Shown here: positions 1 to 64,000 of the stretch, in pieces
Layout of the letters: each line of letters begins with the position of its first letter
Position numbering within the stretch: the first letter of the stretch is position 1
Source: Octopus vulgaris
Lineage: Eukaryota
DNA: 64,000 nt
Assembly (NCBI GenBank): GCA_951406725.2
Contig: OX597830.1
Location: 22,382,001 to 22,446,000, forward strand
Reading direction: 5' to 3'
Position numbers and translations under genes: made by a program
The notes under the pieces: model-generated
Databases searched by the model: none
Told to the model about the DNA's origin: nothing
The model's input: the letters and a program-made list of their open reading frames with translations, nothing else

Positions 1-1099
1 TAGTGTAGATTTAAATTTCCAGAGATATGAGGAGGAATTTCATACTCACAGACGATGAATTTATCCATGGTTAATCCACAATCATTTCATGCTATATGAT
101 AAGGTATTTGCCACATTACTGTTCTCCACGCAAAACTGCTATGTTATGACTTCTAAAAGCTGAAGGAATTTTTTGTGGGGCAAAGAAAATAAAAGAAAGG
201 AAAAAGGAGAAAAGAGACAAGGAAAAAAGAAAAAGAAAAAGGAAAAGAAAAACGGGGAGAAGAAAAGAAAAAGAAAAAAAGAAAAAGAAAAGGAAAAAAA
301 GAAAAAAGGGGAAGAAGGGAGAAAAGAAAAAACGCCCACATAGAGTATACTGTGACAACTTAGAGGGAAAGGGGGTTCTAAAGTGACCAACTACAGAAGA
401 ATTTGTAGCCGGCCTGGCTAGCTTGAATTTGTAAGAATCCAGGAACTATGAGGAGAAAATTACTTTTGACCAGTAAAAACAGCTATTTATTGCCAACCTG
501 ACGTAGTTGAAAGCAGATATGAATCTAAAGAGAATCTAAAGAGATAACAAGGTCAGGAGTAGAGGGGTCAAAGCTATCATCAAAGGGAATACATTAAGAG
601 AAAAAATCTAAGTGCAACCTTAACAAGAGGTCATTTAAATTTATTTATTTATTCCTGTTACTGTCTTAAATTGTTGCCGTTACTATCTATACATTGACAG
701 ACTACCGGTCAAAATTTAGAATATAGTTAACAAGGTGTGATGGAATTGTCTATTATATTGAAATTTCTCATACTACTTTCAAGGGAGTAGCCTTACTTAT
801 TTAATTTTGTAATAGAATTGTGAAGCCTTAGTAACTTATTTTATTAAAGTTGTGTTACCTAAATTAGATTAAGTTCAAAATTAAAATTAAGATTTAAGAA
901 TTAAATAAAACTTCATTTAAGCAACGTACAAGTACTATTTATTTCCTTATGCTCAAAACTCAGGTGCAGTTATAAAGAAAAAGATAACTGTAGTGTGAGA
1001 ACTCGCAGTTATCTACTTAAAAATTAAAGTAATGCTATACTAGTAAAAACCAAGCTATATCTATCTATCTATCTTGTTATGATTATTCTATACATTTAT

Positions 1100-2940
1100 T
1101 CATTTAAAATATTTTAGAGTCTTCAGTTTAGCGTGGACACAAACTTGACCCAATTCGATATGGTTATTTAACAAGCCTTAATATTTTCTATGCCTTAGAA
1201 TTTCATACGTCTCCATGGAGCAGAGTTGGCAACCAACCCTGTTATTTTTATACGGCATTGCTCTCCTAACTATTTCCCAATTAAGGTTGTAATTCCTGTT
1301 TTTATTTTTGAGTTCCCAGATCTTATTTGAAAGTGTGGTGGTACCAGCTTTATGACGTAATTTAAAAGATGAGACGTGATTTCTAACTCTTTTTTTAAAA
1401 TTTATTGTACAACCAATGTAAAAAAAATTGTTATTCTCAGTAGATATGGTACATTTATAGATTACGTTATTTTCCCCGCATAGACCAGGTGCCGGGCATT
1501 TTGACTTAATTCTACACTTACACACAGGAGTAGCAACTTCAGCAGTTGGATTATTCATGGGTAGATGTCTTATGTTCCTGTTATTTTGATTATCATGAGT
1601 ATAATTATCTTTATTATTATTATTATTTTTATAGTTGGTGCCGTTATCTAAAGCATTGTTATTATTTACTGATCTTTTTGCTCCATCTTTCAGGTCTAAA
1701 GTCCTACCATGATTATTTACATTATTGGTATTGTTACTATTATTGCTAGTATTTTTATCTGACTGTATAATGTTGTTATAGATATCACTGATATTTTCAT
1801 TCTCTGTATTTTCCCTATTAGCCTTACTTCTATTATTAACATTATTACTTCTATTAATATCGATATTACTATTACTATTACTCTTATTAATGTTAATATT
1901 ATTATTAGTCATTCTGTGGTTACAGATTTCACCCATGTTTTGATAGTTACTATTGTTGGTAGTATTATAATAATAATTGTTATTGGTATTCATGTTGGTA
2001 TTATTATTTTTATTTCTATCTTTCCTGGCTAGTTTAATGTTGTTATTATTAATCTTTGCTATTAAAGTGGACATATTTGGGAGGGTTGAATAAGAAATCC
2101 TAACTGTTTTCTTAGAAATAATTCTATGATATCTATGAGAGATTGGGAAATTTTTTTCTAGAATTACTTTGAATTTGCTCTGTATATCCGATTGAATCGC
2201 ACAGTTGAAAGGAATATTCAGCCATATTATATCTTTCTTATTAAATTTCCTTGAATTAGAATCAGGGTTCTTAGAATTATTACTATTCATCCCACCAGAG
2301 TCATTGTATTTATTACCATTATTTGTGTGCATCTTTGATTTATCTAATTCTATTTTATCCGAGTTACCTATGATTTGGTCTATGCTTCTATTTGATTTGC
2401 GGTTACCGTGGATCTATTTCTACTTCTATTTCGGGCGTGGTCTATATTGCTGCTTATGTGATTACTGATAACTTCTTTATTAGGAATATGTAAGTTCCCC
2501 TTATCAATGAATGTAATCTTTTGGTTGTATCCTGCCTTAGTTAACGCTGTATTATAATGCTCAGAATGAGAGTTAAATATATCCTTATTGGATGATAATT
2601 TTGAAATTCTTAATGAAATATTTCTGACTAAAGATTCAATTATATTTGGGGGATGATTGGATAATTTATTTACGTATCTCGTGATTTCGCCTTCTTTTCT
2701 AAATGGGTAATGCAGCTTGGAGTTAAGGTCTAACGTAATATCTAGGAAGTTAACTATTTTAGTGCCAGGCTCATACGTTATGCTGAGGTTGAAATCCTTA
2801 AAGAACTTATTAATTTTCTTTCTAATCCTTTCTATACTAGATTTATTATTACTAGGGATAACAAACAGAGCATCATCCCTATATAAACCACCTTGTAGTT
2901 CCGGGATATCCTTACTTATGCATAGTTTTCTGGTGCATCT
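1100..2940 (-). mobile_element. Penelope-like retroelement (Naiad-type), 5'-truncated RT + Asn-rich linker + GIY-YIG endonuclease, degenerate
   Basis: Minus-strand translation gives RT motifs GGLYRDDALF, VNFLDITLDL and SNHPPNII (2640-2900). These are followed by WLNIPFN, ISYSTLPNM, CKCRIKSKCP, VIYKC...YIGCT..FKKR...H, LSNKIWELK and CQLC. After one in-frame TAA at 1178 it continues GLLNNHIELGQVCVH to TGA at 1100. Confidence 0.9.
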
Positions 2941-2994
2941 AAGTTAAGTACCATATTCAAGTAAATTCATTGGAATTGACTTGAATCTTAATTG

Positions 2995-3045
<51 letters not shown>

Positions 3046-4018
3046 TATAAAATTCGAGGAAAAAAACCTTACATTGAATAAAACACATATTGTCATTAAT
3101 AAAGAAAATATAATTAATACATGGAAATTGAAATTAAAATGTCAAAATACATTAAAATATTACACGGCAGTACATATTCATATTAAACTATACATATATA
3201 CATCAACATACACAAATAGATGCTTGCAGACCATGTACATATACAGACGTATAAATATAAAGCTAAAATATACAAACAAATGCATGTTCACATATGCATA
3301 CACAATCTAGTTTGCACGCAAAACCACTGTATCTATAAAGACTATAAGCTAAAATCATGGATATAAAGTTGAAGACATGGGTAAGGGAGGGGGGGACGTA
3401 AAGTTACATGACTCCACAAGTAATGAAAAGTAAGAGAGAGAAAAAAGGGAAGAGAGGGAAAAAAGAAGAAAAAGGGGGGGGAAACGAAAGAAGAAAAATT
3501 ATGTATACAAACTGTGTAAGCACATATACTGCCACATATATATAGAGACAAGTACGCAAACACACAAGTTCAAGTGGATACATACACATACAATCGTGTA
3601 TGTATGTGCTTAAGTACAAACATACGCTCACTTACACATATACAAAGATGTATGCTTACAAATACATATTCGTGGCTTTACACATATTTACATCAAAATG
3701 CCTAGGTTCTGACAACATTGATTTTTTAAAAAATGGTGAGTGTAATAATAAAAAATTATATGAAAGACATGTAAAATATAACACCCTATTTCGGATCATC
3801 TATAAATTAAATATCAAAGTAAGCCTATACAATATAATAACATGAAATAAACTAAGTCGAAGGTTTTTCCTAAGGAATATGTAGAAATATAAACAAAATA
3901 TATGCACGAGACTTTGCTATACGGAATGAAATCTGCATAGCGCGAAACAAATCCATCGGTGCGTTTACAGACTAGTCCAAGAATCAAAATTCAAAAATAC
4001 AAAAAGATAAAATATACT

Positions 4019-6490
4019 CTATCCATATGGGATATTTATGTTTGAGATTTTAAATTTGGTTGCATGCCTGCATGAGTTCATCAGCTCACTTCTTTGATTC
4101 AAAGAATTATTGTCTTTGAATAAAATATAAAGTTTCTCTAACAGGCAAAGATTGCACTTAAAATTTTTCTTGTGTGCTCCATGTCTGTATGGTACCGCTC
4201 TGTCCAGAATGCTCCATGTAACGTTAAAAGGTGGGGTTTCCTTTTCTTTTAGTTCCCAGACATATTTTGCTAGGCTGGTCCTCTTCCTATTTTCTGGGTA
4301 TCTAAATGCATTTTCTGAAGCCCCTGTATAGGTCTTGCATTCCGATGAGACTTCTATTTGTACCTTGGCTCTATAAATGACCCCTTTTACTAGACATTTC
4401 CCTTCCAACGGACTGGAGGATTCATTTTTACAATTGCATTTCTTAAGGGGCTCGGCACCATGCTTAATATCAATCAGATTCCTATTATGCTGGCTAATGT
4501 AAGAGATGAAATTTCTGCAACAAGAATAGCTAACCTTAAGGGTTCTTCTATTAAATATTCTATAGAATTTATGGTCCTGCTTAAAATGCCTAGAGGCTAA
4601 TTTCAAAAATTCCTTACCTATATTAGTCTTTACGGCCAAATTGAAAGCCGGGTTTAACCACAAAACTTTCCTGATCCTAGTTCTTCACGCAGCATTATTA
4701 CCAGCATCAAGCTGGTTGTACTGGATCTTCTCAGAGAATCCACTATTCCTTAATGTGCTATCGTAATAAGGTGCAGCATTATGGAATGCTGCCTCATCCG
4801 AAGAAATTGAAGATATTCTTCTACCTACATTGCCGACTAAGTTCCTAAGGATAACTGGCGGATGGTTCGAATCTTTGCTAATATACGATAGCTTGTCATT
4901 GGGCTTACGGTAAAGTTTAAATCTATCTGACCTTACATTAAAATTTACATCTAAAAAATCTAGACTTTTCAGGTTAGTATCTATTGTAACCCGTAAGCCC
5001 ATCCTTTGGAAGAAAGCAATAAGGTCCTTCCTGAGTCTATCTGATTCATGGCCGTTTAAATTATGGGTGGCTATAAGGCCGTCATCCCTATATAAATCTG
5101 CATCTATAAATGGGAATTCTATTTTTAGATTATGAAGAATAAAGGCTCTTATGAGCATACATAACTCTGCCCCGTCATATGCCCCCATCGGTACATCGAA
5201 AAGAGAATCCTCACTCTTCTTAATCCAGGTGGAATCCTCGAAAAAAAGAAGTGATTTCCTCGCACGCATAATAATATCAATTTCCGAGCTATCGATGCCG
5301 ACATACTGCTTGGCGAAGTCCAATGCCCTTAGGAGTAACGTCCTAGATATTGACGGGTAAAAGTCAATAATATCGAATTGTGTAAAACTGCAATTATTCT
5401 TATAGCTAATACCTTTAAACCACTCTATGACTGACTTACTATTTTTCCAAATTCTCAAGTCTAATTCACTATCTTAGTTAAAATACGTTCCAAAATATAT
5501 TTGCTAATAATGGCTATCTCAGTTTTAGCCGGATTTATCAATCTACATTTGGGGTTTCTATTACAATTGGCTTTATGGTCTTTTAGTGTAATAAAAGCTG
5601 GTCGTGGGGAAAGATATTCAATCCTATCACTAATCTTGAGATTGTTAACTATTCCTCTTGCTTCCAAATTCACCTCTTTGTATATATTTGCGTTATCTTT
5701 TTTGTAAGTATCTGTGACACTATTTGAAATCAAACGCTTATAAACGTCCTTATCAAGTGCATATAAGTTCCTTGTCTTATCAGAATTAATGAAGATCTTA
5801 TTCGAGTTGTTAATCTCCTTAATTTTTTCTTACATATTTCTCTGTAATTGGTTGCTATATTTGCGGAATTTAATTTTCCTAATAAGTTCGAAAAGGTCTT
5901 TCTCGAAGGCTTCTAATTCTGGAATAGGTGGTGGATTTCTGGGAGATTTAAGTCCATATTTGTTTCCGTCGGTTTTCTGTTTAGTATCAAAGAAGAAGGC
6001 TTTCCATCTCAATCTTCGAACAAACTCTTCCGTTTTCTCTATAAGACCTTTGAGATATTGCTTCCGTTCAGGGATAGGTATATTTTTCTGAGAAAAATCC
6101 AGCGGGTAAAGTTCCATCTTTTTCAGCTGTTTATTCTTCCTACTTGTGCAGAGTCGCTCAAACTTTTATAAGGAGCGGGTTAGACCGGAGTAACACATAA
6201 ATGTGAAACAAGGTCGAAAAAAGAGTACTCAAATACCAGTGGTAGAGTAATATGCTTTATTTAAAGCAGCATATTTATGTTTGACATTTTAAATTTGTTG
6301 CGTGCCTGCATGAGTTCATCAGCTCACTTCTTTAATTCAAAGAATTATTGTCTTTGAATAAAATATAAAGTTTCTCTAACAGGCAAAGATTGCACTTAAA
6401 ATTTTTCTTGTGTGCTCCATGTCTGTATGGTACCGCTCTGTCTAGAATGCTCCATATCACGTTGAAAGGTGGGGTTTCCTTTTCTTTTAG
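4019..6490 (-). mobile_element. Penelope-like retroelement (Naiad-type), near full-length RT + GIY-YIG, disrupted by stops/frameshifts
   Basis: Co-linear ORFs 6117-5830 (KNIPIP, RRLRWKAFFF), 5733-5461 (TLKDHK, CRLINPAK), 5458-4685 (FDIIDFYPSI, MGAYDGAE, LYRDDGL, FLDVNF, SNHPP) and 4663-4019 (WLNPAF, CNC..CL, CNLCLLEK, LNQRSE, CRH). 6272-6490 is a direct copy of the ORF 3' end (about 4035-4250), the pseudo-LTR arrangement typical of PLEs. Confidence 0.93.
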
Positions 6491-7681
6491 AGCATTTGGC
6501 ACTCATGCATTGAGGTTTTTGTATCTTAACTCATTGAATAAAAGTGACAGGTGACATCACGTGAGCATCCCATCTACTGGGCCAATTCCTTAGCTGATTG
6601 GTGCAGATCTTTGTGGATGAGCAGTGCTCCCCTTAGATAAAGCTGTTTGGTCATTCAGGAATCTGCCAAGTGGTGTTGTCATCTCCTGGTCAACACCAGG
6701 TGACCAATGTCCCAAATTGCCTGCATGCAGGTTGGGAGCTGCGGTTTCCAGTGACATCTTCAACCTACTGCCCCCCCTCCCATCATTACAGGGCTTGGGG
6801 AGTTGTGGATGTGGACAGGTCCTTTGGCTTGCATGATGGAGTTTTAAAGTGAAGTGCAATCTGTACAGAACTGGCCTTACCCTTTACACCCAGGGTTTAT
6901 CTGCTGTGGCTTAGCAAGCTGGGATGATGACAGAGAGGTGCTTGTCCTTCTCTTAGACAGGCTGCTGATCATGGCTAACAAGCCCTATCTGCTTGGAGCA
7001 GTCTGGTTATACTGCGCCAGACACCTGCAATCATCCTCTCCTGCTAGTTTAGATTCAGGTGGTACCATGGGGAGGTCAGAGTAGGACTTGGGATTTGCAT
7101 CGCTCTGTGGAAGTCTTAGCCCAGTATAGTGCTTGTCCAAACTAGCATTTGGTGACTATGTGGACCCCCGTATATTATGATATACCATTGTGGTATACGG
7201 GGGTAAAGTAATATCTTTTGGGTTAATAAGAGTCAAGGTAATAAACATCAAGAAATACGACGACAAAATAATATTGACTGCAACATTTGTTCTGTCACTA
7301 AAAGGAAATACAGCAACTGGTATAACATGAATAAATCTGTCAAATTAATACATAGCTACAAAGTACTTCTGATGAATGTTAGAAGAAAACATGAAGCATG
7401 GCATCATAGATTCCGGTTACAATTTTCTCCTCACTGAAGATGCAAAGATAAATTAAACTGCTGTTATAGCTGATGTTAGGATGATTGGCTAGTCTATCAT
7501 GTTAAGGGGTGGACAGCCTGTGTATGGCTAGATGGACTGGTACCTAAAGTTAAAGGGCCATTGTGTTTTCCGGAATTCTCAGTTGTTTTTGTTGCCAGGT
7601 GATGTGCCAGCTGTGATTCTTCGACGCGGTTGATGAAGCTGGTTCAAGGGAAGGTCGCAATTCGTTGACGGGGTCACCAAA

Positions 7682-8302
7682 TGTAGTGGTTATATGTGTA
7701 TCAATGAACATAGATGGAAATGGAATGTGTATGTAAACAAATACGTAAACCGATCCATAATTGAAAAGAATTTATTTTCAGTGTTTGATTCGTTATACAC
7801 TACATACAAAATGTAGGTACACTACATACAAAATGTAGGCAACTGCTACGAGTTGCTAGAAATACAGAGTACATTCGTGGAATTCATATTAGGAATGAAT
7901 GTATTTGTGTGTGTGCGTTGATCATTTGAAATAGTAGTCGATCGTAGCACTTCAAATCATTTCTCTCGGTCTCTGCCAAAACCTTCTGTAGGTGGACTAT
8001 CTCGTCTGTCTACCCCGTTTGTCTGCCCACCTCTCTTGTTTTACCACGGTTCTATAATATTTGTGGCAGCTAGAAAGACAGACATACTGCAGCAGAGTTT
8101 GTACCTAAATAGGTCAGCACCTGTCCAGTTGAACTTCGCCTGACATGACGAGGTCGTAGGTCAAAGGGAGATGATCAATCAATTTTTGATAGGACAAAGA
8201 AAACCTTTTTTCACACCTGTTGATCGTCGTGGTTTGGACGACCAAGAATTCTTGGATTCGGTTTCGAATCTCGACTTCGAGAAGGAAGTGTTAATTCTTA
8301 CA
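7682..8302 (-). mobile_element. LTR of gypsy-type element with adjacent tRNA-Trp PBS
   Basis: TGTAGTGG...TTCTTACA termini as in the LTR at 13157-13742. PBS TGGTGACCCCG (minus) at about 7668-7678. The leader 7612-7680 is nearly the same as 13087-13156. Confidence 0.75.
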
Positions 8303-8372
8303 CAGGAGTTTTCCAGTTCTAATTCATTGATGGGTGATGTGAAAGCAGTGATTCTTTGACGGGGTCACCAAA

Positions 8373-9078
8373 TGTAGTGGAAAAAGGTGTAGCACAATGT
8401 TGAGATCGCAGATGAAATAGGCATGTGGATGACTTCAAAGCAAAACAATGGAAAAATATTGGGTTGTAGTTTAAATAATTTATTTAAATGACACTTGCAT
8501 TTACTTGTATACACAAATATTTCACTTCATCACATGATTACCAACTGCTTTGAGCTGGTGAAGAAATTAACAGGGTACATACTGTGAATATGATTGGGTA
8601 GATCTGGACATGTTTTATATCTGTGTATGTGTTAGTCATTCAGTAGTGTCTGTTTAGGGTCTGCAACATCGTCTGTCGTTCATGTTGAATATCTGAGAAA
8701 TTACTGGCTGGGTATCACGTGGCATGTCTCTCTCTCTCTCTCCGTCCCTGACTTGACTATTTCTCTCACTAATTGTCGGTCTCAGAATCTGACTTTCTGA
8801 CTGACTGTACCTTGACGGATTGCCGTATTTATGAAGGTCATGGTAGCTAGGACAGACATACCACAGGAGAAATTGTACCTAAGTAGGTCACCTCCTGTCC
8901 ACTTGAACCCTAAATGACATGGCTGAGGTCAAAGGTTGAAGGAAACAATCCATCATTTTGTGACTGAACAAAGAAATTTCTTTTGCACCTGTTTGGTCAG
9001 TGGTGGATCAGACAAGTGAGAAACATTAGATTTAGTTTTGAATCTAAGCTTGGAAAAAAGGAAGTGTTAGTTTTTGCA
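8373..9078 (-). mobile_element. Second, diverged LTR with tRNA-Trp PBS
   Basis: Starts TGTAGTGG next to cggggtcaccaaa. It shares motifs (gtacctaa.taggtca, aggtcaaagg, gaagtgtta) with the neighbouring LTRs. Confidence 0.65.
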
Positions 9079-9199
9079 TATATGATTTTCCAGAATTGGA
9101 AGGCCCTGTAAAGGGAACTGGTTGCTTCTTTACACCTGTGGGGTGCAACTTGGGTGCAACACAATTTCCTTTCTTTAGATTCCAGAGACTACCAGTCAG

Positions 9200-10147
9200 G
9201 AACAAGTAACGCAACCTTAAAAAATATATATAACTCTTTATTTTCTTATTTACGAAAGAAGTTCGCTGGTATCTTGGTATCCACTAGATGCGAAATAGCA
9301 AGGCTGAATTTTAACGTTTGTAAGCTTGTTACAACAATTCAGCAGCAACAGAACAGGTATTCAACAGCAACAGAGCAGGTCGTCATGGCGCTATATAGGA
9401 AAACGCCCTAGTCATTGTCCCCTTCAGTCTCTAGCGCATGCGCATGAGGGAACTTCCCTATGCCTTTCCAGAAGGTTCTAGAAGGTTCCAACCCCGCACA
9501 TGCGCACTGAAGAAGGACGTTCCGCACATGCACACTGAAGAATGACGTTGCGTGTGCGCACACTAGAATATGGGACTCTAAAGCGGTTGCCAAAACAGTT
9601 TGTATATAGGCGGGCAACCTTGAAAAAAAAATTTTCCAAAGAAGAGGAGCATCTGCAGCTTTACCGCTCAACTCTCTTAGGCGTCTCAAAAATTCAGACG
9701 GAGTCCTATCTCCCAACTCCTCATTCGCCATCAATTCATTGAAGCGACTTTCCTTGCTTCTAGTATTCCGTTTCACCACTTCTAATCTAACAGATACATA
9801 AGTGGCATCTAGAGAAGGATTCGTAATAAGATCTCTGGCAGTAGTTGCAAGTTGAGGAGGCATACAACTATAAAGAATTTGCAACTGCTGCTCAGAAGAA
9901 ACACTATGTGCACAAAAATATGCCTCTAGTTGTGCAAACCAAAGTGCGGCATCACCCGTGAAAATAGGTAATAATGCCACAGACATGTAGTTTTTAAAAA
10001 TTTTACTAGATGAAAGGGAAATAACAACGAAAAGTTCTAGAAGGTTAGGTTCCAACCCCACACATGCGCACTGAAGAAGGACGTGTCGCACACGCACACT
10101 GAAGAATGACGTTGCGTGTGCGCACACTGGAATATGACGTCACTACA
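9200..10147 (-). mobile_element. Rearranged LTR-retrotransposon remnant with gag fragment
   Basis: Gag-like LPIFTGDAALWFAQLEAYF...EELGDRTPSEFLRRLRELSG...WKIFFSRLP, homologous to the gag at 11918-13038. It is flanked by about 100-bp direct repeats (about 9476-9571 and 10034-10136). The minus strand begins TGTAGTG at 10147. Left boundary uncertain. Confidence 0.75.
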
Positions 10148-10670
10148 GCCCCATGATGTGCAAGCCATTTATTTTGGGATTGATTTTATGGCACACTTCG
10201 AATGTATGCCTCGCAAATTGTTGAGCATCGAAGTTATGGTGTGATAGCCATTCCTCAAAAATATCTAGTGATGTTTGTACATCATGGTAGGTATTGTTCA
10301 TTTGTGAGAAATATTCTTTTTGTCTCTTATCTGTTCCCATATGGCTGTTACTTTTGTTTCGATGTTGTTTTCAATAGGTGCAGCTTGTATTATGTTCATG
10401 AGGTTGGGTGTATTTCGGTATATGTTGCCCCATTGTGTTCTGTATTGCGTTTTTGTAGTGGTTTTACAGAACCTAATGATGTCGCCCTTGTCAGTACTGC
10501 TGTATTTCTTCATAACTTTCTTGATAAAGTTATATCTTGCACCTCTGACTTTTTTTTTTTCCTTTTTCTGTGGTATTGTTGGTTTCATCCTCTTCGTCGT
10601 CTGAAGTGGGATTGGGATCGTAAAGTTTGTCTGTGAGTTTTTGTGCTGATGTTTCTATTTTGTCAGCAGC
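10148..10670 (-). pseudogene. Endogenous viral element: densovirus/parvovirus-like NS1 fragment (region just upstream of SF3 helicase Walker A)
   Basis: Frameshifted reading ...RYNFIKKVMKKY...YHDVQTSLDIFEEWLSHHNFDAQQFARHTFEVCHKINPKINGLHIMG resembles the segment before GxxxxGK[T/S] in densoviral NS1. This is recognition from memory. The Walker A itself is cut off by an insertion. Confidence 0.7.
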
Positions 10671-10710
10671 TATGTCCACGTCTTTTTGTCTGATGACATT
10701 TTTGTCCAAC

Positions 10711-13700
10711 TGTAGTGGATGCGTGGATGTATTAATAAATACATAAGTTGTTTTGTAATAAATTAGAGATTTATTTTCACTACATCAATTTGTAAGCAAT
10801 GCTACACATTGCTTGTACAAAAATGCATATTAAATAATGCTTGCAAAGAATACATATTAAAGAAATGCATAATACATGATACATATTAAGGAAGAATATG
10901 TTTGATGGTGTGTGTGTGTGTGTGTGTGTGAGTAAATCATGCAGGACAGTCACCTTTATGCATTTTCTCTTGTCGTCTCCTGAAATGCGTGGCGTTAATT
11001 TAGGCGTCAGCTCTGGTTCTCCCCAGATACCGATTTTTCTGTTCTATTTATAAAATCTCAAATAGCCAGAAAAATAGATATATCGCAAGAGAGTTATCGT
11101 TAAAGTAGGTCGCTGGTCGTTCTGTTAAACTTCGCCTGACCTGCTCAGGTCAGAGGTCAAAGGGAGACGATCCATCACTTTTTGTCAGAACAAAGGAATT
11201 CTGATTTGGCGCCTTTTTATGCATTGGTATTTGACGACCAATGATTCTTGGGTTTGATTTCGAATCCAAGCTTAGAGAAGGAAGTGCTGCTGGAAACGCG
11301 GATGATTCCGAGGTCGAGCATGTGCTGGAATTCCCGCTTGACAGCCTGGAGACGATCAGGTGGTAACCTTCTGGGCCTTGCAGCAACAGGTGGACCGCTG
11401 GTTTTGATGTGGTGGGTAACGTCGTGTTTTATTGGCTGGTTATGAAAAACTGGTCACGCGACATCTGGATATTCATTCAGGATGGAACTGTGACGAGTCG
11501 TTGTTGTAAGCATTACAGTTGGGCTGACTGTGTCCATTCGAGCGGCTATACCGCGCACAGTAAGCTTGGTGGTGCTGTCGACAAGTCGTCTGTTCTTTAT
11601 GTCTACCAGGAGACCGAAATGATGCAAGAAATCGGCTCCTAAGATAGGGGTCGGCAGTTTAGCGACGACGAATACCCACTGAAATGTGCGGTGTAGTCCT
11701 AAGTTTAATGTTAGGGACTGTTGACCGTAGGTTGGGATGGGTGAATGGTTGACTGCCTGAAGACAGACTGATGTCTCTTTTCTTTTTCCAGAAGTGTTGG
11801 AGACTGGGATGATGCTGACTTCCGCACCTGTGTCAACCAGGAAACGCGTGCCTGTTACACGATCGCAAACGAAAAACAGGCGACTGTGTGGGTGCGAGCC
11901 AGGAACTTCCGTCGCGTTCAATTCCTGGCTGTGCCGTTTCCCGAACTGGGTGAGGAAAATGAGCACGGTACCATACATTTTTGTGCCCGTGTTCCGAATG
12001 TTCGGTGGTACCAACACATGTCATGTGAGTTGCGGGTAGCACTGGGGCTTCGGGACCGTCTGCCATCTCGTCGAGATCGGCTGGTGCTTCGACGCTGGGG
12101 ACTAAGCTTTAGGGCTTGTATTTGGGCTGTGAGGATTTGTATTTGCGCAGCTTGCTGCGTCATTAATGCACGCAAATCCGAAATCTCGGAAGAACTGGTT
12201 TGTGCACGGAAAGGATTGGTACTGGGAGTGGCTGGCGTCACCATCGATACCGTTGGGTATTTGTGCGGTACTTCGGCTATTTTGTCAGCTAGCTCCGCCA
12301 GTTCTTCAAGGGATGTGTTTTCTCTGGTAGACGCGAGAACAACCTGGGTATTGGAGGGCAGACGCTGGAGAAAAAGTTGCTTGAAAATTTTTTCTGGGAG
12401 CGTCTCATCTCCGAGAAGCTGCTTCATTCTACGAAGAAGCTGGGACGGCGTTTTGTCACCCAATTCTTCCGATATCAGAAGCTGGTGAAGTCTTTTTTGT
12501 TGGGATTCTGAGGTTCTGTTTATTAACGTGGTTTTAAAAACTTCATATGAAACAGAACCGGGTGGTGCCATGATAAGGTCACGTATTACGTTCGTCAGAG
12601 GTTGAAGGGAGACGATCCATCACTTTTTGTCAGAACAAAGGAATTCTGATTTGGCGCCTTTTTATGCATTGGTATTTGCTGACCAATGATTCTTGGGTTT
12701 GATTTCGAATCCAAGCTTAGAGAAGGAAGTGCTGCTGGAAACGCAGATGATTCCGAGGTCGAGCATATTAACGTGGTTTTAAAAACTTCATATGAAACAG
12801 AACCGGGTGGTGCCATGATAAGGTCACGTATTACGTTCGTTATTTCTGGTGACAGAGAACCGATAACATGAGAAAGTCGAGCCGCATCGCTCAATATTCT
12901 GTGAGAGGCAAACTGTGCCTCTATATGGTGAAACCACAATGTCGGGTCGTGGGTCCAGAATGGTGGAATTTTTAAAGAGATCGCCGCTTGGAATGCCATG
13001 TCGATGTTGGCCGCTGGATTTTGTTCCGGGAGATCCATTGTTTTCGTCGGAATTTTCAGTTGCTTCGTTGCTGGTGATGTGCAAACTGTAATTCTTCGAC
13101 GCGGTTGATGAAGCTGGTTCCGGGGAAGGCGCGATTCGTTTTACGGGGTCACCAAATGTAGTGGATGCGTGGATGTATTAATAAATACATAAGTTGTTTT
13201 GTAATAAATTAGAGATTTATTTTCACTACATCAATTTGTAAGCAATGCTACACATTGCTTGTACAAAAATGCATATTAAATAATGCTTGCAAAGAATACA
13301 TATTAAAGAAATGCATAATACATGATACATATTAAGGAAGAATATGTTTGATGGTGTGTGTGTGTGTGTGTGTGAGTAAATCATGCAGGACAGTCACCTT
13401 TATGCATTTTCTCTCGTCGTCTCCTGAAATGCGTGGCGTTAATTTAGGCGTCAGCTCTGGTTCTCCCCAGATACCGATTTTTCCGTTCTATTTATAAAAT
13501 CTCAAATAGCCAGAAAAATAGATATATCGCAAGAGAGTTATCGTTAAAGTAGGTCGCTGGTCGTTCTGTTAAACTTCGCCTGACCTGCTCAGGTCAGAGG
13601 TCGAAGGGAGACGATCCATCACTTTTTGTCAGAACAAAGGAATTCTGATTTGGCGCCTTTTTATGCATTGGTATTTGTCGACCAATGATTCTTGGGTTTG

Positions 13701-13742
13701 ATTTCGAATCCAAGCTTAGAGAAGGAAGTGCTAATTCTTACA
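10711..13742 (-). mobile_element. Ty3/gypsy LTR retrotransposon, internally deleted (gag + protease + RT start only)
   Basis: Near-identical LTRs at 10711-11288 and 13157-13742, 4-bp TSD CAAC (10707-10710, 13743-13746) and PBS TGGTGACCCCG (tRNA-Trp). Gag (KIPPFWTHDPTLWF, ELGDKTPSQLL, CWYHRTFG..A.KC..PC), protease FLVDTGAEVS and ILGADFL, and RT start HHIKT..PPVAARPRRL..DLGIIRVSSS fused to the LTR. Confidence 0.95.
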
Positions 13743-13899
13743 CAACAACTTTTTGTCCAATTTTAAATAAACTTTTTAGAAAACAAGATGAACAACAAAA
13801 TCAAATAATCATTGAGAATTTTATTGATAAGATTCAAGTAAAATACTGTGGAAAAATATATTGAAAAAAAGTCATTTTAAAAAGGTAATAAGATATAAC

Positions 13900-14870
13900 T
13901 AATGATTTATTACGATCACTTAAAATTGATGCAAATTATATGCCACACTCTTCAAAAAATCAATTTTTCTTGAATTTGACGGATCTCCTCGAAGAATTTG
14001 AGTCATTTTACTTGAATAAATCCTTCCTCTTCCTTCAGAGTTTTCATTAATTTCCAAATATTCATATGTGCTCCACTCGCCAAATGCTTTATTGCAGAAT
14101 GAAAACTCCCCACAGCATTATTTGTTTTGGGAAGGTCTGATTAACATTCCATACAGCTATTGGGAATGTAGGTGGTTCTCTCCTTCATATAACACCACAT
14201 CCTCTCACAATGCCTCTGTAAGTCAAGTTGAAGTAAGCGATAAATTCAGCAGGTATTTCTTCATCATCCATTAATTTTTTATAGGCCTCGTCGACATCTT
14301 CAATAGGTAGGAAAGCTAATGCTGAAAAAACATCAAACTTTAAGATGGAAGTCAGAGTCTTTATTGTATTCTTCTTTGAGGCCTAAATCTGTAACTTTTT
14401 GAAATACTGATTGACTCAACTGAAACAAACATGCCACAATAGCTGAATTAGGGAAGAATGAATTAAATGCCTTATGAATGGCAACTTCAAAATCTGCCAT
14501 GAGATCAAGAGGATATGCATAATTTTCAATTGCTCAAAAAATAATTCGTATGTCTGCTTTGTTTTGTTTGGCAGTAATATAAAGACCCATGGAAAATTGC
14601 TACCTTTAACTTGTACATGAATGCTAAGCAGTTGAAACCACTGTTCTGGCATAATTTTGAACATTCCATCACATTCCCAATGACGATATGAGGCTATATC
14701 CTGAAGAGCACTTTCTTATGCAAATACTAATATGTGCTGTTGATCCTCAATACCCAAATCATATCTCAGAAACTGTTTGTCATTACCAAGTTTACAATAT
14801 TCTTCAGGTATTTCAAAACTAGTTCTATCTCCTGGATTAGGGGGAAGTCGAGATGTTTGATGAAGTGACA
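13900..14870 (-). mobile_element. MULE (Mutator-like) transposase remnant
   Basis: FLRYD...ILVFA, WECDGMFK..PEQWFQLLSIH, PWVFILLPNKTKQTY and KTNNAVGSFH...NIWKL. Short ttttgtc subterminal-like repeats at 10672-10710 and 13747-13762 on both sides of the gypsy insertion. Confidence 0.85.
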
Positions 14871-14959
14871 TAGAATAAAAAGACACAGCATCATACCAGC
14901 CACCCCTCACTGGATCCTCCACTTGCACTCTCCAAGACTTGTCGCATCATCACCCCAGT

Positions 14960-15390
14960 TCATCTGGGTCTTGTCCATTATTACAGTGGATTATTACAGG
15001 ATTCTTTCTGTAAACATTCCAATGATTTTTGTTCTTTATATATGTTTGATTTTATATAGTTTGTTGGAATATTTGAATTTATTGATCTTTTTAGACACAT
15101 TATATATTCCCCTGTTTATTGGAAGTTTAAATCCTGTTTTGTTTTTCAGAAGTGATGAAATCTGTGTTGTTTGTTTTGGAAGAATTCTCATAGACTGAGC
15201 TTTCTACAAAATTCCTCAGTATTTTTAGTAAAATCTATTATGTCATGTTTGGGATTTGGTGTGAATTTGAGTGCATATTCCAGAAGTTTTATTTCATTTT
15301 CCATCATGTATCACTGTGACAGGTTGATTACTTTTAGTTCTGCTGGTCCCATATTTTCTGGACTCTTCATATCTATCATTGTTTGGCTTC
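14960..15390 (-). mobile_element. Penelope-like element N-terminal ORF fragment
   Basis: KVINLS...EIKLLEYALKFTPNP...TEEFCRKL.L.EFF, the usual N-terminal PLE ORF motif, with multiple stops. Confidence 0.75.
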
Positions 15391-15725
15391 TGGATTAAAT
15401 GGGCTTCAAAAATTCTAAATACATTTGCTGACAATTCTTTTTGTTTGTTAGTAATGTTTTACATTTTTCATTCGTTCATGGCCTTTTGGTCCTGTGCTAA
15501 GCAAGATATAACTGTACTTTAGTTTTTCTTCTATTTTGTTAATAATAAAGTGCGAATTCATGAAGTTGATCCATTTATTATATGCCTCGCATTTGTTCTT
15601 GTTCAGCTAATGTAAGTGTAACGGTATTATTGATGATGCCATTTTTGTAGCCCAAACTTATATTTGGAGGAAAAGAGAAAGAATTAACTTTTTTTTATCA
15701 TATTGTTATGCCATTCTGGATTTGT

Positions 15726-16668
15726 CTATGCATGCAATGTGATTTCTTTATTCTTTTTCTGCATCTCCAGCAAGGAGCCCTTCCTCTTTCTTTTTTTTAC
15801 CACTTCAAATCCCTCCTCTATTCCTGTTGTCTCCTTCACCTCCTCCTGTACCACATCATTCACTCTCTCCTGCTCCTCCAACTGTTTCATTTGTTGCTCT
15901 TTCTCTTCTCTCTGGGGGCACCCCGCCTTCATGTGGCCTTTCTCGCCACACAAGTAGCTTATGGGAGGTCTACCCTCCACCACCACTCTTAATCTCACAT
16001 CTTCAGGTAGTATAATTTCTTCCGGCATTTTGTTCATATCACTTACAGTTGTCTGAACTGCCATCTCAATCCCGTAACCCCACCAGTTGACTCTTTTTGC
16101 CCTTGTCACTCTCAGCATCTTAGCATCCTCTTTCATATTGTTACAAGACTGCAGCAACCATCCATGTCTCATTCAGCTCTGGTGGTACTTTTCCCACCCT
16201 TATTCTGACAACTTGCTTACCACAGTATGTCGATAGGAGCATCCACTCTTCTGTCTTTATGGCATCAGTGGAATGCTTTATCTCTTCATCCTCGCTTGCG
16301 AATCGCACCTCCACTGTGCCATATCTTCTTCCTCTGGTTATGAACATAGTCGCCTTTTTAATCTCTTTCAGACTCTTCTCTATCTCTTCTATAGTTGCTA
16401 CTTCGATTTTCTTTGTCGCTACCTTCAGTGTTTTATAAATCACTGTTCTTCTCTTCACTCCATTTGTTAACTTGAGCAAGGGCATTAATTTAAGGTTGTG
16501 GCTTTCCTTTTCTACTAGCTTGCCACATTCGTTCAGCTTTTTTTGTTCGATTTTAATTTCTCGAACCTCCAAATCTTCTGCTTCAGTTCCTTTGCCTGTT
16601 GCAGCCACACAACTGTGGCTCTTCACTGGTTCAGTCTCCATTCCACTTCTTTTTGCCGGTTCTCCCAT
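15726..16668 (-). mobile_element. Non-LTR retrotransposon ORF1 remnant (RRM-like + degenerate CCHC knuckle)
   Basis: Overlapping ORFs 16668-16141 and 16172-15726 with GTVEVRF, IRVGKVPPEL and VVVEGRPPISYLCGEKGHMKAGCP, then an acidic/basic tail GFEVVKKRKRK. Confidence 0.65.
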
Positions 16669-18221
16669 AAATGGGAAGAAACAAACACAATTCTACAGAA
16701 AACTTGTTAGAGAAAACAGCAATTTCAATCAAGGAACAAACGTGGTACACCCACGAGGGGAGACCTTTAACAACAAAATATCACACTTCAATGGAATCGT
16801 CAAGATTTCAACCAAAAAAACAACACACTGCCACAAAAATTAATGCCATCTGACTTCAATTATTAAATGCAATGTGACTTGCTCATCTGAACAGTCTGAG
16901 CAATAGCTTGGCTTCAATACTTGGAAGTGTCCAGTGTTGCTTCCATGCAATATTTATGGAGCAAAGGCATCTTTGGTGGAGAGTGTTCCAGAAGTTTGAC
17001 CTGCTACCTGTAAAGCACCCAAGCTTCTGACAAATAAAGGAGAGTAGTGATGACAACTGTCTTTTAGATTTGGGTTTTGGTAGACAGGTAAAGAAAAAAA
17101 ATTGGGTAAGAGAATGGAACTCTGTGGTATTTCATTTAGGAAAATTGCAAAATCTGAAACCTTTGTTTTTGAACACTACTTAGGGCTTTGACAGGTTGTT
17201 TGCTAGCCAACATTTTAATGTTTCTGAAAGTAGTATGGGTTATCATTATTTAAAATTTTTTTTTTAATAAGTGAATAGTATGGAACAATGAAAAGATTAC
17301 TGCCAAGTATTATAAACATTAATGCCAGATTGGATTCAGAATCAGCTGTAGTGTCCACAATTTCCAAAGATGATGTAACTTCTAAACTGATTATTTCAAA
17401 CAAATAATGCCTTCTTTCTATGTTTCCTGTGAATTGCAGAGTACCTGGACAAATTCTAATAAATTTAATACTCTTCAAATTTGCAAACCATATTTATTTA
17501 TTTATTTTTGTTGAAGACTGAAAAAATAAAATTTAAAAACCAAAAAACTACTGACTTAATGAGAAAATGTTATTGTGTTGTCATAAAGTTTATATTTTCC
17601 TTTACGTTTGTTCATTCTTATTTATTTATTGTTACACCCTCCTCATACACTTCAACTGCCTGTCTTCCCTATCCGCTCCTGCAATCCACCCATCAGCATG
17701 TCCACTCTCTTCTCTTGTTTACTGTATCAGCATTTCTGTTCTGCTACTCTGCACTATCAAACATTCCCTATTCCCCACTCATTCCTACATACCACCTTCC
17801 TACTGGTTGGCATTGGGAAGGGCATGTGACTGTAAAAACCTCACCAAGGCAGATGCTGGAGCATGATGCAGTCCTTGAGCCCACTGGAGTCTGTCAAATC
17901 ATTCAGCCTTTACCAGCATAGATCATGGATGTTAAATGATGATGATGAAATAGGCAGAGGTTTGTTTTATTTACCATTTCATTCTTATTACTTTATTGAA
18001 TTATATATTTTTTTTACTTGTTTCAGTCATGTGACTGTGGCCATGCTGGAGCACCGCCTTTAGTCGAGCAAATCGACCCTGGGAAATCTGCTATTCATCT
18101 GCTATTCATCTTAGAAATGGTGTAGGTTGATCTCTTAAACAGAAATCAGTAATAAATTTGGTTTAGATCTATGAAAAAGAAATATTTGCAAAATATAATT
18201 TATTAATTAAAAAAAAAAATT

Positions 18222-18469
18222 TTATTTATAAAATATCAAATATGAATAGAGCGATATGATTCCAGGATTCCTTTGTGGGTTTGGAGTTTTGCCCTGATAC
18301 CAACCAAAATATTTGATAACATTTTGTTTGCTAGTGTCATTTGTGATATCGATGAGCCAGGGATCAACCTGCAAACCATCACACCAACCATCACGTCCAT
18401 ACAGCCAAGTTCCATGTTCATTTGGAACAACACCTATTGGTGCTTTGTTTGCGCAACCGAGTGGAGTTC
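18222..18469 (-). CDS. PNGase F-like gene exon 11 (terminal)
   Basis: GTPLGCA...PNEHGTWLYGRDGWCDG..VDPWLIDIT...YLIFYK then TAA at 18224-18222. Confidence 0.92.
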
Positions 18470-21400
18470 CTGTGAGAGAGAGAAAAAGAGAAACAGAAAG
18501 AAGGTGAGAAATGACATCACTAAGTCAATTTGAGTTAACCATTCAGTATTTAAACTGACCATATCTGGCCCAAATACTCTACCCGCTTTGTGTTCAAACC
18601 AGCTAGATCTTGTCTCTCACACCTACCCTACAATGTCATTCGGAAAATATACAATCACACAATTGAAATCTCAGCTAAAAGATACTGCAGGATTAATTTA
18701 AAACAAAGTGAATAAATAAACATTACATTTGACAGTTAAGGAGAGTAAAGTCACATTCAGTTTTAAGTTTCTTAACTCTTTACTCTCTCTTTTACTCGTT
18801 TCAGTCATTTGACTGCGGCCATGCTGGAGCACCGCATTTAGTCGAGGACTTATTCTTTGTAAGCCTAGTACTTATTCTATTGGTCACTTTTGCCGAACTG
18901 CTAAGTTACGGGGACGTAAACACACCAGCATCGGTTGTCAAGCAATGTTGTGGGGACAAACACAGACACACAAATATATACATAGACATATATACGACGG
19001 GCTTCTTTCAGTTTCCGTCTACCAAATCCACTCACAAGGCTTTGGTCGGCCTGAGGCTATAGCAGAAGTCACTTGCCCAACATGCCACGCAGTGGGACTG
19101 AACCCGAAACCATGTGGTTGGTAAGCAAGCTACTTACCACACAGCCAGTCCTATGCCTAAACAAATTTATTTATATCATAAAAATGGAGGGTGCCATGGG
19201 CCAATATACAGAGCAACTAGACGGTATTTAGTGGTCCATATCCAGTTAGCTGTAATGTGTGACCAGGCCCATTGCCAGACTTTGGTGCTTGGGGGATGCT
19301 TCAGAATATTCTGGGTGGGCACTAATTTGTATTGTGAGAAAATTTTCGTAAACTGTATTTTATAAATCTGAAGTGTACCATTGAATAGTGAGAGAGCAGT
19401 GCTGTCCAGTGCACTTCCTTAGTGGTGGGCATGTTAATCAGACATCCAGAAATGTATTGAGAAGATTTTTGTAAACTGTATTTTCTAAATCTGAAGTTGT
19501 ACCATTGAATGGGGAGGGGGGGCAGTGCCATCCAGTGCACCCCTTAGCAATGAGCATGTGTGTGACTCTGTTTAAGTGTACAGTAGGAAGAAAGAGTGAG
19601 AAAAAGTTGTGGGGAAAGAGTACAGTGATGTTCACCACCACGGCCCCTCCAGAGCCTCGTGGAGCTTAGGTGTTTTTGCTCAATAAACACTCACAATGCC
19701 TGGTCTGGAAATCGAAACTGTATTCTTACGACCGCAAGTCTGCTGCCCTAAACACTGGGCCATTGCGCCTCCACTCCAGCTGTTGTGAGGTTCATTGTGC
19801 AAAAGACAAAGAGGAATAAATGCTGTACCTGGAAACAAGTAAGGGATGGTGACAGGGACAGCATCCAGCCACTGAAAGTACTGCCTTAAGTCTCATCTAA
19901 CTCATGCTACTATGAAAAAACAGATGTGAAAATGATGATGGTGATATGTCTGCATGTATCTTTCAGCAAAAGATGTCGACACATGAAATAAATTGGTGCT
20001 TTTGAACAAAGTTCGTTATTACACGGGTCATCCTTTCTCATACAAGCTATTGTATAATGTCACAAGCCATTGACTGGTCTGTTGAGAGCCTGTAATCAAC
20101 GATGCTATTATTCAGCAAAAATAGGATAAGGTAGAATTAAAGAACTACTTACCTGCGTTATCAAATGTGATGTTGTATACTTTTCCGTTGATGTTAAAGT
20201 GGTGGGATGTCACACAGAACTCTCCACATCCGTTTTCATCACTACCGTGTCCTGTTATCACAGCATATATCATGATCTAAAGAGAAAGGACAGAGAAGAC
20301 TTGCTTAATTAATCTTACACATTGGCACAAAGCTGCGATATTTTTGCAAAAGGAATTCTTTTACTGCTTAGTCACTGAACTGCTGCCAGGCTTGAACCCT
20401 ATCTCCACGGCCTTTACTCAATCATATAGACCCTTGTATTCTATCTGGAACTCGCTTCATTGTTCGCTGAAGATACACCTATATGTACACTAGATATGTC
20501 ATAAGGTTTTGTGTTCCACAGAATTAGTATTTGTTTGCTCCATGTTAATCTATACAAATGTACAAGCATAACTATGTGCTTTAGGAGTTTTCTTTGGAAC
20601 CACATATTTTGGGTTCAGTTCTATAACACTTTCAGGTTGGCCTATGCCCTAAGGATGAAATTTGTTAGATGCAGAATTTCATTATTCATACATATATGTG
20701 TTTGTCTGTGTCTTTGCATTGACACTGCTTGGATAGCAGTGATATTTGTCTATGTCCCCAAAATTGGGAGTTTGCTGTGCAAAGAACAGTAGAATAAAGT
20801 ACATTACTTGAAAAAAAGAGACATTTGGTCCAAGGAAGGGCTGTCTTGTGTAACCCATGTCAATATGAAAAGAGCAGGTGACAAGCTGGCAGAAACATTA
20901 GCACGTGGGGCGAAATGCTTAATGGTATTTACGATCTGCCTTTCATCCTTTCGGGGTCAATAAATTAAATACCAGTTGTGTACTGAGGTCGATCTAATCA
21001 ACTGGTCCTCCCCCAAAATTTTGGGCCTTGTGCCTAAAGTAGAAAAGAATATAAGACGAACAGGTGTAAAAATAATTAAATATTCACAAACACATACACT
21101 CATGCACATACAGACCATTTTCTGTCATCCAATTTTCATTCATAAGGTATTGTTGAATCCAAGGCTAGGGTAGAAGACACTTCCTCAAAGTGCCACACAC
21201 TGGGATCAAATCTAGAAGCAGTGGAATTTGAACTCAGAATCTAAAGAGCCAGAAGAAATGCTACTAAGCAGTTTGATACAGTAATGATTCTGCCAGCTTG
21301 GCTATATTCTTTTCTACTCTAGGCACAAGGCCCGAAACTTTTGGGGAGGGGGTCAGGTGATTAGATCGATCCCAGTATATAACTGGTACTTAATTCATCG

Positions 21401-24400
21401 GCTCCAAAAGAATGAAAGGCAAAGTTGACCTCAACAGAATTTGAACTTGGAATGTAAAGACAGACAAAATACCACTAAGCATTTCACCCGGCATGCTAAT
21501 GATTCTGCCAGCTCGCTGCCTTAAATAATTAACAATAAATTTCAATATTTATTTCTTTATTGCCCGCAGGGGGCTAAACATACAGGGGACAAACAAGGGG
21601 ATTAAGTCGATTACATCAACGCCTATGCATAAATGGTACTTAATTTATTGACCCTGAAAAGATGAAAGGCAAAGTCAGCCTCGGTGGAATTTGAAATCAG
21701 AATGTAACGGCAGATGAAATACCACTAAGCATTTTGCCCAGTGTGCTAACAATTCTGCCAGCTCACCACCCAAGCTATATTAAACACTAAATTATTAACC
21801 ATTTTCTATTTAAACTGGCCATATCTGGCCCAAATATTCTATCTATTTTTTTGTTCAAACTAGCTAGATCAAGTCTCTTACACCTACCTGATGATATCAT
21901 TCTAAAAAAAAATTATCACATCATCAAAGTGCAGTGAAATAATGTATGACAAATTCAAAACAATGTGAATGAATAAGGATTACATTCGACAAAGTAATCT
22001 GAAAGCTAAAGAGTCAATGTAATAAAATTAGAGTATTCTAAAAGTTAGTTAAAAAGCCAGTTGTATGTCATTAGAAATATGCAAATGACAAAGTTAAGAG
22101 ATACTATAAAATATGCTTATCTGGTAAACACTTCTCAGAATAGTGGGTGTTCATTAGACTTGCAAGAGACAAAGCAACCTCAATCATGATGGTGCCATGA
22201 TAAAATGTATACAATACACTCTGTATTATGGTTGACGAATTAAACAGAAACAAATGGCTAAAACAGTTCTTCCCCTTTGTAATTACTTTAGCTTCAGCAA
22301 ATAATCTCATATCAAGTGACTTGTTGGACATGTACAACTCTCAAATATTAACTAGATTAAGCTGTTTAGAATATCGTTCAATGCTATGACATTATAAAAC
22401 ATGAAATAAAGCACCAACCTTGCTATATTTTTGGTCAACTTCAAAGAAATATGGTTTGAAGTGATTGTTGTAATTGTGGTCAAATACTGCACCTGGTAGG
22501 AAAAGTGGCTTAGCTTCTTCTGGATATGAAGAATTTGAACCTGTACAGAAACAAACAAAAATCTTACAATTCTCTATTTGACATTGAGTTGTTACTCACA
22601 TTAGTTAAACTTACGCACAAATACTAACCTTACAATTGTTATTTTCTCCCAAGTGAGCCATGATCAGGTAAACCTATGCTTAACCCCTTGACAACGGTTG
22701 ATGCAAATATGCGATCACACTTTTGCTTGCCTACCCGCGGTTATCGTGAATATACGATGTAGAGCTGCCCTACATCTATCATGGACTTTTTAGCGGCTGA
22801 CGTATGTTTACGTTCGCTATCATGTACTTTATCTCTTGAGGTGCATGAGCTCACCGTCCCATGCATTATCTTAGCTATTTTAGGTTACGTTCAAGTCAAT
22901 AGACTAGCAGTAGACCAATGACATGCGGATACTTTACATGCATAATACTGTGTTTTGAGTTGTACCACACGCAAGCTATTTTCTGAACTTGAGCAGAATA
23001 ACTCGTGCATATCATATTATGATAAATAGCTTCACATAGTTCGTTTTCATAAACCGGTAGATGTAAATGTACGACGCTATGTTATTGTAACGGTGAACAT
23101 AAATAGATGCGAGCTCATTGGCACTTGTGTGTTTGTGTGGTTTCATTAGACAAAAAACCGGAGCAGTGTCTCGCATGCTTTGGGTAATACCGGCGTCAAG
23201 GCGTTAAAAGCATTTGAGTTATGACTATCTTGTCTTTTTACTAAGCATAATACATCCGAGACCATATTATTCTGTATGTCAGTCAAGACACATGGCTAAG
23301 AGGTTAGGGTATTAGGGTATTACAGCTTATGAGTGTGAGTTTGATACCTGGTGGTGTATTGGATTTATTGAGCAAGACACTTTGCTTCATATTGTTCCAG
23401 TCCATTAACCTGGCAAAAACGAGTAGTACCTGTAACTGAAAGGCTCAGCCTTGTCACAGTCTGTGTTACACTGAATCTCCTTGAGAACTACATTAAGGGT
23501 ATGCATGTCTGTGGAGTTCTCAGCCTCTTGTATGTTACTTTCACAAGCAGGCTGTTCCATTGATTGGATTAACTGGAACCCTCATTGCTGTAACTGTTGA
23601 AGTGCCAGTTAATTCTGTATGCCAGTTTTAAGATACTAAGAAGATATTTGAGGGATATTTGGTTGCTATTCTTAGCAAATTGAGCAACTACACAGAGGAC
23701 AACTCTGCTGGTTTTCAATTATTGATAGAAGTAGTTTTAGATGATGAGTTCTGTTACCATGGAATACATTGGGATAAGAAATAGCCACCTTCACATCCTT
23801 GATGAAAGACCAGCTTCTTTGATCCTGACAACAACTGAATTATGACTCCCTTCCAACATTACAAACGTGGTAGAAACAGTCGTAAATAATCCCCACCATC
23901 ATTGTTTGGAATATCTCTCTCACTTCTTTCTCCTTGTCAATACAGTTTACATAAAATTAGATTTTGCGTAAACTTGTTCATATTATTACTCACCAGTTTT
24001 TCCTCACTCAAGGACTTTAACAAAACAAAATTTTTTACATCAGCAAAGTATTACACCTATGGCTTCCATTTGTCTTTTTTCTTGGCATAGAAGTAGGGTT
24101 TAAGTTCAGAACTTAAAATAAACAAACCAACACCAGTTGTCAAGTGGTGTGTGTGTGTGTAGTACAAATACAAGCACAAAGACACACACACATGCACGTT
24201 CGGATTTCCATAGTTTCTATATACCGAATTCACTCGCAAAGCATTGGTCAGTCCAGAATTATAGTAGAAGACACCTGCTCAAGCTGCTGTACAGTGGGAC
24301 TGAACCTGATAAAATACAGGAATGCCTTTGGTCATAATTTTGCTAGATCAGGACTGACCTATGCTCAAAAGAACTATAGCAAAATCTTTAAGCTAACTCT

Positions 24401-27400
24401 GTTAAAAGAGCTCAGCTAACGTTAAACCATCTTTAGCATTAGAAAACTAGAAGTGAAAAGTAAAAAACAGACTTACTGCTCATGTGGGGGTTTGAAAACC
24501 TGAGAGAGGCTGATGGCTTCCATGGTGATGCCCAGGGGTCAGTGAACATGCGGAAGGTGCATTGGCGAGAGGTCAGCAAGGGTAGTAGGGGACTCACATC
24601 TGTTACCCAAATTCCAATACGCCTAAAAAGTGGAGAGGAGAAAAGAATGTTATAAGGATATAATGTGTCTACATGTAATATGCATATAAAAGGTTTGATC
24701 AAAAAGTATCAGGACCACTGCTGTGGTAAGAGAATTAAAGTACACAGAGTGAAGCTGCCTGGCACTGATTGGCCTTGAACTCTGTCATGCATGCACATTA
24801 AATAACATTCTTGCTCACTTCCGTTGTTTATAGCAGTACTTGGAAGTAGTGTCGCTATCAGAATTGCATGAATCTTGTGGTGTTAGCAGTGTTATGGGCT
24901 ATGATGAGCTATGTGGTGTTGGTGGAGAGGATGGTAGATGAGGCAAAAGGGAAGTGAAGACTGCAGGGGCCGGCGGAAGAGTGAAAGGGGCATGCGTGGG
25001 CAGGAAGCACACGTGGGTGGTTCGAGCTGAGACGGCAGAGAGGCAAGACATGTTTAATTCGTGAGAGTGACCACTGATTCCGCCGAGGTCAACAGGTAAG
25101 GCCTTTTGTATTTCTTTTTCTGTTGTCCTTTTCTTCCATCACACTACACATCTAATGAGAAGCAGTTCTACCATGACAAAGCACCTGTCCATTCAGCGCA
25201 GTTTTTGGCCGAGCACAACATTCCCCATGTTCAACAACCACCATACTTCCCAAATCTTTCCCTTGTGACTTTTTCCTCTTTCCAAAACTCAAATCCCACT
25301 TGAAAGAGATGTGACGATGTGGCTGTTCGCTATCCCCAAAAAAGGAGTTCCAGGAATGCTTCTATCAATAGAAACAATGTTTGATAAAGTGTGTGGCTTC
25401 AGAAGGAGACTGCTTCGAAGGTAATTAAATGCTGAATTGATATGTGTTGTAGTTTTCTTTTTATAGCGCCAACCCTGATGCTTTCTGATCAAGCCTCATA
25501 TGTATACACCTGTCTCTGTGTTTAGCAAGTATCTTTTCAACCATGTGGTTTAGGCTTAGTTCTACTGTGTAGCACCTTAGGCAAGTCTTTCATTATGCTT
25601 CATAAGAAGTAGGTTGATTAGCAGAACTAATTTAACATTGGTGGCAAAAGAATTTAAAGGAGGTGCAGTTTAGTTTGCATAGAAGATGAACATAACTGTT
25701 GTGGGAAGAGAGTGTGAATGTGTGTGTGTATGTATTTATACATGTCTATGATTATGTTTCTTTGTGATTGTATTTATATGTGTATGCACATGTATATATT
25801 TGCACACATGTATATATTTGCACAAATGTGCATTTATTTGGACATATATTTCTATGTATGTATGTTTGTGTGTGTATATGCATATAAAGAAGTATTAATT
25901 ACCCTGTGTGCATAAGCGAAAGTAGGGTGTTGTAGTCACTCGTCTGTGTGTTTGCAAAATTACTGGAAAATGGCTGAATGGATTTTCACTAAATTTGGTA
26001 GAAATACTCACTGGGTGAGTGGCTCAAACTCATTATTTTGATTTGATTATCCTCAAAACTGGCAGACAGGTGAATCAAAATGTTTTTTCTTTGTTACATA
26101 TGCATAAACGATAAGCAGGGGAAATAACTGTTGATATAATAAAATTTTGTTGAAATATGAATTCGTCTGAGATTATTCCTTTATTTGTTTCAGTCATTTG
26201 ACTGTGACCATGCTGGAGCACCGCCTTTAGTCGAGCAAATCGATCCCAGGTCTTATTCTTTGTAAGCCTAGTACTTATTCTATCGGTCTCTTTTGCCGAA
26301 ACACTAAGTTACAGGGATGTAAACACACCAGCATCGGTTGTCAAGCGATGCTGGGGGACAATCACAGACACACAAACACACACATACAACGGGCTTCTTT
26401 CAGTTTCCTTCTATCAAATCCACTCACAAGGCTTTGGTTGGCCCGAGGCTATAGTAGAAGACACTTGCCCAAGGTGCCACGCAGTGGGACTGAACCTGGA
26501 ATCATGCGGTTCGTAAGCAAGCTACTTACCACACAGCCACTCCTACCCCTCCAATGTCTTTTTTTTCATTGTGTATGCATTTACATGTGTGTATGAAAAC
26601 GTTCATTTGTGTCCATTTGCTGTGTATTCTTCTCTTCCTCCTTTAACGTCCGTTTTCCATGTTGGCATGGGTCGGATGATTTGACCAGAGCTGGCAAGCT
26701 GGAGAGCTGCACCAGGTTCCAACCTGATTTGGCTTGGTTTCTATGGCTGGATGCCCTTTCAACCACTTTACAGTGTGTGCAGGGTGCTTTTAACATGGCA
26801 CTGGCACAAGCCCTGTTACGTGGCACCGGCACAGGACTCTTGCAGGTCAGTCCTCTTCACCAGGGGATGCTGCCATCATCATCGTCGTCGTTTTAATGTC
26901 CACCTTCCATACTAGCATGGGCAGGACGGTTTCACAAGAGCCGGGCAGGTAGTTTATTTGTATGTGTGTATGAATATATCTTTCTGTGTATGTTTATACC
27001 TTCATACATATATTATATATGTATGGATATGTTGCATTTGTCAGTTTTTACGTGTGTGTGCATTTGCATGTTTTATCTGTTTGAGCATATGTGTGAGAGC
27101 ATGCAAAGCTAAAAATTAACAGTTCCTTTGTGCAAATTACAGAATTTTCAGAACCTTCAAACCCATGTGAACATGAATATACAACAAAACGAATCAAGGA
27201 AAGAAAAAAAAAAAACTAAGGCAGTGTGCTAAGAAGCTTGTTTCCCAATCACATGGTTCTTGGTTCAGTCCCACTGTGTTGTACCTTAGGCAATTGTTTT
27301 CTACTATAACCTTGGGCCAACCAAAGCCCTGTGAGTGGATTTGGTAGATAAAAACTGAAAATGGCCTATCATATTTATATATATATATCTATGTGTATAA

Positions 27401-29394
27401 CCTTCATGCTTGTGTTTGTCCTCCACCTCCACTTGACAGCAGTTGTTGGTGCATTTACATCCCTGTAACTTAGCAGTTCACCAAATAGAGACCAATAGAA
27501 TAACTGCCAGGGTTAAAAAGAAATAAGTCCTGGGATTGATTTGTTAGACTAATTTCCCTCAAGGTGGTGCCCCAGTATGGCGGCTGTCAAATGACTGAAA
27601 CAAGTAAAAGTTAAGAAAAAGAAAGAAAAATAAAATACCTGCGGAATGGTGTAATCCATCGTCCTAGTTCCATGTTGCACAATGGGGAAGACTGATTACA
27701 GCACACATGTAACCCAACAGTGCGGTCCCATGCAGGGCAGTCTTCATCTCTGGTGCCAGGACAAGACAGGTTCACTTGCAGTTCAAAGGTTGAGTAGGTT
27801 CTCAAAGCTGGAATGATAAAGGACATAGGGGGAGAAAATGGAGATTAACCCTAAAGCATTTAAACTGGCCATATCCGGCCCAAATACTCCACTTATTTTA
27901 TACTCAAACCAGCCAGAGCCAGCCTCTCATACTTACTCTATAATGTTATTCTAAAAGTACACAGTCATGTCATTGAAATCTTGGACCTATGAGATAATGC
28001 ATGATTAATCCAAAGCAATGTGAATAAGCAAGAATTACATTTGTTAAAATAATCTGAATACTAAAAGGTTTAGCAGACAAAAGACAGTTATGGTCATAGG
28101 ATTCCTTAAATTGTCATAGTTATCACATCTGTTTCATTATATTACTTTAATCATACCACCACAGTGCTGCAACAGTCATCATCATCGACTGTCCACTGTA
28201 GGTCGACGTTGACTGCTCTGTTTAGACCCCTTCATCATCATCATCGTCCGTTTTCCATGCTAGCATGGGTTGGACGGTTCGACCGGGGTCTGGGAAGCCA
28301 GGAGGTTATACCAGGCTCCAGTCTGATCTGGCAGTGTTTCTACAGCCTGATGCCCTTCCTAATGCCAACCACTCCATGAGTGTAGTGGGTGCTTTTTATG
28401 TACCACTGGCATAGGTGCCAGGGGAGGCTGGCATTGGCCACAATCGGTTGGTGCTTTTTAGGTGTCACAGGCACAGAAGCCAGTCAAGGCGACGCTGGCA
28501 TCAGCCATGTTCAGATGGTGCTTTTTACGGGTGGTGAATAAGGCAGTTGGTATTGTCCCCACTGCTAGACTGCCTCTCTGGGACTCCATGCCAGATACTA
28601 AGTGGTGTACAAGAGTGCAATGAGCATGGTGAGTGCAATGGTCAATGATGAGGCTGCCTTGCAGTTGCAGCTCACTTGCTAGATGATGCCCAAACCATTG
28701 TTCGGTGGTACAGCTCATTTGCTTGGTCACAATAACCTTCAAGCCACTGGTCTAGGACTTCTCTGCCCTGTCAGTTATTCAATGTCCTGCTGTCAATGTC
28801 TTCACCATATCTGCCTCCCTGGGCCTCCATGTCAGATACCATGTGATGCATGAGCATGCAGTGAGCATGGTTCAAGCTGCTGATCTAGGACTCCTCTGCC
28901 TTGTCAGTTATTTGACATCCTGCTGCCAATGTCTTCACCATATCTGCTTCTCTGGGCCTGCTGTCAACATCTTCACCATCTCCCTGACACAGGAGGTGGA
29001 GAGGTTGCTAGCACTTATTCAAGGTACCACCCCAGTCTGTGGATGGAAAGGGCAACTTACTCAAGTTATTCATTGCTAAACTGAACACATACAGTCTGTG
29101 TTGTAAAAGTACCTCTTGCTCTTGTGAAACTGTTGTGCTGTGCTCACTAGGATGCAGTAGTAGAACAGGTTTATAGACCTAGGCAGGGTGTTGATAGAGT
29201 TGAAAAGAAGGTAAAATATAACCATATTATAGGCGCAGGAGTGGCTGCGTGGTAAGTAGCTTGCTTATGAACTACATGGTTCCGGGTTCAGTCCCACTGC
29301 GTGGCACCTTAGGCAAATATCTTCTACTATAGCCTTGGGCCGACCAAAGCCTTGTGAGTGGATTTGGTAGACAGAAACTGAAAGAAGCCGGTCG

Positions 29395-29425
<31 letters not shown>

Positions 29426-32400
29426 GTGCGTATGTTTGTGTCTATGTTTGTCCCTAAAACATCGCTTGACAACCGATGCTGGTGAGTTTACGTCCCCGTA
29501 ACTTAGCTGTTCGGCAAAAGAGACCGATAGAATAAGTACTAGGCTTACAAAGAATAATTCCTGGGGTCGATTTGCTCGACTAAAGGAAGTGCTCCAGCAT
29601 GGCCACAGTCAAATGACTGAAACAAGTAAAAGAGTAAAAAAGAGTATATCATATTTTACAAATATAATACTGACAATAGCTGAAATTCTTTCTAAAACAC
29701 CAACCCACACAAAATGCTCCTGATTTTATTAAATAAACTTCTTGCTTTAAAGTGTTCTAAATTAAAGCCTTCCTTCTATCAAAATTTCATGTTAAATTAT
29801 GTTCTAAATACTAGCTTAATGATGACAAAATTATTTTAATAAATTTTTCACTATTTTCAAAATTATTTAAAGATGCAGGAGTGGCTGTGTGGTAAGTAGC
29901 TTGCTTACCAACAACATGGTTCTGGGTTCAGATCCACTGCATGGCACCTTGGGCAAGTGTCTTCCACTATAGCTTGGGCCAACCAAAGCCTTGTGAATGG
30001 ATTTGGTAGACAGAAACTGAAAGAAGCCCGTTGTATATATGTATATATACATATATATATATGTGTGTATGTGTGTCTGTGTTTGTCCCCCAGCATCGCT
30101 TGACAACTGATGGTGGTGTGTTTACGTCAATGTAACTTAGCTGTTCGGCAAAAGAGACCGATAAAATAAGTACTAGGCTTACAAAGAATAAGTCCTGGGG
30201 TCGATTTGCTCGACTAAAGGCGGTGCTCCAGTATGGCCGCAGTCAAATGACTGAAACAAGTAAAAGAGAAAAGAGAGTAAAGACATTGTATTTCAACAGA
30301 AATATGGCACCAAAAGGGTTAACTTTGACCACAGAAACAATGGCATATCAGTGAAAAGACAGGTTTGTGAAATACTGAGTTTGCGAAATACCTACTTTCC
30401 AAAGGTGGTAATGTAACATTGGCAACAATTCCACTTTTGCCTTGCATTGTGGCATTCTCAAATAAGGGCACAAGAAGGTCTTTGTTCCAGAGTCTTCTCT
30501 CGAGTTTGTTTTGAAATTTCATCCTGAAATATTGAATTTAGAGAAGTGACATTCTTACAAATAATGGTAAAATTATAATACACACACAAACAGGGACACA
30601 TATACACACACACTGATGGATGGGCTGGCCTACTCATACACACATTGACACAAACACACACGGATGGACAGACACACAATCAAACACACACACACAAACA
30701 CAAAAGGGTGGATGGACAGATATAATTCACATACACACACATTAACAAATACTCATACAGAGGGTGAGGTGACAGACATACTCATTACATACATTGACAC
30801 AAATACAAATGGACAGATACAGATATACACACACACTTTGACAAACACACACACACACACACTTGCACTGATGGATGGGCAGACATACTCATACACACAT
30901 TCTTTTCTACTCTAGGCACAAGGCCTGAAATTTTGGAGGAGGGGCCAGTTGATTAGATCAACCCCAGTACACAACTGGTACTTAATTTATCAACCCCGAA
31001 AGGATGAAAGGCAAAGTCGACCTCAGCGGAATTTGAACTCAATGTAAAGACAGATGAAATACTGCTAAGCATGCTAACGTTTCTGCCAGCTTGCCGCCTT
31101 TACTCATACACACATTGACACAAACATACACAGAAGGGCGAACAGACACATGCATTAATACACACATACACATGCATTTGCATTAATACATGCACACACA
31201 CATGCACACACAGAAATGGCTGATGAGACACACACTTAAAAACATGGACATAGATCTTTAAAAATTATTACAAAATATGAAATCAAAATAATTACATAAA
31301 TATTCAATTAAAATTAAATTTAGATGGTAAATAATAAATATAATAAATGTAATAAAACAAACACAAACCATATCAAAATGCACACTCACCATTCTGCTTG
31401 CCATACCAAAAAGTTTGCTGATGGATACAACATCCATCCAACTTCTGTCAGTTTACCCAATGGATCAATGGCCATATAGAAATTTTGCGATGGTGTGTTC
31501 TGGAATTTTATAGTTAATGGACCATTGCTGTATAAAACAGAACAGAGTATGAAATGAAAATGAAAATTATTTAGAAACATTTTCCTCCCCTTAATTTATA
31601 CATTATTTATATCTTTATATCAAAATACACAGTTATATCTTGAGATAGCTTGTAATGACAATGCTCAAGATATAATACAGACTGGAGTTGTAGTGCTCCA
31701 AATGAGCTATGTTCCACTTCTTAATTTGAGCGGAGACAATGCGAGCAGAAACTAAAGGAACATTACTAAAATCTCTGTGTGAGGATTTTAGTAATGTTCC
31801 TTTAGTTACTGCTCGCATTGCCTCCGCTCAAATATCTTTATATCATCTTCATCACCATTTAATGTCATTCTTTCCATGCTGGCATGGGTTGGCCAATTTA
31901 ATAAAGATACTAAACCAGGGGACTGCACCAAGCTCCAATGTTTGCTATGATACTGTTTCTACAGCTGGTTGCCCTTCCTAATGCTAACCACTTGACTGAG
32001 TGTACTGGAACTGGGTGCTTTTTACATGGCACTAGTACCAGTGAGGTCACTGAGTAATTCACAAGATAAGACACCCTCAACTGAGGAGGTGTAGTATTGA
32101 GGGAGTCGGGGCTTTATAAAAAGAAACGGTAAAATTACTTTCTCGATACATGCTGACTCATAAGGGCCAGTTTCCTGGTTTTGTGGCATATACATTCCCC
32201 ACCTGAATGGGATACCGGTCCATCACAGGATTACTCATTTTAGCCAGCTGAGTGGATTGGAGCAATGTGAAATGAAAGGTTTTGCTCAAGAATACAACGT
32301 GTTGCCTGATCCAGAAATTGAAACCACAATATTCTAATCACGAGTCCAGCACCCTAACCACTAAGCCACACACCTCCATGAGGGGTCAAGCCTTTAGTAT

Positions 32401-35400
32401 TTAAACAGGTCATATCTGGCCCAAATATTCTACCTGTTTTATATTCAAACTAGCCAGATCTGGCCTCTCACAACATCCTTTTAAAGATAAACAGTTACCT
32501 CATCAAAACCTCAAAGTTACAAGGTAATGCAAGACTAATTCAAACCATGTGAATAAATAAGCATTACATTGGACAGAATAATGTGAACCCTAAAGGGTTA
32601 AAGTATGATAGACAGACAGAAACAGGTATCTTGCTCAAGAAGAGATACATGGCTACCCCATATTTATATTTATATAAATTAATCAACATGATAAAATAAA
32701 ATGTGAATGATGTGTAGATAGACTAATAGTGAGAGAGAAAGAGAGAGCAAGGGAGGGAGAGAAGAAGAGAGAGAAAGAGAGACATAAATTGAAGGACAGA
32801 TAGGTATTTTATTTAACTGTCAAAGATATAGATATATTTACAATAACATGTCATTTATTTATATGCTCACCGCCTTTAAATGTAAATTTCTATTAACGTA
32901 AATTTCTATTTCAACCAATGTAAATTTCTATTAATGAAAATTTCTATCATAGGATCTCTTCATTCCTGGTCTTGTCAAAGAGAATAATATTCATAATTTG
33001 TTGCAATAGTCTTATCATATTTGCATGTAACTCGTCTACTTGGACTTTATGGACTGTCAAGGTTTCAACTCCATGCAATAGGAAAGAAAGTGCTATAGCC
33101 TAGTGTACCTGATATACCTATACATTTAATCTGTGAAAAATCTTCAAATTACATTGCATTACCTTAGAAAAATAAAGGAGACATACGCATCTAAGATAAT
33201 AATACATCTGGATACATTACATCTTAACCCTTTAGTATTCAGATTACTCTGTTAAATATAATACTTTTTCATTCAAATTGTTTTGAATTAATCATGCATT
33301 ATCTTATAGCTTTGAGGTTTCAGTGATGTGATTGTTTATTTTTAGCATGACATTGTAGGTTAAGTGTGAGAGGATAGATATCGCCAGTTTGAATGTAAAA
33401 CATTTAGAATATTTGGGCCGGATATAGCCGGTTTAAACACTAAAGGGTTAAGCAATGGTGGGATTGTCATGAATTGAACACCTTTGATCAGAGATGTGCT
33501 CAATCAAGGCTGAACTGGTGTTAACAACTGCAAGAAACACAGCTATTATATTCACAACATACATAATATGATACATGGCTATCTTTAAGATTAAATTTAT
33601 CTCTTTTGCACTCAATAAGAAATAAATAAAAATCTTATTGAGGGGTGTCTGATTTTATCACTGTAGCAAATGAGAAAAGGATAAGGATTGAAGAGAAATT
33701 TCACTCACTGTAATACTGGTTTACTATATGGTACCGCTGTGGCAAAGATGGCCAATGGTTTTGTGCACTGCTCTCCATTACAGTTCATGTCTTGAAGTGG
33801 TTCACCTGGACGCATCATGATAACCGCTCCTTTGTAACCAGCAGCCTGTACATTGGTGATCTACAAGAATGGGAAGAGAGAGACAGAAAGAAGGAAAAAG
33901 TAGGGGAGAGAAAGTGAGATTTTGAAAGAAATTTTTGTAATCTTTATCATCATGAACAACATCATTATCATGATCATTATCCCCTACCCAGTTATCTCCA
34001 TCTTTAATGTAGTTTGCTCCAGCCGTAGCCCTTTCTGATTATGCCCGGCATCCTTTCTCTCACTTAGTTTTGATATCTGTTGCCTCTTTCAATAATGTCA
34101 AAAGAGCCCCAAGTTATTTGTGTGTGTGTGCGCATGCACTCTAATAGTTAAGAATAAGATGACCAATAGTTTTTTGGCACATGAATGTGGCTTTCAATCT
34201 GTTGGCTTTCCTGAAAACTGAGTCTTTCTTCCATACGTGCATTCTTGCTTGGGTCTTTTTTGTTTAACAAACAGTTTTGTTTTTGGTGATTGTATAATAT
34301 AATTCTTATCCAAGTAAAACGAGTTACAAGTTCTTTTCTTCTTCACTGGAATCTACAGTTCTATATTTAAAAGATGAGGAATGATTTACATTATGTACGT
34401 TATTTACATTCGACGGATATTTGTCCTCATCTTGTTTGTTGTTAATACAATGTTTCGGCTGATATACCCTCCGGCCTTCTTCAGGTGTCTTGGGGGAAAT
34501 TTCAAACCTGGGTTCTCATTCCTAAGGTAGTTTTCGATGTTGTTGTTGTTATTATTATTATTATTGTTGTTGTTGTTCAGGTCACTGCTTGGAATTGAAC
34601 TCGAAATCTTGGGGTTAGTAGCCCGCACTCTTAACCACCACGCCACATGCCCGTGTTGTATTAACAACAAACAAGATGAGGACAAATATCCATCGAATGT
34701 AAATAATGTAAATAATTCACTGGAATCTAGTCGAATATATTTCCTTACTCCAGTACTGAAGGCTCAAATTACAATTACAACATTAATAAATAGAGAATAC
34801 CAAACAAGTTCCCTATGGATACCGTATTTATTACAACGAGTGGCTTGTAAACGTATCTAACGAGCGAAAGCGAGTTAGATACGTTTACAAGCCACTCGTT
34901 GTAATAAATACGGTATCCATAGGGAACTTGTTTGGTATTCTCTATTTATTACACACGAATAAACGACCATATTTTATTAACCTAATAACTAAATTCTTCA
35001 CGTTTAGTTGTAACTTATGAATGACAAAAGTAGTGCCGTGACCTCGGGTCATCACCATGTATTGACCAATCAGAAGCAGCGCTGTCACTGTGACCTCGGG
35101 TCATCACCATGGATTGACCAATCAGAAGCAGCGCTCGCAGTATCTGACATATGTTAGATACCAAAAATATCTCAAAGTATTCTCACTCACATGTGTGTAA
35201 TAAAGAAAGATATATGTTTTTGTGTTATAAAGAGGGTCTGTATGATCTTATGTGTTTGAAATTGTTCCAAGTTTATCTAATGTTTATTTAATGTAATACC
35301 TGTTGAAAAATGCTGCAGCCATTATTGTAGACCAAAGCAACTTTGTCTGGCGGTGAAAGGTGGGGGATACGTTTGCAGCCATTCCATATTATGTCTAATT

Positions 35401-38367
35401 CAACAGTCTTGTTGATGAAGTTCTTTGGTGAAGGTAACCAGTCATAGCGTGCATCCAAGCGTTTCAAAGTGACTGGCAAATGATTTCCTGTAGGAAGAAA
35501 ATTCATTCAAGCATTTATAAAATAATTTATGGAGTGGTAGTAGACAGATTTTATGTTTTGTTTGGCTTGTAATCAATGAGTTGTTAATTAAGGAAATATG
35601 ATGTCCAAATTTTTTTAAGCTTAATTCTTTACCATTTAAACTGGCCGTAATAGTCTACTTGTTTTATGTTCCAACTGGTCAGATCCAGCCTTTCACACCT
35701 ACCTCACAATGTCGTTCTAAAAATAAACAATCACATCATTGAAATTTGAAGACTACAAGTTAATGTATGATTAATTCAAAACAATATGAATTAATAAGCA
35801 TTACATTTGACAGAATAATCTGAATGCTAAAGGGTTAATGATATCCAAGACAATCAAAATGGTATCATGAGAACTATTTTTGAAATTGGAAAACAATTAA
35901 GGGAAGACAGATATCTAAAAGTGGCCAAGAAATGTTTAGTTTTGGAAAGAAAGAGTGCCAGAATGTAAGAATCGTTTGGTGACCATAACATTGTCTGGAG
36001 TGGTATTGATATGATTTCGTTTGGCTGGATAAGGTACCAGACTTGCTGAGTTCAAAATAGTTCCAGGGTTTGCATCACTAGAAGAGTATTCTGTGTCTGT
36101 CTCAAAAGCATTTAACATACTTTTAAGCATTTTTTGGTTTGCGTACATTTGGAGACTGACAACATCTGAAGGGACAGTAGTATGTAGTTCAGATATTTTT
36201 TTCAAGGGTCACGCACCGTTTTTAGGTCTGTATCTGGCTCACTTCCCAATGCAGTGGTGTGGAAAAGAAAAGAACACAGAAAGACTACACAAAGAAGAGA
36301 AGAATTTCTTTAGCCTTGCCAGAGTTGAGACAACTTCTCTGGCGCCAGTGAATAAATGTGCTGAGACTAAATGGGGTAGAGGGGACTCTTAAGTTTTATC
36401 AGGGATTAAACAACCCCTCTAGAGGTGAATGGAAGAAAAGGGACGACGTAGAGTAGAGAGGATAAAGAGTCTCATCCGAGACAAAACAACTTCATAGATA
36501 ATGTACACTTGACTATTATACTTGTATGTCTATCATATTTGTATGTCTATTTAAATAGGTGTTAATCTCAACAATTATGTAGATATGAAAGCGGTGAGCT
36601 GGCAGAACCATTAGCAAACCAAGCAAAATGCTTCATGACATTTCATATGTCTTTATGTTCTGAGTTCAAATTCTGCCTAGGTTGATAAAATGAATATCAG
36701 TTGAAAACTGGAGTTGATGTAATCGGCTAGCACCTGCCCTCACCGAATTTGCTGGCCTTGTGCCAAAATTTGAAACCAATATTTACCTAGATATGCTTTG
36801 ACTTGAGCCTCGGCTCCCTATGGTGTTATGCTAAAAATCACAAAGCACACACTAAAAAATAGCCGGCAAAAGGAAGGATATTAATAAAAGAACAACATAA
36901 AATAACAATAGCAACAACATGAATATTACCTTCAAAATTAATGATCACTTGGTCATGCCCACAACCATGGTCAGAACATGCCCATTCATTCAAGCAGTCA
37001 GGAATCCAATTGGTCAAATTTGACACAGACTGGATAGCAAAGTGAAAATTTTTATGATTGAATTTCCAATTGGAACTTGACTTGGTCCTGGTAAAATAGT
37101 AAAAATTAAAATAAGGGTAGGGATAGAGTAAACAAGTAGTGAAAATTTTAAAAAAAATTTGATAATTAAAAAAAATTCTTAATTAAAAAAAGTTATTAAA
37201 AAAATATGCATATAAAAACAAATTGTTTAGGTCATGCATGGCTGTGTGGTAAGAAGTTTGCTTCCCAACCACAAGGTTTTGGGTTCAGTCCTACAGTGTG
37301 GCAGCTTGGGAAAATGTTTTCTACTATAACCTCGGGTTGACCAAAGTCTTGAGTGGATTTGGTTGACAGAAACTGAAAGAAGCCTGCCATACATATGTGT
37401 GTGTGTGTGTCCCACCCCACTTGACAACTGGTGCTGGTGTGTCTATGTCTCCAAAACTTAGTGGTTTGGCAAAAGAGACTGATAAAATAAGTACCAGGCT
37501 TAAAACAAAAACAGTTCTGGGGTTGATTTGTTTAACTAAAATTCTTCAAGGTGGTGCCCCAGCATGACCGCAAGTCTAGTGACTGAAACATGTAAAAGAT
37601 AGAAGAGATAAAAAGTTAAAGATTGAAGATCAGTGAACAAAGATATTTAAATTATGCTACACAGATAATGTACACTTGACTATTATACTTGTATATCTGT
37701 TTAAATAGGTTTTAATCTCAACGTTAATGTAAATATGATTTGTTCAGGGTCCTCAGCTCTCTATGGAGTCGCCAGGGAGCTGTCATGTTTATTTTGTTTA
37801 AACTGATCAGTCAAAGTCTTCTTTTGCATAACTCAGCTTTGTATTATAAAAATAGACAAAAAAATGTAATTTAGTCAGATAATATCTGGCATTCAAAAAA
37901 GGAAAAACACCATGTCTGAAAACTGTTGTCCAACCATTAGGCAGTGACAGCCACTACTGTCACCATTCCACAACACAACAACCACAGCCACATGGCTCCT
38001 ATTGTTATAACTTGTTAACAATAGCATGCACCATAACACATTAGACTCTTGAGTTTCCCACTTGTGAAGAACTGCTATCAGCAAAAGACAGCTTGCCATC
38101 ATGCTTGCATACATGCACATTGTTATATATACATAAGTGAAAATGTTCTCATACACACATACATGAATATACGCACATATGCTTATTATTATAAGACCAC
38201 TATCACACAAAACACACTGTAACTTTATACATAATAAAATCTAATTTAACCCTAATTGATTTATGAATGTACGTATGTTAGCCTTGAAGAAAATCTTTCA
38301 CTGGAGAATGGAAAACACATTGTATATAATGACAATGAAGGCAAAAACGAAGAGGAAGAGTAAGAAG

Positions 38368-38405
<38 letters not shown>

Positions 38406-40781
38406 CAGGTATAGACTGACTGTGCTAGAATAATCTGACTATGCTTTATTCTATTGACTAGTTTCAGTCAGTGGATGTGGCACTGATTTTAAGGGTTTAG
38501 TTGATCACAGAGAACTGAAACTGATTGATTGATTGATACATAGATATATACATCGTGTATGTATGCATTATATGTAGCATTTAACACTAAGGAATGTGAC
38601 ATGATTCGTTCTTTTGCTTGGATATTTGTAGCCAATCAGATTGCTCTTTTATGACACAGGCTGCTTTGTAGTCAGATCATTTCTGTTAATCAACCTTTGA
38701 TAAATTAACAGTTTTTGTCTGCAATTCTTTTGGTATCAAAAACTTATACTAAGAAGTAACCAGCCATTTTGAGTCACCTGTGTCTTATAAATACACAGAC
38801 AGTTTTTAATTTAACAAATCAGATTTGTCACCTTATCACCAGACTCCTTTGCTGGTCTGTGAGGAATATTCTCACGTTGCTGTTTTGAAGAATAAAACAT
38901 GAGTCTTTGGGGGTGGACTGTAGAGACTTTGGAAGATGCCCACTTTGTCAATTCCTCTAGCAACTGAGTTTTACAGAGGTAGCAATGAGGGCCAATCAAC
39001 CTGCAAGTGAAGCTTGCAGAGAAATTCACCAGGGAGTTTTGGGGTGAGAGAACTGGTTCATACACTTGCTGCTAGAATGCACGTTGGGGGCCTGATCAAC
39101 CTGGTGGGTTTGTCTGAGTGAGGGAGTTGGATATTGAAAAACTCAAAACATCAAAGAGTCACTTCAATTGATTTTTTAATGGCTTTGCGGGGTGACTGGG
39201 GAAATGTAAAGATGTGCACGACCACCCTTGGACGGTTTTGAATGACCATAGAAAGTGCAAGCCCTCTAACTGAAAAATTGTGGATTTGTATAAAGGAGAC
39301 GCATGCAGATAGACATTTTGCCGTTTATATATATAGAGATAATTGGTAGAACTTACATAGGTGTGCATAGATGGATGGATGAAGGGAAACACACACACAA
39401 AAGTCTAGTGGTGTGAGAACACATGGGAATGACGTTTCCTTACTTTTTCAAATATACCCAAATTTAAAATGATCTAATACAGAGGTTCTCAAACTTTTTG
39501 GGCCACCGCCCCCCCTCTCATGGCCACATAATACCCTCAGCGCTTCCACCCCTATTTTTATGATCCCAAAGAAAAGATCTCTTTAGTGTTGCATCAACAA
39601 TTTGTGATCTGACACCGTTATTTTGAATATTCTCCTCTCGAGATACCCTAACCAGTCGGTCATGAACAGCGGAAACAGAATCGGGTCTACATCTCCGTGC
39701 ATATTCAGACATCCGTTTCAGTCGCTTTGCCCTGGATTCATCTGATTCAGTTGCCCGTATTTCTCTTTGCCGTTGTGCTTTTGCTGCTAAATTTTCTCTT
39801 TCAGTCGCATATTATATATAAATGAAAGTTCGTTAAAAACCACCTTGTTTAGAGTGCTAGAAATAGCAGGGATCACATAGTTATTATTGTAAGGCTTATC
39901 GCATTCCAAATAGCTATACCAACAAAGTCACTTCATTAAAAAAAAAAAAAATTATACCGGTATATTAAAATTTATTTATCTTATCAAAAATATTAATTTA
40001 ACAAACTCCGGAAACTGATAATATTCTTGAAATTGTGCCTTGTATCAAAGTTATATAGGTATTATTAAATTATCATTAATGAAAATAGAGGCGAGCGAGA
40101 ATGAGACACTGTTGTAAATAAACGTTAAGTGTTGCCTACAACGAATTAAGGAAAGATAAATAAATAAATACGGGTGTACCTCTGTCAGCTGATTTGAACC
40201 AGTAAAAGAGACAGATAGCAAAAGAGAAAGAATGAAAGACAGATAAAAATTGAGTGAGGGAGATATTACCCCAATGATTCTAGACGTTTGTATAACCATT
40301 TAGCCGTCAATAAAGGATCTTCGTTTCCCGAAGGTAGAAACACGTAGTGGATATCTTCGAGTTTGCTCTGGACGAGTGGAAGTAAGGCTTCATTCGAATG
40401 CCACATACAGTCGACATAACTGGACTGGTTATCGAAGACTACAAATATGAGAGAACTGTTGGCGAATAAAGCACTCGGATATTTCAAAGTTCCTTCCAAG
40501 CTATTCAAAACAAAAGGAGGGGCCTTGTCGTTCGGTGTGTAAGTAAACCTGCCGAAGCCGTCAGTAGGTCGTTTGGGATTTCCGTGATGTTGCCGGGCTT
40601 TCAGATTCCTCAGGGCCACATTGTTTTGAAAACTTCGTAACTGACCCCTATGGGAAGTTGATAATTTCTGTATGTCCCTTCCGGGAATGTTTTGATATCG
40701 GAGTTGGTATTCACCGACAGAGAGACCAAACAAAAGATATACACAAAGTGTTAAGAAAGTCAGATTCATATGAGTAGCCAT
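18222..40781 (-). CDS. Signal peptide + PA domain + PNGase F-like peptide:N-glycanase (11 coding exons, 694 aa)
   Basis: All introns GT-AG with consistent phases: 40781-40270, 37087-36930, 35487-35300, 33860-33709, 31527-31390, 30523-30396, 27807-27639, 24622-24477, 22540-22419, 20276-20153, 18469-18222 (2085 nt). Motifs CPAWDR, ELGRWITPF, ITGHG, GCGEFC, YGRDGWCDG. Confidence 0.9.
18790..19157 (-). mobile_element. tRNA-derived SINE family A (representative copy)
   Basis: Head with A box TGGCTGTGTGG and B box GGTTCAGTCCC, internal (CA/TA)n. Other copies at about 26180-26545(-), 27220-27610(+), 29232-29637(+), 29874-30265(+), 37235-37597(+), 43970-44372(-), 44776-45158(-), 47635-48018(-), 49428-49770(-), 61817-62350(-). 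Confidence 0.9.
20153..20276 (-). CDS. PNGase F-like gene exon 10
   Basis: IYAVITGHGSDENGCGEFCVTSHHFNINGK. Confidence 0.92.
21307..21522 (-). mobile_element. tRNA-derived SINE family B (representative copy)
   Basis: Recurrent ggcacaaggcc...ccccagt...gaaaggatgaaaggcaaagtcgacctcggcagaatttgaactcagaa. Copies at about 20878-21050(+), 21545-21770, 30900-31100, 46215-46417, 50915-51072, 51820-52580 (array), 54600-55075 (array), 60068-60230. Confidence 0.85.
22419..22540 (-). CDS. PNGase F-like gene exon 9
   Basis: YPEEAKPLFLPGAVFDHNYNNHFKPYFF. Confidence 0.88.
22680..23207. mobile_element. piggyBac-type non-autonomous element
   Basis: TTAA-CCCCTTGAC ... GTCAAGGCG-TTAA termini. Confidence 0.7.
24477..24622 (-). 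CDS. PNGase F-like gene exon 8
   Basis: IGIWVTDVSPLLPLL...PWASPWKPSASLRF. Confidence 0.9.
24686..25500 (+). mobile_element. mariner transposon remnant
   Basis: Imperfect TIRs (aggtttgatcaaaaagtatcagg / cctgatgctttctgatcaagcct). Internal HDKAPVHSA and QPPYFPNL match the mariner HDNAPAH and PPYSPDL motifs. Confidence 0.8.
27639..27807 (-). CDS. PNGase F-like gene exon 7 (catalytic WDR and ELGRW motifs)
   Basis: LSCPGTRDEDCPAWDRTV...MELGRWITPFRR. Confidence 0.92.
30396..30523 (-). CDS. PNGase F-like gene exon 6
   Basis: MKFQNKLE...VPLFENATMQGKSGIVANVTLP. Donor chosen by phase of the next exon. Confidence 0.85.
31390..31527 (-). CDS. PNGase F-like gene exon 5
   Basis: FQNTPSQNFYMAIDPLGKLTEVGWMLYPS. 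Confidence 0.88.
33224..33451. mobile_element. piggyBac-type MITE (representative copy)
   Basis: TTAA-CCCTTTAG...CTAAAGGG-TTAA. Related copies at about 18535-18740, 21795-22015, 27846-28071, 32390-32602, 35625-35838, 57115-57340. Confidence 0.8.
33709..33860 (-). CDS. PNGase F-like gene exon 4 (PA domain)
   Basis: ITNVQAAGYKGAVIMMRPGEPLQDMNCNGEQC, phase consistent. Confidence 0.88.
34400..34715 (-). mobile_element. Composite element: tRNA-like head + (AAY)n + hammerhead-containing Penelope-type tail, with 5' inverted tail copy
   Basis: tRNA-like 34652-34580 (A box TGGCGTGGTGG, B box GAGTTCAATTC). Core CTGAAGA-aggccg..cagcc-GAAA at 34484-34453. 34655-34715 is an inverted copy of the tail. 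Second copy at 63535-63745. Confidence 0.7.
34784..34951. repeat. Perfect 78-bp inverted repeat with 12-nt spacer
   Basis: 34784-34861 is the reverse complement of 34874-34951. Confidence 0.92.
35300..35487 (-). CDS. PNGase F-like gene exon 3 (PA domain start)
   Basis: KRLDARYDWL...NGC...DKVALVYNNGCSIFQQ. Confidence 0.88.
36930..37087 (-). CDS. PNGase F-like gene exon 2
   Basis: AG/GT bounded, NFHFAIQSVSNLTNWIPDCLNEWACSDHGCG. Confidence 0.85.
39545..39810 (-). mobile_element. Helitron-like coding remnant
   Basis: AAKAQRQREIRATESDESRAKRL (Helitron N-terminal repeat-like) joined to RSQIVDATLKRSFLWDH (Pif1-helicase-like). Confidence 0.55.
40270..40781 (-). CDS. PNGase F-like gene exon 1 (signal peptide)
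   Basis: MATHMNLTFLTLCVYLLFGLSVGE hydrophobic leader, GT donor at 40269. Confidence 0.85.
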
Positions 40782-41055
40782 TGTACGAGGCTTTGATAAA
40801 ACTGAACTTCAAACTTGTGCTTTCACAGTTGTAAACACACCACTGTTCTCGTAACAATTTATATCTCTATCACTAATTACATCCAATCCAAACACGCCCT
40901 AGAAATTGGTTGTCAAGCGTGATCTCCCCTGATTTAGAATACCTACATATATTCACACGTACGTGTGTGTGTGTGTGATATATATATATTTATATATATT
41001 TCGTTTTGGGGTTTGGTTTGCAAGATTCTTTATATGAGTTCGTGTGTTGAAGCAT

Positions 41056-41335
41056 ATTCTGTTGTGTCTGGGGAGAGTCATTCTCTTTTAGTGCTTTATT
41101 ATTTAACACACTCACAGGTAAAATTTCCACTTATTTCTTATTTTTATTTTCTAAAATTTTCGTTGCGTCTTGCGTCTTTTCAACAATAGTCTTGACTGAC
41201 TATTGAATAAGGTTGCAAGACGCAACGGAAATTTTAGAAAATAAATATAAGAAATAAGTGGAAATTTTACCGGTGAGAGTGTTAAATAATAAGGCACTAA
41301 AAGAGAATGACTCTCCCCAGACACAACAGAATATA
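41056..41335. repeat. Palindromic element between (TA)n tracts, probably inverted PLE pseudo-LTRs
   Basis: About 115-bp arms (atattctgttgtgtctggggagagtc... / ...gactctccccagacacaacagaatat). Confidence 0.8.
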
Positions 41336-41348
41336 TATATATATATTG

Positions 41349-41394
<46 letters not shown>

Positions 41395-41395
<1 letters not shown>

Positions 41396-41870
41396 ACATG
41401 GAAAAATGCGAGCATAAAAAGTCATGTTCTTAAGATTATAATCCTGGAGAAGCAAAGGACAAGTTATTACACCAGGAAAAGTGTATGACAAGCTATTACT
41501 TCTAGTAAAGAATAAGAAACTTTTTACTTAAAATATTGCAGCAAAGAATGCCAGTTCTTCTAATTTATCACTCTTTACAGTTCTCATCTTTTAAATTTAT
41601 TGTACAAAACTGTTCAGCTAATTTGTAAGTTTGTCTAATTAGTCACTTCTGTATTTAAGGTAGTAAATTAGCCAAATTCTACTCAGATAAAATAAGTTTT
41701 GATATTCAAATTTTAATTTTAGATCCAATATTTTAAGTAAAAAGTTTCTCATTCTTTACTAGAAGTAATAGCTTGTCCTATACTTTTACAGGTGTAATAT
41801 CTTGTCCTGTACTTTTCCAGGTTTATAATCTTAAGAATATGACTCTTCATGCTTGCATTTTTCTATGTAA
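41395..41870. repeat. MITE-like element with about 145-bp imperfect inverted repeats
   Basis: 41395-41540 matches the reverse complement of 41725-41870. Confidence 0.75.
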
Positions 41871-42012
41871 TCCAAGATTTTTCCAGGCATTGCTGTTATA
41901 AGATAATTAATAATGTGTTGATTAATAATTCTAACCCTAATATATCACGTGAGATATATATATATATATATATATTTTACTTCATATATATATATATATA
42001 CATGACACATTC

Positions 42013-42218
42013 ATCTATTATATAAAATATGTTCTGTCTGTGTGTTTGTCTTGTAGGATCTCAGGCATCCTCCATCCAATTGTGCTCAAATTTGATATGT
42101 AATTACTGACGGTATCAGGGCGTGTATAAGTCTTGAAAAAATTACAAAAATTGATTCCAGGTGCAAATGCGATCAATAAAGCCGTGGGAACGTGCATTTG
42201 TATGGGCAAGTACATTAG
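42013..42218 (+). mobile_element. Non-autonomous Helitron-like element
   Basis: 5' TCTATTATATAAAA...ctgtctgtgtgtttgtc...aaatttg, 3' end ..gggcaagtacattag. A similar 5' end is on the minus strand at about 39335. Confidence 0.5.
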
Positions 42219-42768
42219 CTTAAAATTAGTTACTTAGTTCCCTAGGTTGTTGCCTTTCATCAAAAATCACCCCAAGTTGATTTCCTACATGTTTTATCGG
42301 ATAAACTTATTATTGTCCCAGGTACGTTCTCATAAATTCATCATGCTTTTCCATCTAGATTTACCTCCAGCTAACCCATTTGCATGTATCGTTTTTGTCC
42401 TGCTTTTCTTGTCAACTTGTACATAACTGCACCTTCCATTTTTAGTTGTTTTTGTACTGCTTAAAGGCACGTTTCTTTTCTGCCAAGCTTACTGTTTAAA
42501 CCATGTTTGTGTTCTCCCAGTCAACAGCCTTATCATTACTGGTACTTTAAACTCTTCGGTTGCACATTTGTGTGAATAAAATCGTTTTTCTTTGGAATAG
42601 AAAAAAAGCCTATTTTTATTTCTTCTTTTGCTGGTATCTCAAATTTAGGTCAAATCAGTGTTTCTCAAAGGGGAGGCCTATGGGACAGTCAGACAAGTTG
42701 TTTTGAGAAAATTTGGTTTAAATGTTTGACAACTCAGCACCGTCCATTGAACGGTGGGTGTTTTGCTT

Positions 42769-42769
42769 G

Positions 42770-42803
<34 letters not shown>

Positions 42804-42804
42804 T

Positions 42805-42865
<61 letters not shown>

Positions 42866-43032
42866 TATATACACATATATATATATATATATACATATAT
42901 ACACACACACACACATATATATATACATAATATACATACACATATATATATATATATATATATACTTTAAATAAAGTATATATATATATATATATACACG
43001 CACACACACATATATATATACATAATATACAT

Positions 43033-43069
<37 letters not shown>

Positions 43070-43070
43070 C
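42769..43070. repeat. Compound (TA)n/(CA)n microsatellite
   Basis: Direct inspection. Similar tracts at about 3000, 45600-45830, 47185, 56385, 62000-62190. Confidence 0.95.
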
Positions 43071-43242
43071 TTTATTTAAAGCAGCAGAAAATTCAACAAA
43101 ACCTGTTACTCTGAGTTTCCCATTGCTCAGAGTAACAGGTTTTGTTGAATTTTCTGCTGCTTTAAATAAAGCATATTACTCTACCCCTGGTATTTGAGTA
43201 CTCTTTTTTCCACCTTGTTTCACATTTATGTGTTTACTCCGG
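43070..43242. mobile_element. PLE pseudo-LTR-derived hairpin element
   Basis: Inverted arms tttatttaaagcagcagaaaattcaacaaaacctgttactctgag. The right part is the reverse complement of 6186-6271. Another copy at 58455-58640. Confidence 0.8.
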
Positions 43243-45712
43243 TATATATATATATACCAATATACATACATATATCTATATACATACATATATAAACAGA
43301 AACACACACACACATATATAAAATTGTGAAGAGGTATGGCTTAGATGTTAGGGTGTATTGCTCATGATTGCAAGGTCGTGTGTTTGATTCCCAGTGGTGG
43401 TTTGTGCCTTCGAGTAACATGCTTTATTTTGCATCATATATATATATATATATATATATGATGAAAGCTGATACAATAATGAGTATGTTTATTGTTTGCG
43501 AATGAGCTGAGTTGCAAAACAATAACAATTTTCATTTTTTTAAACCTAACTGATGATTTATAGCTTTTACCACAACTACAAGTCTCTTTCCAATTAACTA
43601 CAATACAGAATCATGACAATTAATATTGTTTGTAGGCATATGTTTTTTTTTTTTACTGGTGGTGATAATCTATTTTTAGAATGCTTTGTTTCATGTAATC
43701 TTGTGTGGTTAACAAGACTGCTTTTGTATTTCAGATAAGAGACCTTTTGTACACTGTGATGTTGTTGCACATAATGAGAAAGATCTTTAAACTTTAATGG
43801 ATAAAATTTCATTAACAAATAACCTGTCAGGCCTAACAATAATATTGATAAAAATAGTTATGCGTATAACAAACCTTGGAAAGCTTTGTGTGGATCCTAA
43901 AATAGCAATCAATGATAAAACATATCTTCCTTCAAATATCTTGGCAGCATGCTAAATGAAGATTTACTCTTTTACTTCTTTCAGACTGTGTCCATGCTGG
44001 AGCACCACCTTTAGTCGAGCAAATCGACCCCAGGATTTGTTCTTTGTAAGCCAAGTACTTATTCTATCAGTCTCTTTTGCCGAACTGCTAAGTTACGGGG
44101 ACGTAAACACACCAGCATCGGTTGTCCAGCGATGTTGGGGGGACAAACACAGACACATATACACACACACATACATATATATATACACACACACACACAC
44201 ACATATATACAACGGGATCCTTTCAGTTTCCGTCTACCAAATCCACTCACAAGGCTTTGGTCGGCTCGAGGCTATAGTAGAAGACACTTGACCAAAGCGC
44301 CACAAAGTGGGACTGAACCCAGAACCATGTGGTAGGTAAGCAAGCTACTTACCACACAGCCAGTCCTATGCCTAAAGATGTAAATCTTTATGGCAAAATT
44401 GCAAATATAATTCAGAAATCATAAATATCTTTTGGATAATTACAATCTTCATAATGGTCTCAATGATATATAAAAATGTGACACAACAATAGCTGTTTTT
44501 CAAAACATGCATTTTGGAGTATGTATGTATAAATGCATACTTCTTTTGTATTGTATGACACACAAGCACTCTTATGATTCCACCAGGAGTTGAGGGTTCA
44601 AGCAAGAAAGAAAGCTATGTGCTGTGTTTGTTTGAGCTGGGATTGATGAAGAACCACCACCACTGCTGCACCCCCCAGTTCTGCCCATGAACCCTCAAAG
44701 TAGCTTCTCAAATCATTCCATACTATCTTAAAAAAGGAGAGCACATTGGACAAAGCAGTCCAAGATGCGTTATACTCTTTTACTTGTTTCAGTCATTTAA
44801 CTGTGGCCATGCTGGAGCACTGCCTTTAGTTGAAGAAATTGACCCTAGGACTTATACTTTGTAAGCCTAGTGCTTATTCTACCGGTCTCTTTTTACCGAA
44901 TAACTAAGTTACGGATACGTAAACACACCAGCATTGGTTGTCAAGCGATGTTGGGGGGAACAAACACAGACACATATATGTACGTATACATATATACGAT
45001 GGGCTTCTTTCAGTTTCCATCAACCAAATTCACTCACAAGGCTTTGGTCGGCCCAAGGCTATAGTAGTAGACACTTGCCCAAGGTGCCATGTAGTGGGAC
45101 TGAACCCAGAACCATGTGGTTGGTAAGGAACCTACTTACCACACAACCACTCCTGTGCCTATGTCTGTAGAAATAAAAAAAAAAAGAACAAGATGGTTCT
45201 GGTTGAAAGATCTTTGATCACAGGTCTGTTGGACTGAGATCAACTTAGTATTAAACAACAAGAACGACAACAACAACTATACCCTTATGAAAGTTTTAAT
45301 TACTGGACAAAAAAAAATATAGATTTCTGAGGATTTATTTATTAGAAAAAAAAGAAACAACAGAAAAATACAAACAAAATAAAAGTGTTATCACACATGA
45401 TTTTTGTAAATAAAAAAGAAAAAAAATATAAAACCATTTTGTTTTGTAATTTTTGAAAAAATATTTGCTTTAAATGTAAGCAACAAAATGAAAAAATGTA
45501 AAAGCATGTAAAAAAGATATCCACTCGTTTATTTCCATGGTATAGGTGTAAATATAAATATAATAGGTAAGTAGATAAGTGCAGGTGTATGTGTGCCTAT
45601 ACATATATAATATAAAGAAATAATATATATATATATATTATACATATATACACATACAAATATATATATATATATATATATTATACATATACATATATAC
45701 ACATACATACAA

Positions 45713-45778
<66 letters not shown>

Positions 45779-45950
45779 GTATATATACACATACATATAT
45801 ACATATACACATATGTACATATATATATAATGAGGGAGATAAATTGAATATTAATTTAATTAATATCAATTTAAAAACCAGTAGCCTAGTGTATAAAAAA
45901 TCTGAAAAATCAGAAAAAATTTCAATATATGTATATATATATATACACAC

Positions 45951-46176
45951 ACAGGGTGGTGCAAAAGTCTGGACCCATAGAGAACTTACAAAAAAGTATT
46001 TCTTATCTTTAACATGATTTTGATCATATAATCATCATATCTAATTTTATTTTTCTGTCTTTCAGATTGGTAGCCTTGGCAGAAAAGCTAACAATTTCAG
46101 AAAGAGTAGAACTTGTAAACCATAGATTGTTATATAATAAATTGCCTATGGGTCCAAACTTTTGTACCATCCTGTA
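45951..46176. mobile_element. Tc1/mariner-type MITE
   Basis: TIRs cagggtggtgcaaaagtctggacccatag / ctatgggtccaaacttttgtaccatcctg in TA context. Confidence 0.75.
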
Positions 46177-46179
46177 TAT

Positions 46180-46218
<39 letters not shown>

Positions 46219-46794
46219 TTTCAAACTTTGCTGGAAGGGTAGCAATTTTGGGGGAGGTGGATGAGTCGATTACATCAACCCCAGTGTTTAACTGGTACTT
46301 ATTTTACTGACTCCAAAAGGAGGCAAAGTCGACCTCGGCAGAATTTGAACTCAGAACGTGCAGACAGATGAAATGCTGCTAAGCATTTTGTGATAATGAT
46401 TCTGCTGGCTTGCCACCAGTTTTCCTCACCTTCATGTGACTTATGCTTTTGTGGGCTTATAAGATGAATCAATCTCATTAGATATTTAGATATCTTAATA
46501 AGATGGGTTTATTTTACAAGCCCACAAAACTTCAAGTCATATTGAACCAAGTTAAACTGTCATTAAAAATATATTTATAACACTTACTGAATGTAAAATG
46601 CATTGGGTGCTATTTTCTGCCATTTGTTCACTCACTCATGTGTGTATGTGTAGGTACTGTCATTGAAATTAAGTAGTGAGAGCCAGGTAGGAATGTATCT
46701 ACATCCTTAGGTTAATGACTTGACAATCTTATTATCATTATACAAATAGTAATTCATGGGAATATGTATATATATACATACACATATGAAGTTT

Positions 46795-46844
<50 letters not shown>

Positions 46845-46861
46845 AGAACAAAGTGTATATA

Positions 46862-46992
46862 TACAGGGTGTCCACAAAGTCTGGGTACATGGAATAAATA
46901 AAATCATAACATAAGCAATTAAATATAAGAAATAGTAATTTCTTAAAGTATGTGTTAATCCCCATGTACCCAGACTTTGTAGACACCCTGTA
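46862..46992. mobile_element. Tc1/mariner-type MITE
   Basis: TA-cagggtgtccacaaagtctgggtacatgg ... ccatgtacccagactttgtagacaccctg-TA. Confidence 0.85.
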
Positions 46993-47181
46993 TATGTAAA
47001 AAAATACAAAATGAGACAAGAATGCAAAACTTGGGGCTGGCCAGATTGGAGCAATCTCAAGATTAATCAGCCGAAATTGCGAGGATGATCCGGTTCCTGA
47101 TCGAAGATTAAAGGCTTCGAATGACCCGTCCGTGTTTTTTGTATCGTCTATCTGGATGTTTTGCGTTCTTGTCCCATTTTG

Positions 47182-47245
<64 letters not shown>

Positions 47246-47819
47246 CACACATTTGTTTCTGTGTATGTGTACAAGTTAATTTAAACAATGCAGGCTTATC
47301 AGTGAGTTTTACCTCATAATTGAGCAAGTGTAAACCAATTACAAAACATTGTTGCATAACCTGACACACAGAAACACACAAACATAAATTGAAAAAAAAA
47401 ACTACATAAATTAACAAGTATTCAATCAACACAATCATTGTTATCGTCATTGCTACTGTCATCAACAAATATTAGGTCAAGTTTAAAAAGTGATTGCAAT
47501 GTGTGTGTGTGTGTATGTATGTCTGTGACTACATGTGTAGCTATTTACACAAAATGTTTTTAAAAAAAAATCATCAATACTAGCTTCAACAATTTATAAT
47601 TTCAACATTTCCTTATGTAATTTTTCCTAAACTCTCTTTTACTTGTTTCAGTCATCTGACTGTGGCCATGCTGGAGCAACGCCTTTAGTCCAGCAAATCG
47701 ACCCCCAGGACTTATTCCTTGGAAGCCTAGTACTTATTCTATCGTAAACACACCAACATCAATTGTCAAGCAATGTTGGGGGGACAAACACAGACACACA
47801 AACATATACACACATGTAC

Positions 47820-47860
<41 letters not shown>

Positions 47861-50800
47861 TACGACGGGCTTCTTTCAGTTTCCATCTGCCAAATCCACT
47901 CACAAGACTTTGGTTGGTCCGAGGCTATAGCAGAAGACACTTGCCCAAGGTACCACGCAGTGGGAATGAACCCGGAACCATGTGGTTGGTAAGCAAGCTA
48001 CTTACCATACAGCCACTCTTTTCATTTCAAAACTCTCCAAATTACAGGGCTACCCACCTCAAGTTCTTCGTTATCAATCTCAACCTCCATTCTGTCAGCA
48101 TTAAAACCTAAAACTTGTTATTGTTAGCCTCGATTATGTTGTGTTGTCTATTATGAATTTATCATCATTAACATTAATTTCATCATCATCAACTTAACCA
48201 TTACGCTGTGTTTCCAATCCAGCAGGAATAAGTTAAATGTTAAATCTGCCAGATTCCTGGTAAGGCAGCCACTAACAACATATGCAGAAAAAGAAGATGC
48301 AGCTGATTCTGTTCATTAATTTTCCTGAAATCGTTACTCTTGAACTGTATATGCAACTTGTCATTTTTTTTCGCTCAGGTGCCCAGGTGGAGGGGTAAAG
48401 TTAGACAGAGGGGTCCAGATCTGAGAGGCTTAAATATCATTAGTGTAGGATGGAGTAAATTTTTTTTATGAACTGTCATTGACATCAGTGGTTACTTGTT
48501 GCTATTAAAAGTTTTGTAAAGGATTAAAAGTTTTGTGAAATAAAAATTGTTTCACCTTGCATTGTTGTAAATATGTATACATTAGCTGTACATAAAACTA
48601 CACACTATATTGTGTAATACAGGTAGTTAGTGTAAATCCCAGCTGTTTCTTCTTGAAGCACAGCTGTTTATTCTGTTATTACAATCAATAAGTATCCATG
48701 GTTGCTGATGTACGTAAGTCAAAATACATATAAAAATCAAGAATTATGGAAATATTATTTGCAGGGTTATTGTATAAACAAACTGGAGCATGTAAATTAT
48801 TTTGGTATTATTTTGTTTCCATTTCATCTGTTTCATTTGCCAATAGGAATTACAAAGATTTACATGTTATATAGACATGTAAATATTTGTAATTCCTACT
48901 AGGAAATGAAACATGTGTAATAGAAAATAAATAATATAAAAAAATTTCCACTTTCTTGTTTTGTTATACTACACTATACTATGGAGGCGCAATGGCCCAG
49001 TTGTTAGGGCAGCAGACTCACGGTTTCGATTCCCAGACCAGGCGTTGTGTGTGTTTAGTGAGTGAAAACACCTAAAGTTGCACGAGGCTCCAGCAGGGGG
49101 TAGTGGTGACCCCTGTTGCACTCTTTCGCCCCAACTTTCTCTCTCTCTTCTTGTTTCTTGAGTAATGCTGCGATGGACTGGTGTCCCGTCTAGCTAGGGG
49201 GAACACATACGCCACAGAAACTGGGCCCACGAGCCTGCCTGGTTAGGCTTGAAAAGGGTGCATAAAAAAATACTATACTATACATACACACACACAACAT
49301 GACAAAGAGAAAAATAAATAACATCAGTTTAAACTTTTGTTCACTGTTCCCATTTCTTAACTCTTTTCAATCCAGCTGGGTCATCTTTGGTAATCAAAAC
49401 CAGTTCTGTGTTGATTTCTCTTTTACCCTTTACTTGTTTAAGTCATTAGACTGTGGCCAAGCTGGGGCACCACCTTGAAGAGTTCAGTTGAACAAACTGA
49501 CCCCAGTATTTTCTTAAAGTCTGATATTTATTCTTGCAGGGACCTAAACAAATCAACATTGGTTGTCAAGCAGAGGAATGGGGGGGGGGAGGCACACAAA
49601 GACACATACACATCTATATGCATAACTTTTTTCAATTTCCACCAACTGAACCCACTCACACAAGGCTTTGGTCGACCCTGGAGCAACAGCAGAAGACACT
49701 AGCTCTAGGTGTCATGCAGTGGCACTGAACCCAAAACCATGTGGTTGGGAAGCAAGCTTTTTATCACTCAAATATGTTTATTTATTGACATTGAACTGAC
49801 TTTGATTACTGAAGATGCTTGTGCTGTAATTTTTTTGGGGAACTTGCTAGAATTGCAGGCGCTGGTACAGTTATGTATCAGCTTCAGCATTCAATCATCA
49901 GAAGATAAGAGGTCGGAAAAAAAGCCAAACATGCTACCTTCTGGTTGATTATCATGCTATAAATGTTGGGTAATGAACGAAAAAGTAAGATTGCGAATAC
50001 AAGCAGCCGAAAATAGGATTCCTACGAAGGAACTCTGAAGTAACATTACTCAACAGCAGGGACGTGCGGTGATCTTTCTAGCTGAGGAAGCAATGACCAA
50101 ACTTTTCTGTCACATATCTGAATCAAATTGACATGTTTATATTGTACAGCTATTTTTAAAATAAAAAAAAACATCACATTTTATATTAAGGGTGTTCTGT
50201 ACTGAACCTGGAACCATGTGTTTGGGAAGCAAGCATCTTACCACACAGCCATGCCTAGCAATGTAAGGTGTAGTAATTGTTAGTGATCAAAACTTGTAAT
50301 CCGTTACTAAATTTTTTAATGCTTACATTCTTTTACGATTCTGTGATAAATAATCCCTGATGTCAATGTCTATCCATTAAGAAAAAATTTGCTCCATCCT
50401 ACAGTGACAGCATTTAAGTTGATGATGATGAAATTGAAGGTGATGATGACAACAACATAATCAAAGCTGACAATAAATAAATTTGAGGTTGACGATGATG
50501 AATTTGGGGTTTTATGCACACAAGCACACAACATGCTTATGAGTTTTTTTTGTGCTACTTATCATTTTCTCTTATCTATGTTTTGCTGTTACTGGACAAA
50601 ACTACTTCCACATATCGCTATACTCTACAACATGTCTTGAGTACTTTCCTTCTTGCTCTTGAAGCAATAGATGTATATCTGTTTATATGGGGGTGTGTGT
50701 TCATTAGTTAAACAAACTTGAACCCCCCCCCCCCACACACACACACAACACAAATCTACATACACATACATCTAAACCTGTGCTTTGGAGAGAAACTTTC

Positions 50801-50874
50801 CAACCACAGAAATTCATGATAAATCATTACTGTTATATAATAAATTGCCTATGGGTCCAAACTTTTGTACTATC

Positions 50875-50919
<45 letters not shown>

Positions 50920-53320
50920 TTTTAAACTTTGCTGGAAGGGTAGCAATTTTGGGGGAGGTAGATGAGTCGATTACATCAACCCCAGTGTTTAACTGGTACT
51001 TATTTTACTGACTCCAAAAGGAGGCAAAGTCGACCTCGGCAGAATTTGAACTTAGAACGTGCAGACAGATGAAACAAAGTTTGTTATTAAACATAAAGTA
51101 GTTATGAGAAAACTGGTGGTGGTTTGTATTGATCAAAATTCTACAGTGAAGTTTGTGTGCACGTGTTTGAGAAGAAAGGCATATAGATGTTTTGTATCTA
51201 ATTCTTTGACTGTGAAAGAAACACTTTCATTCTCTCTTGTTCTTATTCAAACTCACAAACTTCACTATTATATTCATATATTAGAAGAACAACCAGAATC
51301 ACACAAAATTTCAGTTGTATTTTCTCTCTGTTGAGTTTTAAACTATTGAGGAGTGAAGAGAAATGTTAAGTTTGAGTAGCAATGTTGTGGTAAACAATCT
51401 AGATCTATTATCTAAGGTTTGTTTATTATAAAAGTGAAAAAATTAAAATTAAAAATTGTTATATTGAGATTTGAAATATAAAAACAAACACAAACAGTCT
51501 GTGGAGATTGTGCACATAATTTGTGAATATGAAACTTTGAAGTGTGTGTGTGTACATTATTTTGAAATATATATACTCAGCATACATGAACACACATGTG
51601 CACATACATACACTCACAAACACAAATTACGTGCATGATAATAAGTATAGTTGGCAAGATCACTCCATATATAGACAATTCTACGTAAGTTCAACATGAA
51701 GAAAAAAAGGCACTTCAATAATATTAACAACAATAATGATAACAATAACAACAATAGTAATAAAAAAGTAAATAATAATAATAATAATAAAGTAAATAAT
51801 AATAATAATTATTGTTTTAATTTAGGCACAAGGCCATCAATTTTGATAGAGGAAGAATGGTAATTGATACCATCTACCCCCAGTACTTGACTAGTACTTG
51901 ATTTTATTAACCATGAAAGGATAAAAGGTAAAGTTGACCTCAGTGGAATCTGAACTCAAAACATAAAGACCCGGAGCTGAATACCTTTTGTTCGACGATC
52001 TATCAATTCTGCCAATCTACTGCCCTATTAATAATAATAATTATAATAACAATAATCCTTTCTACTATAGGCACAAAGCCTAAAATTTTAAGGGAGGGGG
52101 ATAGTTAATTACATCAATCCCAGTGCTCAACCGGTCAATTGATTCTTATTTTATTGACCCCAAAAGGATGAAAGGCAAAGTTGACCTCAGGAGGATTTGA
52201 ACTCAGAACACAAAGAGTTGGAAGAAATACAGCAAAGTATTTTTCTCCAATGATTCTGCCGGCATGCTGCCATAATAATAATAATAATAATCCTTTCTAC
52301 TATAGACACAAGGCCTGAAATTTTGGGAGAAGGGACCAGTCAATTACATTCACCCCAGTGCCTAACTGGGACTTAATTTATCAACCCCAAAAGGATGAAA
52401 GGCAAAGTTGACCTTGGCAGAATTTGAACTCAGAACATAAAGGCAGATTAATAATAATAATAATAATAATAATAATGCTTTATAATTTAGGCACAAGGCC
52501 AACAATTTTGTTTGAAGGCAATAAGTTGATACCATCAACTCCAGTACTTTATTTCATCAACCCCTAGAAGGATGAAAGCAAAAAAGGGACCTTGGAAGGA
52601 GTGGGGAGGAGGTGGAAGAGGATAATTTTCATTTGGCAATGACCATGCCTCAGGCACACATCAATAGCAATGGTAATCTGTCCTCAACAACAAAAATCAA
52701 GTTTTTAAGGATTTTGTTTTGTGTTTGAGATCACTTACTTTACAGTATATACTGTCTTGTTGTGTGTAGTGTGTCCTAAATAGGATAACAAATGCAATTT
52801 AAAGAAATTTACCTTCCTATATTTCTGTTGTGTGACTTGGTAGAGGTTCCCACCAGTATTTACTATAAATATCACATCAGTTCACCAGACACCATTCGAT
52901 ATCATCTGATACAATCTGGTTTTCAATTTGATTTTTGAAAATAGGAGTTTGATATTAATTAATTGAAAAGGAATTAAATGTTTTTTTTCTTTTGCTGTAA
53001 TCACAGGATGAAAAAGATTTATTATTTTTGAGACAGTCACTAGATTATGTTGACATCCAGATGAACTATATAATATAACGAACTTATTGTATAGAGTGCT
53101 CAGGTGCACTATATACGTATATGTCTAGGATGTACACCAGTTTTATTCTGACTAGATGATTGTCAGGTGTAAATTAATATTCAGGTATCTGCTAGCTGTA
53201 ATCTGTATTTGGATGCCCATCGGATGAAGTCCACATCCAAATGCTCACAAGATAAAGTGTATTTTGAGATGTTTGCCAAATGAAATTCAAGTCCATATGT
53301 TGGTCTACTCCAGACGATGT

Positions 53321-53400
53321 TTATGTCCAGATGTCTTCTAGATATCGTTTATCTAGTCGAAGTTTCATCAGAATTTTGTTAGCCTCTTCAAGTGATACAC
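53321..53400 (-). CDS. MTRR: MTRR terminal coding exon
   Basis: [29 protein letters not shown]. Confidence 0.93.
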
Positions 53401-56382
53401 CTAAAAATAAACCCAAAACAAATTATGAACAACTGTTAGCATACTGTGGACATTAAAAGAGGCTGTACTCTAACATTGTGATAAGGTAAATTTGAATATA
53501 GAGTAGTTTGTTGTAAATATCAAAGAAAATGTGAAAAAAATTTAGAACACTTTACTGATTTCATGAAAATAAAATTTATCCATAATAACCCTTTTTACAA
53601 AGTAATTTCACATTAAAGTAGTCCTATTTTGGTAATTTCAACCAATCAATGACATGTATTCAGCTGAATAAAATTACTTCGTAAATGTAAGTTTTTCTCA
53701 AAAATGCTAAGTGTAAAAGATGTTTTATATGACACATTCTACCAGTGTCTGAAGTTTGAAAGTGTTTAGTTACAAAAAATTATTTTTTAAATCTGTAGGT
53801 CAAAAGGTAAAGATCTGATGCTTCAATTTAATAATTTCGTATGATAATGACCAAAGTCACTCTTTCAAAAAGTAGAATTTCTCTAATGTCCCCTATGACA
53901 CTTACCTTTCTCAGAAGCCAAAATGGATGTGAAGGCTGTACAAACATCCTTAGCCATGTTCTTTGCATCACCACACACATAAACGATGGCATCCTTGTCT
54001 AACATGTCAACAAGCTCCTTGCTGTTACGTTGGAGGTTATCTTGAATATATCTTGGTGATTCTTCAGGTTGTTCATCGCGAGAGAAACACACAAAGAATT
54101 TGGAGAGGCATCCCTGCTCAAGAAACTTCTCAATTTCATCCCTGTAAAATCAATCAGTAAAGGTGAAAAGAATAAACAAAAGTGAACAAAATGAGATGTC
54201 ATTTATCTTTTACTTGTTTCAACTAGTGGACTGTGGCCATGTTGAGACACCACCTTGAAAAGTTTAGTTGGCCAATTCAACCCCAGTACCTATTTTTAAG
54301 TCTGGTACTAATTCTATTGGTCTCTTTTGCCGAACCACAGAATGTAAAAGTAAAGGAAATACACAAGAAACTTACTGATAAAGGAAGTCCTTTTTCTGAT
54401 GCCGACAGCCATAGAACAACCAGGCTTCACTAAGAGGCTGAGTCTTTGATATATGGTGACGGTGCTGCAAAAAGCCTATGAATGGAGCAACGCCAGTCCC
54501 TGGACCAATCATAATTAGTGGAGTTTTGGAATCCGATGGTAAATGAAAGCGTTGATTGGTTCTTGTGAAGAAAGATATCTATAATAATAATAATAATAAT
54601 AATGGTCTAAAATTTTGGTACATGACCTGCAATTTTGGGAGAGGGGGATAGTCAATTACATCAACCCCAGTATTCAACTGGTATTTATTTTGTCAATCCT
54701 GAAAGGATGAAAGGCAAAGTTGACCTTGGCAGAATTTGAACTCAGAATGTAAAGATGGATGAAATGCTGCTAAGCATTTTGCCTGGTGTGCTAACGATTC
54801 TGCCAGCTTGCTGCCTTAATAATAATAAACCTTTCCACTGTCTACTGTAGGCACAAGGCCTGAAACTTGAGGGGAAGGGATTAAGTAGATTACATCGACT
54901 CCAGTGTGTAACTAGTACTTATCTAATTGATCCTGAAAGGATTAAAGGCAAAGTCGACCTCGGTGGAATTTGAACTCATAATAATTCTGCCAGCTTGCTG
55001 CCAACACCAACAACAACAATTCTTTCTATCAGAGGCACAAATGGTACTAATTTTATCAACCCTGAGAGGATAAAAGGTAATCTTTTCTCCCCAGAGTTCC
55101 TACAACTTTGTGGTATTTTCACATTGTACATTTTTACCAACAGATATAAGCTGCATAAGCAGTCGTTAAAATGATGATGTACGTGTTGGAGGGAGAGGCA
55201 TTGTCAATGGTATATTAAGGGAGATCAATAAAGTTTATACTTACAATTGGTTTCTCAGCTAAAGACAGAGAACCTAGAGAGGCTGGTAGATCTTTCTGAT
55301 CTGTCTTTGAGTCAGACTGTAGACTGAGAGTAAGCTGCTCAAGCCAGCCAGTGCAGATACCCTGGCGGTGGTAGCGTCGACCCCGCCCAGCGGGAATCTG
55401 AACGACATTGAAGACTACGTGTAGTTTGTTCTTATCGGTTTCCTGGGAACTGTGAATCAACAGAAACAGAAATGAGATGGAAGGGAGACATGGTGGAGTA
55501 GGAGGAAGAGAGGGAAGAAGCAGAGTGGAAGGAAGAGAGAGGAGGGGAAGAGTGTCAGGAGAAATATTGAGAGAAACAGGCAAGAGATCATCATCATCAT
55601 CATCATCATCGTTTAACGTCCGTTTTCCATGCTAGCATGGGTTGGATGGTTCGACCGGGGTCTGGGAAGCCAGGAGGCTGCACCAGGCTCCAGTCTGATC
55701 TGGCAGAGTTTTTATGGCTGGATGCCCTTCCTAATGCCAACCACTCTGTGAGTGTAGTGGGTGCTTTTGACATGCCACCAGCACTGGGGCCAGAGGAGGC
55801 TGGCAAACGGCCACGATCGGATGGTGCTTTTTACGTGTCACCAACACGGACGCCATAAGAAAATGGGAGAAAGAAAAAAATAAAGGAGCAAGAGAGGAAT
55901 GACAATGTATTTGTCACCACTTCCCTTGTATTCACCTTCATGTGATGTGAGAGTATACCCTGGTGCATCTTTACCACCATCTCTTTTTACCAACAGGGGC
56001 AACCATGCACTTCCCCTACAGCAAGCCATATGTTCCTATCCCTCTAGCATACACATCACCTGGCATAAAGCCACCTCATTCAATGTCAACCTCCCTACTC
56101 AGGTGAAGGATCTTGTTTTGCAAAAACTGTGCAGCAAGGAAGAAATGAGTGAATACACCATTTACATCTGAGAACCAAGTCTCTCTCTCCCCTGGACATC
56201 TTGCTTAACTTCCCATCTGTTATGCCACGATTTGAATGAAATTTAGATAACTTCATCTCATTTTCTCGTTAACTATGTTTTACTTACACTTTCTCTTTCT
56301 GTCTGTTTATCTAAATACATACATACACACATATGTTGTACACAATAAAGGCCTAATACAAAATCCAGCTCCTATTAATAAA

Positions 56383-56433
<51 letters not shown>

Positions 56434-57902
56434 GTGGAGGCACATGACCTAGTGGTTAGAGTTGAGGGATCGTGGGTTCGAATCTTGGACCGGGCAATGT
56501 GTGTGTTTATGAGCAAAACACCTAAGCTCCACGCGGCTTCGGCAGAAGGCAATAGCGAACTTCTGCTGACTCTTTCCCCCTTCATCTTGCAGTTCACCTG
56601 CAATGGACCGGCATCCCGTCCAGGTGGGGAACCTATATGCCAAGGAAACTGGGAAACCGGCCCTATGAGCCAGGCGTGGCTCGAGAAGGAACAGACAACA
56701 ATATATATATAATAGATAGATAGATCTTACTCTCTTTCTCTTCTCTTTATCTCCCTTGCTTATTCTCTTACATTTCAGTATCTATATCATTCTATCACTT
56801 ATAGATACTGGCACCAGTGAGGTGTTGGTGACCTCACTGGTGCTGGTGCCATGTAAAAAGCACCCAGTACTTTCTTGTAAAGTGGTTGACATTAAGAAGG
56901 GCATCTGACTGTAGAAACCATGCCAAAGCTGACACTGGAACCTTGGCACCATCCTCTGCTGAACCATCCAACCCACGCTGGCATGGAAGACAGATGTCAA
57001 TGATGTTGATGGAAAGAAATAGTGTGTTTTTAATTGAAATAAAAAGAAACAAGGAGAGCTATTTCTGGAAAGCTGAGCAACAATGTGTAACCCCCACCCA
57101 ACCTTCCATTAGTTTAACTCTTTACATTCAGATTACTCTGTCAATTGTAATGCTTATTTATTTGCATAGTTTTGAATCAATCATGCACGATCTCATAGTT
57201 TTGATATTTCGATTATGTGATCGTCTATTTTTAGAACGAAATTGTAAGGTAAGTGTGAGAGGGCTGATCCGGTTAGTTTGAAAATAAAACAAGTTGAATA
57301 TTTGGGTCTTATATGACTGATTTGAATGCTGAAAAGTTAAGGGACATGTGAGTAAACAGTGAAGGGGAAGTGAGGAAGAGACACAGCATGACTGTGGCTT
57401 TCTCTCTCACACATACACACCTTGCAACAGAATAAGGCCTTGGCTGCAATCTGGGAAGAAGTTCTACAATTGTGAAGAAAGAAGGAGGATATATATTAGG
57501 ACAGAGAATATCTATTTAGACTAGATTTTATGTTTATGTTTTCAATGCAGTCATGAGAAAAACAATACCAAAATATTTTAGTAACAGAATGAGTTAAAAT
57601 TTATAGTTAACGTATTCTTTACAAGTGTGTGTGTGTATGTGTGGGTGATATTAGCAAATGTGTAGGTACATATGTGGGTCTATGAATGGTAGATAGATAT
57701 ATAAAGAGGGAGGGAAGGAGAGATAGAGAAAGTGAGAGAGAGGGGGGAAAGAGAGAGAGTGTGTGTGTGTGTGTGGTGTTAGCAAGTGTGTGTATATATA
57801 TGTATTTACATGAGCACTTATGGATGTCTTTGACAGATACAATGATATAGATATTGAAATAAGAGAATGAGAGAGGGAGACAAAGAGAGGAAGATCTATA
57901 AC

Positions 57903-57935
<33 letters not shown>

Positions 57936-58415
57936 ATATTCAAATATGAATGAGAAGCTACCTGAGGGATATAAACAATATTGAGCACACATACACAAGA
58001 TATGTGTTTTATCAGTATGTGGGCAGGCTGCGAATTGTAGGCGTAAGAGAATATATTCTCATCAATTTGCCTGGTGTTAAAATACCTGGAAGTGACAGAC
58101 AAGCGAGATAATTCGCATCAGGCCCCATTACAGGAGAAATAGATATTAGCATTTCGCCATCTTTATGATTTGTCAATATCACAGCACGGAATTTTGTCAG
58201 CGAACAGGTCACAGTTTCAAAGCGATGAAAATATTTTGACAAATTAAATTTAAATGTTGAAGTGAATCTAACAGTTTTTGTGTGTTTCTTAAATGGCTTA
58301 TAAACACCTTCCACGCTGCAATTGTTTTTGTTCCAGCACACGATCTCAGATCAGATCACTTGCTATGCAAGTACATCTCCGTCTTCGGGCTAAAACATTT
58401 TTAAGGATTTTAAGG

Positions 58416-58453
<38 letters not shown>

Positions 58454-61400
58454 TGGAGTAAGCACATAAATGTGAAACAAGGTGAAAAAAAGAGTACTCA
58501 AATACCAGAGGCAGAGTAATATGCTTTATTTAAAAGCAGCAGAAATATAACAAAAGCTGTTACTCAGAGTTTCACGTTCCAAACAGGAACGTGAAACTCT
58601 GAGTAACAGCCTTTGCTATATTCCTGCTGCTTTTAAATAATGTATATATATAAATATAAATATAGACAGTGAGAGAAAGTGCATGTAAAACATAGTTAAA
58701 TAATAATGCAATGAAGTTACCTAAAATTCGTTCAAATGGTGGCATAACAGATGGGAAGTTGAGTAAGATGTCCAGTAGAGAGAGACCTGGTTCTCGGATG
58801 TAAGTGGTGTATTCGCTCATTCCTTCCTTGCTGCACAGTTCCTGCAGTCGTTGTTTCTCCTGCTCATCACTTGCATAATCAACGAGCATCCGCAACAAAG
58901 CCTGCAGTTTAAGAGGCAAACATGCAAAACTGTCATTGCTTGTGTAACACGCATACAATATCTTCACACAACACTCTTTTTGGTACCACCACCACCACCA
59001 CCATTCCTATCAAAGTCATTATTGCTGCTGCCACCGCCACCACCACCTTTCCTATCAAAGTCATTATCGCTGCCGCCACCACCACCACCACCATGCCACT
59101 ATCACTCCCATTACCGCTGCCACCACCACCACCACCATTCCTATCACAGTCATTATTGCTGCTGCCACTGCCACCACCACCACCGCCACCATCACCACCA
59201 CGCCACTATCACCATCATCACTCCTATTACTGCCGCCACCACCACCACCACCATTCCTATTACAGTCATTATTGCCGCTGCCACCACCACCACCACCAGC
59301 ATCCCTACTACCACAGCGATTGTGACCACACCTATTGCTGCCACGGCTGTCACATCACCATTACTACTTCTACTACCACCACCACAACTACCAAACAGCA
59401 CTATTACGCAAAATCAATTCCACAAACAGTATATCCACAACCACCACTGCACAACATCTCATATGTTTGTCACTATCATTACTTCTGCCCAGAGAAGAAT
59501 CCTCAAACAATAGAAACGTTACCTTCTTAGGAGGCTCCCTGATGTCTAAGCAATGAGTGAGGGCATATCTGATGGTGCACTTTGGAGGAAGGTAATTGGG
59601 ACAGGAAGCTTTCTTCTTTGTTGTATTTGGAGAGACAGACAAACTGAAGAAGGCGTCTCCTGCATTCTCCAAGTCGAGCCTAGAACATAGTACCAAAGGA
59701 TTAAAGCAAAATAAAGGTTATAGGAGTGTGAGAGGATTATTTTAAGTACAGCAATAGCAAAGACATATTTAAAACATCAGCAGAGAAAAATATCAATAAT
59801 GACGATGATGATGATGATAATAATAATAAAAAAAAAAATGCTCTATTGGGGACAGTGAGGACTTTGAGATTGGTACTTTGGTGTTGAGTATCTTCAGCAA
59901 TATTTAACCTCTAGGTACTGAGTCTTATAATTCATGGAAAGAGACCCTGAGAAACCTTGTGACAACAGGTTACTGTCTTGTTGCTCTCGCAGAATTAACT
60001 GGAGCAAATCAAGTCAGATCAAGAGCTCTGAGAAGTAAAATAAAATAATAATTATTATAATAATAATGGCTTAAAATTTTAGGTACAAGGCCAGCAATTT
60101 TGGGTGAGGAGGTAAGTTGATTATATTCACCCGTGTCCTCCACTAGTACTTATTTTATTGAGCGTGAAAGGATGAAAGGTAAAGTCAACCTTGGCAGAAT
60201 TTGAACTCAGAATGTAGTGATGGATGAAATAAAGTGTTTTGCTCAAAAACACAAAACACAGCCTGGTCCAGGAATTGAACTCACTATCCCCTTGATTTTG
60301 AGTCTGATGCTCTAATCACTGAGCCATGTGCCTTCACACACACACATCTAGCTAAATGGGAAATGAAAGAAGAAGGAAATAAAAGCCAGGCTTCTTTTCT
60401 GTTGAAGTTATCTCTGATGAACGGCCTTGTATACTTACTATCCAGGGCTCTAGATGGCCCTTGCTCAAAAAAGAGTGACAGGAGAGGTCAGCAGAATGCC
60501 ACATGGACACAGGATGTGGCTTGATGAACCTCAGTTGGGTTGCCCTGAGAAAGTGGGGGTATGATGCAAAACACAAAATACCCTGGGGCTCTAAGATACA
60601 ATACTAACGAAGTGTCCAAGTACTTGCATGTGTAGATGTATGAAACCTGAAATAGGGTCCAAACACTGACCCTATTGATACACATGATTAGCGAAAGGAG
60701 TGAAGTTTGATGGTTGACAGACTGACCTTTGGATTAAATGGTTGACCTCTCTTTCATTGTTCGGACAGATCACTGAAATTGAATCTCCTGGCTGGTAAGC
60801 AACCGTCTCAGCATCCTGGAGAAATGAAATATACAAAAATTTCTGTCATTTTTATCCGAAAGAAAAGAGGGATGGATGGAGTGAGAATGGAAAAAAAGAG
60901 AATGCTATAGGACAAGAGAGAGAAAGTGAGGAGGGAGAGAGAGAAGAGAGAAAAACCAAAACAAAAAGAGTGATACAGATAATGAAAAAGAGATACAAAG
61001 ACTAAGAGAGAGAAAGAAAGAAAGAAAGGTGAAAGAAGAAAAGAGAGAAAAACCTAAAAACAAATTAAAATAGAAATCAGGCAGAAAATTGAAATGCAAA
61101 GAATTTTGAATGATTGGGATGGTTTATTTACCTCAAAGAAAAGTTCAAGATCTAGTGTGGTCTTTACAGCACCAGGATGTGTAAGGCAGGAACACTTCAG
61201 GACAGTAGCAGTCTGGACAGAAGATGCCATACTAGGAAAACTGGCTCCATTTTGAACTGCTGAATTGTACAGATCCTGTTATACAGAAACATTTGTAGAG
61301 ATAAACACGTGTTCTTGTACAATTCTATATTTTTGAGATAAAGAATTTGTATTATGTATATTGTTTATGATAGTCGGATTGGTGGCCTCATCTTGATTGC

Positions 61401-62114
61401 TGCTTTCACTATGTTTTAGCTGTCGTACACTTCAGCCTTCTTCAGGTGTCTCGTGTTGAACTCAATTTAGTTATTGGAATTTCGAACCAAACCTTATATT
61501 TGATCCTGTGAATCAAATAAAAGGTTAGATTTGAAATTCCAATTCAAGAAATGAGTTCAACTCAAGACACCTGAAGAACGCTGGAGCATACAACAGCCGA
61601 AACATAGTGAAAGCAACAATCATGATGCGGCCACCAGTCCAACTATTATAAACAGTATACTTTGTTCTGGAGTCTATTACTGCATCTGTTTGTCTTTCTA
61701 AATACACACATATACAAACATGATATGGAAATAGATACTTTGTAGATGTAGGAGTCATATTATCTTAGTGCAGTAACTTTAGTAGAAATAGGAGATATTT
61801 ATACCCTGAGTATATACTCTTTTACTTGTTTCAGTCATTTGAGCACCGCCTTTTTAGTCGAGAAAATCGACCCCCAGGACTTATTCTTTGTAAGCCTGGT
61901 ACTTATTCTATCGGTTTCTTTTGCCGAACCGCTAAGTTACGGGGACGTAAACACACCAGCATCGGTTGTCAAGCGATGTTGGGGGGACAAACGCACTTAT
62001 ATATATGATGATGATGATAATGTACATATATGTATATATATATATATGATGATGATGATAATGTACATATATGTATATATATATATATGATGATGATGAT
62101 AATGTACATATATG

Positions 62115-62148
<34 letters not shown>

Positions 62149-63371
62149 TATATATATATATACACACACATATATACATATACATATATACGATGGGGTT
62201 CTTTCAGTTTCTGTCTACCAAATCCACTCACAAGGCTTTGGTCGACCCGAGGCTATAGTAGAAGACACTTGCCCAAGGTGCCATGCAGTGGGACTGAACC
62301 TGGAACCATGTGGTTCATAAGCAAGCTACTTACCACACAGCCATTCCTATACATTACTGTATAAACAGCTGAACTTAGAATACAGACCTGAAACAGATGC
62401 CACAAACCTGATGTACTAACATTCAGCTAAACCACTGTTTGGGATGAACGTTTTATTTATTGCACTTCAAAAGGATGAAAAGCAAAGTTGACAAAAGCAT
62501 GATTTGAATTCAAAATGCAGATAGCCAGGACAAATATCACAATGCTTTGTGTCCAACCTAGTAACTGTGATCTTTGAAGGTCCTCTCAGACTAGTGAAAC
62601 TCATGTAGTTGATACCCAGCCTGAACATTTATAGGTAAAACATTGATACAGAGGTATTCAGGGGTCTGGTTTGAATGTAATCAAAAAGGCACCCAAGGGA
62701 CAAGGTCATCATCATCAGCAGTTGGACAGTGCAAGAGAAACTGATAAACCAGTGGTCTGTGCCAAGCTCTAATGTTTACTTTGACATGGTTTCTACAGCT
62801 GGATGCCCTTCCTAAAACCAACTACTTCACAGAATATATCGGGTACTTTTTCCTTGTGACAAAAAAGTTTCTACTTACCAGTTTCTCATCCGGCAGAAGT
62901 GTTAAAACAAGATAAGGAGGTGAGAGAAGAGGAATGCTCAGATCGGAGTCTTTTAAATGTGGGGCACAACAGGTAAGCGAAGCAGATTCTTTGGCCTGGT
63001 GTTTCTCCTCTGTCAAGTCAGTTTGAACAACCAGTTCGACATTAGATACATCCACAGGTCTGTCGGCTAAATCCATGATGTAGTTAGAATGAGGTGTCTT
63101 CTCTACTATTTTCACTCCCAGTGGTATGTCCTGCATCAAGTTGTTGAGAAGGGGGTTACGCAGGATCTGCTCTTTCAGGGAATCGGTGGGTAACGTCATC
63201 TTGTCTGTTTCTGTGAGTTTCTGAGCTTCATTCTCAGTGGGTGGAGTTTCGCTGGGAGGGCTGTTGGTCTCAGTGGATTGCTCCATCTTCTTCGATGTGG
63301 TACAGGATTCTAACTCAGCTTTCAGAGGTTTCCACAAGCCTTCTATCCAAGGCTCCACTACAAGTTCTAAC
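53321..63371 (-). CDS. MTRR: Methionine synthase reductase (diflavin oxidoreductase), 3' part; FMN-domain exons lie beyond the window
   Basis: Phase-consistent exons 63371-62879, 61275-61132, 60815-60727, 59679-59523, 58901-58721, 57463-57421, 55449-55245, 54578-54376, 54141-53906, 53400-53321. Motifs [91 protein letters not shown]. Confidence 0.93.
53906..54141 (-). CDS. MTRR: MTRR exon
   Basis: CFSRD...YIQDNL...[14 protein letters not shown]. Confidence 0.93.
54376..54578 (-). CDS. MTRR: MTRR exon (NADPH-binding)
   Basis: [27 protein letters not shown]...[15 protein letters not shown]. Confidence 0.93.
55245..55449 (-). CDS. MTRR: MTRR exon
   Basis: LHVVFNVV...RQGICTGWL. Confidence 0.9.
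55588..55850 (-). mobile_element. SINE/RTE-tail-type repeat family C with (GAT)n tail (representative copy)
   Basis: (cat)n cgtttaacgtccgttttccatgctagcatggg...ggatgcccttcctaatgccaacc. Copies at about 26640-26890, 28230-28540, 31855-32050, 56810-57010 (opposite strand), 63745-64000. Confidence 0.8.
56118..56310 (+). pseudogene. Inverted, degenerate copy of MTRR exon 58721-58901 plus its donor-side intron
   Basis: The plus strand reads [22 protein letters not shown]..., matching exon [23 protein letters not shown]. It has a stop, a frameshift and donor GT>AT. Confidence 0.9.
57421..57463 (-). CDS. MTRR: MTRR 43-nt exon carrying the FAD-binding RxYS motif
   Basis: [19 protein letters not shown] bounded, phases fit. 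Confidence 0.9.
58721..58901 (-). CDS. MTRR: MTRR exon
   Basis: ALLRMLVDY...[10 protein letters not shown]...[11 protein letters not shown]. Confidence 0.92.
58984..59392. repeat. (CAC)n-based degenerate minisatellite in MTRR intron
   Basis: Recurrent ccaccaccaccattcctatcacagtcattattgctgctg units. Confidence 0.9.
59523..59679 (-). CDS. MTRR: MTRR exon
   Basis: [13 protein letters not shown]...[10 protein letters not shown]. Confidence 0.9.
60727..60815 (-). CDS. MTRR: MTRR exon
   Basis: [19 protein letters not shown]. Confidence 0.9.
61132..61275 (-). CDS. MTRR: MTRR exon
   Basis: [11 protein letters not shown]...[18 protein letters not shown]. Confidence 0.88.
61566..61609 (+). ncRNA. 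Minimal type I hammerhead ribozyme-like motif
   Basis: cac-CTGAAGA-acGCTG-gagcatacaa-CAGCc-GAAA-ca-TA-gtg: both catalytic boxes, stem II and a short stem I. Stem III is vestigial, as in PLE-associated hammerheads. Confidence 0.6.
62879..63371 (-). CDS. MTRR: MTRR exon (end of FMN domain + hinge)
   Basis: [17 protein letters not shown]...[17 protein letters not shown]. Confidence 0.88.
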
Positions 63372-64000
63372 CTATTCAATGGAAAATGGTTCTAATGTGT
63401 AACCACACTTAGACAATAATATATCACAAATATATACAAATGCTGTGTATGTGTGTAGAAATAGGTGCTTTTCTTTGAAGGTTAATAAATTCTTTGAATT
63501 CCTTATTGACAAGATAGGAAACTAGCTAAATATTCATTATTTACATTTGACGGATATTTGTCCTCATCTTGTTTGTTGTTAACACAATGTTTTGGCTGAT
63601 ATACTCTCCAGCCTTCATCAGGCATCTTGGGGAAATTTCGAACCTGGGTTCTCATTCCTAAGGTATTTTTCAATGTTGGTGTTGTTATTATTACTATTAT
63701 TATAATTATTATTCAGGTCACTGCCTGGAATCGAACTCGGAATCATCATCATCATTGTTTAACGTCCGCTTTCAATGCTAGCATGGGTTGGACGGTTTGA
63801 CTGGGGTCTAGGAAGCCAGGAGGCTGCACCAGGCCCAGTCTGATCTGGCAGTGTTTCTACAGCTGGATGCTCTTCCTAACGCCAACCACTCTGTGAGTGT
63901 AGTGGGTGCTTTTTACGTGCCAGGCGAGTCAGGCAACGGCCACGATCGGTTAGTGCTTTTTACGTGCCACCGGCATGGAGGCCAGTCGAGGCAGCGCTGG

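Follow-up and report, generated by a model that had tools for sequence, protein, structure and literature searches.

A block of about 54 kb in the Octopus vulgaris genome, in which all coding remnants of transposons and viruses lie on one strand, probably represents a uni-strand piRNA cluster downstream of a gene, of the kind known from slug, mosquito and mouse. It is not a flamenco locus proper, because all element classes are biased and not only gypsy. The block runs from about -36.5 to +17.5 kb relative to the start of the window, the stretch of 64,000 nucleotides that was analysed. The window part (1..17500) is co-oriented and SINE-free and extends leftward through loci L003-L006, up to the region directly downstream of the upstream gene's stop codon at about -38,663. 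The 16 kb seen first form its right end, and the view of the earlier note that the window holds the far end of a larger array is supported, with about 36.5 kb more to the left.

The proposal that all coding remnants point the same way also holds, over a longer block than claimed: once the left flank was added, 20/20 coding blocks of transposon or viral origin across the ~54 kb were on the minus strand, and the bias survived both this extension and the controls. Before all counts, matches to high-copy repeats and a library ORF (L071:8036-8866) that carried SINE sequence and gave false matches were dropped. When the library was restricted to sequences from other loci, 82/82 HSPs were on the minus strand. 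Part of the co-orientation stems from internal duplication in direct orientation, with identities of 96-99% among Penelope-like copies, 94-97% between two RTE copies and 94% between two gypsy copies; such duplications were collapsed before the strand test, leaving about 16 families and a two-sided P of 3e-5. The window contributes seven protein blocks and two pieces combining an LTR with a primer-binding site, all nine on the minus strand; in the left flank beyond the block, strands are mixed (6 plus vs 7 minus). Coding transposon sequence covers 58% of the block, compared to 0-24% of 12 controls. Such dense remnants with a strong one-strand bias are the pattern by which uni-strand piRNA clusters are recognized. 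Pfam matches within the window were exclusively on minus-strand ORFs (three DUF7041 gag domains, a retroviral protease and a MULE transposase at E 0.0011, below the cut-off). None of the six plus-strand ORFs had a Pfam match, and a six-frame read-through of the window gave a single plus-strand match, noise at E 0.056. Exact matches to primer-binding sites numbered four in 264 kb, all minus and all within the block; no tRNA genes were found. The near absence of SINE and MITE families noticed at the outset extends to the whole block, in which three SINE/MITE queries gave 0 matches, whereas they gave 25 in the 46.5 kb on its right side and 263 across control regions totalling 600 kb.

Two Penelope-like elements occupy the left part of the window, and a profile built from 120 external Penelope-like proteins gave 17/17 matches on the minus strand. 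Element 1 (1103..2943, minus), identified by profile matches, genomic relatives and motifs, is 5'-truncated: the N-terminus is missing, the RT end is followed by a C-terminal GIY-YIG domain with a CxCx5C linker, the element adjoins a (TA)n run, and about 40 genomic relatives share 84-96% identity. Element 2 (4022..6490, minus) is assigned by motifs and profile matches to the Hydra type (RWK, DKT, C-terminal GIY-YIG); it contains stops and frameshifts, has a short duplicated 3' piece, has lost the last Cys of the linker and shares 96-98% identity with copies located between -20 and -11 kb. As described in PMC8557442, Naiads carry an N-terminal GIY-YIG domain and a DKA motif, whereas the Hydra clade is characterized by a C-terminal GIY-YIG, RWK and DKT. 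The two elements had been called Naiad-type; they are Penelope-like, but the C-terminal GIY-YIG of both and the DKT of element 2 rule out Naiad identity. C-terminal GIY-YIG, RWK, DKT, the CxCx5C linker and the (TA)n neighbourhood are shared with the Hydra-clade elements of that account, from which the octopus copies differ in being broken, their clade placement being drawn from motifs and not from a tree. The Penelope-like RT had no match in PDB. A candidate N-terminal piece of another Penelope-like element was placed tentatively at 15050..15500 (minus) by a motif resemblance; as it matched only itself in Penelope-like profile and genome comparisons, the third fragment of this class is unconfirmed. 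Between element 2 and the LTRs lies a 925-bp segment without annotation (6632..7555), duplicated at -11,316..-10,392 with 96.6% identity and in the same orientation.

The central part of the window is occupied by LTR sequences and a viral fragment, all on the minus strand. Two gypsy-type LTRs, each followed by a primer-binding site, were recognized by sequence, duplication and primer-binding-site matches at 7669..8304, where the site is presumably of the tRNA-Trp type, and at 8360..9078. A rearranged LTR element with a DUF7041 gag piece (9107..10147) is inserted, with a 4-bp target-site duplication, into a frameshifted endogenous parvoviral NS1 fragment (10149..10705), which it breaks inside the Walker A motif; an NS1 remnant of about 30 bp lies beyond the insertion at 9079-9106. 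Next to it, an internally deleted gypsy element (10706..13744) retains a primer-binding site, gag (DUF7041) and protease between two LTRs that are 98.8% identical, and neither RT nor integrase was found in it. The two LTRs with primer-binding sites, the gag fragment and the deleted gypsy of the first description are thereby confirmed through primer-binding-site, DUF7041 and protease matches. So is the NS1 remnant, which lies in minus orientation and in tblastn matched Parvo_NS1-positive loci of the same genome with 51% identity at E 4e-26. It also matched full-length NS1-like proteins at E 1e-9, one of that set being named Parvoviridae nonstructural protein, and the fragment shares 70% identity with its nearest relative in the genome. 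Judged from this homology, which covers the SF3 helicase region of NS1, the piece first called densoviral is assignable as parvoviral NS1; no match was found among phage records. Independent nesting is also seen elsewhere in the block, with a solo LTR, again flanked by a 4-bp target-site duplication, in a Penelope-like copy and, within a gypsy element, a CR1/L2-like LINE that an RTE has interrupted. Further right, a decayed MULE transposase (13800..14900, minus) was identified by the Pfam match and by genome comparison, its relatives not exceeding 85% identity over long matches. A frameshifted L1/Tx1-like LINE ORF1 (15729..16692, minus) matches an ORF1 located upstream of EN-RT-zfRVT in locus L125 and has relatives of ~83% identity.

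Both edges of the block lie close to genes. To the left, the plus-strand gene P0002 was traced by 11 exon matches ending at -38,666 and is spliced at a GT..AG intron in two of four probable RNA-seq runs, and the block starts ~2 kb behind its stop codon. The block hence follows closely on the 3' end of a gene that is expressed and lies on the predicted precursor strand. Since this gene ends just before the block, read-through would be antisense to all remnants, and P0002 is a plausible source of an antisense precursor. No plus-strand AATAAA occurs for 7.4 kb after its stop, a gap found at 53 of 10,200 control positions; an ATTAAA at -37,180 could be the normal end of P0002. Across the block, AATAAA hexamers show no clear strand asymmetry (about 50 plus vs 58 minus). 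The right boundary is set by the last coding exon of a convergent PNGase-F-like gene (18222..18524, minus). As this gene also ends beside the block, the geometry of the focal locus alone leaves the direction of transcription unfixed.

Among the sequencing runs listed for the locus, none is on record as RNA and 14 are guessed to be RNA; four probable RNA-seq runs were compared with it as contigs, which carry no strand. In all four probable RNA-seq runs, long contigs of at least 99% identity cover 13706..18039, unbroken from the MULE to a point about 180 nt from the PNGase-like stop, and RNA-type contigs cover the NS1 piece in three of the four. Contigs of such length and continuity came mainly from this distal end. 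At the junction of gene and block (locus L161, 97% likeness), four runs gave spliced contigs that reach about -37.7 kb. In 4/4 runs the interval from -36.4 to -35.1 kb was left uncovered, in contigs that drop rare molecules and with haplotypes that differ by ~2% in the last exon. Likewise, no contig bridging P0002 and the block was listed in the four runs, where contigs show presence and not absence. SINE contigs swamped the joint tables and rendered splice joints inside the block unreadable. Trends in contig depth were not used, as depth cannot rank parts, and counts of A>G and T>C were symmetrical.

Similar co-oriented blocks were found at five of the eight other parvoviral NS1 loci of this genome, two of the five having the same upstream-gene layout, and the remaining three loci are strand-mixed. 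The five sister blocks lie at C12 68.486-68.574 Mb, C9 9.500-9.588 Mb, C19 23.96-23.99 Mb, C14 64.32-64.35 Mb and C29 19.146-19.161 Mb, and the focal locus on C17 within 22,343,000-22,400,000. At the eight loci, the strand of NS1 is shared by 75/94 non-viral blocks; neighbours were concordant in 78/101 cases at NS1 loci and in 21/46 in controls (Fisher P 3e-4). The sister block C12 spans ~88 kb with 36/39 co-oriented pieces, a count inflated by a tandem repeat, and in C19 all 9/9 agree. Beside each of the two stands a gene in the opposite orientation whose last exon is followed by the block within a few kb; this gene is DNA polymerase eta-like at C12 and FAM69/DIPK-like at C19. C19 has a sense-side gene as well, represented by a GTPase exon. 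One sister block holds a CRESS-type Rep, and content and order differ among the blocks. A Pfam gene search gave no gene at the right-hand edge of the C9, C14 or C29 block, nor at the left, sense-side edge of C12 (127/228 candidate ORFs, tandem repeat skipped). An RNA-polymerase match at C29 was rejected as a transposase tail.

Under the preferred reading of a cluster downstream of a gene, some P0002 transcripts would run past their normal end across the block and be processed into primary piRNAs complementary to gypsy, LINE, Penelope-like, Helitron, mariner and MULE elements and to a parvovirus. The products expected of a uni-strand cluster are PIWI-bound RNAs of 26-31 nt with a 1U bias, derived from a single strand. 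Selection would keep antisense insertions, since these supply useful guides and their poly(A) signals fall on the strand that is not transcribed, and would remove sense insertions and very abundant SINEs. The genome has four Piwi-domain loci, of PIWI or AGO type, and piRNA-sized, ping-pong and phased loci have been reported in octopus in the account of PMC12479628.

Several other explanations were weighed. Antisense bias of transposons is established inside transcription units. If the block lay in a large intron that lacks annotation, or under a long plus-strand transcript, non-coding or formed by read-through, sense insertions could be purged for disturbing transcription with no piRNA role. 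The upstream plus-strand gene, the RNA-type contigs and one of the 12 controls (K1, 7/7 co-oriented, P 0.016) fit this, but it accounts neither for the 58% cover and the viral piece nor for the link to NS1 loci (75/94) and the absence of SINEs in both orientations. The controls with host exons (K5, K8, K11, K12) have no comparable block, and in mouse, as far as PMC11615739 describes, downstream transposon content alone is not linked to read-through; this explanation is accordingly considered unlikely. Transcription could instead enter from the opposite side, by minus-strand read-through from the PNGase-like gene, which would make the remnants sense and their co-orientation a matter of insertion preference or of sense or dual-strand small RNAs. 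The unbroken contigs near the PNGase-like stop and the sense-side GTPase exon at C19 point that way. Against it stand nine minus-strand AATAAA hexamers within 730 nt of that stop and the genes that abut the focal, C12 and C19 blocks on the antisense side, with no sense-side gene found at C12. We also know of no insertion mechanism common to LTR, LINE, PLE, Helitron and DDE elements with complete strand bias, and read-through from the right is regarded as distinctly improbable.

The direct duplicates, including the 925-bp segment, raise the possibility of a local transposon nest whose single orientation arose from tandem duplication and same-family nesting. This is largely refuted by the family-collapsed test, after which about 16 unrelated families are left. 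Additionally, the target-site duplications on insertions of one class into another indicate that several insertions arrived independently, and the pattern recurs on other chromosomes with different contents, so that a nest is very improbable. A comparably small probability is assigned to a decayed cluster, formerly a piRNA source and now silent or active at its distal end only. The concentration of long contigs at that end would agree with decay, as would the oldest pieces (MULE, ORF1 and NS1), which are 70-85% identical to their best relatives and may for that reason be past silencing anything. However, the young elements (LTRs at 98.8%, RTEs with ORFs of 913 and 1057 aa, Penelope-like elements with relatives at 96%) are all antisense, which indicates that the bias acted recently. 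The least probable of all explanations is a single giant composite mobile element with co-oriented cargo: many co-oriented ORFs do share one block, but at 13.8-16.9 kb the MULE half and the ORF1 half matched elsewhere separately and never jointly among 40 scored candidates, the sister blocks differ in content and order, and no second copy of the block junctions has been seen in the genome so far.

A downstream-of-gene cluster is thus the preferred reading, and flamenco, proposed in the earlier note, is not its nearest model. The flam-like loci of Drosophila, in the description of PMC10643416, are likewise transposon-dense, biased to one strand and visible from genome sequence alone, but their bias is driven by Gypsy only and they are transcription units with their own promoters, for which somatic follicle-cell expression is typical, whereas in octopus six classes are biased, with LINE, PLE, Helitron, DNA transposon and EVE pieces as strongly affected as gypsy, and a host gene abuts the start. 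Closer counterparts, in which the same layout goes with demonstrated piRNAs, are described for slug, mouse and mosquito (PMC11615739; Qu et al., bioRxiv 10.1101/2022.08.22.504762). Packed antisense transposon fragments are shared with the mammalian piC-DoG clusters and the slugs Arion vulgaris (PMC11615739) and Deroceras laeve (PMC12506671); the mouse clusters of the former source also exceed 50 kb and lie downstream of a protein-coding gene, and its A. vulgaris clusters are uni-strand and antisense in a mollusc. The octopus block differs from these in its cephalopod host and apparently in its viral fragment and its sharp SINE exclusion, and is known here from DNA. With the mosquito core clusters, as presented by Qu et al., it shares an intergenic position right after a gene end, viral fragments in antisense orientation relative to the predicted transcript and a concentration of EVEs in such blocks; the octopus EVEs differ in deriving from DNA viruses (parvoviral NS1, and the CRESS-type Rep of the sister block), and the layout is known from the genome. 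The expectation that no such locus had been described in a cephalopod therefore stands for the host group but not for the kind of locus, which the slug clusters of PMC11615739 already document in molluscs, and the surprise is moderate.

A broader reading, possible though doubtful, is that octopuses keep read-through archives of 30-90 kb behind housekeeping genes, which would trap, in antisense, all transposon classes together with pieces of DNA viruses (parvoviral NS1 and CRESS Rep) as a heritable antiviral and anti-transposon memory; SINEs might be purged because anti-SINE piRNAs would hit SINE-carrying host RNAs. Whether clusters avoid self-targeting could be tested on this exclusion of SINEs. 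If piRNAs were confirmed, such blocks would be cephalopod master loci of transposon control, findable from the genome alone as SINE-free, one-strand blocks behind genes, and the biogenesis of clusters by read-through would extend from mosquitoes and mammals to molluscs. A direct test of inherited antiviral guides from endogenous DNA-virus fragments would then be possible in octopus.

The co-oriented transposon and virus remnants at the left of the window are the right end of a block of about 54 kb (about -36.5 to +17.5 kb, negative positions lying left of window base 1), a real, non-random feature that is larger than the 16 kb originally described. The left flank was examined over 200 kb, which together with the window gives 264 kb of the 2.8-Gb genome; a protein encoded directly to the left of the window shows 100% identity to a database entry bearing an Octopus name. 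Between -60 and 0 kb, 144 ORFs were scanned, and all 15 with Pfam matches (gypsy integrase, RT, RNase H and gag; LINE RT and endonuclease; Helitron Pif1; mariner/Tc1 HTH) were on the minus strand. Coding blocks were counted with 116 labelled ORFs, collected into a library from the block region, eight NS1 loci and twelve control regions, one SINE-contaminated library ORF and all matches over high-copy repeats being left out beforehand. From -35.5 to +16.7 kb, 20 of 20 merged coding blocks were minus, the flank left of the block carried six plus and seven minus blocks, and the right 46.5 kb of the window held no library-matched coding block. The block contains internal direct duplications; with duplicates collapsed, about 16 families remain, all minus (two-sided P 3e-5, the merging being approximate both ways). 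An 84-ORF library drawn only from outside the region gave 82/82 HSPs on the minus strand. The bias thus persisted through the leftward extension and strand test that the earlier note had called for. The twelve control regions, each 50 kb long and placed at fixed round coordinates, carried 0-10 blocks each, with a coding cover of 0-24% against 58% in the block, and neighbouring block pairs were of the same strand in 21/46 cases. One control, K1 (L101-L104, G000:C1:50.00-50.035 Mb), has 7/7 old LINE/PLE pieces on one strand (P 0.016), at low density.

Within window positions 1-17 kb, Pfam matches were minus only (three DUF7041 gag, one retroviral protease and, weakly, MULE), none of the six plus-strand ORFs had one, and the single plus-strand match from six-frame read-through of the window part was noise, which bears out the claim that coding remnants here all point one way. 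The proposed viral NS1 remnant (about 10,149-10,705) is confirmed as parvoviral by its match to Parvo_NS1 loci of the same genome (E 4e-26); it also matches full-length NS1-like proteins, one of them named Parvoviridae nonstructural protein. The LINE ORF1 matches that of an L1/Tx1-like element, and the four exact PBS matches in the 264 kb are all minus and within the block. Among database proteins, 1,738 match the window's Penelope-like elements (PLEs), and a profile from the best 120 of these found 17 matches in the 264 kb, 17/17 minus. The endonuclease is C-terminal in minus-strand elements 1 (1103-2943) and 2 (4022-6490), and element 2 carries RWK and DKT motifs. These features characterize the Hydra clade, the endonuclease of Naiads being N-terminal (PMC8557442); element 2 therefore fits Hydra, and the Naiad assignment of the two elements is contradicted. 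A supposed third PLE fragment matched neither the PLE profile nor anything in homology searches. In element 1, thumb and endonuclease are separated by a long Asn-rich insert that keeps the reading frame (1500-2400). An unannotated 925-bp segment (6632-7555) has a second copy at -11.3 kb, and many RNA-type contigs match a short piece directly to its left, near 6.5 kb.

The reported near-absence of SINE and MITE families also holds, as three SINE/MITE queries gave no match in the 54-kb block, 25 to its right, 39 to its left and 263 in the controls. The block has two high-copy segments, each an RTE tail, a density of 0.37 per 10 kb compared with 1.0-11.0 across the twelve controls. A non-autonomous element missed by these queries, kin of a MITE at -37.3 kb, lies inside the left edge (L006:5085-5410, about -34.9 kb). 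Nested insertions are all minus: an LTR element (9107-10147) sits in the NS1 piece and a solo LTR from that family in a PLE copy at -12.3 kb, each with a 4-bp target-site duplication, and between -34 and -23 kb a CR1/L2-like LINE splits a gypsy and is in turn split by an RTE. Identities point to mixed ages: the two LTRs of a pair share 98.8%, and PLE relatives reach 96%, the older pieces being MULE and ORF1, whose long matches are at most 85% identical, and NS1 (70% to its relative). Among 40 scored candidates elsewhere in the genome, MULE and ORF1 were found only apart, never joined, so the block is very unlikely to be a single mobile unit.

Around the eight Parvo_NS1 matches of the genome, 75/94 non-viral blocks lie on the NS1 strand, with 78/101 concordant neighbour pairs against 21/46 in controls (Fisher P 3e-4). 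Co-orientation was 9/9 at C19a, 13/15 at C14, 15/16 at C29, 27/27 at C12 (a count inflated by a tandem repeat) and 11/14 at C9, and three of the eight loci (C19b, C5, C20) are strand-mixed. Extended to about 88 kb each, the C12 (G000:C12:68.486-68.574 Mb) and C9 (G000:C9:9.500-9.588 Mb) loci are SINE-poor, with 36/39 and 24/29 co-oriented. One end of the C12 block lies a few kb downstream of the final exon of a DNA polymerase eta-like gene, and the C19a block is similarly placed behind a FAM69/DIPK-like gene; read-through from either gene would be antisense. C19a also has a gene on the opposite side, as at the focal locus. A Pfam search found no comparable upstream gene at C14, C29 or C9. The C12 block contains about seven repeats of a ~1.6-kb Helitron/pogo unit, and a tandem repeat of ~8 kb, weakly similar to ankyrin, closes the C9 block. 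The C14 block (L072-L074, G000:C14:64.32-64.35 Mb), co-oriented and free of SINEs, holds several NS1 pieces on one strand together with CRESS-type Viral_Rep, Merlin/IS1595-like and Tc1 transposases and ankyrin-repeat host-gene pieces. In the strand-mixed C20 region (L098:5567-7547), an NS1 piece is followed by an ORF that we take to resemble a parvoviral capsid N-terminus (phospholipase-A2-like motif).

Upstream of the focal block, the plus-strand gene of P0002, an uncharacterised 524-aa protein with no match in a Pfam search, gives 11 exon matches that begin at -60.7 kb and run to the stop codon near -38,663. Contigs from two of four sequencing runs splice its last two exons over a GT..AG intron, so two of the studies contain RNA. 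No plus-strand AATAAA occurs for 7.4 kb past the stop, a gap as long being found at 53 of 10,200 control positions, although position -37,180 carries an ATTAAA. On the right, nine AATAAA follow the stop of the convergent PNGase-F-like gene within at most 730 nt. Contigs, which carry no strand, tile 13,706-18,039 in all four runs (long, at least 99% identity) and cover the NS1 piece in three (shorter), and none was seen to link the gene with the block. Further left, about -172 to -69 kb (L009-L020), a large unit that includes a Ser/Glu-rich exon on the plus strand is present in three tandem copies that have diverged (79-92% identity), an unannotated tandem gene family. Further right, minus-strand exons lie at 40269-40808 (signal-peptide-like ORF), 58575-59006 (FAD_binding_1) and 62825-63391 (adjacent ORF), the latter two likely belonging to a diflavin reductase gene.

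It is hypothesized that transcription of the upstream gene likely continues beyond the gene end and through the block, and that the long RNA would then be processed into primary piRNAs able to pair with mRNAs from the trapped families and with parvoviral NS1. Insertions in antisense would be retained and those in sense lost, the proposal being that the latter supply no guides of use and can terminate the transcript. More speculatively, SINE exclusion might reflect avoidance of self-targeting or, in part, the fact that much of the block is young. Four Piwi-domain loci, of PIWI or AGO type, are present in the genome. The literature describes piRNA-sized loci in octopus that show ping-pong and phasing (PMC12479628) and conservation of Piwil1/2 in molluscs (PMC6128900). 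The block is thus put forward as a candidate downstream-of-gene uni-strand piRNA cluster, a reading considered fairly probable.

This layout is shared with mosquito read-through clusters trapping antisense EVEs (bioRxiv 10.1101/2022.08.22.504762) and with the piC-DoG clusters of mouse and uni-strand clusters of slugs (PMC11615739; PMC12506671), by analogy with which the block may work as a uni-strand piRNA cluster. In contrast, flam-like loci show a Gypsy-only bias (PMC10643416), which the block lacks, and the label flamenco-like is therefore dropped. No description of a cephalopod locus of this kind was found in the mostly open-access, partly accessible literature on piRNAs and EVEs in octopus, cephalopods and molluscs, and no cephalopod appears in the available main text of PMC11067994. 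If the cluster reading holds, the kind of cluster is already known and the animal group is new. Beyond cluster identity, the block could, if this is true, further be read as antiviral memory combined with SINE avoidance.

Follow-up and report, generated by a model that had tools for sequence, protein, structure and literature searches.

Organization of the locus

The window, by which we mean the whole 64,000-nucleotide stretch of Octopus vulgaris DNA analysed here, holds an intact host gene, a block of mobile-element remains lying 3' of that gene and, within the block, a fragment of a parvoviral gene. The genes and the elements of assignable polarity described below all lie on the minus strand. 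The host gene is peptide-N-glycosidase F-like and comprises 11 exons (18225–40781) that are 87–98% identical to an Octopus bimaculoides protein; the ORF at 40269–40778 is 92% identical to O. bimaculoides LOC106882100, and the N-glycanase_C profile is matched with E = 4e-15. The analysis started from a sequence-only reading in which the DNA was taken to be probably molluscan, and this gene places it in a cephalopod. Named homologues of the gene occur in O. bimaculoides and Argonauta hians; N-glycanase domains are best known from bacteria. Exons of a diflavin reductase gene, probably methionine synthase reductase, lie at 58015–63391 (FAD_binding_1, E = 2e-10).

The intergenic block (1181–16692), a candidate one-strand piRNA cluster, is made up of elements pointing the same way. 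All nine elements of assignable polarity in the 1–17 kb region are on the minus strand, in agreement with the co-oriented cluster of the sequence-only reading: three Penelope-like elements, three LTR elements, the NS1 fragment, a MULE-like piece and a zinc-knuckle ORF, the last two scoring below the Pfam cut-offs. This count leaves aside a short repeat (6181–6271) that has no assignable polarity. Random orientation would give nine of nine with a probability of about 0.004, a figure that treats as independent some related copies that are not. Pfam matches at E ≤ 0.001 are likewise confined to one strand (4 of 60 minus-strand ORFs versus 0 of 70 on the plus strand). Two of the Penelope-like elements, each with reverse transcriptase and GIY-YIG domains, stand in tandem at 1181–6490 and are about 33% identical in protein, and 6271–6490 is a 96%-identical copy of one Penelope-like endonuclease end.

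A parvoviral NS1 fragment

Positions 10710–10148 carry a fragment of a parvovirus NS1 gene that is interrupted by two frameshifts and is 57–69% identical to proteins with the Parvo_NS1 domain. When a 74-amino-acid piece (P0001) was searched against 5.8 billion proteins, six of 11 candidates matched (E = 7e-19 to 7e-13), and five of the six carry PF01057 Parvo_NS1 above the Pfam cut-off, with hmmscan in agreement; the parvoviral origin proposed in the sequence-only reading is thereby upheld. The window pieces are too short to match on their own, and none of the three matched Parvo_NS1 in Pfam or any parvovirus chain in the PDB.

Piece A (10554–10710) covers the end of the nuclease domain and an acidic/basic linker (roughly residues 150–190 of P0004). 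Its blastp matches to clade members are weak but in register, and it raises the clade-profile score by 14.5 bits, a gain reached by none of 1000 shuffles; homology begins at about 10685–10710, upstream of the 10670 at which the fragment had been taken to start. Piece B (10322–10549), recovered by a local-database search and by tblastn, is the helical domain that precedes the helicase and is the best conserved of all (68% identity over 76 amino acids to P0026, E = 5e-35 in the local database). Piece C (10148–10321) contains a helix and the first SF3 helicase strand, runs to the first Walker A glycine, and is 74% identical to P0004 over 47 amino acids; the 57–69% identity to Parvo_NS1 proteins (E down to 7e-19) belongs to this piece. 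The frame breaks fall in an A-run at about 10550–10561 (between A and B) and at about 10320 (between B and C), and the scored parts of the three pieces contain no stop codons. Six-frame translation recovers on the minus strand every motif from which the fragment had originally been recognized: TSDDEEDE..KGKKK in the frame of 10760–10533, and Y.D...SLDIFEEWL..QQFA..TFEV.HK..PKINGLHIMG in the frame of 10370–10149. Both of those frames stand, while the middle piece at 10549–10322 had been missed along with the 5' start.

The Walker A motif is split by an LTR element

The LTR beginning with TGTAGTG does start at 10147, as the sequence-only reading had it. The fragment had been held to stop exactly there, just before Walker A, and here the two accounts part: the Walker A motif continues at 9106–9079, 1,041 bp further on. 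What lies between is element B (9107–10147), an internally deleted Gypsy-type LTR element of 1,041 bp situated within the Walker A codons. It has TGTA...TACA termini, a gag fragment (DUF7041, E = 3e-11) and a 3' LTR with a TATA-like site at 9398 and AATAAA at 9242, and it is flanked by identical 4-mers (10151–10148 and 9106–9103), i.e. a 4-bp target-site duplication. Past the element, 9106–9080 translates as GPSNSGKSY, which is how Walker A reads in the relatives; we refer to this remainder (9079–9106) as piece D. The window contains a single instance of this Walker A motif class, against a mean of 0.0 in 300 shuffles, and joining piece D with an X at the break adds 14.8 bits to the clade profile, which none of 3000 random pieces equalled. 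As piece D had been spotted prior to testing, the argument is the shuffle count, the position and the duplication taken jointly. Many contigs from other sequencing runs stop or diverge at 10147/10148.

Since a 4-bp duplication flanks element B and Walker A resumes beyond it, the viral sequence predates this LTR element: element B inserted into the Walker A motif when the viral DNA was already there. An end before Walker A is ruled out by GPSNSGKSY beyond element B together with the target-site duplication. Of the earlier interpretation there remain the endogenous NS1 fragment in a cephalopod and the co-oriented block; the stop before Walker A, and with it the LTR as the limit of the fragment, does not hold.

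In the window copy the clade profile finds no Walker B, B' or C beyond Walker A in any of the six frames, and the N-terminal HUH nuclease motifs fall outside its span; the intact relatives carry a Walker B-like DE/EE motif. Because the nuclease motifs and Walker B and C are absent, the window copy presumably encodes no working protein or enzyme. Neither tblastn with all fetched relatives nor the six-frame clade profile found further viral sequence in the window beyond the four pieces, which total about 590 bp.

Neighbouring LTR elements and the route of integration

Three LTR elements, all in the same orientation, adjoin this stretch of about 590 bp. Element A (10711–13742) is an internally deleted Gypsy-type element with two LTRs, a primer-binding site at 13154, gag and protease (DUF7041, E = 5e-21; RVP, E = 4e-6); it has TG..CA ends and is flanked by identical 4-mers at 13746–13743 and 10710–10707, where the chance rate of identical flanking 4-mers is 0.5–0.6% per pair. 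Elements A and B thus both show the hallmarks of the Gypsy type (TG..CA ends, a 4–6 bp duplication and gag/protease remains). In none of three frames does the sequence 5' of element A raise the clade-profile score; since this flank is not detectably viral, element A is placed at the 5' edge of the fragment. Element C (from about 7560/7682 to 9078) consists of two older LTR copies, each followed by a primer-binding site, in the order LTR, primer-binding site, short leader, LTR, primer-binding site. Its first LTR starts at 9078, directly after piece D, and its LTRs are related to that of element A (71–74% identical); a search of the window for its other end, marked by a corresponding duplication, found none.

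In elements A and B the internal sequence is fused to a 3' LTR lacking its first 10–11 bases (at 11288 and 9572, respectively), and element A holds a second copy of the pol-LTR junction inside gag (12594–12766), bounded by a 92-nucleotide repeat; the fused LTR/internal junctions look like template-switch products. In addition, an 11-nucleotide direct repeat (13760–13750 and 10709–10699) flanks element A, its 3' copy overlapping the 4-bp duplication there. End-joining repair at the 5' virus–host junction may have produced this repeat as a small duplication.

The order of events that we envisage begins with the insertion of an NS1 piece of about 590 bp from a parvovirus into an octopus germline chromosome, either through end-joining repair that captured nuclear parvoviral DNA or through retroposition of a piece of NS mRNA, the junctions being uninformative on this choice. 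Element A would later have inserted at the 5' edge of the fragment and element C at its 3' side.

Retrotransposon-mediated capture is known for RNA-virus endogenous elements in mosquitoes, and a comparable route would have a Gypsy reverse transcriptase switch template onto NS1 mRNA, so that the fragment was carried as cargo between two LTRs. An LTR does adjoin the fragment on each side in the same orientation, and the four letters after the 3' LTR of element A resemble the start of its primer-binding site (family D3). Yet self-BLAST gives no match between the two flanking LTRs, which are thus of different families, elements A and B are each bordered by a separate 4-bp duplication, and the viral frame is picked up again past element B. 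We therefore consider capture very improbable, and the separate duplications and the frame beyond element B rule it out for the two LTRs now present; a carrier element that has since vanished may have served as such a route.

Relatives of the fragment form an unnamed NS1 clade

A search with P0004 matched 15 of 2187 candidates, all of them unnamed Logan proteins, and an exhaustive search gave 984 matches, 24 of them at E ≤ 1e-30. The matches comprise a tight group at about 40–78% identity, followed by full-length proteins at about 30%. Of 20 of these outer proteins looked up, four could be tied to a named representative: two to bird 'Parvoviridae sp.', one to an Ichthamaparvovirus and one to a chaphamaparvovirus. 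No named densovirus was among the four. The unclassified bird 'Parvoviridae sp.' are the nearest named sequences of the clade.

For the phylogeny, 44 rows were picked from a 97-row FastTree set for IQ-TREE, omitting matches with too little sequence around Walker A; the window sequence, with X at its breaks, filled 47% of the columns, and the tree was built without named Densovirinae or Parvovirinae. The window fragment is sister to P0004 and P0005 (99/92 in IQ-TREE; FastTree 0.997 for the placement) and is nested in a 12-row clade of unnamed NS1 sequences (100/99) on a stem of 0.64 changes per site. The clade has no supported sister; the deep nodes of the 44-row tree are unresolved, and in that tree it was not seen to group with Chaphama- or Ichthamaparvovirus (Hamavirinae/Hamaparvovirinae). 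Two named sequences (P0160 and P0148) and the unnamed P0087 form a separate group (100/99) apart from it. The terminal branch of the window fragment (0.25) is not longer than the path to its sisters, which fits modest decay of the fragment.

The structure of an intact relative, P0012, was modelled with AlphaFold (pLDDT 74.5). Among the 50 best matches of the model in BFVD, 46 are named parvoviral non-structural proteins and four are unnamed, at 12–28% identity; the top five are unclassified, and the first ambidensovirus comes at rank 15. In a Foldseek search of the PDB the top match is AAV2 Rep68, with about 520 aligned columns, and SV40 T antigen and papillomavirus E1 rank below it, while atlas matches to Rep/HUH families score only 0.81–0.83 and are a lead. 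P0012 is thus predicted to fold like parvovirus NS1/Rep.

Many clade members (P0004–P0032, Logan) are truncated ORFs, and most of the close relatives are 137–406 amino acids long; many of the clade members may therefore be EVEs of other genomes in their own right. Exact-pattern scans, which are of low sensitivity, found the clade in neither IMG/VR viral contigs nor JGI metagenome contigs. Neither a capsid gene nor a terminal hairpin was seen in any clade member, and as true viruses the members would be known from NS1 alone. The truncated ORFs from unnamed Logan contigs, the empty viral and metagenome scans and the want of an observed capsid gene would also be in keeping with a capsid-less selfish or domesticated element derived from NS1, or with some other carrier of an SF3 helicase (a Polinton or a CRESS virus). 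Against this, the best matches in Pfam, the PDB and BFVD are all parvoviral rather than to other SF3 families, with papillomavirus E1 below the cut-off; full-length relatives of 514 and 568 amino acids have the size and layout of NS1; and sequencing run X5 (see below) shows one copy at ≥ 85% identity, not a repeat family. Such an element is accordingly a very improbable source, slightly more so than capture by a retrotransposon, and we retain a viral NS1 as the origin of the fragment.

The label 'densovirus-like', which the fragment had carried, goes further than these data. The clade is unclassified, the published best matches of related cephalopod ESTs are to Aveparvovirus (Francois et al., 2016), and membership in Densovirinae is a candidate placement among those in a family whose taxonomy has six subfamilies (PMC13426907, in the portion available to us).

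Copies in other samples

The fragment is contiguous with host chromosome: the window also contains the 11-exon Octopus gene, and host transposons are nested in the viral sequence, and it is because of these two features that we regard it as a non-retroviral endogenous viral element (EVE). The stretch is present in 20 of the 24 runs listed, from nine studies and under three species labels, three of which runs may be the source sample. Ten of the 20 are RNA by guess only, none being so recorded. Four runs were compared in detail: X4 (label A), X5 and X14 (label B), and X11. The species names behind labels A and B are coded, and the two labels may stand for sister species or for one species under two names.

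The fragment is covered at about 99% identity in three of the four (X4, X5 and X14); in X11, of which about 76% was read, its interior is uncovered. A single 620-nucleotide contig of X5 spans 10119–10739 with six substitutions and one gap, and depth in that run is flat over 10235–10504, with no second close copy (≥ 85% identity) seen. Contigs of X4 and X14 also cover the fragment, although contigs show neither transcription nor strand. X4 and X5 share several differences, so that this variation is common to labels A and B. The label-B contigs (X5, X14) extend 29–30 letters into both LTRs, short of our 31-letter bridging rule, and the LTR junctions are likely common to label-B samples. The frame break near 10320 is shared, with no indel there in any of the three covering runs, whereas the length of the A-run at 10550 differs in all three. 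Decay (two frame breaks and the LTR insertion) and presence in other samples (copies of about 99% identity in three of four runs) are thus both observed.

The fragment is bounded by high-copy LTRs, with depth in the thousands, and misjoins occur in such sequence; viral contaminant reads could in principle have been joined into a repeat-rich scaffold. Such an artefact would have to account for the target-site duplications, for a Walker A motif split by an insertion, for a frame break common to all three other covering runs and for near-identical copies in runs from nine studies, and we regard it as by far the least credible of the alternatives considered here. We therefore take the fragment as a real chromosomal sequence.

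Age of the insertion

The two LTRs of element A differ at 4 of 576 sites, and the shared part of those of element B at 5 of 90. LTR ages were computed with a rate of 2.4e-9 mutations per generation, that of the blue-ringed octopus as quoted in PMC13669787. On this basis the viral fragment would have a minimum age of about 1.5 million generations (0.4–3.7) from element A, and possibly an age of about 12 million generations (4–26) from element B; as element B is rearranged, its divergence may overstate the age. An octopus generation is about a year.

Association with cephalopods

Endogenous parvoviral elements are common in invertebrates. Francois and colleagues reported parvovirus-related ESTs from Euprymna scolopes (DW283133, DW277466) and Sepia officinalis (FO193416), the mollusc sequences branching outside all known genera and contamination not being excluded, as well as two O. 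bimaculoides genomic copies (KOF81493 and KOF62817), one of them adjoining a transposon (Francois et al., 2016; PMC5013282, available text). Compared by eye in that paper's trimmed alignment, 64 of 71 residues of the E. scolopes EST match clade member P0017, and about 21 of 49 match between the S. officinalis EST and window piece C; the ESTs thus appear to belong to the same NS1 lineage as the window fragment. Parvoviral EVEs in octopus are not new, because the same authors list the two O. bimaculoides copies; what is new, as far as the consulted parts of that source go, is the germline record for the present lineage. Literature outside the subscription journals yielded no germline record of the lineage or the locus (supplements could hold more cephalopod entries), no description of a cephalopod parvovirus and nothing that joins parvovirus, endogenous viral element and octopus; the word 'cephalopod' is absent from the available text of a 2024 review (PMC11357303).

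If the host of the virus was instead a parasite, a symbiont or a prey animal of the octopus, from which viral DNA reached the germline by accident, the lineage would be something other than cephalopod-infecting. The contamination that could not be excluded for the mollusc sequences (Francois et al., 2016) and the unnamed hosts of the Logan relatives leave room for this reading, but integration in the octopus germline and the close bobtail squid and cuttlefish ESTs (by eye) point repeatedly to cephalopods. We judge a non-cephalopod host very unlikely, if a shade less so than the other alternatives. Thus the locus very probably holds a genuine endogenous fragment of a parvoviral NS1 gene, from an unnamed and probably cephalopod-associated lineage, that was later interrupted by LTR elements.

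An NS1 lineage that, in the published record available to us, consists of a few squid and cuttlefish ESTs is now placed inside an octopus chromosome, and the nested LTR insertions imply a minimum age of millions of generations. Some two dozen unnamed proteins from public runs, about 40–78% identical, amount to a sizeable undescribed group, of relevance to cephalopod aquaculture and to parvovirus taxonomy.

A possible piRNA cluster

The dense one-strand layout of the 1–17 kb block fits, by analogy, a candidate flamenco-like piRNA cluster. If the viral fragment is active at all it would act as RNA, as a passenger in a transposon-trapping one-strand cluster and a candidate source of antisense piRNAs; the antiviral part that the sequence-only reading raised for such piRNAs would be equally hypothetical. 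The full proposal is a joint one: that the block is a plus-strand-transcribed flamenco-like cluster storing NS1 as heritable antisense memory, and that the target is a cephalopod-specific parvovirus lineage, distinct at the level of a genus or above, that is still circulating in squid, cuttlefish and octopus. We hold this joint claim to be doubtful. The host gene is on the same strand as the block, such that read-through would be sense, which speaks against the piRNA reading, and the co-orientation could come from insertion bias alone. The block is nevertheless a concrete site at which to ask whether cephalopods store viral memory in piRNA clusters.

Comparison with known systems

The fragment and its relatives resemble parvovirus NS1/Rep (PF01057; AAV2 Rep68, B19V NS1) in having an SF3 helicase that follows a helical domain and whose Walker A fits K.N.hhh.G.[ST]N.GK[ST], and intact clade relatives align structurally with NS1/Rep over the whole protein in the predicted model. 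They differ in the low identity of those structural alignments (12–28%), in the long separate stem (0.64) and, for the window copy, in the loss of the nuclease motifs and Walker B/C. With regard to the sequences described previously from cephalopods, the ESTs are short transcripts, whereas the window copy is part of a host chromosome and bears nested LTR insertions that can be dated; KOF81493 and KOF62817 of O. bimaculoides look by eye like a different lineage (Francois et al., 2016, available text).

Parallels to the genomic setting are found in other invertebrates, as far as the available portions of these reports go. A flamenco-like EVE cluster has been described in Aedes aegypti (Aguiar et al., 2020; PMC7161354), Gypsy elements are over-represented in the piRNA clusters of molluscs (PMC6128900), and parvo-like EVEs of a starfish and a sea anemone give rise to antisense 5'-U primary piRNAs (Waldron et al., 2018; PMC6085071). 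Like the A. aegypti and the starfish and anemone EVEs, the octopus viral fragment sits among one-strand mobile elements. Those EVEs are backed by small-RNA data, while the octopus locus is known from its DNA layout, and, in contrast to them, it received LTR elements within the viral piece after integration.
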